Of a stretch of 64,000 nucleotides of DNA, positions 1 to 64,000 are shown in pieces; within the stretch, counting starts at the first letter, position 1; the number at the start of each line of letters is the position of its first letter. Position numbers and translations under genes: made by a program. Below the pieces are notes generated by a model. It saw only the letters and a list, made by a program, of their open reading frames with translations, had not been told where the DNA came from and made no database searches. Origin of the DNA: Eledone cirrhosa (lineage: Eukaryota); NCBI GenBank assembly GCA_964016885.1, contig OZ024746.1, positions 47,182,001-47,246,000 of the forward strand, in the 5' to 3' direction.

Positions 1-379
1 ATCAAGATTAATGTCTGAACTCTTCAGCAGCTTTCCTCTGGTGAACGTTGCTTTGGCGCATTTATCTAGTCCAAACTCCATTTTAATGTCATCACTGAAC
101 TGCTTCACATAATAGCCCTTGCAATTGTTCATCATTTTTTGCAAATAGTTTCAGGTCATCCATGTAGAACAGGTGATTAATGGTTTTGTCATAGACTTTA
201 TATCCATGTTTTGTTTCATTGAGCATTTTACTTAATGGTATAAGTGCGATGCAGAATAAAAGCGGTGATAAAGAGTCACCCTGAAAAATTCCACACTTAA
301 TATTAACTTCTCCAGCTTCCAGTGATTTTGTTTCACTATTCAAAAGGAGTGTCGTTTTCCATGTCTTCATACTGAATGA
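1..379 (-). mobile_element. R4/Dong family B, 5'-truncated RT fragment (continues off window start)
   Basis: Encodes GIFQGDSLSPLLF and FYMDDLK; near-identical to 7950-8335; small deletion near 105-110 causes a frameshift; abuts (TTA)n at ~383. Confidence 0.9.
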
Positions 380-399
380 TACTTATTATTATTATTATC

Positions 400-1373
400 A
401 TTGTTATTCCTTGAATCTCAGTCATTGATGTTGGTTAACTGGAAAGTCCGTTGGATTGAATATCAAGCCACTACCTGCAGCCTCAGATATTCAGGACGTA
501 TCGGAGGGTTCTTGCTGTTCCAAGCAAGCATGCCTTTTGAAGCGTTCCAAAAAGCGTGAAGGGGCCGATTTTCTTCAACCATCCCTGGAAACTTTTGGAG
601 ATAGTCCCCAGTGCGCCTATGACAATCGGGATCACTTTGACTTCATGGCAGTTCCAAATCCTTTTCACCTCCCACTTTAGGTCCTGGTATCGGTTAATTT
701 TCTCCCTCTCCTTCTCTTGCACTCTCGTGTCGAACGGGCAGGCCACATCCACAATCAGACACGATCTTTTTTCTTTGTCCACAACCACCAAGTCAGGTCT
801 ATTGTGTTCCAGTTTTTTGTCCGTCTGTATCCTAAAATCCCACAGCACCTTCACCTGATTGTTCTCCATCACCGCCTCTGGCCTATGCTCATACCATTTC
901 TCAGAATGTGGTAAATTGTTTACTTTGCACAGGTGCCAGTGGATCACCCTGCCCATCACATCGTGTCTCCAGCCCTTATAGTGGGTCTGGGCTAGGTGTT
1001 TACACTCGGACACAATGTGAGCCACAGTCTCCTCTCTCTCTCCACAGATCCTGCACAGTGGGCTAGCCTCCTCCTTGTAAATATGGTGCTTCAACCACTT
1101 CGTTTTGAGGGCCTGCTCCTGCGCAGCCATTAGCATTCCTTCTGTAGCCTTTTTGAGGTCTCCTCTTCTCAACCAGTTCCATGTCTGTGGATCTCTAAAT
1201 TCAGTTTTCTCAAAGAAGGTACTATGAAGGGATTTTCCCTTAAGGCTGCTCTTCCTCCTTGATGTTATTTCCTCCTTGGACATCCCCTGGCCTACTGTCC
1301 CCTCCTTCAGTACAGTTCTGAGCATTGGCTCCTTACTATAGGTCACGTATTTGTATAGGTTGTTTTTCTCCAT
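400..1373 (-). mobile_element. R4/Dong family A, 5'-truncated copy (CCHC + restriction-like endonuclease + 3' UTR)
   Basis: ORF 483-1373 matches the C-terminal 296 aa of the full family A ORF; flanked by (TTA)n on both sides. Confidence 0.95.
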
Positions 1374-1399
1374 TTATTATTATTATTATTATTATTATT

Positions 1400-4300
1400 G
1401 TTATCGTTATTCCTTGAATCTCAGTCATTGATGTTGGTTAACTGGAAAGTCCGTTGGATTGAATATCAAGCCATTACCTGCAGCCTCAGATATTCAGGAC
1501 GTATCGGAGGGTTCTTGCTGTTCCAAGCAAGCATGCCTTTTGAAGCGTTCCAAAAAGCGTGAAGGGGCCGATTTTCTTTAACCATCCCTGGAAACCTTTG
1601 GAGATAGTCCCCAGTGCGCCTATGACAATCGGGATCACTTTGACTTCATGGCAGTTCCAAATCCTTTTCACCTCCCACTTTAGGTCCTGGTATCGGCTAA
1701 TTTTCTCCCTCTCCTTCTCTTGCACTCTCGTGTCGAACGGGCAGGCCACATCCGCAATCAGGCACGATCTTTTTTCTTTGTCCACAACCACCAGGTCAGG
1801 TCTATTGTGTTCCAGTTTTTTGTCCGTCTGTATCCTAAAATCCCACAGCACCTTCACCGGACTGTTCTCCATCACCGCCTCTGGCCTATGCTCATACCAT
1901 TTCTCAGAATGTGGTAGATTGTTTACTTTGCACAGCTGCCAGTGGATCACCCTGCCCATCACATCGTGTCTCCAGCCCTTATAGTGGGTCTGGGCTAGGT
2001 GTTTACACTCGGACACAATGTGAGCCACAGTCTCCTCTCTCTCTCCACAGATCCTGCACAGTGGGCTAGCCTCCTCCTTGTAGATATGGTGCTTCAACCA
2101 CTTCGTTTTGAGGGCCTGCTCCTGCACAGCCATTAGCATTCCTTCTGTAGCCTTTTTGAGGTCTCCTCTTCTCAACCAGTTCCATGTCTGTGGATCTCTA
2201 AACTCAGTTTTCTCAAAGAAGGTACTATGAAGGGATTTTCCCTTAAGGCTGCTCTTCCTCCTTGATGTTATTTCCTCGTTGGACATCCCCTGGCCTACTG
2301 TCCCCTCCTTCAGTACAGTTCTGAGCATTGGCTCCTTACTATAGGTCACGTATTTGTATAGGTTGTTTTTCTCCATCTGAACACAGTCCTCTATGCTGAT
2401 AAGACCTCTTCCACCCTCAGATCTCCTTAGGTAGAGTCTATCGACATCACTCCTCTTGTGGAACATGTTGTAGATAGTCAATAGCTTCCTAGTCTTCCTA
2501 TCCATTTCTTTTTGTTCAGCAACATTCCATCTCAGAATTCCCGCACTGTACCTAATAATGGACACAGCTCGGGAATTTACTGCGCTTATGGCATTTCTGC
2601 TGTTCAGATGTGACTTCAATACGCTCCTTACTCTCCGAGTGTATTCAGTTCTTAACAATTCCTTCATTTTTTTGTTCTTTATGCCATCAGCCTCCAGAAC
2701 GCCCAAATACTTGTATCCTTCCTCAGAGTCAATTTCCTTTATCATCTCACCTGTTGGTATCTGGATCCCGTTACTTCTGCTCAACCTACCCCTCTTCATC
2801 ACAATGACTCCACATTTACCAATTCCAAACTGCATACATATATCACTGCTGAAAATACGGACAGTGTCAACAAGCACATCCAACTCCTTCTCACTTTTCC
2901 CGAAGAGCTTAAGATCGTCCATGAAGAGGAGGTGATTGATGGTGAGCTCTCCCCTTCCCAACTTGTATCCTGCTCTCACTTTTCGCAGCATAATGGTCAA
3001 GGGCATCAGGGCAAGGACAAACAACAGAGGGGACAGGCTATCTCCCTGGAAGATACCTCTCTTGATCTTCACGCTTCCCAAGGATACTCCAGTTGATGTC
3101 AACTCTGTCTCCCAGGACCCCATACTCCTGCCCAGCAACTGTCTGATGTTATCTGCCACCCTGAAGACCTCCAGGCTTTTGGTGATCCATGAATGAGGCA
3201 CCATGTCAAATGCCTTTCTGTAGTCTATCCATCCCATGGCAAGATCAGTGTGTCTCCTCCTGCAATTCCCCATTACCATCTTATCAATAAGCAACTGGTC
3301 CTTTGTACCACGTGACTTCTTTCGGCATCCTTTCTGTTCGTCCGGTAACAAGTTGTTTGTGTGGAGGTGATGGTAGATTTCCTCAGACACAATGCTCGTC
3401 AACAGTTTCCACATTACGGGCAGACATGTGATAGGTCTATAGTTGGTAACATCATTACCCTTGATTCGGTCTTTCATTATCAGAACTGTGGTACCTTTTG
3501 TCAACCACTCTGGCACCTCACCCGACACCAAGCAGTCATTGAACATGGCCGTCAGCTTCGGGTGGAGGGATGTTAAATGTTTAATCCAATACCCCTGCAC
3601 ACCATCTGGGCCTGGTGATTTCCAGTTGGTTAGTTTTTTGGCTTGCCCCTTAAGAGTTTCAACTGTGATACTCAAATCAGTCTGTTGTTGTGCCTTCTCA
3701 CCGATCTCCCTCTGTACTGTCTCAATCCACCCTGCCTGGGCATTGTGTCTAACATCCTGCTCCCATATTCCTCTCCAGAATGTTTTAGCTTGTTCCGCCC
3801 CAGGGATCAAGTCGTTGCCTCTTTCTTTCCCCTCAAGTTGTCCAAACAGCATCTTCTGGTTGTTGTCGAACATGCGGTTCTGTTTATACTGACTGACTCT
3901 GTTCTCGTATCGCCTGATTTTGGCACTCTTTGCTACAATGCGTTGCTTCAATTCCTCTATGATAATATTTAGCTTTTTACTCCTAGTTTTGTATTTTATT
4001 TCCAGTCTATTTTTAGTGCCTATGTTTTTTAGTGTCCCATTCAGTAGTGACTCAAGCTTTCCTATGTCATTTCTCATTTCCCCGATTTGCCCACTCAGTC
4101 GCTTCTTCCACCACGGCTCTGCTCTTTCTTGTCTGTTGTTTCCTCTCGCTTTTATACCAAGTAGTTTCCTCACCGTATTTGCTGTTGCTTTGAGGATATT
4201 GTTGCACTGGTGAAGACTCCTCGCCTCAAGGTATGGGATGACTTTGTTTACCTTAGCTGTTGTTTCTTTTAACTTTTTCCTGTCTACAAATCTTAGGTTC

Positions 4301-5965
4301 ATAGGTCTCCCACTATCATTGTTCAATTCATCTACCACTAGATTTAGGATGTCAACCGAATCTTGTCCTAGCCCGTCAGCATTCATCCCCTCAGTGGCCG
4401 TATCTCTGTTCCAGGTATTATTTATCTCAGTATTCAGATCATTGTCTGCTTCGGGTGGTTCCTCCGTTCTCAGGACCTCCTCACCTTCATTTCCCACCGG
4501 CTCGCTTGTCTGGCATACTACACCCGCCATCTCCAAGCCATTCTCTCTGCTCAGTTCCTCCAGTTCCAGCTCGCTTATCCACGCATTAGTTCTTATTACC
4601 CGAGCCTGCCCGGCCAATTTTTGTTCATCTAATTTAAATAAACCAATCTCGTTCCAGATGTTATGCATCCGTCTCCTATAGCCCTTCTCCTTGGGGTTAC
4701 TTTTCAGGTAGCATTGCATAACAGTTCTATTCAATTCTTTCGTCCAGTTGGTTCTGGCCCCTTTCCTTCTTCTTCTTCCTCCAACATCAGCAGTATTTGG
4801 TTGACAGTCAGGTTCCTGCTGCTGAGCCAGGGGGCACCTGTTGGGTGAGAGTCTGTCACATGACGTTCTAGTCTCCATTTCACCGTTATTCGAACTGTTT
4901 ATGTTCGATATTTAAACACTCTTATCGAGGATTGGCGAATGTATGTTTACATAGCCATCTGTGGATCCGCCATCCCACTTGGTCCTTGTGTGGCATTATC
5001 ACCACGCTGTATACGAACACACATAAACAAACAAACACACGGGCAGAAAGGGCCCCAAAAATGAATAAGCATAAGTTTCATTGTAATGTAGTATTCGAAT
5101 GTCTGACTTAGTTTTTGTTTTTTAAGTTTTACTTTTTCCCCCCTCTTCTCTGTCCGTCCGCCTGCTTCTCTCTTCATTCTTATTTTCTTTACGTTTTGGG
5201 GGTTTCTTTTTTTGTTTTTGTTTTTCTCTGTTTGTTTTTCTCGTTTTTTGCTGTTGTTGCTGTGCTGCTTTGGTTTTGTTGTTTGTTTTTTCTTTTTTCT
5301 TTTGAGTCTATCTATATATTTTGATGCCTTCCTCTTTTTTAGTAGTAGGGATTCTATAATGTGGAAGTAGTAGTAGCAGCCAGCAGGGAGAAGTGGGAGA
5401 GGGCGGCGTTGGCGATACTGAGACAGTGGTGGTGGTGATGTCGATACCGAGGCAGTGGTGGCGGTGATGCGACCATATTACTGTAGTGATGGTGCTGTAG
5501 CGGTGGCAGCAGCAGTGAAGGAGTCAAGGGGTGGTGGCGGCGGTGATGGGATAGTGGTGGTAATGATGGCCGTAGTGAGCGGTGGCGGTGAAGGTGAAAA
5601 TGCTGTTGTGTTTAGTGTACACAGATGATGGGGTGGGTGGTGTATCTAGTTTCTGGTGTTGGTGAGTTTAGCTGTCCTATATAGTGTAGCCAGAGGAGAG
5701 GAGGGGGGGGGGAGTTCTTCTTCCATTTATAGCCATTTTTTTTTTTTTTTTTGGATATACAGTGTACAATACAAAGTTGAATATTTGAATATTTCAGCCT
5801 TATAACAATATATTTTGGGTCCGAATTTTTTGGGGCTTAAGCCGGGTGCTTTACGTAGCATTTGTACTAAGAGTTGTTATTTCACAAATGATTTAAATAT
5901 GTTAAAAATTCAAAACTTACGGGAGCGATTTCATGGCCTCCGTCACCTCGTGCGTCTTCTTCCCT
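1400..5965 (-). mobile_element. Full-length R4/Dong family A non-LTR retrotransposon, copy A1
   Basis: ~1.1-kb 5' UTR, single ORF, short 3' UTR running into (TAA)n on the element sense strand; (TTA)n at both ends. Confidence 0.95.
1486..4878 (-). CDS. R4/Dong-type protein, 1130 aa: N-terminal Myb-like region, RT, CCHC zinc knuckle, PD-(D/E)xK endonuclease
   Basis: KSPGPDG, NYRPITCL, DYRKAFD, QGDSLSPLLF, FMDD; CRICGEREETVAHIVSEC; RHD and RPD..D..P..EK..RY motifs; uninterrupted. Confidence 0.95.
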   Translation of the reverse strand: METRTSCDRLSPNRCPLAQQQEPDCQPNTADVGGRRRRKGARTNWTKELNRTVMQCYLKSNPKEKGYRRRMHNIWNEIGLFKLDEQKLAGQARVIRTNAWISELELEELSRENGLEMAGVVCQTSEPVGNEGEEVLRTEEPPEADNDLNTEINNTWNRDTATEGMNADGLGQDSVDILNLVVDELNNDSGRPMNLRFVDRKKLKETTAKVNKVIPYLEARSLHQCNNILKATANTVRKLLGIKARGNNRQERAEPWWKKRLSGQIGEMRNDIGKLESLLNGTLKNIGTKNRLEIKYKTRSKKLNIIIEELKQRIVAKSAKIRRYENRVSQYKQNRMFDNNQKMLFGQLEGKERGNDLIPGAEQAKTFWRGIWEQDVRHNAQAGWIETVQREIGEKAQQQTDLSITVETLKGQAKKLTNWKSPGPDGVQGYWIKHLTSLHPKLTAMFNDCLVSGEVPEWLTKGTTVLIMKDRIKGNDVTNYRPITCLPVMWKLLTSIVSEEIYHHLHTNNLLPDEQKGCRKKSRGTKDQLLIDKMVMGNCRRRHTDLAMGWIDYRKAFDMVPHSWITKSLEVFRVADNIRQLLGRSMGSWETELTSTGVSLGSVKIKRGIFQGDSLSPLLFVLALMPLTIMLRKVRAGYKLGRGELTINHLLFMDDLKLFGKSEKELDVLVDTVRIFSSDICMQFGIGKCGVIVMKRGRLSRSNGIQIPTGEMIKEIDSEEGYKYLGVLEADGIKNKKMKELLRTEYTRRVRSVLKSHLNSRNAISAVNSRAVSIIRYSAGILRWNVAEQKEMDRKTRKLLTIYNMFHKRSDVDRLYLRRSEGGRGLISIEDCVQMEKNNLYKYVTYSKEPMLRTVLKEGTVGQGMSNEEITSRRKSSLKGKSLHSTFFEKTEFRDPQTWNWLRRGDLKKATEGMLMAVQEQALKTKWLKHHIYKEEASPLCRICGEREETVAHIVSECKHLAQTHYKGWRHDVMGRVIHWQLCKVNNLPHSEKWYEHRPEAVMENSPVKVLWDFRIQTDKKLEHNRPDLVVVDKEKRSCLIADVACPFDTRVQEKEREKISRYQDLKWEVKRIWNCHEVKVIPIVIGALGTISKGFQGWLKKIGPFTLFGTLQKACLLGTARTLRYVLNI

Positions 5966-6025
5966 AATTATTATTATTATTATTATTATTATTATAATTA
6001 TTATTATTATTATTAATATTATTAA

Positions 6026-6210
6026 GGGCTGTGGATTGGCAGTATCGGGAGAAGGTCGGACGCCATGCTTTCAGCATAGTTACGTCCCTTTACGATCTGA
6101 GTTCAAATCCCGCCGAGGTTGACTTTGCCATTCATCCTTACGGGGTCGATAAAATAAGTTACCAGTAATGCACTGGGTAATTGCTGGCCTTGTGCCTAAA
6201 GTAGAAACAA
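6026..6210 (+). mobile_element. tRNA-derived SINE (local family S1) with (ATT)n tail
   Basis: A-box-like TGGCAGTATCGG, B-box GAGTTCAAATCC, shared CATCCTTACGGGGTCGATAAAATAA core; multiple copies in the window. Confidence 0.85.
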
Positions 6211-6233
6211 TTATTATTATTATTATTATTATT

Positions 6234-6394
6234 ACAGCTGCATTTATCTTGCTTTATGTTCATACGAGTTATCACCAAGTCACAACCAGTGACCTCAAGA
6301 GACAACAAGGTCCGCCATGTTCAAGAAAGAACATTCATACTCACACATGCATCTTTAGTGTTTAGACTTGTGATGTACTTATATTGACAGAATC

Positions 6395-6396
<2 letters not shown>
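6234..6396 (-). mobile_element. Family B extreme 3' end (~160-bp truncated insertion)
   Basis: Near-identical to 6424-6586; bounded by (TTA)n. Confidence 0.9.
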
Positions 6397-6423
<27 letters not shown>

Positions 6424-6425
<2 letters not shown>

Positions 6426-9400
6426 AGTTGCATTTATCTTGCTTTATGTTCATACGAGTTATCACCAAGTCACAACCAGTGACCTCAAGAGACAACAAGG
6501 TCCGCCATGTTCAAGAAAGAACATACATATTCACACATGCATCTTTAGTGTTTAGACTTGTGATGTACTTATATTGACAGAATCTTCCTTAGTATATGGG
6601 CAGTTCCCATTAGTACTATCTTTTGTATTTCTCCTATACGCGGGTTTCCTGGGATTTGCGATATGTAATCATTAGACCCCTTAGGTATCATTCCCAGAGC
6701 GCCTACAACCACTGATATTGTTTTAGTTCTCAATTTCCACATTTTTCCAATTTCTATCTCCATGTCCTTATACTTGCCCAATTTTTCAAATGTTTATATA
6801 GATACATGCTTGTCTATTGGAACAGACATATCAATTAGCAGGCATACCCTCTTTTTAAAGTCCTTCAATATTATATCAGGTCTATTTGCATCTATTTTTC
6901 GGTCTGTTTAGATGCTAAAGTTCCACAAGATTGAGATGTGATCTTTTTCAAGTATGGGAGGTGGTTGATGCTCCTACCAATTCTTTTGATGGGGCAGGTC
7001 AAAATTCTTACACATTATCCAATGTATGTATAGTGCAGCTCTGTCATGCCTGTTTAGGTATTCGGTTGAAGCTATAGGACTGCACATTGAAATTATATGG
7101 TCAATGGTCTCTGGTTGTTTTTTGCATACACGGCATAATGGGCTGCATCCATTTTTTTATTATGTTGGCTTGGTAATTTTTTGTTGGCAGACACTGATCT
7201 TGTGCTGATATAATCAGTCCTTCAGTCTCCGATTTCAGTCCAGAGGATGCCAACCACTGATGGGTTAAAGTTTTGTCAACATCAGGATTGTTAGCTCGCT
7301 CTGGGTATTTTCCATACAGAGGCTTTTCTTGCCATTTCTTAGCCAGTTTCTGTAGCAGTTCTTTCTTTGCAGTTACTTTTACCTGCTTTGCTTTTTCTGT
7401 GTTTTCCATTTCAGTAGTAAATGGGACTTCTGAAATTTGTAGTCCATTACTGTATCTTTGTGCATCTTTTGTAATGGAATATGATCTTTTGATGCTTTCG
7501 TGTTTCAAAACGAGTTTGATCATCCAATCATGTGATTCCCTTAGATATGTAGATAATCCAATTGTTGCAGTTTTCAACGCAATGTCTAACTGGATTAACC
7601 CACGTCCTCCTTCTTTCCTAGGGAGATATATTCTATCTATATCTGCCTTAGGGTGATGCATTCTGTGCATGGTTAAGAATTTTCGAATTTTTGTATCGAG
7701 CCTACGGATCTCTGTGCTTGACCAGTTGATGACATTGTAACTGTAGGTTACTACTGGTATGGCAAGCGTGTTTATGGTATCGATCCTATTCCTTGCATTC
7801 AATTCCGTTCTTAAGATTGCTCTTACTCTGCGGTAACATTCCTTCCTTATCCTTTGCCTCATTGTCGAGTGCATGATTCCGTCTCCTTCACAAACACCTA
7901 GATATTTGTAAGTTTTTTTCTTGATCAAGTTCTCTTATCACGTTCCCCCGATCAAGATTAATGTCTGAACACTTCAGCAGCTTTCCTCTGGTGAACGTTG
8001 CTTTGGCGCATTTATCTAGTCCAAACTCCATTTTAATGTTATCACTGAACTGCTCCACAGTGGATAATAGCCCTTGCAATTGTTCATCATTTTTTGCAAA
8101 TAGTTTCAGGTCATCCATGTAGAACAGGTGATTAATGGTTTTGTCATAGACTTTATATCCATGTTTTGTTTCATTGAGCATTTTACTTAATGGTATAAGT
8201 GCGATGCAGAATAAAAGCGGTGATAAAGAGTCACCCTGAACAATTCCACAATTAATATTAACTTCTCCAGCTTCCAGTGATTTTGTTTCACTATTCAAAA
8301 GGAGTGTCGTTTTCCATGTCTTCATACTGAATGACAAAAACCTCCTGATAACGGGGAATATTTTGAAAATCTCTAAACATTTTTCAATCCAACTGTGTGG
8401 CAAACTATCGAATGCTTTTTTTATAATCTATCCAAGCAATCGATAGATTTTTGTGTCTATTATGACAATCTTCCAGTATCATTTTGTTAACCAGAAGCTG
8501 ATCCTTACAGCCATATGAGCCTCGTTTACACCCTTTCTGCTCAATGGGAAATAGGTCATTTGTTATCAGGTGGTCATATGTGTATTCAGTTAGGACTGAT
8601 GTTAAAATTTTATACATTGTGATCAAGCAAGTTATCGGTCTGTAATTTTTGGGATTGTTTGTCTCATCATTCTTCGGAAGCAGGAATGTAATGCCGTTAA
8701 CTAGCCATGATGGTATCTTTTCTGGCTCCTTAACTATTTCATTGTAAAGTTGGGCTAACAGCTCATGAGACTCTGTGAAGGCATTTATCCAAAAGTTTTG
8801 TATTTTGTCTTTTCCTGGGGATTTCCATTTGCTGGTCTTTCTTAGAGCCAAGCGCAACTGTTCAACTGTTATATTTTCCCATATTTGTTCCTCAAGGTGA
8901 GCTGTATCTTTCATTTGTCTGTCTATCCATGGGGCATGTATGTTATGAACTTTTTCTTCGGCCCAGATCTTTTCCCAGAATTCTTGCACTTCCTCCTTGG
9001 CTGGTATTGATTTAGCAGTTATTGTTGACTTACCAATTTTTCTGTAGAAGTTTCTTTGGTTGTTTTTGAACATATTATTGTCCTTATAGAATCTAGATTG
9101 TTTTTCAAAGCGCCTTATACGAGCAGCTTTGGCCGACACTTTTTGCTTGATTATTTCTATCAGCATGTCTATGTCACATGTTGATTTTATACTGTACTTT
9201 TTTTTCAATTTTCTAAGTTTAGTTTGTTTAACATGTTCACCTACTTTATAGTTTGTTAAGATTTCTATGTCAGATCGGAGAAGATTTATTTGGCGATTGA
9301 TGTTCTCTTGCCAAATAGATTTCTTGTGGGAATTCCTTTGTTTTTTCATCTTCACTCCACATAAGTGAGTGGTGACTTTAGCCGATGCATAATAGAGATG

Positions 9401-11375
9401 ATTTAAATCAGTAATGTTTAGTTTGTTTGTGATGATAATGTTTTTGAGAATTATGTTAGTCTTGTGTATTATCTTTTGGTTCTGTTTGGAGTTCTGGATC
9501 TTAGGGAGGGTGTCTCGTTTCCCCATGTCAGATTCTTTCATTTTCATCCATTCGATCATAATTTCATCCTTCAAGTTGGCAAGTTCATTCTCATTCATTT
9601 CTTTATCATTTACGATCTCATTATTTTCATTTTGAGTTTCATCCTGAGCATGCACTCCCTCCACTTTTTCGATCCTTTCTTTAATTTGTTCTGTTGCCAG
9701 TGATTCCGCCCCAACCCTGGGGTTCGAAGTGTTACAGTTTACCTCGTTTTCACTGACACATGTTTCATTTTCCCTTCGCTGACTTTGTGCTAATAGCTTG
9801 ATCTGATCAATTTCTATATCAGTTAGTAACTTTTTTCTTACAATATTTCTTCGTATATTGGCTAGTTTGTTACTGTCAATATAGCCTCTGTTTTCGGGAT
9901 GTTTCTTTTTCCAGTTGATATATGTCTGTTCTGTATTCGATGTATTTGATGGGTAGTACATGGCAGTGTAGAATGCCTCAAGGACTTCTTTATTATCTTC
10001 TCTTGACCATTTTTCTCTCTTTTTCTTTGGATTTCTTGGTGGTGAGCATGGAGGGCCAACAGTAGGAGTATTCCGGTTATGGGAGGTCTCCAGCTCCGAA
10101 GTGATGGGAAGGTTTGAACCATTAGCTGATTTTTCGACCCCAGTCTGGTTCCTCTCTGAGGGACGCGGCCCTTTTTGACCCGGGTGACGGCCGATCCGTT
10201 ATGAGATTTTATCATTAGACATTTACTTTATTTTGTCGCGTTTTATCCTTATCCGCCAAGGGCTAATCATTTCGTGTTGCCACTTCTAGAACGAGTGTCA
10301 ACCAAGACTAGAGGGGTCGTTCTCCCCTAGAGACACGGCTATTCCTCGCCGGCCGCCATCCCGGTATTTCTTGGTCACGGGGTTTTCTTTTTGTTGTTTT
10401 TTTTAAATTGTTATTATCATGAGTGGTTCCTTAATGTGAGCATTGCGTTGATTAAGAATGAAATTATTAATAAGTGTCTCCACTTCAGGCACAAGGCCAG
10501 CAATCACCCAGTGCATTACAATAATATAATATACTTTTTGCTGTAGTTGCCTGTTATTGTTGTTGGCTATGTCAGTGGTGGTGCCGGGGCTTTTTATATT
10601 GTTGGTGAGGAAGGGGTGAGCCAGTAGTCCCATAGTTTTTGATGTTGACGTTTGGCCGGTGGCCAGGTCACTAAGTCAATCTATTTATATCTTTTGCTAG
10701 CCTCTCCCTTGTCTAGTGATACCGCCACCTTCCCTTTTCTCTCTCAAGTTAACAGAGGAATAGTGGTGGTAGCAATGAAGGAGTGGTGGCGGCGGCGATG
10801 GGATAGTGGTAGCAAGATGATGGATGGGGTGGTAGCGGCGGTGGCTTTGTGGTTACTGGGTTTTGTGATATGTAGTATCTATGAGTTTGTGTTCGTATGT
10901 TTAATATATATTGTGTTGACATATTCCCGTAAAATTGGAATTAAACATTTTGTTAATATTTGAGACAATAATAATAGTAATTATTATTATCATGCCGGGA
11001 TTGATGTTGGTGGTGGTGAAATTGCCGTTATCTGGCTGTTATATTTAGTGTGATGGGATAGGTGGTGTATCAACTTTCTGGTGTTGGTGAAATTGCTGTT
11101 ACTTGGCTGTTCTATATAGTATAGACAGAGGGTGTTTTCTTTCATTTATAACCATTTTCTTTTTTTTTGAATACAAAATATATAATACAAAATTGAATAT
11201 TTGAGCGATATAACAATATAATATGGATCCGAAATTTTATGGGACTTCATTCGGTGGATTATGCAACATTTGTATTAAGAATTGTTATTTCACAATTGAT
11301 TTAAATATGTTAAAAATCAAAATCTTACGGGAGCGATTTCATGACATTCTACCACCTCGTGCGTCTTCTTCCCTT
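6424..11375 (-). mobile_element. Full-length R4/Dong family B, copy B1 (disabled)
   Basis: Same domain order as family A; 5' end at GCGTCTTCTTCCCTT next to (TTA)n. Confidence 0.93.
6569..10222 (-). pseudogene. Family B RT/endonuclease ORF, broken
   Basis: Consensus start MSNDKISY at 10222; TAA at codon 8, frameshifts near 8420, 7915 and 7155, stops near 6975 and 6909; motifs WSREDNK, NYRPITCL, YMDD, CRVC..H..C, RPD. Confidence 0.9.
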
Positions 11376-11381
11376 ATCTCC

Positions 11382-11434
<53 letters not shown>

Positions 11435-14400
11435 GTTGTTATTCCTTGAATCTCAGTCATTGATGTTGGTTAACTGGAAAGTCCGTTGGATTGAATATCA
11501 AGCCACTACCTGCAACCTCAGATATTCAGGACGTATCGGAGGGTTCTTGCTGTTCCAAGCAAGCATGCCTTTTGAAGCGTTCCAAAAAGCGTGAAGGGGC
11601 CGATTTTCTTTAACCATCCCTGGAAACTTTTGGAGATAGTCCCCAGTGCGCCTTTGACAATCGGGATCACTTTGACTTCATGGCAGTTCCAAATCCTTTT
11701 CACCTCCCACTTTAGGTCCTGGTATCGGTTAATTTTCTCCCTCTCCTTCTCTTGCACTCTCGTGTCGAACGGGCAGGCCACATCCACAATCAGACACGAT
11801 CTTTTTTCCTTGTCCACAACCACCAGGTCAGGTCTATTGTATTCCAGTTTTTTGTCCGTCTGTATCCTAAAATCCCACAGCACCTTCACCTGATTGTTCT
11901 CCATCACCGCCTCTGGCCTATGCTCATACCATTTCTCAGAATGTGGTAAATTGTTTACTTTGCACAGGTGCCAGTGGATTACCCTGCCCATCACATCGTG
12001 TCTCCAGCCCTTATAGTGGGTCTGGGCTAGGTGTTTACACTCGGACACAATGTGAGCCACAGTCTCCTCTCTCTCTCCACAGATCCTGCACAGTGGGCTA
12101 GCCTCCTCCTTGTAAATATGGTGCTTCAACCACTTCGTTTTGAGGGCCTGCTCCTGCGCAGCCATTAGCATTCCTTCTGTAGCCTTTTTGAGGTCTCCTC
12201 TTCTCAAACAGTTCCATGTCTGTGGATCTCTAAATTCAGTTTTCTCAAAGAAGGTACTATGAAGGGATTTTCCCTTAAGGCTGCTCTTCCTCCTTGATGT
12301 TATTTCCTCGTTGGACATCCCCTGGCCTACTGTCCCCTCCTTCAGTACAGTTCTGAGCATTGGCTCCTTACTATAGGTCACGTATTTGTATAGGTTGTTT
12401 TTCTCCATCTGAACACAGTCCTCTATGCTGATAAGACCTCTTCCACCCTCAGATCTCCTTAGGTAGAGTCTATCGACATCACTCCTCTTGTGGAACATGT
12501 TGTAGATAGTCAATAGCTTCCTAGTCTTCCTATCCATTTCTTTTTGTTCAGCAACATTCCAGCTCAGAATTACCGCACTGTACCTAATTATAGACACAGC
12601 TCGGGAATTTACTGCGCTTATGGCATTTCTGCTGTTCAGATGTGACTTCAATACGCTCCTTACTCTCCGAATGTATTCAGTTCTTAACAATTCCTTCATT
12701 TTTTTGTTCTTTATGCCATCAGCCTCCAGAACGCCCAAATACTTGTATCCTTCCTCAGAGTCAATTTCCTTTATCATCTCACCTGTTGGTATCTGGATCC
12801 CGTTACTTCTGCTCAACCTACCCCTCCTCATCACAATGATTCCACATTTACTAATACCAAACTGCATACATATATCACTGCTGAAAATACGGACAGTGTC
12901 AACAAGCACATCCAACTCCTTCTCACTTTTCCCGAAGAGCTTAAGATCGTCCATGAAGAGGAGGTGATTGATGGTAAGCTCTCCCTTTCCCAACTTGTAT
13001 CCTGCTCTCACTTTTCGCAGCATAATGGTCAAGGGCATCAGGGCAAGGACAAACAACAGAGGGGACAGGCTATCTCCCTGGAAGATACCTCTCTTGATCT
13101 TCACGCTTCCCAAGGATTCTCCAGTTGATGTCAACTCTGTCTCCCAGGACCCCATACTCCTGCCCAGCAGCTGTCTGATGTTATCTGCCACCCTGAAGAT
13201 CTCCAGGCTTTTGGTGATCCAAGAATGAGGCACCATGTCAAATGCCTTTCTGTAGTCTATCCATCCCATGGCAAGACCAATGTGTCTCCTCCTGCAATTC
13301 CCCATTCCCATCTTATCAATAAGTAACTGGTCCTTTGTACCACGTGACTTCTTTCGGCATCCTTTCTGTTCGTCCGGTAACAAGTTGTTTGTGTGGAGGT
13401 GATGGTAGATTTCCTCAGACACAATGCTCGTCAACAATTTCCACATTACGGACAGACATGTGATAGGTCTATAGTTGGTAACATCATTACCCTTGATTCG
13501 GTCTTTCATTATCAGAACTGTGGTACCTTTTGTCAACCACTCTGGCACCTCACCCGACACCAAGCAGTCATTGAACATGGCCGTCAGCTTCGGGTGGAGG
13601 GATGTTAAATTTTTAATCCAATACCCCTGCACACCATCTGGGCCTGGTGATTTCCAGTTGGTTAGTTTTTTGGCCTGCCCCTTAAGAGTTTCAACTGTGA
13701 TACTCAAATCAGTTTGTTGGTGTGCCTGCTCACCGATCTCCCTCTGTACTGTATCAATCCACCCTGCCTGGACATTATGTCTAACATCCTGCTCCCATAT
13801 TCCTCTCCAGAATGTTTTAGTTTGCTCCGCCCCAGGGATCAAGTCGTTGCCTCTTTCTTTCCCCTCAAGCTGTCCAAACAGCATCTTCTGGTTGTTGTCG
13901 AACATGCGGTTCTGTTTATACTGACTGACTCTGTTCTCGTATCGCCTGATTTTTGCACTCTTTGCTACAATGCGTTGCTTCAGTTCCTCTATGATAATAT
14001 TTAGCTTTTTCCTCCTAGTTTTGTACTTTATTTCCAGTCTATTTTTAGTGCCTATGTTTTTTAGTGTCCCATTCAGTAGTGACTCAAGCTTTCCTATGTC
14101 ATTTCTCATTTCCCCGATTTGACCACTCAGTCGTTTCTTCCACCACGGCTCTGCTCTTTCTTGTCTGTTGTTTCCTCTCGCTTTTATACCAAGTAGTTTC
14201 CTCACCGTATTTGCTGTTGCTTTGAGGATATTGTTGCACTGGTGAAGGCTCCTCGCCTCAAGGTATGGGATGACTTTGTTTACCTTAGCTGTTGTTTCTT
14301 TTAACTTTTTCCTGTCTACAAATCTTAGGTTCATAGGTCTCCCACTATCATTGTTCAATTCATCTACCACTAAATTTAGGTTGTCAACCGAATCTTGTCC

Positions 14401-15983
14401 TAGCCCGTCAGCATTCATCTCCTCAGTGGCCGTATCTCTGTTCCAGGTATTATTTATCTCAGTATTCAGATCATTGTCTGCTTCGGGTGGTTCCTCCGTT
14501 CTCAGGACCTCTTCACCTTCATTTCCCACTGGCTCGCTTGTCTGGCATACTACACCCGCCATCTCCAAGCCATTCTCTCTGCTCAGTTCCTCCAGTTCCA
14601 GCTCGCTTATCCACCCATTAGTTCTTATTACCCGTGCCTGCCCGGCCAATTTTTGTTCATCTAATTTAAATAGACCAATTTCGTTCCAGATGTTATGCAT
14701 CCGTCTCCTGTAGCCCCTCTCCTTGGGGTTACTTTTCAGGTAACATTGCATAACAGTTCTATTCAATTCTTTCGTCCAGTTGGTTCTGGCCCCTTTCCTT
14801 CTTCTTCTTCCTCCAACATCAGCAGTATTTGGTTGACAGTCAGGTTCCTGCTGCTGAGCCAGGGGGCACCTGTTGGGTGAGTGTCTGTCACATGACGTTC
14901 TAGTCTCCATTTCACCGTTATTCGAACTGTTTATTTTCGATATTTAAACACTCTTATCGAGGATTGGCGAATGTATGGTTACATAGCCATCTGTGGATTC
15001 GCCGTTCCACTTGGCCCTTGTGTGGCATTATCACCACGCTATATACGAACACACATAAACAAACAAACACACAGGCAGAAAGGGCCCCAAAAATAAATAA
15101 GCATAAGTTTCATCGTAATATAGTGTTCGAACGTCTGACTTAGTTTTTGTTTTTTTAGTTTTAGTTTTTCCCCCCTCTTCTCTGTCCGTCCGCCTGCTTC
15201 TCTCTTCATTCTTATTTTCTTTACGTTTTTTGTTGTTTTTTTTTGTTGTTTTTTTTCTCTGTTTGTTTTTCTCATTTTTTGCTGTTGTTGCTGTGCTGCT
15301 TTGGTTTTGTTGTTTGTTTTTTCTTTTTTCTTTTGAGTCTATCTATATATTTTGATGCCTTCCTCTTTTTTAGTAGTAGGAATTCTATAATGTGGTGGCA
15401 GCAGCCAGCTGGTAAACGTGGAAACTGGCGGCGGTAGCGATACTGAGACAGTGGTGGTGGTGATGTCGATACCGAGGCAGTGGTGGTGGTGATGTGATCG
15501 TATTACTGTAGTGATGGTGTTGTAGCGGTGGTAGCAGTGAAGGAGTGAAGGAGTGGTGGCGGCGGTGATGGGATAGTGGTGGTAATGATGGCAGTAGTGA
15601 GCGGTGGTGGTTAAATTGCCGTTATCTGGCTGTTGTGTTTAGTGTACACAGGTGATGAGGTGGGTGGTGTATCTAGTTTCTGGTGTTGGTGAGTTTGGCT
15701 GTTCTATATAGTGTAGACAGAGGAGAGGAGGGAGGGGTTATTCTTCCATTTATAGCCATTTTCTTTTTTGGATATACAGTGTACAATACAAAGTTGAATA
15801 TTTGAATATTTGAGCCTTATAACAATATATTTTGGGTCCGAATTTTTTAGGGCTCAAGCCGGGTGCTTTACGTAGCATTTGTACTAAGAGTTGTTATTTC
15901 ACAAATGATTTAAATATGTTAAAAATTCAAAATTTACGGGAGCAATTTCATGACCTCCGCCACCTCGTGCGTCTTCTTCCCTT
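11435..15983 (-). mobile_element. Full-length R4/Dong family A, copy A2
   Basis: Colinear and highly similar to A1; (TTA)n at both ends. Confidence 0.95.
11518..14910 (-). CDS. R4/Dong-type RT/endonuclease protein, 1130 aa, intact
   Basis: Same length and motifs as 1486-4878, with scattered substitutions. Confidence 0.95.
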   Translation of the reverse strand: METRTSCDRHSPNRCPLAQQQEPDCQPNTADVGGRRRRKGARTNWTKELNRTVMQCYLKSNPKERGYRRRMHNIWNEIGLFKLDEQKLAGQARVIRTNGWISELELEELSRENGLEMAGVVCQTSEPVGNEGEEVLRTEEPPEADNDLNTEINNTWNRDTATEEMNADGLGQDSVDNLNLVVDELNNDSGRPMNLRFVDRKKLKETTAKVNKVIPYLEARSLHQCNNILKATANTVRKLLGIKARGNNRQERAEPWWKKRLSGQIGEMRNDIGKLESLLNGTLKNIGTKNRLEIKYKTRRKKLNIIIEELKQRIVAKSAKIRRYENRVSQYKQNRMFDNNQKMLFGQLEGKERGNDLIPGAEQTKTFWRGIWEQDVRHNVQAGWIDTVQREIGEQAHQQTDLSITVETLKGQAKKLTNWKSPGPDGVQGYWIKNLTSLHPKLTAMFNDCLVSGEVPEWLTKGTTVLIMKDRIKGNDVTNYRPITCLSVMWKLLTSIVSEEIYHHLHTNNLLPDEQKGCRKKSRGTKDQLLIDKMGMGNCRRRHIGLAMGWIDYRKAFDMVPHSWITKSLEIFRVADNIRQLLGRSMGSWETELTSTGESLGSVKIKRGIFQGDSLSPLLFVLALMPLTIMLRKVRAGYKLGKGELTINHLLFMDDLKLFGKSEKELDVLVDTVRIFSSDICMQFGISKCGIIVMRRGRLSRSNGIQIPTGEMIKEIDSEEGYKYLGVLEADGIKNKKMKELLRTEYIRRVRSVLKSHLNSRNAISAVNSRAVSIIRYSAVILSWNVAEQKEMDRKTRKLLTIYNMFHKRSDVDRLYLRRSEGGRGLISIEDCVQMEKNNLYKYVTYSKEPMLRTVLKEGTVGQGMSNEEITSRRKSSLKGKSLHSTFFEKTEFRDPQTWNCLRRGDLKKATEGMLMAAQEQALKTKWLKHHIYKEEASPLCRICGEREETVAHIVSECKHLAQTHYKGWRHDVMGRVIHWHLCKVNNLPHSEKWYEHRPEAVMENNQVKVLWDFRIQTDKKLEYNRPDLVVVDKEKRSCLIVDVACPFDTRVQEKEREKINRYQDLKWEVKRIWNCHEVKVIPIVKGALGTISKSFQGWLKKIGPFTLFGTLQKACLLGTARTLRYVLNI

Positions 15984-15990
15984 ACTCTTC

Positions 15991-16054
<64 letters not shown>

Positions 16055-16056
<2 letters not shown>

Positions 16057-19000
16057 AGCTGCATTTATCTTGCTTTATGTTCATACGAGTTATCACCAAG
16101 TCACAACCAGTGACCTCAAGAGACAACAAGGTCCGCCATGTTCAAGAAAGAACATACATATTCACACATGTATCTTTAGGTGTTTAGACTTGTGATGTAC
16201 TTATATTGACAGAATCTTCCTTAGTATATGGGCAGTTCCCATTAGTACTATCTTTTGTATTTCTCCTATACACGGGTTTCCTGGGATTTGCGATAAGTAA
16301 TCATTAGACTCCTTAGGTATCATTCCTAGAGCGCCTACAACCACTGGTATTGTTTTAGTTCTCAATTTCCACATTTTTCCAATTTCTATCTCCAGGTCCT
16401 TATACTTGCGCAATTTTTCAAATGTTTTTATAGATACATTCTTGTCTATTGGAACGGACATATCAATTAGCAGGCATACCCTCTTTTTAAAGTCCTTCAA
16501 TATTATATCAGGTCTATTTGCATCTATTTTTCGGTCTGTTTGGATGCTAAAGTTCCACAAGATTGAGATGTGATCTTTTTCAAGTATGGGAGGAGGTTGA
16601 TGCTCCCACCAATTCTTTTGATGGGGCAGGTCAAAATGCTTACACATTATCCAATGTATGTATTGTGCAGCTCTGTCATGCCTGTTTAGGTATTCGGTTG
16701 GAGCTATAGGACTGCACATTGAAATTATATGGTGAATGGTCTCTGGTTGTTTTTTACATACATGGCATAATGGGCTGCATCCATTTTTTATTATGTTGGC
16801 TTGGTAAATTTTTGTTGGCAGACACTGATCTTGTGCTGATATAATCAGTCCTTCAGTCTCCGATTTCAGTCCAGAGGATGCTAACCACTGATGGGTTAAA
16901 GTTTTGTCAACATCAGGATTGTTAGCTCGTTCTGGGTATTTTCCATACAGAGGCTTTTCTTGCCATTTCCTAGCCAGTTTCTGTAGCAGTTCTTTCTTTG
17001 CAGTTACTTTTACCTGCTTTGCCTTTTCTGTGTTTTCCATTTCAGCAGTAAATGGGACTTCTGAAATGTGTAGTCCATTACTGTATCTTTGTGCATCTTT
17101 TGTAATGGAGTATGATCTTTGATGCTTTCGTGTTTCAAAACGAGTTTGATCATCCAATCATGTGATTCCCTTAGATATGTAGATAATCCAATTGTTGCAG
17201 TTTTCAACGCAATGTCTAACTGGATTAACCCACGTCCTCCTTCTTTCCTAGGGAGATATATTCTATCTGTATCTGCCTTAGGGTGATGCATTCTGTGCAT
17301 GGTTAAGAATTTTCGAATTTTTGTATCGAGCCTACGGATCTCTGTGCTTGACCAGTTGATGACATTGTAACTGTAGGTTACTACTGGTATGGCAAGCGTG
17401 TTTATGGCATCGATCCTATTCCTTGCATTCAATTCCGTTCTTAAGATTGCTCTTACTCTGCGGTAACATTCCTTCCTTATCCTTTCCCTCATTGTCTCTT
17501 ATCACATTCCCCCGATCAAGATTAATGTCTGAACTTTTCAGCAGTTTTCCTCTGGTGAACGTTGCTTTGGCGCATTTATCTAGTCCAAACTCCATATTAA
17601 TGTCATCACTGAACTGCTCCACAGTGGATAATAGCCCTTGCAATTGTTCATCATTTTTTGCAAATAGTTTCAGGTCATCCATGTAGAACAAGTGATTAAT
17701 GGTTTTGTCATAGACTTTATATCCATGTTTTGTTTCATTGAGCATTTTACTTAATGGTATAAGTGCGATGCAGAATAAAAGCGGTGATAAAGAGTCACCC
17801 TGAAAAATTCCACAATTAATATTAACTTCTCCAGCTTCCAGTGATTTTGTTTCACTATTCAAAAGGAGTGTCGTTTTCCATGTCTTCATACTGAATGACA
17901 AAAACCTCCTGACAACGGGAGATATTTTGAAAATCTCTAAACATTTTTCAATCCAACTGTGTGGCAAACTATCGAGTGCTTTTTTATAATCTATCCAAGC
18001 AATTGATAGATTTTTGTGTCTATTATGACAATCTTCCAGTATCATTTTGTTAACCAAAAGCTGATCCTTACAGCCATATGAGCCTCGTTTACACCCTTTC
18101 TGCTCAATAGGAAATAGGTCATTTGTTATCAGGTGGTCATATGTGTATTCAGTTAGGACTGATGTTAAAATTTTATACATTGTGGTCAAGCAAGTTATCG
18201 GTCTGTAATTTTTGGAATTGTTTGTCTCATCATTCTTTGGAAGCAGGAATGTAATGCCGTTAACTAGCCATGATGGTATCGTTTCCAGCTCCTTAACTAT
18301 TTCATTGTAAAGTTGGGCTAACAGCTCATGAGACTCTGTGAAGGCATTTATCCAAAAGTTTTGTATTTTGTCTTTTCCTGGGGATTTCCATTTGCTGGTT
18401 TTTCTTAGAGCCAAGCGCAACTGTTCAACTGTTATATTTTCCCATATTTGTTCTTCAAGGTGAGCTGTATCTTTCATTTGTCTGTCTGTCCATGGGGCAT
18501 GTACGTTATAAACTTTTTCTTCAGCCCAGATCTTTTCCCAGAATTCTTGCACTTCCTCCTTGGGTGGTATTGATTTAGCAGTTATTGTTGGCTTACCAAT
18601 TTTTCTGTAGAAGTTTCTTTGGTTGTTTTTGAACATATTATCGTCCTTATAGAATCTAGATTGTTTTTCAAAGCGCCTTATACGAGCAGCTTTGGCCGAC
18701 ACTTTTTGCTTGATTATTTCTATCAGCATGTCTATGTCACTTGTTGATTTTATACTGTACTTTCTTTTCAATTTTCTAATTTTAGTTTGTTTAACATGTT
18801 CACCTACTTTATAGTTTGTTAAAATTTCTATGTCAGATCGGAGAAGGTTTATTTGGCGATTGATGTTCTCTTGCCAAGTAGATTTCTTGTGGGAATTCCT
18901 TTGTTTTTTCATCTTCACTCCACATAAGTGAGTGGTGACTTTAGCCGATGCATAATAGAGATGATTTAAATCAGTAATGTTTAGTTTGTTTGTGATGATA

Positions 19001-20238
19001 ATGTTTTTGAGAATTATGTTAGTCTTGTGTATTATCTTTTGGTTCTGTTTGGAGTTCTGGATCTTAGGGAGGGTGTCTCTTTGCCCCATGTCAGATTCTT
19101 TCATTTTCATCCATTCGATCATAATTTCATCCTTCAAGTGGGCAAGTTCATTCTCATTCATTTCTTTATCATTTACGATCTCATTGTTTTCATTTTGAGT
19201 TTCATCTTGAGCATGCACCCCCTCCTTTTTCAATCCTTTCTTTAATTTGTTCTGTTGTCAGTGATTCCGCCCCAACCCTGGGATTCGAAGTGTTACAATT
19301 TACCTCGTTTTCACTGACACTTGTTTCATTTTCCCTTCGCTGACTTTGTGCTAATAGCTTGATCTGATCAATTTCTATATCAGTTAGTAACTTTTTTTTA
19401 CAATATTTCTTCGTAATTGGCCAGTTTGTTACTGTCAATATGGCCTCTGTTTTCGGGATGTTTCTTTTTCCAGTTGATATATGTCTGTTCTGTATTCGAT
19501 GTATTTGATGGGTAGTACATGGCAGTGTAGAAAGCCTCAAGGACTTCTTTATTATCTTCCCTTGACCATTTTTCTCTCATTTTCTTTGGATTTCTTGGTG
19601 GTGAGCATGGAGGGCCAACAGTAGGAGTATTCCGGTTATGGGAGGTCTCCAGCTCCGAAGTGATGGGAAGGTTTGAACCATTACTGATTTTTCGACCCCA
19701 GTCTGGTTCCTCTCTGAGGGACGCGGCCCTTTTTGACCCGGGTGACGGCCGATCCGGTATGAGATTTTATCATTAGAAATTTACTTTATTTTGTCGCGTT
19801 TTATCCTTATCCGCCAAGGGGTAATCATTTCGTGTTACCACTTCTAGAACGAGTGTCAACCAAGACTAGAGGGGTCGTCCTCCCCTAGAGACACGGCTAT
19901 TCCCCGCCGGCCGCCATCCCTGTATTTCTTGGTCACGGGGTTTTCTTTTTTGTTGTTTTTTAATTTGTTATTATCATGAGTGGTTCCTTAATGTGAGCAT
20001 TGCGTGGCTTAAGAATGAAATTATTAATAATATAATATACTTTTTGCTGAAGTTGCCTGTTATTGTTGTTGGCTATGTCGGTGGTGGTGCTGAGGCTTTT
20101 TCTATTGTTGGTGGGGAAGGGAGGAGCCAGCTGTGCCATAGTCGTTGACGTTTGGCCGGTGGCCGGGTCACTAAGTCAATCTATTTATATCTTTTGCTAG
20201 CCTCTCCCTTGTCTAGTGATACTGCCACCTTCCCCTTT
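16055..20238 (-). mobile_element. Family B copy B2 (disabled; distal 5' UTR missing, fused to a family A fragment)
   Basis: ORF pieces 16201-17157, 17010-17492, 17416-19233; ~65-bp deletion at ~17496; start ATG changed to ATT. Confidence 0.92.
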
Positions 20239-20991
20239 AAGTTCTGGTATCGGTTAATTTTCTCCCTCTCCTTCTCTTGCACTCTCGTGCCAAATGGGCA
20301 GGCTACATCTACAATCAGGCACGTTCTTTTTTCCTTGTCCAAAACCACCTGGTCAGGTCTATTGTGTTCCAGTTTCTTGTCCGTCTGTATCCTAAAATCC
20401 CATAGCACCTTCACCTGATCGTTTTCTATCACCGACTCTGGTTTATGCTCATACCATTTCTCAGAATGTGGTAAATTGTTTACTTTGCACAGGTGCCAGT
20501 GGATCACCCTGCCCATCACATCATGTCTCCAGCCCTTATAGTGGGTCTGGGCTAGGTGTTTACACTCGGATACAATGTGAGCCACAGTCACCTCTCTCTC
20601 TCTCCACAGATTCTGCAGAGTGGGCTAGCCTCCTCCTTGTAGATATGGTGTTTCAACCACTTCGTTTTGAGGGCCTGCTCTTGCGCAGCCATTAGCATTC
20701 CTTCTGTAGCCTTTTTAAGGTCTCCTCTTTTCAACCAGTTCCATGTCTGTGGATCTCTGAATTCAGTTTTCTCAAAGAAGGTACTATGAAGGGATTTTTC
20801 CTGAAGGCTGCTCTTTCTCCTTGTTTTTATTTCCTCCTTGGACATCCCCTGATCTATTGTCCTCTCCTTCAGTACAGTTCCTAGCATTGGCTCCTTACTA
20901 TCAGTCGCGTATTTGTATAGGTTGTTTTTCTCCATCTAAACACAGTCCTCTATGCTAATAAGACCTCTTCCACCTTCAGATCTCCTTAAGT
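20235..20991 (-). mobile_element. Diverged family A internal fragment lacking both ends
   Basis: Matches the family A zinc knuckle/endonuclease region with more substitutions and a frameshift near 20590. Confidence 0.9.
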
Positions 20992-21005
20992 ATATTATTA
21001 TTATT

Positions 21006-24000
21006 ACAGTTGCGTTTATCTTGGTTTATGTTCATACGAGTTATCACCAAGTCACAACCAATGACCTCAAGGGACAACAAGGTCCGCCATGTTCAAGAAA
21101 GAACATACATATTCACACATGCATCTTTAGTGTTTAGACTTGTGATGTACTTATATTGACAGAATCTTCCTTAATATATGGGCAGTTCCCATTAGTACTA
21201 TCTTTTGTATTATCCTATACGCGAGTTTCCTGGGATTTGCGATAAGTAATCATTAGACCCCTTAGGTATCATTCCCAGAGCGCCTACAACCACTGTTATT
21301 GTTTTAGTTCTCAATTTCCACATTTTTCCAATTTCTATCTCCAGATCCTTATACTTGCGCAATTTTTCAAATGTTTTTATAGATACATTCATGTCTATTG
21401 GAACGGACATATCAATTAGCAGGCATACCCTCTTTTTAAAGTCCTTCAATATTATATCAGGTCTATTTGCATCTATTTTTCGGTCTGTTTGGATGCTAAA
21501 GTTCCACAAGATTGAGATGTGATCTTTTTCAAGTATGGGAGGTGGTTGATGCTCCCACCAATTCTTTTGATGGGATGGGTAAAAATGCTTACACATTATC
21601 CAATGTATATATTGTGCAGCTCTGTCATGCCTGTTTAGGTATTCGGTTGGAGCTATAGGACTGCACATTGAAATTATATGGTCAATGGTCTCTGGTTGTT
21701 TTTTGCATACACGGCATAATGGGCTGCATCCATTTTTTATTATGTTGGCTTGGTAGTTTTTGTTGGCAGACACTGATCTTGTGCTGATATAATCAGTATT
21801 TCAGTCTCCAATTTCAGTCCAGAGGATGCCAACCACTGATGGGTTAAAGTTTTGTCAACTTCAGGATTGTTAGCTCGTTCTGGGTATTTTCCATACAGAG
21901 GCTTTTCTTGCCATTTCTTAGCCAGTTTCTGTAGCAGTTCTTTCTTTGCAGTTACTTTTACCTGCTTTGCTTTTTCTGTGTTTTCCATTTCAGCAGTAAA
22001 TGGGACTTCTGAAATTTGTAGTCCATTACTGTATCTTTGTGCATCTTTTGTAATGGAATATGATCCTTTGATGCTTTCGTGTTTCAAAACGAGTTTGATC
22101 ATCCAATCATATGATTCCCTTATATATATAGATAATCCAATTGTTGCAGTTTTCAACGCAATGTCTAACTGGATTAACCCACGTCCTCCTTCTTTCCTAG
22201 GGAGATATATTCTATCTGTATCTGCCTTAGGGTGATGCATTCTGTGCATGGTTAAGAATTTTCGAATTTTTGTATCGAGCCTACGGATCTCTGTGCTTGA
22301 CCAATTGATGACATTGTAACTGTAGGTTACTACTGGTATGGCAAGCGTGTTTATGGCATCGATCCTATTCCTTGCATTCAATTCCGTTCTTAAGACTGCT
22401 CTTACTCTGCGGTAACATTCCTTCCTTATCCTTTCCCTCATTGTCGACTGCTTGATTCCGTCTCCTTCACAAACACCTAGATATATGCAAGTTTCCTCTT
22501 GATCAAGTTCTCTTATCACATTACCCCGATCAAGATTAATGTCTGAACTTTTCAGCAGCTTTCCTCTGGTGAACGTTGCTTTGGCGCATTTATCTAGTCC
22601 AAACGCCATTTTAATGTCATCACTAGACTGCTCCACAGTGGATAATAGCCCTTGCAATTGTTCATCATTTTTTGCAAATAGTTTCAAGTCATCCATGTAG
22701 AACAGGTGATTAATGGTTTTGTCATAGACTTTATATCCATGTTTTGTTTCATTGAGCATTTTACTTAATGGTATAAGTGCGATGCAGAATAAAAGCGGTG
22801 ATAAAGAGTCACCCTGAAAAATTCCACAATTAATATTAACTTCTCCAGCTTCCAGTGATTTTGTTTCACTATTCAAAAGGAGTGTCGTTTTCCATGTCTT
22901 CATACTGAATGACAAAAACCTCCTGACAACGGGAGATATTTTGAAAATCTCTAAACATTTTTCAATCCAACTGTGTGGCAAACTATCGAATGCTTTTTTT
23001 ATAATCTATCCAAGCAATTGATAGATTTTTGTGTCTATTATGACAATCTTCCAGTATCATTTTGTTAACCAAAAGCTGATCCTTACAGCCATATGAGCCT
23101 CGCTTACACCCTTTCTGCTCAATAGGAAATAGGTCATTTGTTATCAGGTGGTCATATGTGTATTCAGTTAGGACTGATGTTAAAATTTTATACATTGTGG
23201 TCAAGCAAGTTATCGGTCTGTAATTTTTGGGATTGTTTGTCTCATCATTCTTCGGAAGCAGGAATGTAATGCCGTTAACTAGCCATGATGGTATCTTTTC
23301 TGGCTCCTTAACTATTTCATTGTAAAGTTGGGCTAACAGCTCATGAGACTCTGTGGAGGCATTTATCCAAAAATTTTGTATTTTGTCTTTTCCTGGGGAT
23401 TTCCATTTGCTGGTTTTTCTTAGAGCCAAGCGCAACTGTTCAACTGTTATATTTTCCCATATTTGTTCTTCAAGGTGAGCTGTATCTTTCATTTGTCTGT
23501 CTGTCCATGGGGCATGTACGTTATAAACTTTTTCTTCGGCCCAGATCTTTTCCCAGAATTCTTGCACTTCCTCCTTGGGTGGTATTGATTTAGCAGTTAT
23601 TGTTGGCTTACCAATTTTTCTGTAGAAATTTCTTTGGTTGTTTTTGAACATATTATTGTCCTTATAGAATCTAGATCGTTTTTCAAAGCGACTTATACGA
23701 GCAGCTTTGGCCGACACTTTTTGCTTGATTATTTCTATCAGCATGTCTATGTCACTTGTTGATTTTATACAGTACTTTCTTTTCAATTTTCTAATTTTAG
23801 TTTGTTTAACATGTTCACCTACTTTATAGTTTGTTAAAATTTCTATGTCAGATCGGAGAAGGTTTATTTGGCGATTGATGTTCTCTTGCCAAGTAGATTT
23901 CTTGTGGGAATTCCTTTGTTTTTTCATCTTCACTCTACATAAGTGAGTGGTGACTTTAGCCGATGCATAATAGAGATGATTTAAATCAGTAATGTTTAGT

Positions 24001-26019
24001 TTGTTTGTGATGATAATGTTTTTGAGAATTATGTTAGTCTTGTGTATTTTCTTTTGGTTCTGTTTGGAGTTCTGGATCTTAGGGAGGGTGTCTCTTTGCC
24101 CCATGTCAGATTCTTTCATTTTCATCCATTCGATCATAATTTTATCCCTCAAGTTGGCAAGTTCATTCTCATTCATTTCTTTATCAGTTACGATCTCATT
24201 ATTTTCATTTTGAGTTTCATCTTGAGCATGCACTCCCTCCACTTTTTCGATCCTTTCTTTAATTTGTTCTGTTGTCAGTGATTCCGCCCCAACCCTGGGA
24301 TTCGAAGTGTTACAATTTACCTCGTTTTCACTGACACATGTTTCATTTTCCCTTTGCTGACTTTGTGCTAATAGCTTGATCTGATCAATTTCTATATCAG
24401 TTAGTAACTTTTTTTTTACAATATTTCTTCGTATATTGGCTAGTTTGTTACTGTCAATATAGCCTCTGTTTTCGGGATGTTTCTTATCCAGTTGATATAT
24501 GTCTGTTCTGTATTCGATGTATTTGATGGGTAGTGCATGGCAGTGTAGAAAGCCTCAAGGACTTCTTTATTATCTTCCCTTGACCATTTTTCTCTCTTTT
24601 TCTTTGGATTTCTTGGTGGTCAGCATGGAGGGTCAACAGTAGGAGTATTCCGGTTATGGGAGGTCTCCAGCTCCGAAGTGATGGGAAGGTTTGAACCATT
24701 AGCTGATTTTTCGACCCCAGTCTGGTTCCTCTCTGAGGGACGCGGCCCTTTTTGACCCGGGTGACGGCCGATACGGTATGAGATTTTATCATTAGACATT
24801 TACTTTATTTTGTCGCGTTTTATCCTTATCCGCCAAGGGGTAATCATTTCGTGTTACCACTTCTAGAACGAGTTTCAACCAAGACTAGAGGAGTCGTCCT
24901 CCCCTAGAGACACGGCTATTCCCTGCCGGCCGCCATCCCGGTATTTCTTGGTCACGGGGTTTTCTTTTTTGTTGTTTTTTTAAATTGTTATTATCATGAG
25001 TGGTTCCTTAATGTGAGCATTGCGTGGCTTAAGAATGAAATTATTAATAATTGTCTCCACTCCAGGCGCAAGGCCAACAATCACCCAGTGCATTACAATG
25101 ATATAATATACTTTTTGCTGAAGTTGCCTTTTATTGTTGTTGGCTATGTCGGTGGTGGTGTTGGGGCTTTTTATATTGTTGGGTAGGAAGTGTCATAGTT
25201 GTTGACGTTTGGCCGGTGGCCGGGTCACTAAGTCAATCTATTTATATCTTTTGCTAGCCTCTCCCTTGTCTAGTGATACCGCCACCTTCCCCTTTCTTAA
25301 GTTAACAGGGGAATAGTGGTGGTAGCAATGAAGGAGTGGTGTCGGCGGTGATGGGATAGTGGTAGCAATGATGGACGGAGTGGTGGCGGCGGTGGCGTTG
25401 TCGTTACTGAGTTTTGTTAAATGGACTATTTTTTTTTATATGTAGTATCTATGCGTTTGTGACGCGTATGTTTAATATATGTGTTGAATAGACTAGTTTT
25501 GTTTGATCTGTAGTATCTATGCGTTTGTGTCGCGTATGTTTAATATATGTGTTGACATATTCTCTTAATATTGGAATTAAACATTTTGTTAAAACTTGAG
25601 GTAATAATAATTGTAATTATTATTATGATGCTGGGATTGGTGGTGGTGGTTGTGAAATTGCCGTTTTCTGGCTGTTGTATTTAGTGTACACATCGGGGTG
25701 ATGGGGTAGGTGGTGTATCAAGTTTCTGGTGTTGGTGAAATTACTGTTATTTGGCTGTTCTATATAGTGTAGACAGAGGGGGTTTCTTCCATTTATAACC
25801 ATTTTCTTTTTCGAATATAAAATATATAATGCAAAATTGAGTATTTGAGCGATATAACAATATATTATGGATCCGAATTTTTATGAGACTTGATTCGGTG
25901 ATTTATGCATCATTTGTACTAAGAATTGTTATTTCACAATTGATTTAAATATGTTAAAAATCAAAAACTTACGGGAGCGATTTCATGACCTTCTACCACC
26001 ACGTGCGTCTTCTTCCCTT
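21006..26019 (-). mobile_element. Full-length family B copy B3 (disabled ORF ~21151-24799)
   Basis: ATG at 24799; stops and frameshifts; same 5' terminus as A1, A2 and B1; followed by (TTA)n. Confidence 0.93.
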
Positions 26020-26034
26020 CTTCTTATTATTATC

Positions 26035-26074
<40 letters not shown>

Positions 26075-26857
26075 GCTCAGTTTCTGGATCTTCAGATGTT
26101 TAATATTTTGTATCAGATAATCGAAATTGCCCTCATTCACCAACTCTTTTTTTATTCTATCGACAAATTTCATTCTGCTTTAAAATCCTTTCGTTTCTGA
26201 AAGATACAGTCCGTTTGGCTAGGTTCTGGCTACTTGATTCTGGTCTCTTTAATTCTAGTTACTAACTTTTTCATTCTTTTCTTATGTTCAGTTTGACATG
26301 GACACTTTTTCAACTTCAAAGAACTGTGAGTAGTTCCACTTCATTGCATCCTCGTTTATGTAAAGTAATCATTGTTGCTTGCTATTTCCGCCTTCATACA
26401 CACAAAACACTGTTATCGCGATCTTCTATTCAGAAGTTATCGATCTACGAAGCTTACCCCAAGAAATAAACCACAATTGTTCACTGTATTTATCCATTGC
26501 TTGCTTCGTTGCTTTACTGATATCGATTACCTCTAACACTATCGTATAGAATGTTTCCCAAAACAATCAAGAGCATAACCACTGTATCGCGAGTAAAGTT
26601 CTCAATATCAGTATAACCATAATCTTTATGAACACCACTACAATTTTCCTTATCCTTTTCCCCGTTACACTTTCTTACTTTATATGGTGACTGCTATTAT
26701 TATCTTTATATAAGGCTGTGCATTTATTGACATGTTCATTACTTGAGTATATTGCCATCCACAATCGTCGTCACAATAATCACAACCATAATCAGCATCG
26801 TCATTATAAGTTCTATTTTACATTTTTAGACTATTGCTCCATATGTTTTCATATTGC

Positions 26858-26895
<38 letters not shown>

Positions 26896-26900
26896 TTAAT

Positions 26901-27064
26901 GGTTTCCGATGTAGGCACAAGACAAGCAATTTTAGGGGAGGGGAAGTCGATTAAATCGACCACAGTTGATTACTGGTACTTTATTTTATCGACCCCGTAA
27001 GGATGAAAGTTAAAGCCAACTTCGGTGGGATTTGAACTCAGAACGTAAAGGGCCGTAAGTAAAT
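26901..27064 (-). mobile_element. SINE S1-related, 5'-truncated
   Basis: Reverse complement of B-box and GGGGTCGATAAAATAAAGTACCAG core; (AAT)n at 26861-26893 is its tail. Confidence 0.8.
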
Positions 27065-27065
27065 T

Positions 27066-27750
27066 CCCCACTTTGTAAGTGAAACAATAAACCACATTAT
27101 TAGAGAATGTAAGATGTGTGCTTGTACAGAAAGAGTACAAGAAAAGGCATGACAACATTGCCAGATTTGGTCACTGCTCATGTCATAAGTATGACATGAG
27201 CAGAAGTGAGAAATGGTATGAGCGCCAGTCGAAAAGGTTTGCTGAAAACGAACAATAAGATCTTGTAGGACATGGCCATCCAGTGCGACCATTTTATCGT
27301 GGCTAGAAAACCTGATATTGTGGATAGTGCTTCACCGTGGGACTACAGAGTGAATGAGAAGAAAATTGATAAAGTTAAGAAATATCGGGAGCTGAAGAAG
27401 ATAATCGGGAAACTATGGCGAATCAGAGACGTAGAAGTGCTACTGAGTGTGATTGGCGCACTGGGAGCAGTTATTAAAATGTTACATGCATAGTTTGACA
27501 ATCTAGATTGTTGCAGAAAACAGCCTTGCTGGGAACAGATTCTATGGCGGGTGCTAGAAAGATAAAGGAGAAGGAATGACCCAAAAGAGTTTGGCCATTG
27601 ACAGCGTCGGTATAACATCTTCCCGATAATACTGAAAAGAATGAAACAAAATCATGATACCTAAGACCACTGGGTCACTTTCTTGACTAAACCAAGAAAC
27701 AAGAGAAATCATGATGGAGGATATGATAATAATAATAATAATGATAATAA
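27066..27750 (+). pseudogene. Old R4/Dong 3' fragment (third family)
   Basis: Degenerate ETINHIIREC, KRHDN, KWYE, RKPDIV, VIGALG, QKTALLGT; ends in (TAA)n. Confidence 0.8.
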
Positions 27751-27948
27751 TATCATGATCGTTATTATTCTAAGCTAGAGATTAAAGAAATTATGTCTGA
27801 CAAACTGCTTTTTAATATGAGTTTTATCATGTTTGACTCCGATAAAAGAAAACCAGGCTATTAGTTGAATCACCACAATCTATTATACCCGCCCTGAATT
27901 GAATGGCATTGTATCAATGATGGGAATCATTAGCAGTAATATAATTAT

Positions 27949-28160
27949 GGATTGGCGATATCATCAGAAAGTCAAACAAAGTGCTTTCCAGTATTTAGTT
28001 ACGACATTCTACGCTCTAAGTTCAAATCCCATCGACTTCAGCATTGCTTTTCATCCTTTCGAGGTCGATAAAATAATTACTAGTCAAGTACTGTGGCTGG
28101 TATAATCGGCTTTCCCCTTACCCAGATTGTCAGCCTGGTGCCAACATTACAAAGAATTAT
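27949..28160 (+). mobile_element. Degenerate SINE S1-related copy
   Basis: GATTGGC head, AGTTCAAATCCC, CATCCTTTCGAGGTCGATAAAATAA. Confidence 0.7.
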
Positions 28161-28275
28161 TAGTTGCTGCATTTATTGTTGTTATTATTATTGTTGTTGT
28201 AGCTAGTGTTAATAAATGGAAGTAACAATAGAAATGCCACAAAGAATTTAATTACAGTTGCCTCGTCTTGTGCTT

Positions 28276-28276
<1 letters not shown>

Positions 28277-28369
<93 letters not shown>

Positions 28370-28436
28370 CAGCAGCAGCAGCAGCAGCAGCAGTAGCTGC
28401 AGTAGTAATAGTAGTAGTAGTAGTAGTAGTAGTAGC

Positions 28437-28468
<32 letters not shown>

Positions 28469-28505
28469 CAGCAGCATCAACAGCAGCAGTAATAGCCGCA
28501 GCACC

Positions 28506-28537
<32 letters not shown>

Positions 28538-28566
28538 CAGCAGTATTAGTAGTAGTAGTAGTAGTA
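28277..28566. repeat. Compound (AGT)n/(AGC)n microsatellite
   Basis: Seen directly. Confidence 0.95.
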
Positions 28567-31500
28567 AGTTAATTAAAGTGACAATCAGGCGACAGGGCCT
28601 TTATACTAGTGGCTTCAACAATGGACAAAACAATAAGCTGCTGCTTTTATCGATTATTTCGATATCAGCATTGCTGTGACACTGACTGACGTTATTGGAA
28701 ATAAACAAATGCTGAGGCAGTATTTGCCGCACAGACTGCTGCTGCTGCAAATGATTAGGAATAGCCACATTACTAATAGAATTCCCTTTCAGACAGCGTA
28801 TGGTCAGTATTTGTAGTAGAAGAATAAATCACAAAAGAATTACGAAAGACGCTAAACCTAAACAGAAATGGAATTAGAAGATAGTGATGCAAAACTAAAT
28901 ATTTCGTGGCAACTTGATTTTGCTGGCAACTTTCTCATAGCTAGTCTCTCAAACTGTACTACATTATATTGATTTTTGTTTCATTATAATGAAGGAAATT
29001 TCACATAAAAACATTTCTTTTAGGAATTTTAGGAAAGGAGAAATAGGCATATTTTGGCATTCAATATTTTCCTAAGATTATCCTTGAGAATAACAATAAA
29101 TTGCACAATCGTATATCTTCATAGCTATAAAGTTGATACATTGTCGCTGTGTGCACAATTAATATTACTAGATAGTTGTACTAAATGTGGAATGGATATT
29201 AGATTAGTTGATTAGCAAACTCGGTAAAGTGACTGATAATATACCTTGCTGTATTTAGCAGAAGTCGATTAACTCTGAGATCGATTGTGCATTTAAAACT
29301 TCCAATGTCAATAAAATATATACACGGTAAGTAATAGTGACGATATAATAGACTATTGCCTCCACAGTAACAGGAATTGTGTGAGATTATGCCTATGTAA
29401 GAAATCAATATCATTGACGTTAACAGTAGACACTCACAAAGGCCAACAACGAGACGGTTAGGTACTGTTTCGTTCTCGTTTTGAAGAGATTAATTCTTAT
29501 GGTCTTTAACTGCGATCAGTAGGGAAAGTTAAAATTCACTCCATCCACAAGCGTTAAATTGACTTATATATGTGTAAAGCAATATTAAATGCTATAAATG
29601 CAATGATGAATTAATTTAGTGGGGTTACTAGTGGCAATATCTACACGTACGCAGCAACGAAGGAGCTGGAATTCAAATATCAGTACTAAGTAAGACATAA
29701 ACAGTTTCGATGTTGGTGTTTTATCCATGCAACAAACCAATGCAACAAAATATAGACTTCAAATGACTACTCAGCCTGCTGTAAATAAAATTCGAATCCC
29801 TCTCAAGCCATGCATCTTTATCATTAAATAAAGGGAAATTAATTGTCTAGCATTCCCGTATTTTTCGTGGCATTTGTTGCTGTAAATAAAATAGGGTAGC
29901 AGCAACAGGATGAAGATTTTCCCACAGCTTATTCTACTTTCAGCTCCTGAACACAGTGTAAAAAACTTTTTTAGTCACAAATCCATGAATTTTATGATAT
30001 TTAATGATTTTAAGTGACATAGATAGATATGTTTCTGGTGAGATGTATGATACAAAATGCGTGAAATTTATTTCGGCTCGAGATTTATGCAGCAACATTT
30101 TTTATTCTTTTAATAAGACCAAATGCAATGTCATTTAGTATTGCCTTGAGAGGATTGTAACAAATTCAAATATGAATCGAAATTCATAGTCTCTATACAT
30201 CAAAATCTTATTTCTAATTTTAATATATCTTCTCTTAGTTTTTAACTGGATATATGGCCCTATATTTTAATTTATGATGTCAGAACATGTGTGCAGCCCA
30301 TGATTGAAATAGATTCAACCAAGAATTGAAACTGCATGAAGGTTTTGTGACCGAATGTTTAGCGTTTGGAGTACAGCACATGCCAAAGACTATCCATCAA
30401 TATTGAAATTAACAAAGAGCGATAGAGATTTTCCAGGGGATAAATTGTCGTTTTAAAGGTTTTATATATTGATATCAAATGGATTAAGCAGAAAACTTTA
30501 AGCACTCACATCAAAGATATTGTTAACACGATGACAAATGGATTTCTTTTATCAAATAAATAAAACTTTCATCTTTGAAAGTATACAAAATCATTATGAA
30601 GACGGTCTTTTTCGTGTTGCATGAAAGATAACATGAATATTATCACCAGGTGTATTGTCTTGCTTTGGTAGTAGATCACCAATTATGCAACATGGTTCAG
30701 TCTTGTTTTATCTCTTGAGGAAGCACATGGGTGTTAAAACTCCCTGCCACAATACTTGTATTTCAAACATTCCTTTGAAAATGTCCTTTTCAAAGAATCC
30801 AATAAGGTTGCCTCTACACAGTCGCTGTAACCATTATAATTTGCAATATAATCTTCCTTCAAATCATGATCTTAAAATATTTATGAAAATTTCTGTTTTA
30901 GGAATATCAATTTTTAAACTGTTTTTAAAAACCTGAATACAGCATAAAACTTTCATAATCATATACAATTATAAATAACTGTAACGAATATGATTCAGAT
31001 GTTTGGTTCTATGCTAAAATAGTTAGCACTATGCGAAATTAAAACTTCCAATCCCAAGTTTAGATTTTGGTAAAGATTAATAAGAATGATATTTTTTCTA
31101 TGAGTGACTGTGGAAATTTGAACATAGATCGTTGGAACAACAGTTCTGAAATGCTAACCGATACCTTTTCAAATAAAGTGCCTTACAACGTAGATCTCTA
31201 CAGATTGTGTTACATTTAGTATTCTACTTGAAATCCTTTTAGTGGTGATATAGAAAAACATGCTGTTGGAAAAAGAGCTGACAAAGCTGGTGGCCATCAT
31301 GGATGTTTTCCTCATGAATTTGTTTTTATGTTGAGTTGTTTTGTAACAAGTATCTAAAATTTCAAGTTGGGGAATAACATTAAATTATTCTCAACTGACA
31401 TCGACTATTATTATTTTTCTGTTACCACAGATGTCATCATATAGCAGGTTTTTAATGTTACAGGCATTAAATTATGCATGGCGTCTCAAAACTATTTAAT

Positions 31501-31860
31501 TTTCAAAACTGTCTCTTTTCCTATGGCAATACAAATATATTTATGTGTATTTACATAGGAATTTGGATGCTAACACTTTTGAATAAATTACATTTCTGCT
31601 GAGAAACATGGATGTCAAGGAAAACTGAAATGAATATGTTCGGTAGAGGGTCTGACGCCATGCTTTGCAGCAAAGAGGTACGACTCTTTATGGTCTGTGT
31701 TCAAAAGGCAGACATATTTAATTTGTGTATAAACATGAATGAATGTAGACTTTATATAGATTGTTCCTTTAGGTATATACCGTTTGATTTAATTTGGTAA
31801 ACATATCATTTACTTGTATTATATTTGTTCCAAAATAGAAATTATTATTTTACAGAGAAA

Positions 31861-32232
31861 GGTGGATTGGCAGTATTGGTAGAGGGTCGGACGCTATTCT
31901 TTGACGCATAGAGTTACGGCCCTTGCCATTCTGAGTTCGAGGTTAACTTTGCCTTTCATCCTTACGGGGTCGATAAAATAAAGTACCAGTAATGCACTGG
32001 GTAATTGCTGGCCTTGTGCTAAAAAGTAGAAACAATTATTTTACAGAGAAAGGACAGTGGATTGGCAGTATCGGTAGGGGTCCGACACCTTGCTTTGCAG
32101 CATAGAGTTACTCCCCTTTACGGTCTCAGTTCAAATTCCGCCGAGGTTAACTTTGCCTTTCATCCTTACGGGGTCGATAAAATAAACACTGGAATAATTT
32201 CTGGCCTTGTGCCAAAAGTAGAAACAATTATT
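31861..32232 (+). mobile_element. Two tandem SINE S1 copies (31861-32035, 32057-32227)
   Basis: Both have A/B boxes and the GGCCTTGTGC tail; each is preceded by ATTATTTTACAGAGAAAGG. Confidence 0.85.
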
Positions 32233-33879
32233 ACAGAGGAATCTCCTTGTTAAGCCTCCCCGGTAGTGTCTATGCTACGTGCCTGGTAGATTGTCGAGTT
32301 CAGATTAGATTATCAAAAGTGTAGTTTTCGCTCCGAATGCAGCACAGACGACCATGAGAAGAAGAAGAAGAAGAAGAAGAATCTTCTTCGACATAAAAAA
32401 CAGATATTAGTCTCAAGCGGTCTACCGGTGTTGTATAACAAACTACATTTTCAACACTTTATCGTGAAACACAAACCTTAGAATGGTGGTTGACAACAAC
32501 TATAATAAAGTATCTTCGTTTTACTCAGTTCAATGTAATATAACATTGAAAAGAGAAATTATATGACTTTTTTTATTGGAGATTACATAGATTTTTTTTT
32601 TCATTTTTGTTTTGGAAAATTGTTTTGGTTTATTGCTAAATTTATTCTTTATGCTCTTTATTACATGCATTTTTATAATATTATCATATTATTAAGGGTT
32701 AATATGTTATTTCATATATTGATTCTAACAGATGAATATCAAACTCAGCAGCTATGCGCACGCAAATACTTATTGTATTATGATTAATCACTTAAATGCT
32801 GTCAGAACTTCGCCGTTATATAATTACGTAGCAATTCACATAAAGTGTTTTATAACTACTGCATATAAGCTAATTACTAAGAAATGTGTATAACCACAGT
32901 AAATATTTTCCAGCAGAATGTTTTAAGCTTGGTACGGATACACCTTGAGTATTTCGTTTTTTTTAAATCACCGATTATATAGACTAACTGATAGAATTAA
33001 AAACTCATATATATCTCCATAATAATTAAGCTGATTATCGATTACTATAGTGAACTAATTTAAAATCCGACTAAAAGTGTTTATTTGCTAGAGGGAAAAT
33101 AATAATTTCAACATCCATAAATAATTTCGGAAGCAAATTTGTATTATCCAAATGTTTCTGCTGCCACGAATGTAATGAGGGAATTGATGTGATATGAGAG
33201 ATGGATAAGTATGAGTATGAATAAAGGACATAGTTCCATACCAGTGTGGTTTTTAGCATTTATTTGCTTACGAGATAGTCGCAGCAAAAGGTCGGTATAG
33301 ATTATACACAAACTTTAAAAGGAGGACCAATAATTCACCATTTATCCCTCATAAAACTGCGGGAAAATTTAATAATTGAACAAATGCCCTAAATTACTTT
33401 AAAGAACGTGGAAATAGCCCCCTACAGAAATGGACAACATATGTGTACAGATCAAAAGTTGCACCAATCGTTATGTTAAAATGAAAACTTACTTTCAGAA
33501 AGATATCACTGTTAAGGACTAAACGCTAGCGTAGTATAAGTAAATAGGATATAGTGTGTAATATAGAAAGAAAGATCTTGAAAAAGATGATTTCAGAACT
33601 TGAAGAATTGACATTCGTTTCTATTAATTTGTGAGTGCGCGTATCACATTTGAAATGTTATATGCCTCTTCACATATGATAGAAAAATGCTACAATTTAA
33701 TGACAGCAATTGCGACACCAATTTTGAAATAACGGAAAACTTCAATAGATGCAGGCTTTCCATACAAGAGTAGGTTTTAGCTGATTTATTTGGCTATATA
33801 AATGAGATCAATGATAAAACAAACAATGTTGAGTTATTTTTCCATGATGAGTTTTCTATAAAATATTTAATCAAAATGA

Positions 33880-34032
33880 GTGTGGCGGGGAAAGGCGTGA
33901 AATTGCGTTAGACTACTCGGGGGAGGGGGGGGGGGGTATTTCGAAGGGGAAAACCTGGAGTTTGTAATTTGGATTTTAAATATTTCTTGTGTCTCCAGTC
34001 CTGTTTCTTTTTTCTGGCACACCCCGTGTATA
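33880..34032 (+). mobile_element. Probable Tc1/mariner right-end remnant
   Basis: C-terminal CV..G.YFEGE-like codons followed by a TIR-like end (..GGCACACCCCGTGTA) running into (TA)n. Confidence 0.5.
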
Positions 34033-34045
34033 CATGTATGTATGC

Positions 34046-34085
<40 letters not shown>

Positions 34086-34722
34086 ATATATGTATATATA
34101 TATATATATATATAGCTTAGTAAAGTCGAAGCTTTGGCTGTGGGCAAGCAAAGTCGACCTACAATAGGAATGAGCTAGCAAACCACTCAATAAGGGTAAG
34201 TCCTTAGAGTAATAACATACGTTTAAATAGCTTGACAAATTGAACATTGTGGTAGGCAAAACCCAACCACACAATAGCAAAGTAACGAAAGAATTAACAA
34301 GTTAAAAGATACACCTGGACAAATTAAACGATATACGTCTAAAGTGTTTCTATGATTCCGAAATCATTTATCCAACTTACGTAACACGCACGCTTGTGGT
34401 ATTCCATGATATATATTTATATATTACCTATTGAGTACGCTGAAATGCAACCGGTACTAGCAGGGAAACTTTTGCTAGTTCCGTCAACTTATTATTATTA
34501 TTATTATTGACGAAAGTGGATGTACGTTTTTTGAAGCTCCGTGAGTAAGCAATTTTTTGAGGATTAATTGTAGAGAATTGTTTATTTTTTGTACCGCTGA
34601 AGCATTATAAGACATTAATTTGTATCCTGTGAAGGAATAACTCATAATATTTGGGCCTTTTGGCCCAAATATTTGAACTTTATTTTGAAAAAAAAAAATA
34701 ATAATTTTTTTCTCAAAAAAAC

Positions 34723-36633
34723 ATGGCGGAGCCACGCCCCCTAGAGGCGGGTCTGCTGTCGTGCAACGGCGACTTGAGCGTTGAGAGGAGAGGTGGGGCG
34801 AGGAGCGCCACCAGCACGAATGTGAGCAGCGACAGTGCCAGCACCAACGGGCCGAGCGGCGCGGAAGGTGGTAACAGCGACAACACCAACACCAACAAGC
34901 CGAACAGCGCAGAAGGTGGTAATAGCGAGAGCACCAACAAAACGAACAGCACAGAGAGTAATAGTAGCGACAGCAACAGCACCAACAAGGCCAACAGCAC
35001 AGAGGGTAACCACGACACAGGGGAGAACAACAACAGCAATAGCAGCAGCAACACCAACAAGAACAACAACAGTGACAACACCAACAAGAACACCTTCGCT
35101 GCTGTGGCAGCGGCTAAAAGGAGACCATGCTACAGCATCGACTTAACCAACAGAGAGGAAAAGTTGGCCCAGGCCTGGAAAATCATAAATCAAGAGCAGA
35201 CCTGGGCAAACTTAACTGTCCCGGCAGAAGCCATTGAGGCAGTGGAAAAAAGAACGGTGCATTTCAGATGCATCTCAGTAGAGACAAAGAGGGCAGCGAT
35301 AATCGCCCAAGCTGATATAGAAGCCGCACTGAAATACATCAGAGAGGACACAGACTTCATAGAGAGGGGCAGGCAATACGGCACCGTTTCGGTGCTGTTC
35401 AAGTCTGAAGCCCTCGCTGTGAAGCATTCAATGACCCCTTGCAAAACCAGCAAGGTTATAATGTACCCCTCCCACATGGGAAAACGAATAGCACGTGTGC
35501 GCATTCCCAGGATTCCACCAGGACTTGATATGTGGTGGCTCCTGGGTTGCGTAATCGTGGAAGGAACGGATACAGTCCCGGTAGAGGCAACGAGAACTGC
35601 CAGGGACGACTGGTCCGGGGTTGATCTGGAGATACTGCTCCAAATCAGACCCGAAAACGTAAAAGCAATCCCGGACCACATCCGCCTCCAAAACGGGAGG
35701 GTGTTGCATATAATGACTGAGGGCAAAAGGCCGCATTGTTTCCTTTGTGGGGAAACGACACACTTGCGAGCCTTCTGCCCTCAACTGCCGAAAAGCGCAA
35801 GGGGTCGAAAGATTCCACTGCTGGCGACGCCGGGACAAGGACCACCAGCAACACCGTCAACAATGGAACCACCAAAATTGCACACCCAGGGGGGAAACGA
35901 GGAAAGCTCACCCATTCCCCCTCCCCCCCAAAATACACACACGAACAAGAACATAAACACTCACTCAGACACAAACACGCTCACAGCCACAGACCCCTCA
36001 TCCTCCAGCAGTGAAGATGAGGGAAAACCAAAGTCCCCCAAAATACAAAAAACAAAACACAAAAAAAAAAGAAATCCACAAAGCACAAACACCCCCACAA
36101 AAAAAAATACACACACCACCCACACAAACATTTTCCCCACAGCATCACCAACACAACCACCAAAATCCCCCAAACGCAAACAAGCTAAACAGACACAAGA
36201 ACAAATAGACACACAAACATCAGAAACTACAGACACCCCACCCACAACAAACGCAGACACAATAGAAACAACACTAACAAAGCTATCACCACCACAATCA
36301 CACGAACAAATAAAACCCGAGCAACAAAACATTAAAAACTTCGTGCTTGCCAGAAGGGCCAACAAGGAATTGATGGCCCATGTAGCACGAAGCACAAACA
36401 TCGAAAAAGACGGGGAAACATTTGAAGCGAGCACATTTCGCGTACCAGATAATTTGCTTCTGATGCGAATGTCGCTCGCTTCATACAAAGAAATTCGAAA
36501 GAGCTTTCCTCGGGATGTGGGAACCCCGAACGTAAAACCCACGTCAAGACTATTAAAGGGGTTCCCAAAAGAAACCCCACAAACCATGGAGGTCGAACCA
36601 CCCGACCTTCACAAGACCCCGGAAGGTAAGTAA
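34723..36633 (+). CDS. ORF1, gag-like nucleic-acid-binding protein, 636 aa
   Basis: CCHC knuckle CFLCGETTHLRAFC; S/N/T-rich N-terminus; lies directly upstream of ORF2. Confidence 0.85.
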   Translation: MAEPRPLEAGLLSCNGDLSVERRGGARSATSTNVSSDSASTNGPSGAEGGNSDNTNTNKPNSAEGGNSESTNKTNSTESNSSDSNSTNKANSTEGNHDTGENNNSNSSSNTNKNNNSDNTNKNTFAAVAAAKRRPCYSIDLTNREEKLAQAWKIINQEQTWANLTVPAEAIEAVEKRTVHFRCISVETKRAAIIAQADIEAALKYIREDTDFIERGRQYGTVSVLFKSEALAVKHSMTPCKTSKVIMYPSHMGKRIARVRIPRIPPGLDMWWLLGCVIVEGTDTVPVEATRTARDDWSGVDLEILLQIRPENVKAIPDHIRLQNGRVLHIMTEGKRPHCFLCGETTHLRAFCPQLPKSARGRKIPLLATPGQGPPATPSTMEPPKLHTQGGNEESSPIPPPPQNTHTNKNINTHSDTNTLTATDPSSSSSEDEGKPKSPKIQKTKHKKKRNPQSTNTPTKKNTHTTHTNIFPTASPTQPPKSPKRKQAKQTQEQIDTQTSETTDTPPTTNADTIETTLTKLSPPQSHEQIKPEQQNIKNFVLARRANKELMAHVARSTNIEKDGETFEASTFRVPDNLLLMRMSLASYKEIRKSFPRDVGTPNVKPTSRLLKGFPKETPQTMEVEPPDLHKTPEGK

Positions 36634-36662
36634 ACCTTTCCTCTCCCATTCATCCTGCCAGC

Positions 36663-39600
36663 ATGGCCATAAGAGTAGGAAGTTTAAATGTTCGTGGCCT
36701 GGGGTCGCCCTGGAAGCAAGGTCACTTTCTCAACGACCTCAGGTCACTAGGAATGGATGTAATTGCCATCAGCGAGACCAGAATTTCCGACACACGCGCA
36801 CTGGCGCCGATTTTCGACGATTATCAGATCTTTGCATCTGTTAGTCGGCCGGGAATGGGAGGTGGAGTGGCTGTGCTGTTTAGGAAATGTCTGGATCTCG
36901 AGGTAAGGTCAATCTTCCGGGATCCTGACGGAAAGTTGGTGGTCCTGGACGTGAGCAATAGCGAAGGTGGTGCCTTTAGACTGGTGGCCGTCTACGCCCC
37001 TACTGGGGCCGGTCGGCCGGACTTCTTTAGGCGCCTGGAAAACTTTCTGCTTACGTCTCGCCCTTTACTGTTAATAGGGGATTGGAATGGCATCTTAGAA
37101 GCACGCTGGGATTGTGTGGGAGTATCTGATAGGAGCGGGGGGTGCAAAAGCCTCAAGTACCTGATCAGCCAGTTTCAACTGTCTGACAGGTACCGACTAG
37201 ATTTCCCTAATGCGCCAGTATGGACCTGGACCAATCGCATAGGGTCATCTAGATCGTACATAGATAGGATTTTCATTAGGAAAAGAGATAGAAATAGTGT
37301 AGGATGTCCACATTTTAAAACGGTTGCCTATTCAGATCACAAGCTTGTGATCTGTATGGTCGACCTAGATAAGACACGTAGGTTAGGACCTAGCTACTGG
37401 AAGCTAAACATGTCGTTTCCGGCACGTAAAGCTTACAAAGACCGGGTCAACAACTTAGTTAAGCAAAAGTTGACAGGGGGGGTTGTCAACAACAGGTGGT
37501 GGGGGGCTCTCAAAAGAGAGATTAGAGCAACCTCGATAGGATTTAGCAAAGAAGTAGCAATAGAGAAAAATAGAAAGGAGGAGGGGTTGATAGCTAAGTT
37601 AGACGAGGCTATTTGTAGTGGCATTGCAACAGACGTGCTAGCGGCGAGAATGGCACTAGACCATTTCTTCAATGCGAAACACGAAGGTTGCATTGTCAGA
37701 GCTAAGGCGCGTGCTCTGAGGAACGAGGGAACCAAAGCTGCCCGATGGGCTCGCTTTGCAGAGACGCAGCGTGGAAATAAAACCACAATTCGGTCTTTGA
37801 CGGATCGAGATGGACACGAACTGAGCGATTCCAAGCAGATGTGTGAGGCCTTTCGCCAGCACTTTGCTCGATTGTTCGGGAGGATGGGTGAGTCGGAGAC
37901 GGCGGCGGACTTCAGTCCCTACCTCGACGGCTTGCCACGCCTCTCGACGGCCGACGCTGAGTGCTGCGAAGAGCCGATAACATCAGTCGAAATTCAGGAC
38001 GCCCTTGTCGGCTGCTCGAGTCGCAAGTCACCCGGTTTGGATGGTCTGCCCTACGAGCTTTACGTAAATATGCCAGACTTGTTCTCCGATCTCCTCGAAG
38101 CGCTCTACTGCAACTGGCAGCAGAACGGGAGCATTCCCAGTTCTGTGAGCCGTGGCGTAGTGACGCTGATAAGGAAAGACGAGAACAAGAGGGACACACT
38201 AGATAATTTCAGGCCCATAACCCTGCTCAACACAGAGTTTAAGATTTTGGCCAAGGTGTTAGCGAAAAGGTTGGCGCTTGTCGTCAAAGATTTGGTTGGG
38301 GAGGTGCAAACTTGCGCAATCCCGACCAGGTCCATACACGACAACCTCCACCTCATGCGATACATCATAGAGAGGGTTGGGTGCAAACCTGGCTTCGGTG
38401 GGGCTCTGATCAATTTAGATCAATCGAAAGCATTCGATAGGGTCGACCATCGGTACTTGGAGGCTGTCCTCGAGGCGGCTGGCTTCGGCCCCGTCTTCAG
38501 AAGCTGGATCGCTGCAATGTACAGCGTCATCTGCTCGGTGGTCAAAGTTAATGGCCACCTCTCGGAACCGTTTCAGATCTCTCGATCGGTCCGTCAAGGT
38601 GCCCTCTCTCCTCACTTCTGTACGTATTGACTCTTGAGCCTCTACTGCGGAAGCTGGAGTTGTTGCAGGGCATCCCGCTCGAACCGGGACGCAGAAAGGC
38701 TGCGTCCGCTTATGCGGACGACATCACCGTGATGGTGTCGGACACCTTGGAAATCGAGGTGATCCGCACCCATTTGGAGGAATATGAAAGGTTGACGGGA
38801 GCAAAACTTAACCCGGAAAAGTCGGTGGGCTTGCAGCTCGGCACCTGGAGAGGCAAGTCCATGCCGTCCAACAGCGTCGTTGGGCGCTGGACAGACGGAC
38901 CGGTAAAGTTGCTCGGGGTTTGGTTCGGACCAGACCTCCAGGTGGATAAGAATTGGGACGAGGTGACGAGCAGGATAGCCAACCTCACCCAGAAATGGGC
39001 TGAGAGAAAGCTATCACTGAAAGGGCGGGCGGAGGTGGCGAACGCGTACATCGCGTCCGTCATCTACTACCGCCTGACCGTCGTGCCTTGCCCCCGTCCA
39101 CGCCTCGCCAATTTGGAACGGCTCCTTTTCAAATTTTTGTGGAGGGGACGGGTCCCGTTGGTGAGGCGGTCCATCTGCTGCCAGCACCCTCTTCGTGGAG
39201 GGCTGGGCATGCCGTGGCTAATGATGCGCAGACATGCGCTGAGGCTGCGACATCTCCAGATATTTTGCCTAAACGGTGAACAGGTGTGGTCGCCGTTTGT
39301 TAGACGGGCCTTTCCGCAGCTCATCTCTTTGACTGAGCTGCAGTCCTGGGTCAAGAAGAGACCGAGACTGGGCGACTGGCATCTGGAATGTTGCCAGGCG
39401 CTCACTGCACTCTGCAAGGTGGGCAATGCGGTCAGTGGAACTTCCACTCAAGATTTCTATAGAGGATTAGTGGAGGGCAAGTGCGATGACGTACTAGGAG
39501 AGGTTCTGGGCGTCAACGAAGTAGAACTGACCAGTATGTTCCGGAGGACTTTCGAGCCGGGGACGATGGATAACTTCCAGAAATCCCTCGCTTGGCAGTG

Positions 39601-40081
39601 CTACCGGGGGGCGCTGCCGGTTCGGGATAAACTCTACAGGCACGGAAGTGCTGTCAGACGAACCTGCCCGAGATGCGCGCAGAGCGACGAAACCGTTCTG
39701 CACGCACTCGTCCAGTGTCCGTGCATTGCTGACTTGTGGGGTTATGTCGAACAGCTATTGTCGCGTGTAGAACGGATCCGGCTATCGTCCGAGTCCATAG
39801 TGAAGATTGACCCGCCGCCTTCTTTTGGTCAGGAAGGGCAGGCAATTTTCCTCTGCCTGGTGGCAGTAGCGAAAGAGGTTGCATGGTGGACCAGGTTGAA
39901 AGGACTGAAGACAGACACTTTCCTCTTCGGCCAATCCCTCATCAACTTCTTCAAGTTTCACTTGGAAAGGAAGGTGAGGGTAGAGAGAGAAGTGCTGCCC
40001 CCCAGTACATTTACTGAAAGGTGGGTGAATGTGGCGAGAATGGCCCGCGTGAGTGGGCCTACTCTGATCATGCGCCTGTAG
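36663..40081 (+). pseudogene. ORF2: APE endonuclease + RT + C-terminal zinc finger, with one frameshift at ~38600
   Basis: SLNVRGL, SET, GDWN, IDRIF, SDH; SPGLDG, FRPITLLN, DQSKAFDRV, RQG/CPLS split by a 1-nt loss, YADD; CPRC..ETVLHALVQC. Confidence 0.92.
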
Positions 40082-41286
40082 GCTGGTGAATTCGAGAAGG
40101 AGAGGGGTGCCCTTCCCGGGTGCCCTAGGAGCGTCGGGTGGCTCAGGACTGGTGGGGTGCTTGAGTCAACCCTGGGTGGTGATCCCTCTTATTGGGGAAC
40201 TTTCATTGTTGTATTTTTATTGTTATTTTGTTTTTTTGTTATTTATACTTACTCGATCTCTATGTAAACCCCCACTGTCCCTGTCTATTGTGTTGTCCCC
40301 TATATGTCGGCCCTTGTGGCCAATAAATGAAATCATTATTATTATTATTATATATATATATATTAAGTAGAAATAATTATTATTATTATATATATATATT
40401 ATAATTGAATATAAAAGAAAGATAAACACAGATATATACATATATGTGTTCAAATCGTATATTCAATTATAACATACGGCTCGGAAAAATCTCTTTCTTA
40501 GAGGTATTTTATAATAAGAGACTATTTTGAATTTCTAACTCAATATATTCCTTTGATATATATATACATGACACAATCTGAAATAACATTATCTCGAAAT
40601 TTCAAATCCTGAATGCCGAAGGTTTAAAATACCAAATAATGAAAATAAGGGAAAATACGTTTCAGGAGAGAATGATTTTCTTTCCTTGATTATGTTCTCT
40701 ATTTGAGCTGTAAATGTTGAAGAATTGTATACGACTCGTAATTTTATTGTTGTCTGTGTGTGTGAGAGAGAAAGAGAGATATTTATGCCGTTGCGTGGGA
40801 TCGTAAGTCATTTTTATGATCTATTACTGTTGTTTTAGAGCCAAATGTCTAGGTGATTGATGTTGCGTTGGAGCAGTTGTGCAGCTGCCTGAAGAATGGT
40901 GGGAGGATATGACTGTGATATCAACTCCATACAAAATTGTACCTGTTTTCAGGAAGTGTGAGAAAGGTTGTGTAGGTTTAGGCTAAAAGGTGTGGGCGAA
41001 ATATGGTATTCGATTCATGTGTGTTCGAAGACTTTTGTTTTTGTGTAATGTGCTGGCTTGACAACTTGATATCTATTTCAAAAGCCAGCGTGTTGTATTG
41101 TTTATTAAGACGATAACAATTATTTTGTATATAAGCGGGTGGTGGCGATAGAGACTGAGATTTGCTGATGTTCATAGAAGTTAGAATTGAAGGCTAACTG
41201 TAGAAGGCTTTCTGCTGTAGAATTCGTATTGTATCCTCTATATTATATTCATTGCCAGCATTTGGCTGGAACACATAAAAGAATAT

Positions 41287-41374
41287 AATTGTTTCTACTT
41301 TTGGCACAAGGCCAGCAATTACCCAGTGCATTACTGGTACTTTATTTTATCGACCCCGTAAGGATGAAAAGCAA
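41287..41374 (-). mobile_element. SINE S1 3' half
   Basis: Reverse complement of the S1 tail and core. Confidence 0.85.
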
Positions 41375-42351
41375 TGACATGTACGTGAAATTATATGGTT
41401 TGAAGAAGGGAATATTTAGATTTATGATACAAATGATGAGGCGTTCTAAAATGTGCACAATATACCACTAACTTTTTGGTGGCATTGGGTATTTGTGTTC
41501 ATAAAATAGTGTATGAATGATGTGGATAGTATTGACGTTATTTAGATCCACGTTAACCGAGATATCGTGAGAAAGAAAAACTTCAATCGAAGGTGTTCCA
41601 TACTAACTTAGCAGTGTTCCAGTCAATGCACATATTCTAAACATGTATGGTGCAGTTTAAGGGGAAAATTCGTCATTATTTCAATTACGTCGAATCATCA
41701 GAACCATATGGTTATTGTCTATAAATATATAATTTATGCTTTCATATACACTACTATTATGCTTAACGCTCTCTTGGTGCTACTGCCAATTAATTCTAAC
41801 TCGCCAAGCTCATGCTGTAAGCAAATGAGCATTTCCAGCCGATATTTTGTAATTGCTATATACAAAAGTGCATCCCCAGCACATGTTTATCACGCAAAAT
41901 CTCTATAGGCTCTAGTTTATTTTCATTTCAGTACCGATTAATTGAATGTCACTGATGAGAGATTAAGGCAAAGCCAACAATAGCAATGGCATGGAGCTAC
42001 CAATGTTATCTTCAAGCGTCGATTTGATGAAGCTGTTTTGCCGTGGCACCTAAATACGAAAAGCTTAGACCGAAAAGAAAAAGATAGAATATAATGCTAT
42101 CTGGGACGTCCTGGTTGATGTTACTATTATATTTGGTTGGCTTGTGAAATCATTAGTTACATATTATGCTGTAGCTTATGAAGAATGCGAACCACTGCTA
42201 TGAGATGGTTCCTGCTAGAGCCGAAATTCAAAACATGCTATTCATTCTTTTCAATCTCCAGAAAATATAAAACATATAAGACACGTTTACATGTTTGCAT
42301 ATATCAATTTAATTGTTTACATACATTCACGCAGCTTCAGTTAAATACTGC

Positions 42352-42425
42352 AGTGTTTCTGTACGAATTTCTGTTTTTAATATATATATATATATATTAG
42401 AAACAGAAATTCGTACAGAAACACT
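42352..42425. repeat. 74-bp near-perfect palindrome centred on (TA)n
   Basis: AGTGTTTCTGTACGAATTTCTGTTT / AAACAGAAATTCGTACAGAAACACT; one T-G mismatch overall. Confidence 0.95.
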
Positions 42426-42432
42426 CGCCACC

Positions 42433-42485
<53 letters not shown>

Positions 42486-43043
42486 ATAGTGATATTTACA
42501 CATAAGCAAATCAAATAATCACACACACGCGTGCATACATACTAACCTATTATGCTTTCACACGAATGCATATATATTTCCGTATAAACATCTTTTTCAT
42601 TCTTTTTAATTATTCAAGTATTTCTTATAAGGAATGAGCCTGTTTCAGACAAAGAAACGAATCTCTATCAGTGGGATTAGGATAACAAAATCGATAGATA
42701 TTACATGTTGAAAAATCTTGAATATTTCACTGTTCGACTGAGATTGTCAAACATTTACTAACGTACCCAAATGAACTAATATTTATTGGTTTTAAATGTG
42801 AATTTATACTTTGGAAATAAATACTATAATCTTCTAAGCTGCTGTCCATCAATATTTTTATTCTCATTGATGTTTGAAGATATTTCACAAAGACAGGGCC
42901 GCTGATCACCAAGATTTTACATTTTTTATTCTGTCTCAAACAACAATATCAGGACACTTACGTTACACTTGACAGATGTCTGGTGGTGAAGTTTCATCAA
43001 TATTCCTGATATTGATATATAGGTATGTAATATCTAATATTTG

Positions 43044-43086
<43 letters not shown>

Positions 43087-43738
43087 AGTATTTAGTAACA
43101 AAGTTCTTTTCGAATAATATTTTATTTTGTTTTAACAGCACCATGTCACTTTGAAAGGTAAACCGTGGTAGCATTAAAGTTGTTGGTTTCATTGTAACGT
43201 TCTTCATAGAAATGGGATATGATCGTCATTTTCGATCGTATTGTGAGTATTTATTGACTTCGCTATCAATTTTGTTCATAGATGTCTCCTACTTTTGGCT
43301 TGCAAAACCATGCCCTTCGAAGTATGACATGACTTAACAGTTGTGAGTCCAAGAGATAGATTACATTATATGTTAGTGCTAGCATCAAACTCAGATATAC
43401 CATGGTTAAAGTACGATAGTGTAAATCTGGGGTCGAATGGGGATCATCAGAGCGTATTTAAGATGTTGCTCTCATCACGTCGATATATTTATTTTCGCTA
43501 TCCTTGTTTAGCGTTATATGGGTGAAACCATATAACACTAAAAAACGATTTGCATTGGTTTTAAGACTCTTCCTATATAATCATATCTGTAGAGGCTTCC
43601 AGTTGATGTCAAATTCTCGATGGTTTTAATATCCAGAGCAGATTTCCTCTACTGACCTGTCGATAATTTCTATTTTCAGTTAAACACAATATAGACAAAC
43701 AGCATGAATTCATTCCTATATACATACACACACACAAA

Positions 43739-45480
43739 CACATACATACATACATACATACATACATACATACATACATACATACATGGTGGCTGCCAAC
43801 TCGTTTTCGAGTACGGCCACTACTTTACATCCATGTAGGATAACCCCTACCGAAGCGCTGAACGAGTGTGACTTTTTAGTCCAGCCAGCGACTTGAAACC
43901 TCTGGTACAAACACTACACCTGTGACAATTATTGACACATAGTGCTAGGCCCATGGTAGGACAATTATTGACACATAGTGCTGGGCCCATGTGAGGACAA
44001 GTGCAGAGAGATCTCCAGATATAAAGCAATGCCTGTGCCGTGAAGCTTTTATAGTGAGCAAAGGCACTGCACAAAGCCAGTCCCACTCTCTTAACCAAGA
44101 TGCTATTTACCAAAAAGAAGAACAAGTCAACATCATTGGATACCATCAGGGTTGCAGGTGTTATATCAGAGTTTTCCTTCTCCTAGAATTCTGCCTTGAC
44201 TAAGGCTAAAGGGGTCATCTCTCCCGGTGATTTTGGATGGCCATTGACTCTTAAGAGCTCCTTTGCCCTTTGACAGGTTTTGTTTTTTTTTAATACATAC
44301 ATACATACATACATACATACATACATACATACATACATGGTGGCTGCCAACTCGTTTTCGAGTACGACCACTTCTTTATATCCATGTAGGAGAACCCCTG
44401 CCGATGCGCTGAACGGGTGTGACTTTTTAGTCCAGCCAGCGACTTGAAAACTCTGGTACAAACACTACACTTGTGACAATTATTGACACATAGTGCTGGG
44501 CCCATGGTACCATATGACGACAAGTGCAGAGAGATCTCCAGATATAAAGCAATGCCTGTGCCATGAAGCTTTTATAGTGAGCAAAGGCACTGCACAAAGC
44601 CAGTGCCACTCTCTTAACCAAGATGATATTTACCAAAAAGAAGAACAAGTCAACATCATTGGATACCATCAGGGTTGCAGGTGTTATATCAGAGTTTTCC
44701 TTCTCCTAGAATTCTGCCTTGACAAAGGCTAAGAGGTCATCTCTCCCAATGATTTTGGATGGCCATTGACTCTTAAGATCTCCTTTGCCCATTGACAGGT
44801 TTTGTTTTTAATCCTGCAGGATGTCCAAAGTCACCCTCCTCAACAAGAAACCTTGGTGGGGTTGCCAGTTTCGTCGCCAACGACCCGACCATGAGACAGG
44901 TTGTACTGGGATACATGTTACCAGTAGCACCAACTGGTGACCTGACATACATACATAAATACATACATACATACATACATACATACATACATACATACAT
45001 ACATACATACATACATACATACATACATACATACATGGTGGTTGCCAACTCGTTTTCGAGTACGGCCACTACTTTATATCCATGTAGGAGAACCCCTACC
45101 AACGCGCTGAACGGGTGTGACTTTTTAGTCCAGCCAGCGACTTGAAAACTCTGCTACAAACACTACACTTGTGACAATTATTGACACACAGTACTGGTAC
45201 CATGTGACGACAAGTGCAGAGAGATCTCCAGATATAAAGCAATGCCTGTGCCGTGAAGCTTTTATAGTGAGCAAAGGCACTGCACAAAGCCAGTCCCACT
45301 CTCTTAACCAAGATGATATTTACCAAAAAGAAGAACAAGTCAACATCATTGGATACCATCAGGGTTGCAGGTGTTATATCAGAGTTTTCCTTCTCCTAGA
45401 ATTCTGCCTTGACAAAGGCTAAGGGATCATCTCTCCCGGTGATTTTGGATGGCCATTGACTCTTAAGAGCTCCTTTGCCC

Positions 45481-45512
<32 letters not shown>

Positions 45513-45558
45513 CATACATACATACATACATACATACATACATACATACATACATACA

Positions 45559-45587
<29 letters not shown>
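43739..45587 (-). mobile_element. Three tandem non-autonomous RTE-type units (43788-44292, 44339-44944, 45037-45482) separated by (TACA)n
   Basis: Shared 3' ends with C2H2-like CSVCTRVFKSLAGLKSHTRSAH, ACTCG-AAAA-CGAGT hairpin and (ATGT)n tail; staggered 5' ends; no RT coding. Confidence 0.75.
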
Positions 45588-45591
<4 letters not shown>

Positions 45592-47537
45592 GTATATGAC
45601 AAAAAGGAAGTTTCTTTATTCCACCCACAAAAGTAGAAATATATAGAAAAGAAGTTGAAATACACTTGGAATCTTAAAGAAGATTTGTGAGCTCACAGGT
45701 TTCACAGTTTAATGATTTTCAAAGGTTACATGAGATGAAAAGACGTAACTGTGTCGACTCTGACAGGAGTCGACATACCTACACGCACGCACATACAATC
45801 AGAAACTGAAACACAAACAGATAGTGACAGATTTGGAAAGAGAGTGAATGAATGATAAGAAAAAGAGGTTTATATATAGATCTCTTCATATTCTCAGTCG
45901 TATTTACACTTTAAGTTGTCATACATACATGCACACACACACAACACACAAATTGTTATATATGTATTCGTATATGTATATATGTATATATCTAAGTATG
46001 TGTTTGTGTCTATAAGCATGTATTTATATATTTATGTGAGTGCGTGTACGTGCGTATGTGGGTGTATTTGTGCAGGTAAGTTACACACGTAGATGGTAAC
46101 GAATAGGCGATTATTTAACTATTTAAATATGACTATATGTATATATGTCCAATGTATTCGAATGTCGTGTTTAAGTGTTGAAAACAAACAATATATCATC
46201 ACGTTATATTTTCAAATAACAATTAAAATGTCCACAGAAATGTAATAAGTTTAAGAAAAAGGTCAAATTTTGGTAAATTTCAGCTGTGATATCTTCAAAT
46301 GTACAATACTTCCATTATCATTTATCTTTTGCACACCACTGAAATATAGTGATCAAATATTCAGTGAAACACTAAAATATAAATATATGTACTAATACTA
46401 GAGAAGTGACATTCTCTTGCAGACTCCTTGGCCACTACAAAACACTCAAAATATTTCTCTGTGACTTAATTCCATACGTTCATGCTTACATTGTTGTTGT
46501 TTGTGGTGTAAGTATTGTTATTCTCGTCGATAATGTTGGTATAATATCAATTGTTAATGGTGTTGATGGTAGTGGTAGTGCTAAGAATAATGATGCTGAT
46601 AGTGTTAATTATGGATTTATGGGTGTAATGTTGATCGTTACACTAATTATAGTTGTATTGGTGATGGAGTTTGGGGAATTGTAATGTTGATAACTATATC
46701 GGTGTTGATGATATAATTATGAGGATGGTGGTTTGGGGAATTATGTCGATAACGTGGGTGGAGAACGTATAGATAACATTGATAGGACGTATAGATAACA
46801 CTGATTTATAACAATATTAATACACCACCAAATCTCCAGATTAACATTTAAGTACTCTGCGTTCCATCTCATTCGGCTCTCTTATTTGAACTACAATAAC
46901 AACGCTAAAAGCCACAGCATGTAATGACTGATGTACAAGGATTTAGAGGATTTACAAAGATCCCCCCCCCCCCACATACCACAAACTCTTCTGATTGTCA
47001 CTCTACCACACTCCATATTACACATACGTCTCCTTTTTCCCACTACAGCCCACACATGACATTGCCCTAATACTACATGCACAGAGCTTCATTGTTACAC
47101 AACATTCCTCGATAAATTCATTGCTTTTGGTACAAAATATAATTACATGCAAGCAACGATCACCATAAAGTGGTGTTTTTTGTTGTAAGATTCAGCACTA
47201 CGAATTCTATATTTTTAGTTCGAATCTTGGTGGAATCTTTTTTCTAACATTTTACAGTAAAACTGTTAATTTTAATGTAACTATTATAAGAACAAATGTT
47301 ACGTCTCAAATAATATCAAAAACCCTCTACATTTTATTTGCTGCTATGTTAAATGTTCTAGTTTTATGTGGACTACAATTCGACTAATCAAAATTACATC
47401 TTACAAGAATTTTGCGATTATATAGAAGCCATCACGGTGGTTAATATCGCGAAAAATAATTCAGATCTACCTATGACATAGCTTCAACTAAGATACAAAA
47501 CGATTTGAAGAATCTGTTATTTGGATCAAAGTTCACG

Positions 47538-47683
47538 GTATACTTTGATTTTGACAAAACGTTTAATAAAGTCGACTGTAGAGTTTTATGTCACAAGATG
47601 AAAATCTTAGAAGCAAAACAAAGTTTGGGTATTTGGAGTTTCTTATTTCATCAAAGACCGCAGTCACATGGTAGTAATTGATG
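47538..47683 (+). pseudogene. Degenerate CR1/L2-like RT fragment
   Basis: VYFDFDKTFNKVDCRVLCHKMK resembles IYLDFAKAFDKVDH..L..KL. Confidence 0.6.
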
Positions 47684-47712
47684 AAATAATAGAAAATATG
47701 GTTCTGGTCTAA

Positions 47713-47980
47713 GTGAAGACACGAGGCTTAACGGTTAGGGTGTTCACATAACGATCATAAGGTTAATAGTTCAATTCCCGGACCGTGCGGTGTGTTGGGT
47801 CCTTTAGAATGGTATTTTATTTTACGTTACTCGAGTCCACTCCGCCTTTATCATGCTGACTCTCTGTGAGAACTATGTTAAAGGTACACGTGTCTGTGGA
47901 ATGCTCAGTCACTTTCATGTTAATGTCACGGTGATTAAATCAGCTGGGACACTCACCGTCGGAAACTACGGAGGTCCAAC
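47713..47980 (+). mobile_element. tRNA-derived SINE, second family (S2), degenerate
   Basis: GGCTTAACGGTTAG A box, AGTTCAATTCC B box; central TTTATTTTACGTTACTC..GTCCACTC domain shared with 51585-51895. Confidence 0.7.
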
Positions 47981-48596
47981 ATGTGTTTCAACAAGACTTA
48001 CATATATTATACAACTGAGCAATGATAATAATACGTCGTTCATCGCCACAACATTCTATTATTTGTACATATTATAAAATGTGTTCTGTTAATATGGTTG
48101 AATATCCCAGTGGAGAATTACAATGTTATTTAAAAGTGATCGCTTTGTGTATGACAGTAGAAAACATAACTTGGAAGAGCAGCGAGGTAGAAATGATGTC
48201 CTGTGTAAAATCACTGTCGGGAAATTGTCTGATATTGATATTCAGATTAAATGTGGAGTGTAGTGTTAAAATCAAAACATTCCATAGGATACAATATGAC
48301 AAATCGAAATATCTTTTGGTAGGTGCAGTATCGCAGTGAGTATATTTTGCGTACTATTCGATATCGTGTGAGTACGCATTATGAAATACTTGCAAACACG
48401 TTCGTATATTCTTAGGATTTACAATAAGAACAAGATAACAGTTGCAGTAAACAAATATTTCAAGTCATTATACTGGAATGTATTCGTAATACATTAGCTT
48501 GATTGTCATTTTAGACAAACACACACATACACACACCCACACATACACACAGCCAAACATAGACACACACAGATACACACACACACATATATACAC

Positions 48597-49692
48597 ATTT
48601 TTCCCCTTCTTCCTCTCTCATACTCTTATCCCCCCTGTTCTTCCTCCTTTCTCTCTCTTTCCTTTTCTCTCTCCTTTTTTTCTCTCTTTCTCCTTTTCCA
48701 CCTGGCCTTTTGATTAATAAAAGGCCTCGGGCGCACCCGAACTACACCGATGTCCTGTAATTCAGCGCCGAAACATCGGTTCGGGAAACATTTAGAGCTG
48801 ACGATCGAAACTCCTTTCTTCCTTTCTCCTCCTGTTCCGTCCTAACCACCATACTAAACCTTGTTTTTAGTAACCACACAGCTCCTATCGTTTCATTACT
48901 TTTTTGTATTTACCGCTGTGACCCTACCTGCTTTGGTCGATCTGTGTACCCTCCACACTTTCGCATCGAGCCTCCCTTCTCTCTTCCCTTCTCCTCCTCA
49001 CTCTCGTTTTTTTTCTCTCTCCCTCTCTCTCCATCCGTTCGATTTTAATTGTTGACATGTTTACACGTACCGTGGTGGCCTCTCTGTCCGCAATCTTTGC
49101 GGCACGTTTTTACCACCATCGTAAAAAAAAACCTTCTGGATTATCTCCCTTTCCCTTCTCCTCCTAACTTTTAGTTGCCCGTGTCTCTCTCTCACTTTCT
49201 CCTATCTATGTGAGAGGCGGCACGATTATACCAGCTCTGAGTCGTAGCTGACCACCAGGCAAAAGTCTCCCAGGCTGGCCACAACTTACTTTGCCTATTT
49301 TTCCACGGTTACTTTTTTGCATGTTTATTTCACTTGTGTCTTCCCACGATGGGACCTGTACACTTTTTTCTTCTATTCCTTTCCTATTTATCCCCTTCTT
49401 CCTCTCTCCTCATCTCCCCCCTCCCCTCTGTTCTTCCTCCTTTCCCTCTCTTTCCTTCTCTCTCTTCTTTTCTCTCTCTTTCTCTCTCCTTTTATACCTG
49501 ACCTTTTGATTAATAAAAGGCCTCGGGCGCACCCGAACTACACCGATGTCCTGTAATTCAGCGCCGAAAACATCGCTTCGGGAAACATTACAGTTGACGA
49601 TGGAAACTCCTTTCTTCCTTTCTCCTCCTGTTCCGTCCTAACCACCATCCTAAACCTTGTTTTTAGTAACCACACAGCTCCTTTCGTTTCAT
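48597..49692. repeat. ~300-bp direct repeats (48597-48896, 49387-49692) bounding a non-coding element
   Basis: CCTTTTGATTAATAAAAGGCCTCGGGCGCACCCGAACTACACCGATGTCCTGTAATTCAGCGCCGAAA occurs twice; microsatellites on both flanks. Confidence 0.85.
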
Positions 49693-49722
49693 AACTTTTT
49701 GTATATATATATATATGTGTGT

Positions 49723-49766
<44 letters not shown>

Positions 49767-50180
49767 GTGAGAGAGTGATTGAGTAGGTATATGTGTGTGT
49801 GCATATGGATGTTTATTTGCGCACATGTATATGTATGTACCATTAAGTTCTCCACTGTGCTCAATTGTTATCTTTATATTATGTATAAGTACTTTTACTT
49901 TTACACTTAATTTGCTTTTACTGATTCTCCATGTATTTATAACAAAAAGCCATAACAACACATTACAATACACGTCACAAAAGATAATTAGATTTATAGG
50001 AACACTAGTTGATAATACAAATATCTTATATAAAAGTCTACACGAGCTTTAAAAAGAAATACCAGAAGCTATTATATATTGACAGTAAAGTACAACAAAA
50101 TTGAAAACCAGAGATGAATTTATCTAGTCAGTATCCAATTAAAATTGTAAACGATCAAATATTTAAAGTTTAATTATAAT

Positions 50181-50363
50181 AATTGTTTCTACTTTTGACA
50201 CAAGGCCAGGAATTATCCCAGTGCATTACGGGTACTTTATTTTATCGACCCCGTAAGAATGAAAGACAAAGTTAACCTCGGCGGGATTTGAACTCAGATC
50301 GTAAAGGGCCGTAAGTCTATGTTGCAAAGCATGGCGTCCGACCCTCTACCGATACTGCCAATC
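50181..50363 (-). mobile_element. SINE S1, near full length
   Basis: Reverse complement of the 6026-6210 family. Confidence 0.88.
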
Positions 50364-50364
50364 A

Positions 50365-50712
50365 AGCTATGATAGAAAGGAAAATAACACATCAGCCAGA
50401 CGAGATTTTTTCCGAACAGCTATGCCCTAAAGACTTCAGCGGTTAAAACGCACATACGTTGTATACAAGGTAGACTGTGACAAGTGTAACCACTACTACA
50501 TCGGTAGCACAATCCGGCCGCTACATATCCGGATCAAGGAGCACATCAACATAAGGGCCTCTTCTTTCCGGAAACACATAACCAAATGCGGAAACAAAGA
50601 CGGAAGGCCGATTGTCACAGTGCTAGCGACAGAACGCAACGTCGGCACGTTACGAATCAAGAAAGCACTTTGGATCAAACGCCTAGTACCAAAAACCAGT
50701 ACAGATAAATAG
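50365..50712 (+). pseudogene. Penelope-like GIY-YIG endonuclease C-terminal fragment (absent from the ORF track)
   Basis: From 50458: VVYKVDCDKCNHYYIGSTIRPLHIRIKEH..FRKHITKC..LRIKKALWIKRLVPK. Confidence 0.8.
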
Positions 50713-51432
50713 TACAATGGATTGACAGCTAACGCCATCCTACTCCCACTATTGTAGGAGTGGGATGGCGTTAGCTGTCAATCCATTGTACTGGTTTTTG
50801 GTACTAGCAGTGTAGTATAGTCGTATGGTAGTAGTCTGCCTGGTCGTTTGTTGGTCGGTGGAAGGTGGCGGTGCTACGCACACAATAACAATCGTTCGAA
50901 TGTCACTGTGTGAGTGTGTGCTTGTGTTATCTCAATTGTTTACACCAACCACCTATCTCGCTTCTCTCGGATCGGTTATTTATTTGTGACCGTAGGCGTT
51001 TGATCCAAAGTGTTTTTTATTAATCAAAAGGCCAGGTATAAAAGGAGAGAGAAAAAACTGATTCGACCTTTGCTTGACCGCATCTATTCCGCGCGCATGT
51101 GCGATCTGCAGAATACCTCAGTTAGTCACGAACAGCGAACAGCAGAGGACACGTATCGTTCCTCTCCGACAGATAACTCCTCCCCCCCCCCCCCGGAAAA
51201 CCCACCAGTTGTGGATGCGAATCCGAAATATAGGGACAATTAAATCTCTCCCAAAGTAACTCTATCTCGTGTTATTATTTTTATCTTTTACGCTCTTTCC
51301 TACGTTCCTCTACACACTATACATCTCATTCTATATTCCCTTACATCTTTCTCTTCACCACGGGATCCTGTTACCCGGAGACTTACCCATCTGCATTGTC
51401 GAGGCTTCCAAAACGACCAAAAGAAAATAAAT

Positions 51433-51467
<35 letters not shown>

Positions 51468-51584
51468 GTTACACTTTGGATTTTGGAAACTGCAATAAAC
51501 ATAATTTTTGTTATACCTAGGGAAAGATGCTACCACATTAATCTACCCTCAATGATATTGTATACAATGTCATATGATATATAT

Positions 51585-51895
51585 GGACCCCCTTCGGTCA
51601 CGAATGACCATGGGATTTGAACCTAGAAGATTCCCCTCCGAGGCACAAGTCCGGGCAAGGCTGTTTGTGGAAGACCAGCAGTTAACCATGCATACCAGCT
51701 TCCCCTCTCCACGCCACCGATGTTGTCCAAGGGATTCGGCACCAGTGACGTCGCAACTCATTTCTACAACTGAGAGGATTGGAGCAACGTGAAATAAAGT
51801 GTTCAGCCCAAGAACACAACGCAAAACCCGTTTCGAGAATCGAACTCACTACCTCACAATTTTAACCCCGGCGCTCTAACCACTAAGCCTTCACA
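51585..51895 (-). mobile_element. tRNA-derived SINE (S3)
   Basis: Minus strand GGCTTAGTGGTTAGAGCG A box, GAGTTCGATTC B box, central CACTTTATTTCACGTTGCTCCA domain. Confidence 0.8.
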
Positions 51896-51900
<5 letters not shown>

Positions 51901-51974
<74 letters not shown>

Positions 51975-51992
51975 TGTGTGTGTGTGTGTGTG
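51901..51992. repeat. (TG)n microsatellite
   Basis: Seen directly. Confidence 0.95.
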
Positions 51993-53155
51993 TCTACATC
52001 TGTGTGTAGGCCAACAACCACTAAACCGGCATCATAGTTGTGTGTTGGGTGTCGGATTTGGGATGTTGCCGGATCACAGAGTGGTTTAGTTACCATAAAC
52101 TTAACCACCCCATCTTATATTTAGAATACAAATCAGTACAAAATATTTAATAAAGGAAATAGAACCATTAAGTGAACTTTTAATGAAGCACATGTAAAAT
52201 AAATAGTAAAGGTAATGCCGTTGACTTACATAAAAAGTGCATTCCAAAATAAAGAGCTGGAATTTGAAAGTAAGCATATTAACATATCTTGCAGTAAGGG
52301 GTTGTCAGGATTGTCACGTTCTTGGGGTGAAGGGCTGCCGGTACAAAATCGGCTGTGTCAAACATGCTTAACCCGTATGCGGAACCTTGACTAGATAAAA
52401 CCATACATATCTACAAGGCTGGAGAAACTTAATGAACAGACAACGACTATCCATCAAGCGTACAATGCAGTCATTTTACTGGCATCGCTGACTCACTTGG
52501 TCACTCCTGTACTCGGATTTCGCTCTCAGATATGCTGGTTTAAACTAATCAAAGCTAATATTATCATCTTTTCTTATATGTCAATAGCTACTCCTGCTGA
52601 GATTAACCACGACTACATGTACTGCCTGTGGATAGGTGATGCTATTTATGCATTGTCGAAAACGACCGACACGTGCTACTCCATTCTATCGAGTTTGCTG
52701 TCTAGACTTTAAAGCTAGAGAGTAATGTTCAAATCTTGTTAATGCCTAAACATACTTATGAGTTAACAACTGTTATTTCAATATAAACTTTATTCGATAT
52801 TATAGGTTGTATTTTTATATTGCAATAAAGTTTAATATCATCAATGTGTAGTTAAGCCGGGTAACTTCGATTTATGTAGATTTCAATTTAACAAGTCACA
52901 TATATTTTATAACCAAGAGAAATGTCACCCTTTCAACGATTATTTATATCGTAGGTGTAGAAATAAACGCTGCAACGCCTTATTCCCCTTCCTTTAAATT
53001 GTATCAGTATTATCTTAAGTTATAAAGAAATCAATATTCTCTGGAAATGTCTAACTGTTGGATATATACAAGCATATACAAAATTTTCTTCAGTCTACAA
53101 AAAACTTTACAAACGTATACAAATGATTCATTATATGAATGAAATATAAACGCCT

Positions 53156-53227
53156 TGTTCTATGGTGTAATGATTAGCAATCTGAAAGATGTTTCCAGTG
53201 ATATCAGTTTAAATCTGCACAACAGAT
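53156..53227 (+). pseudogene. Decayed tRNA-Gln-like pseudogene
   Basis: TGTTCTATGGTGTAATGATTAGCAATCTG..TCCAGTGATATCAGTTTAAATCT aligns with metazoan tRNA-Gln (GGTTCCATGGTGTAATGGTTAGCACTCTG..TCCAGCGATCCGAGTTCAAATCT); anticodon loop and acceptor stem are broken. Confidence 0.6.
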
Positions 53228-53974
53228 CGATCACCGATATCATTTTTCAAACCAGCTGTTCTTACATGTGAAACAGTTTATCATATTAATTTAAAGATTA
53301 GTTTACATTATTTTTCATACAAACCAGATAATATTGAAATGATTAAAGTAATTACACTCCATTGACTTTATCGTAATAACTCTCATACCAAGTTTATGTC
53401 CTGCAACATATAGAAATAAACATCGTTTTAACACCATTCAAACTATTCTAGTACACAAACATACGAATATGCATACACCTACAATTCTAAGTAAGTATAT
53501 ATCTATGTATGTGCATTTGTGTGTATGTACGCTTGTATATATATATATATGTACGCTTGTATATATATGTATATATATATATATATAATTCTAACACATA
53601 TATATCCTAGAAACGATCGTTAAATAATGAACTTTTTTTGTTTAATATAAGGAATTGTTTATTCATTATTTGTTTAATATTTTATCTTGACTCTGTATAC
53701 CGTTTATCTTTCACCGAAAGTGATTTTTCATTACATCTCTTCTTTCCATGATATCCGGAATACATTGAGTTCTTCATACGGATTGGACACTACCGTAAAC
53801 TCTTGGTAGATTTATCTACATAATTTTGCTCCTATTTTCACGGAAATATTCGTATTTTTGTACTGTATGTGTGTATTAATTTTATATTTATGTATATACA
53901 TATATATATGTATGATTTTGTAAACCCATATACATTTAGTTGAGCTCTTTCAATTGTCCATCATCCATATCACA

Positions 53975-56398
53975 ATGGAAAAACAATATTTAGGAACCTC
54001 CTTAAAAAACATACCAATACCTTCTAAGGATGACTTCTTACTCCTTATGATTCAGAAAACTAATAATTTTATCAGAAGGGTTAGATGGAGAGCCTACCAC
54101 TTCGATAGAAAATCTAAACAAGCAGATCGGAAATATATGTATGATTTCAATACTTACAAGAATCCACCACACAACTTTTTACTTGAAGACTTCGAGAAAG
54201 ACCTTTTTAATTTAATTAAACACCTCAAATTTAAAAAGTATAAATCCGTCTTTCAAAAGGACCTTGATTCTACCCTATTGGACCTAAAAAAGTCTAAAAA
54301 AATCCATGTCCACTCGGACAAAACTGGTAACTTGTATCATATGGATATTGAACATTATAACGAGTTCATATATAAAGAACTCAGAAAAAATTATAAAAAA
54401 TCTAATAATGTGTCACTCACCAACATCAACAACAAAACACACAACATAGTAAAAAAACTAAACATTGAGGATAGAACTGAACCTTTGGCATTGAAAAGAC
54501 CGCACTTCAACCTGAAAGATCACAAATCTAACTTTAACTCAAATCCTTCTATTAGACTTATATGTCCCTCCAAATCAGATATTGGAATAATTAGCAAAAA
54601 AATTTTAGATAGAGTCATCCCACAAATAAGAAAACACGTTATTTTACCACTCTGGGAAAACACCTCCCAGGTAATTAACTGGTTTAAAAATATTAGGTGT
54701 AAATCTTCTGCTTCTTTCCTACAATTTGATATAGATAATTACTATTCTTCTATATCACCTATACTCCTGAACAAAGCATTGATATTTGCTAAAAATAGAT
54801 CTAACTTAACTTTGGATGACATTAATATTATTACACATGCTAGACTAACACTTATTGAATTTCAGAATGAATACTGGACCAGAAACACATATAGTAATCT
54901 TTTTGATATTACTATGGGTTCAAGCGATTCCGCCCAAATTACTGATCTTGTGGGCCTCTTTCTCCTTTTCAACATAAATGCCTCTTTTCCCCACCTCAAA
55001 GGTGGTTTATATCGTGATGACTGTCTTCTTCTTTCTAACAACCTTAGCCTTTCAGAAATTGAAAAAAACAAAAAACATATTAGAACTTTCCTTAAAGACT
55101 ATTATAATCTTAATATTACTTTTGAAAAAACAAGTAAAGTAGTAAATTTCCTAGATATAACTTTAGATTTAGCTACGGGTATCTACCAACCTTACCATAA
55201 ACCTAACCAAAACTTACATTACATACACTCACAATCTAATCACCCTAAATCTATCCTTAAAAACCTTGCATATAATATATCACTTAGAATTTCTAACCTT
55301 TCTTCTAACCAAGATGTATTTGATAAAAATGCGACCTTCTATAACGAAGCTCTAGATAGAAGTGGCCACAAAAATAGATTAGAGTATATACCTTCTACTA
55401 AAAATACTGAAAGCATACAACATAATATTACCAACAAACACCAAATGAAAAGTACACACCTAAATGCCACCCACACTATACCCCAAAATACCAAATCTTC
55501 TAATATAAAGTATAGTAACTCTCAAAAAACTACTCATCATACAACTCTAATAAATATTAATAATAAAACTCCTAATAAAAAGGATAAAACACCTAAATCT
55601 ACAAATATAACTAAAAATAGTTGTGGTGATATCATTAACATTAATCCTCCTAGTAAAAATCACGATACAACCTATAAAAATAATAAAAATAATAAACAAC
55701 ATAGAAACCGTAATAGACGGGTTACTTGGTATAATGCTCCTTTTAATTTACAAGTTAAGGATAATATTGCTAAAAAATTTTTTTATATCCTTGAGAAAAA
55801 CTTCCCGCCAAACCACAAATACCATCAAATCTTAAATAGGTCTAGAGTTAAATTCTCATACTCTACAACAAATAACATAAAACAAAATATAAGTGCATAT
55901 AATGCATATAAATGTAAGAAAACCATAAGTATACCACCAGTACATCAAATTAACCATAATATCTCCTCAAATACAGAATTAACGAAAGGATGTAACTGTA
56001 GAAACAAAGCAAACTGCCCATTAAAAGGGAATTGTCTTATTAACAACATAGTCTATAAATGTAATGTTAAAACTAAAGATTCTATTTGCTCATATATAGG
56101 AGCTACCTCTAACAATTTTAAGACAAGGTTTAATACCCACAAGCATAGTTTTAAAAATGCCGCACTGGCTAATACAACATCTCTAGCAGAAAAAATCAAT
56201 AGTTATAAAAATAAGAATATAGAATATGATTTGACCTGGAGTGTGCTCAAAAGAGCCACCCCTTATCAAAATAATAGAAATGAATGTAGATTATGTTCCC
56301 AAGAACTATTTGAAATAATGAAGTCTAAGGATATCTTATTAAATAAACGACAGGAATTAATTATATCGTGTAATCATAAACTAAAAAAAAACATTTAA
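53975..56398 (+). CDS. PLE RT + C-terminal GIY-YIG endonuclease (807 aa from first ATG), probably Hydra-clade-like
   Basis: SLKNIPIP..RVRWRA, SDKTGN, KDHK..RLICP, QFDI..YYSSI, TMGS, LYRDD, NFLDITLD, SNHP; CNCR..CPL.GNC..IVYKC..YIGAT..FKTR..H; CRLC..E..LNKRQE. Confidence 0.9.
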   Translation: MEKQYLGTSLKNIPIPSKDDFLLLMIQKTNNFIRRVRWRAYHFDRKSKQADRKYMYDFNTYKNPPHNFLLEDFEKDLFNLIKHLKFKKYKSVFQKDLDSTLLDLKKSKKIHVHSDKTGNLYHMDIEHYNEFIYKELRKNYKKSNNVSLTNINNKTHNIVKKLNIEDRTEPLALKRPHFNLKDHKSNFNSNPSIRLICPSKSDIGIISKKILDRVIPQIRKHVILPLWENTSQVINWFKNIRCKSSASFLQFDIDNYYSSISPILLNKALIFAKNRSNLTLDDINIITHARLTLIEFQNEYWTRNTYSNLFDITMGSSDSAQITDLVGLFLLFNINASFPHLKGGLYRDDCLLLSNNLSLSEIEKNKKHIRTFLKDYYNLNITFEKTSKVVNFLDITLDLATGIYQPYHKPNQNLHYIHSQSNHPKSILKNLAYNISLRISNLSSNQDVFDKNATFYNEALDRSGHKNRLEYIPSTKNTESIQHNITNKHQMKSTHLNATHTIPQNTKSSNIKYSNSQKTTHHTTLININNKTPNKKDKTPKSTNITKNSCGDIININPPSKNHDTTYKNNKNNKQHRNRNRRVTWYNAPFNLQVKDNIAKKFFYILEKNFPPNHKYHQILNRSRVKFSYSTTNNIKQNISAYNAYKCKKTISIPPVHQINHNISSNTELTKGCNCRNKANCPLKGNCLINNIVYKCNVKTKDSICSYIGATSNNFKTRFNTHKHSFKNAALANTTSLAEKINSYKNKNIEYDLTWSVLKRATPYQNNRNECRLCSQELFEIMKSKDILLNKRQELIISCNHKLKKNI

Positions 56399-57479
56399 AT
56401 ATTATAAACCTAATTAATAACATTATTTTAGAAATTAATTTAATTTAAATGTTAGTTAACCTATAAATTTAATTTAATTAAAATTTTATTACAGATGAGA
56501 ATATAAAATATTATGTAATCATAAATTGTGAAAAACCTTTAAATATTACTAATATATACTTAGTAATTTAATTTATAGATTAAGTTTAATTTATTTAAAC
56601 CTTTTATTATAATTCTTTTACAGATAAAATATAACAAAATAATATCGTGTATCCAATGACAGAGAAATAATTTTTAGTATTATAGACCTAATTAATATAC
56701 ATTTTAGAAATATATTTATAATTTGGTTTTAATTTTAATCAACCTAAAAATTTAATTTTAATTTGCTTAAAATTAGTATCCTTATACAGACGAATTGCAG
56801 AATGTTATGTAATCATAGAATGGGATGTGTTTTGGATATATACCTAGTTAATATATTCTATGCAATTTTTTGAAAAAGATATGTATATGTATATGTGTAT
56901 GTGTATGTGTGTGTGTATGTATATGTGTATATATGTATATATATATATGTGTGTATATATATGTATATATGTATGTGTATGTATATGTATATGTATGCGT
57001 ATTAATTTTGATTTCTATTTGCATATAATTATATTATGCTATTGATGAAATACAATATCTGCTTTATGTATTATATACCTAATTAACATATACTATAGAA
57101 ATAAATATATAATTTTTAATTTAGTTAACCTATAATTTATATTCTACTACCGATGTAATACTTTATTTTATTTGTTTTTTCCCTATTACTAAATTCATTT
57201 CCTAATATTGATACCATAACGTTATTAACTTTAATTTAGTTATACTATAATTAATACTCTACTACTATTTAACTTCAAAATTCTGCTTCAAATATTATAA
57301 ACCTAACTAATTTACACCTTAGAAATCAATATGTTAACTATCTTTGGTTTAGTTAACATATAATTAATGGTATACTTGTTTATTTTGAGATGCATAGATT
57401 TTGCCTTAGTTCTTGTTTGTTGTATTTCCTAACACTGAAACTATGTAAAAACATACATTGGATAAAGATACGGAAAATA

Positions 57480-58063
57480 TTCTATGTTTCTTGAAACATA
57501 TATTTACTTTGATCCCCTTCTCCAAACCCCCCCTTTCCCCCATACTATTATCATCTGTATTTGTAAGCGTGTATGTATGAATGTATATGTAGGTAGGTGT
57601 CTATATAGGTTTGGATATTTATATCTAAATATAAAAATACATATATGCGCATGCAAATATGAATGTAAGATTGTGTGTGTATATATGAGTGTGTGTATGT
57701 ATGTATATATGTGTATATATGCATGTATATATGTATGTGTATGTGAATGTGTGTATGTATATGTGTATGTATATATATATATGTGTATATGTATGTATAT
57801 ATGTATATATAGGAATATATATATATATATATATATGTATATGTATATGTGTGTGTATGTATGTGTGTGTATGTGTGTTGTATATATATGTATGTCTCTC
57901 TATTTATATGTCTATCTTCGTATCTATGTGATATATGTGTGTGTGTGTGCATGTATGCACATATATGTGTTTATGTGTATATATGTGTATATATGTGTAT
58001 GTGTGTATATATGTGTGTGTGCACACACATATATATGTGAGTGTGTATATGTGTCTGTGTATA

Positions 58064-58111
<48 letters not shown>

Positions 58112-58197
58112 TGTCTATGTGTGAATATATGTCTATATTCGTATGTGTGTATATATGTATGTATATGTTTATATGTATATATATATATATATGTATG

Positions 58198-58236
<39 letters not shown>

Positions 58237-58475
58237 TTTTATTATTATAATATAACTTATGTGTATGTGTGTATAAGTGAGGTTGTGTATGTGTATATAA
58301 TATGTGTATATATAAGTGTAAAAAAAATATATATATATATATGTGCATGTCTGTTTTTTATGTGTGTGTATATATATATATATATACGTGTGTATATATA
58401 TGTATATGTGGGTGTTTGTATGTGTATTTATGGTGGTATGAGTGTGTGGGTATCTATATATATATATGTATGAAT

Positions 58476-58531
<56 letters not shown>

Positions 58532-58894
58532 GTATGTATATATATATCTCTATTAATGCGTGTATATATGTATATACATATGCCTTTTTATTATTATTTT
58601 TATTTGTATGTCTGAGTTAGGTGAGGTTGTAGTGGTGTTTTTATGTATATACGCATATATGGATGCGTATGTATTTGTATATATGAGTATAAGTAAGTGC
58701 ATATGTATGTATGATTATATATCTAATTCTATGTATGAATATACATGTATATATATATGTGTGTATGTAAGTTGTGTGTGTATGTATGTATATGTCTATG
58801 TGTGTATATATATATGTATGTATATCGATGTACGTGTATGTATGTACATGTATGTCTATGTATGTGTGTATGTATGTGTATGTATATTTAGGTG

Positions 58895-58939
<45 letters not shown>

Positions 58940-59236
58940 ATATATATATGTATATATCTTTATTATTTATTTTTTATATATATATGTATGTGTGTATGTG
59001 TTCTGTGTGTGTGTGTGTGTATATATATCTTTATATATGTGTATGTGTATGTTCGTGTAGGTGTATGTGTGTGTATGACTTTATATGTATGTGTGTATGT
59101 GTGTATGTGTAAATATTTCTATGTGTGTGTACATGTATGTATGTGTGTATATCTGTATGTGTGTGTATGTGTATTTGTATGTGTATATATATGTATATAT
59201 ATATATGTGTTATATATATATATATGTATATGTATA

Positions 59237-59272
<36 letters not shown>

Positions 59273-59587
59273 TATGTTTTTCTATTTGTATATGTATGTG
59301 TGTATAGGTATACACCTTTCTCTTTGTATTTCTAAGTTGTGTGATAGTGTAGTGGTGTTTGTATGTATATACCGATATATAGATGCGTAAGTATTTGTCT
59401 GTATGTATATATGTAAGTCTGTATATATTTGTGTGTATATATAGCTATGTATGTGTATATCTGTATGTATATTAGTATGTAAGTGTTGTATATGTGCATG
59501 TATGTGTGTGGTTATATATATCTGTGTCTATATAGTATGTGTGATTATATGTATATGTGTGTGTATATGTACGTGTATATACACATA

Positions 59588-59642
<55 letters not shown>

Positions 59643-59710
59643 ATTTGTATCTATATAGTATGTGTGATTATATGTATATGTGTGTGTATATGTACGTGTA
59701 TATACACATA

Positions 59711-59760
<50 letters not shown>

Positions 59761-59952
59761 TATATGTGTATTTGTATGTATATGTGTATATGTATGTATG
59801 TGTGTATATGTATATGTTTATATATGTGTGTGTATGTATGTTCTTAGTGTGGATGTGTGTATATGTATGTATGTGTTTGTATATGTGTGTATATTTATGT
59901 ATGTGTGTGTGTGTGTCTATGTGTATATATATGTATATTATATATATATATA

Positions 59953-59991
<39 letters not shown>

Positions 59992-60012
59992 ATATATGTA
60001 TATATATATATA
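57480..60012. repeat. Complex degenerate (TA/TG/TATG)n tract inside the PLE 3' region
   Basis: Seen directly; includes internal duplications (59527 vs 59649; 58610 vs 59330). Confidence 0.95.
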
Positions 60013-60663
60013 TTTATTTTCTTGATATATTTCTTTTTTCTTTTTTCTTTTTTCTGTTTTTCTTTCTATTCTTTCCTCTTTAATGTTTATTTATTATATT
60101 TTATTTTTTTATTTTCTTAGTTTATAGATACATCTATATTAGGCAGTCTGCTCAGACCGTTGAATACTGACCTCTCCCCCCCCTCCCACCTAGTTTCTGT
60201 ATCTTGATCTAAAAATGTGTGTGCCAGTGTTTTATGTGAGTGAATTAATATCCATGTGCTTATGATTTTATATCCACATATATAAATGTGAGTGGGGTTG
60301 TGTGTGTGTTTATATGTTCGTGGTTATGTGTATATTTATGCATATACGCGCGTGTATGTGTGATTGTACGGATATGTGTGAGTATGAAAAAATATATTTA
60401 TATACTTAATTTCATAAGTGTCAATACGCATCTTATCTGTCCATTATAAACTTACAGAGACATTAACCTTGAAATTTTGTATTTGCATCCATCCTTTTAG
60501 TATGCGTATACAAATTATACATACATTTTTGTAAAATATGTGTAAGGGTTTTACATGTATATACACACACCGAACTGCATTTAACCCTTTGTGTTTTCAT
60601 TGGTCAATTTTGTTCCCAAACGGACCTGAAATTTTGAATTGTTGTTATTATCAATAAATATAC

Positions 60664-60818
60664 TTCATTATTTCTGAAGACGGCGTATATATGTGTTTGG
60701 TATGTATATTTAATCTTGATAATTTGTATAATTTTGTATAATTTTGTACATAGATCTGTTGAATATGCATACCAATTCTAACACATATATATCCTAGAAA
60801 CGATCGTTAAATAATGAA
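60664..60818 (+). ncRNA. Putative type I hammerhead ribozyme with long stem II
   Basis: Stem I TTCATTATTT/AAATAATGAA, CTGAAGA 60674-60680, GAAA 60797-60800, stem III C-GATC-G, GUU site; long complementary stem II. Confidence 0.7.
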
Positions 60819-61033
60819 CTTTTTTTGTTTAATATAAGGAATTGTTTATTCATTATTTGTTTAATATTTTATCTTGACTCTGTATACCGTTTATCTTTCA
60901 CCGAAAGTGATTTTTCATTACATCTCTTCTTTCCATGATATCCGGAATACATTGAGTTCTTCATACGGATTGGACACTACCGTAAACTCTTGGTAGATTT
61001 ATCTACATATATATATATATATATATATATATA

Positions 61034-61363
61034 GGAAAATAGTCAGGACCCCAACGGCTGAGCTCCAGCCGTTTCGAGTACTCTGCTGCTTCATGGTTCA
61101 CCTGGTATCTTACCACAATTTCTTTATTATAAATATATATATATATAAATATATAAATATATATATGAAAATAGTCGAGACCCCGACGGCAGAGCTCAAG
61201 CAGTTTCGACGGCTATTTCTGGACTCCAGAAATAGCCGTCGAAACAGATTGAGCTCTGGCATCGGGGTCTTAACTCTTTTCCTATTACCCACTCTACTAC
61301 CCAAAGTATCGAGTACTCTGGTGCGTTATGGTCCACCTAGTTCCTTACCACACTTCCTTCGTT
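61034..61363. mobile_element. Two related short fold-back elements in (TA)n (61034-61125, 61167-61363)
   Basis: Shared GAAAATAGTC..GACCCC start and GAGTACTCTG..CTTACCACA end; the second contains a ~50-bp-arm inverted repeat. Confidence 0.6.
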
Positions 61364-61424
61364 ATATATATATATATATACATATGTGTGTACGTATCTA
61401 TGTATATATGTGTGTGTATGTATC

Positions 61425-61455
<31 letters not shown>

Positions 61456-61457
<2 letters not shown>

Positions 61458-62888
61458 TTTCTGAATTTGTTTAGCAAGATTCTTTATCTAAAATCGTGTG
61501 TTGAAACCGATATTGTTATACTTTGGGAGGGTCATGTTGCCAATAAGAAACACACGCACCAGTTGCTTTCACTTCAATTTATTATATATTTATAAATTTA
61601 TAAATTTACAAATCTACAAACTTATAAATTTCTGGTTGGTTGGTTGGTTCCACAACCAGATAGTTGTTTATATATAGTCATAGTCCTATCGTCACACACT
61701 ATGTGACCTCTTCAGTGACTGGGGATTCCTTTCTTTGTTTCTGTGCCTTTCCTTTCTTCTGTCCTACGCCATTTTATTTCTGTGTGTGTGTTGTGTGCTC
61801 AGTTTGCGCATGCGCCACATCCGAGTGTCTGTGTGTGTTTGTGTTCATTTATCTATTTGTTTATTTATTTACATGTTGTTGGTTGGTTGTTTGTTCTATG
61901 TGTGTGTGTGTTTTCATTTTGTCCTTAATTGTAAGTTGTGATGTTGCTGTTCCACTCATATTTTCTATTTAATTTTGGTTGTAATTCTTTTATGCTTACT
62001 GCCTCTGTAATTTGCCTAAACATTGCATCTTTTCTGTGTGTGGATTCTATTTTTATTTCTGTTCTCTAATTTACCCTTGTGTTCTGTCTTAGCATGTTGG
62101 TAGAGTACAGATGATTCTTTATTATCTTGAAGGTCTCGCCAGTGTTCATTTATTCATTCCCCTATACTACGAGCTGTCTCACCTATGTACACTATATTTT
62201 TGTTTCTACATTGTCCTTCAGTACATCTTATGCTATACACTACATTTCTAGTTTTACAGTTAATATGGGGGCTTATTTTACAGGTTATACATTTCTTATC
62301 TATACATGAGGGTCTTTGGAACGGGTATGTCTTGCTAATAAGTGTTTTTACGGAGGTACCTGGTCTTTCTACTATCTTAATATTGAGTTTATGTTTATTT
62401 AGGGCCCTTCTAAATTTGTAGGCTAGTTCGCCTCTAGGGGTTGTATTGATGAACATTACACTCTGGTATTTATTGCTATCATATCATGAGTTTATTCTAT
62501 TGGCCTTGTTCCTAGTTCTTTCTATTCTATTCCAAAATTTGCTCCTATGCAAGGGGCAGGTCCCATTTATGTCATTATTTACCATTTTTTCCCATTTGGT
62601 TCTGGCTCCTCTATACACTCTGATTCTATCTCTCTGATTGTAGCCAGAGAACTGCATACGGTGGATGAAGTGTTGTATGTGTCTCTCTAGTTCTTCGGGG
62701 TTGCACATGCGGGACACATTTCTCATCACCCGTACCAAATCCGCAATCAGTATGTTGATTTTGGTATGGTCCGAAATGGCCGAGTTTCGGTGGATCAGAT
62801 GTTTGGAAGTCATGTGTTTGGCATAATGGGAATGGAGGATTTGTTTTTGGTTGTTAATGGTATCTAACCAGAGCTCTGTGTCTAGTAC
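61456..62888 (-). mobile_element. Penelope-like element (Neptune/Nematis-like), 5'-truncated, left arm of an inverted pair
   Basis: VLDTELW..HYAKHMTSK..SA, CxxxxCxxC linker, VVYSIRC..YIGETAR; stops at 62484 and 62154. Confidence 0.85.
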
Positions 62889-64000
62889 AATCAGAGAGAT
62901 AGAATTAGAGTGTATAGAGGAGCCAGAACCAAATGGGAAAAAATGGTAAATAATGACATAAATGGGACCTGCCCCTTGTATAGGAGCAAATTTTGGAATA
63001 GAATAGAAAGAACTAAGAACAAGGCCAATAGAATAAACTCATGGTATGATAGCAATAAATACCAGAGTGTAATGTTCATCAATACAACCCCTAGAGGCGA
63101 ACTAGCCTACAAATTTAGAAGGGCCCTAAGTAAACATAAACTCAATATTAAGATAGTAGAAAGACCAGGTACCTCCGTAAAACACTTATTAGCAAGACAT
63201 ACCCGTTCCAAAGACCCTCATGTATAGATAAGAAATGTATAACCTGTAAAATAAGCCCCCATATTAACTGTAAAACTAGAAATGTAGTGTATAGCATAAG
63301 ATGTACTGAAGGACAATGTAGAAACAAAAATATAGTGTACATAGGTGAGACAGCTCGTAGTATAGGGGAACGAATAAATGAACACTGGCGAGACCTTCAA
63401 GATAATAAAGAATCATCTGTACTCTACCAACATGCTAAGATAGAACACAAGGGTAAATTAGAGAACATAGAAATAAAAATAGAATCCACACACAGAAAAG
63501 ATGCAATGTTTAGGCAAATTACAGAGGCAGTAAGCATAAAAGAATTACAACCAAAATTAAATAGAAAATATGAGTGGAACAGCAACATCACAACTTACAA
63601 TTAAGGACAAAATGAAAACACACACACACATAGAACAAACAACCAACCAACAACATGTAAATAAATAAACAAATAGATAAATGAACACAAACACACACAG
63701 ACACCCGGATGTGGCGCATGCGCAAACTGAGCACACAACACACACACAGAAACAAAATGGCGTAGGACAGAAGAAAGGAAAGGCACAGAAACAAAGAAAG
63801 GAATCCCCAGTCACTGAAGAGGTCACAGAGTGTGTGACGAAAGGACTATGACTATATATAAACAACTATCTGGTTGTGGAACCAACCAACCAACCAGAAA
63901 TTTATAAGTTTGTAGATTTGTATATTTATAAATTTATAAATATATAATAAATTGAAGTGAAAGCAACTGGTGCGTGTGTTTCTTATTGGCAACATGACCC
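62886..64000 (+). mobile_element. Same PLE, right arm (GIY-YIG end and 3' region; continues off window)
   Basis: Reverse complement of 61529-62642; YIGETARSIGERINEH..RQITEAV..LNRKYEW; frameshift near 63180. Confidence 0.88.
63809..63853 (+). ncRNA. Putative minimal hammerhead ribozyme (mirror copy at 61676-61720 has GAAA>GATA)
   Basis: AGTCA-CTGAAGA-g-GTCACA..TGTGAC-GAAA-ggac-TA-TGACT. Confidence 0.65.

Follow-up and report, generated by a model that had tools for sequence, protein, structure and literature searches.

The window analysed here is a 64,000-nt stretch of the Eledone cirrhosa genome (3.0 Gb), and its first 26,074 nt form a head-to-tail array of two LINE families, A and B, on the minus strand with (TAA)n between copies. 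Family A contributes two full-length copies, A1 (1405–5964), with an intact ORF at 4878–1486, and A2 (11444–15981), whose intact single ORF (14910–11518) carries the reverse transcriptase (RT), a CCHC motif, and a PD..D endonuclease motif. Family B contributes the full-length copies B1 (6425–11373), whose ORF from the ATG at 10222 is broken by one stop and frameshifts, and B3 (21007–26017), with a frameshifted ORF, together with B2 (16056–20238), which has no head. An A ORF fragment (20226–20992, minus strand) is fused directly to the B2 UTR, the two alignments overlapping by 13 nt with no TAA spacer, and this join at 20226–20238 is an A/B fusion within the window. The unstranded (TAA)n array at 11382–11443 links A2, at its 3′ end, with the 5′ terminus of B1, and similar arrays lie at 5967–6024, 15992–16055, and 26024–26074.

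The Dong/R4 layout is a single ORF with RT, CCHC, and PD..D endonuclease. Families A and B each have a single ORF with a central non-LTR reverse transcriptase and are inserted in (TAA)n. A1 and A2, each with a 1,141-aa frame, carry the RVT_1 domain, as does B, for which locus L169 supplies an intact natural frame of 1,112 aa; R2 proteins are the best matches among solved structures, and 24 intact A frames occur among the 117 copies examined. No Exo_endo_phos match was obtained on A or B frames, and hence no APE domain. By reading of the translations, a C-x2-C-x8-H-x4-C knuckle, RHD, and RPD-x12-D lie in the C-terminal part, where they answer to the CCHC and PD..D motifs. TAA or GAA repeats precede 97 of 100 heads, and the 5′ ends are precise at GGG. 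One ORF with these three features in a TAA-repeat setting fits Dong/R4, for which (TAA)n is the described target (PMC3812793). A1 is 41 per cent and B 36.5 per cent identical to one Anolis RT protein, and A1 and the intact B of L169 are 36 per cent identical over 1,137 aa, well short of the half of residues that had been estimated by eye. In a protein tree of 44 of 122 rows (unnamed homologues plus the Anolis protein, without named Dong or R4, and with 78 of 120 homologues left out), A falls among elements of other sources, B is a long branch, and a sister relationship of A and B is rejected (AU p=2.6e-4).

Several further repeats occur in the window and at other loci. The young B UTRs (10453–10519 and 25030–25096) contain 67 nt left over from a short dispersed repeat, and the same repeat is found at 6024–6234 and at several other window sites; the remnant is missing in the old B copy L126, and L178 has a longer opposite-strand insert at that point. 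An APE-type LINE with three overlapping frames (endonuclease, RT, and zf-RVT) lies at 34705–40081 on the plus strand, and an 824-aa open frame without a Pfam match at 53924–56398 (plus strand) is flanked by a 236-bp perfect direct repeat (53587–53822 and 60774–61009). A 1.1-kb inverted repeat, 98.7 per cent identical (61529–62642 and 62886–64000), reaches the window end. Loci L017–L020 (G000:C28:114.44-114.46 Mb) are a pure B tandem array with a 4,955-bp period. Two other repeat families, at L014:1-1430 and L054:1-1430, border many TAA arrays with their 5′ ends, in the opposite orientation, and their ORFs are similar to one another and LINE ORF1-like by eye. Two recurrent upstream flanks that had been candidates for additional Dong families belong to elements on the opposite strand, which have different ORFs and meet the arrays by their 5′ ends.

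All four full-length elements start with GGGAAGAAGACGCAC on the minus strand, and the common plus-strand terminus attributed to them by the sequence-only reading, GCGTCTTCTTCCCT, is present at 5952–5965, 11361–11374, 15969–15982, and 26005–26018, with (TTA)n within 0–9 nt after each. The shared 5′ module spans 5597–5964 in A1, 11019–11373 in B1 (where the element start, GGG, is at 11373), 15613–15981 in A2, where it is B-derived, and 25655–26017 in B3, all on the minus strand. Homology of the four modules is clear, and the description of them as near-identical, at some 80–90 per cent, overstates the degree: A-versus-B identity is 75–80 per cent by BLAST and 70–80 per cent across all global-alignment columns, reaching 87–88 per cent with gapped columns ignored. 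A GT-rich block of the B1 UTR (10770–10840, minus strand) and its A2 equivalent (15530–15610, minus strand) were likewise rightly paired, aligning at 10776–10867 versus 15546–15637 with 78 per cent identity. Codon-aligned A and B ORF DNA is only 49 per cent identical, and four-fold sites agree at 34/118, or 28.8 per cent, against 26.8 per cent expected from composition. Because these sites are saturated, the likeness of the modules goes far beyond what the ORFs would permit; a UTR no more alike than the synonymous sites, which the earlier reading had named as the outcome that speaks against it, is not what is seen, the ORF four-fold sites being at chance.

In both of these Dong/R4-type LINE lineages the module is where the element itself truly begins. 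A 21-nt terminus has 1,303 exact matches in the genome and none for its reversed control, and the first 100 of these matches, which all lie on C1 as do all full-length loci examined, lead into A in 69 cases, into B in thirty, and in one (L150) into an internally deleted A in which a 91-nt head is fused to an A tail. An older head type has 289 matches, and the forty examined comprise thirty-two A (five by eye), three B, and five that are interrupted or not attributed; a mid-age type has 156 matches, and the twenty examined comprise eighteen A, one B, and one without a body. A third Dong partner of the head was sought and none appeared among the 100 young heads; of 12,158 endonuclease-motif matches, the first 100 were A or B variants by eye, a sample that rare families could have escaped.

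The direction of at least one transfer is preserved in intermediates. Six of the twenty mid-type loci match the B copy L178 at 87–90 per cent over nt 1–700 and then pass into old-A UTR from nt ~165, with the microhomology CAA at the switch. This junction pattern has 168 exact genome matches against 0 for its control, these being counts of which some were inspected, and the equivalent position in B1 is 10709–10711 (minus strand, the same 3-nt CAA). The chimera heads are 91 per cent identical to mid-B heads (a group of two copies, as old-B is one of three to four) and 67 per cent identical to old-A2 heads, and the chimera ORFs are 93 per cent identical to old-A2 ORFs. In a head tree of 89 of 134 heads, built on ~230 indel-rich columns with forty-five plain young-A heads and four heads without an anchor left out, young-A heads lie inside the ladder of B heads, old-A heads are separate, and the family label changes four times; a single A clade is rejected by the AU test (p=8e-6, and p=0.017 without two back-chimeras).

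The ORF tree of family A (58 of 108 copies, 820 columns, fifty young A and sixteen young B ORFs being left out) forms one ladder that passes from old-headed copies through chimeras with 700 nt of B and internally deleted forms to young A; the node of the capture, which lies above the old-headed copies, has an SH-aLRT of 99. The longest end branches are found among the old-headed copies, so the root of the ladder probably lies there. Every younger A copy sampled falls in a single clade with these chimeras at its base and descends from them. Four chimeras have end branches of 0.016–0.023; by a rate from another species, in which 0.09 corresponds to 25 My (PMC13282606), their age would crudely be roughly 5 My. 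Later internal deletions in A trimmed the captured leader, and what survives is the 370-nt module and the GT-rich block, the latter a part of the ~700 nt of B UTR taken by A and, in A2, a remnant of it. The unit that moved was thus ~700 nt and not the ~370 bp first proposed. As in recruitment of the L1 type, the 5′ UTR tree conflicts with the ORF tree and one breakpoint is common to a multi-copy family.

Traffic also went the other way. Two junctions between an A head and a B body are both multi-copy (sixty and five matches, controls 0), and an A-type UTR ahead of B was confirmed in 9/10 and 5/5 of their loci; the A-side letters of the first were also seen as a joint in contigs of runs X1–X3, which derive from one sample. 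Old-A1 and old-B heads are 76.6 per cent identical (only three old-B heads), a likeness that suggests at least one earlier exchange, in either direction, and exchange of heads between A and B has probably recurred. The proposal of a swap between old lineages is therefore borne out with donor B, recipient A, the junction kept in its many exact copies, and later reciprocal exchange. We consider it very probable that A took its leader from B and later returned versions of it, and that a likely intron lies within the leader common to both, itself a likely promoter.

Two explanations would dispense with exchange. The module might be an independent repeat or host cassette, inserted beside both families or separately captured by them, and its short first exon, intron, and ATG in good context do resemble the 5′ end of a host gene. 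A SINE or MITE, however, should leave solo copies with a 3′ end of their own, and 0/100 young heads are solo; 35/40 old-type and 19/20 mid-type heads lead into A or B, and the piece captured by A extends past the module into B-specific UTR. Capture of a free cassette, which the sequence-only reading had offered beside a swap, thus finds no counterpart among these heads, nor does the mainly independent repeat that it had named as contrary evidence, and this origin is most improbable. The module might instead have been inherited from a common ancestor of A and B and held similar by purifying selection, much as in L1 from lizards, frogs, and fish, where conserved 5′ ends across divergent non-mammalian families have been described (PMC5381506). 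Head blocks at nt 1–20 and 41–100 do agree across all ten groups in 13–15 of 20 columns. Within lineages, however, head differences exceed ORF four-fold differences in 5/6 comparisons, 2–5 fold (Fisher p 0.0003–0.03; for example 42/218 versus 16/173 and 24/216 versus 8/205), in a set of six that are non-independent, of which one is equal (p=1), and which alignment error or hidden recombination could inflate. A head that evolves faster than the silent sites of its own ORF leaves purifying selection no explanation of the A/B likeness. The preserved fusion junction refutes inheritance for the young module, the head tree conflict also speaks against it, and A and B are not sister proteins by the AU test given above; inheritance is accordingly very hard to credit, and exchange remains the preferred account. 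Selection may still be shaping the short conserved blocks of the head, and the sequence CCC/GTAAG is kept in most heads of every group.

That last boundary opens an AT-rich GT...AG segment within the module, which the sequence-only reading had passed over. In B1 the first 45 nt of the head (11329–11373, minus strand) are a likely exon 1, with CACGAG near +14, which we take to be an E-box-like motif, and the following 170 nt (11159–11328, minus strand) are a likely intron. The corresponding GT-AG segments lie at 15763–15937 in A2 and 25806–25972 in B3, and that of A1 (5740–5920) keeps the donor and has lost the acceptor AG. Heads without the GTAAG continuation number four matches, two of them point variants and the others L312 and L314, in which nt 45 is joined straight to AAAATGG and the exact GT...AG segment (~170 nt) is gone without microhomology, as precise spliceosomal removal would leave it. 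L312 and L314 differ in contig, B subtype, and flanks, and two independent B copies lacking the exact segment point to an intron and to Pol II transcription. The joint 11158>11329, with ends CT..AC, is also listed in contigs of run X1, the kind of which is unrecorded and which is not expression evidence. The only spliced-type copies are these two, both B; a spliced A-type or old-type junction pattern had 0 genome matches, and no such joint appeared in runs X1–X3. About 40/63 young A heads lack the acceptor AG, so splicing there cannot be essential.

On present sequence grounds an internal promoter would be the best reading of the module, through which A and B may be co-regulated and the new head may have given A a selective advantage; the fixed 5′ start and the two spliced-type copies speak for a Pol II promoter indirectly. 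The hexamer at head nt 14–19 (e.g. 11355–11360, minus strand) varies among CACATG (22/40 old heads), CACGTG, and CACGAG, presumably bHLH-type E-box variants. UTR nt ~169–493 are tandemly duplicated in a young-A subfamily of about 20/100 loci (L091, L100, L111, and similar), and nt ~159–779 in L108 and L174; these duplications of the A UTR repeat the acceptor region. The ATG that follows the acceptor was considered as the start of a conserved upstream ORF, and the idea was dropped, as by eye the frame differs among the window copies.

The head could alternatively be shared as a self-cleaving ribozyme, or because it is released from a co-transcript in the way known from silkmoth Dong, and not as a promoter. 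Self-cleavage at the 5′ end is described for Bombyx mori Dong and for Ascaris R4 (PMC3774820), the precise GGG ends after TAA or GAA repeats (97/100) are of the kind that cleavage would leave, and host co-transcripts are a possible source of the spliced copies. Against this, and with the scans run without a positive control, Rfam gave no ribozyme match at E<=5, and HDV-like descriptors of the B. mori type gave no consistent match at the 5′ terminus (1/149 heads with a loose descriptor). Nor was there a consensus RNA fold or covariation in the head (29 rows, -0.02 kcal/mol). A ribozyme role for the head therefore seems unlikely, if a little less so than the two histories without exchange, and the promoter reading is retained. 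Six weak Rfam matches in 4900–26200 were all far below gathering scores. A GC-rich segment of the B UTR upstream of the ORF (10288–10376, minus strand) is conserved between old and young B, and a descriptor fitted to it post hoc finds HDV-like nested P1/P2/P3 pairing in 21/29 B copies and in 1.5 per cent of shuffles; one helix shows a series of G-C, G-U, and A-U pairs, and the usual catalytic linker is missing. This segment may be what remains of an ancestral 5′ end of B, or an element acting in translation.

The way in which heads and bodies were joined may be read from their arrangement. Among the 100 heads, fifty-four come immediately after the 3′ end of an A or B copy, and twenty-eight of these after one of the other family (eighteen B-then-A and ten A-then-B). 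Both families would insert into (TAA)n, including that of each other's tails, and mixed head-to-tail arrays would follow. A microhomology join within a B-then-A array would then yield an element with a B head and an A body, either by DNA deletion or by a template jump on read-through RNA; the junction microhomology of only 3 nt fits deletion and template switching alike. Many heads are fused to a distal part of an element (L150, L154, L227, and L293), and, taken with the mixed arrays, the A/B2 fusion in the window, and a capture junction outside TAA repeat, they make fusion within an array, at the DNA or the RNA level, the most likely route, one that we hold to be somewhat probable. A switch between separate RNAs is a possible though doubtful alternative, and nested insertion is improbable, because the place in B where the capture junction falls does not consist of TAA repeat. 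At L009, L027, L040, and L169 the 5′ junctions contain short repeated head pieces or GAA runs, which suggests that the template was switched more than once as reverse transcription came to its end.

Mouse L1 is an established case of 5′ UTR recruitment and of recombination between families, and coexistence there has been linked to non-homologous promoters (PMC3600994). There, as here, a 3′ body recruits the 5′ end of another family and chimeric master elements multiply; the proposed mechanisms are template switching or DNA recombination. The mouse families, as presented in that source, belong mostly to one lineage, whereas here two lineages with 36 per cent protein identity coexist on one head, heads have passed in both directions, and the elements belong to the RLE type. 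Non-mammalian L1 is described as having conserved 5′ ends and little replacement (PMC5381506), and co-option of L1 promoters has been reported (bioRxiv 2025.02.02.635956). Rare copies made from RNA spliced inside the 5′ UTR have a parallel in the L1 SpIREs (PMC5860796), although here the element is of Dong/R4 type and two such copies stand against at least 1,303 unspliced termini. The Dong of B. mori and the R4 of Ascaris (PMC3774820; PMC3812793) share the TAA-microsatellite target and have a 5′ self-cleaving HDV-like ribozyme, in contrast to the 1.07–1.15 kb UTR of A and B with its foldless head and GT-AG segment. For Octopus vulgaris, five Dong-R4 families and 1,129 recent insertions are listed (PMC13282606), and the Dong-R4 elements of O. 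vulgaris and O. bimaculoides are probably of the same kind (PMC13282606; PMC9115989; PMC8967140); the main texts of these three sources hold nothing on Dong UTRs, and their supplements or repeat libraries could hold the A and B families. Replacement of 5′ UTRs had been put down by the sequence-only reading as known from mammalian L1 and not from R4/Dong, and in the full-text literature, as far as its partial coverage extends and supplements aside, no report of 5′ exchange in Dong/R4 was found.

Four points set this case apart within known 5′ UTR recruitment: how distant the two lineages are, exchange in both directions, the survival of intermediates, and the likely intron. The acquisition of new 5′ ends by LINEs is a long-standing question, for which the intermediates in L1 are mostly lost. 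Because donor, recipient, junction, and trimming steps all survive here, along with many intact copies, both the mechanism and the selective advantage are directly testable. The regulatory exchange runs across 36 per cent protein identity in RLE-type elements, a group under development as R2-type insertion tools, and it is contrary to the mouse L1 pattern of different promoters for coexisting lineages. Tentatively, two Dong lineages as distant from one another as each is from a lizard element may form one regulatory unit, in which an ancestral 5′ ribozyme would have been replaced by a fast-evolving, intron-bearing Pol II leader, and mixed (TAA)n arrays would pass repressor-escaping versions of that leader back and forth, each sweeping its recipient lineage. 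These observations suggest that a Dong element can exchange ribozyme processing for a promoter.
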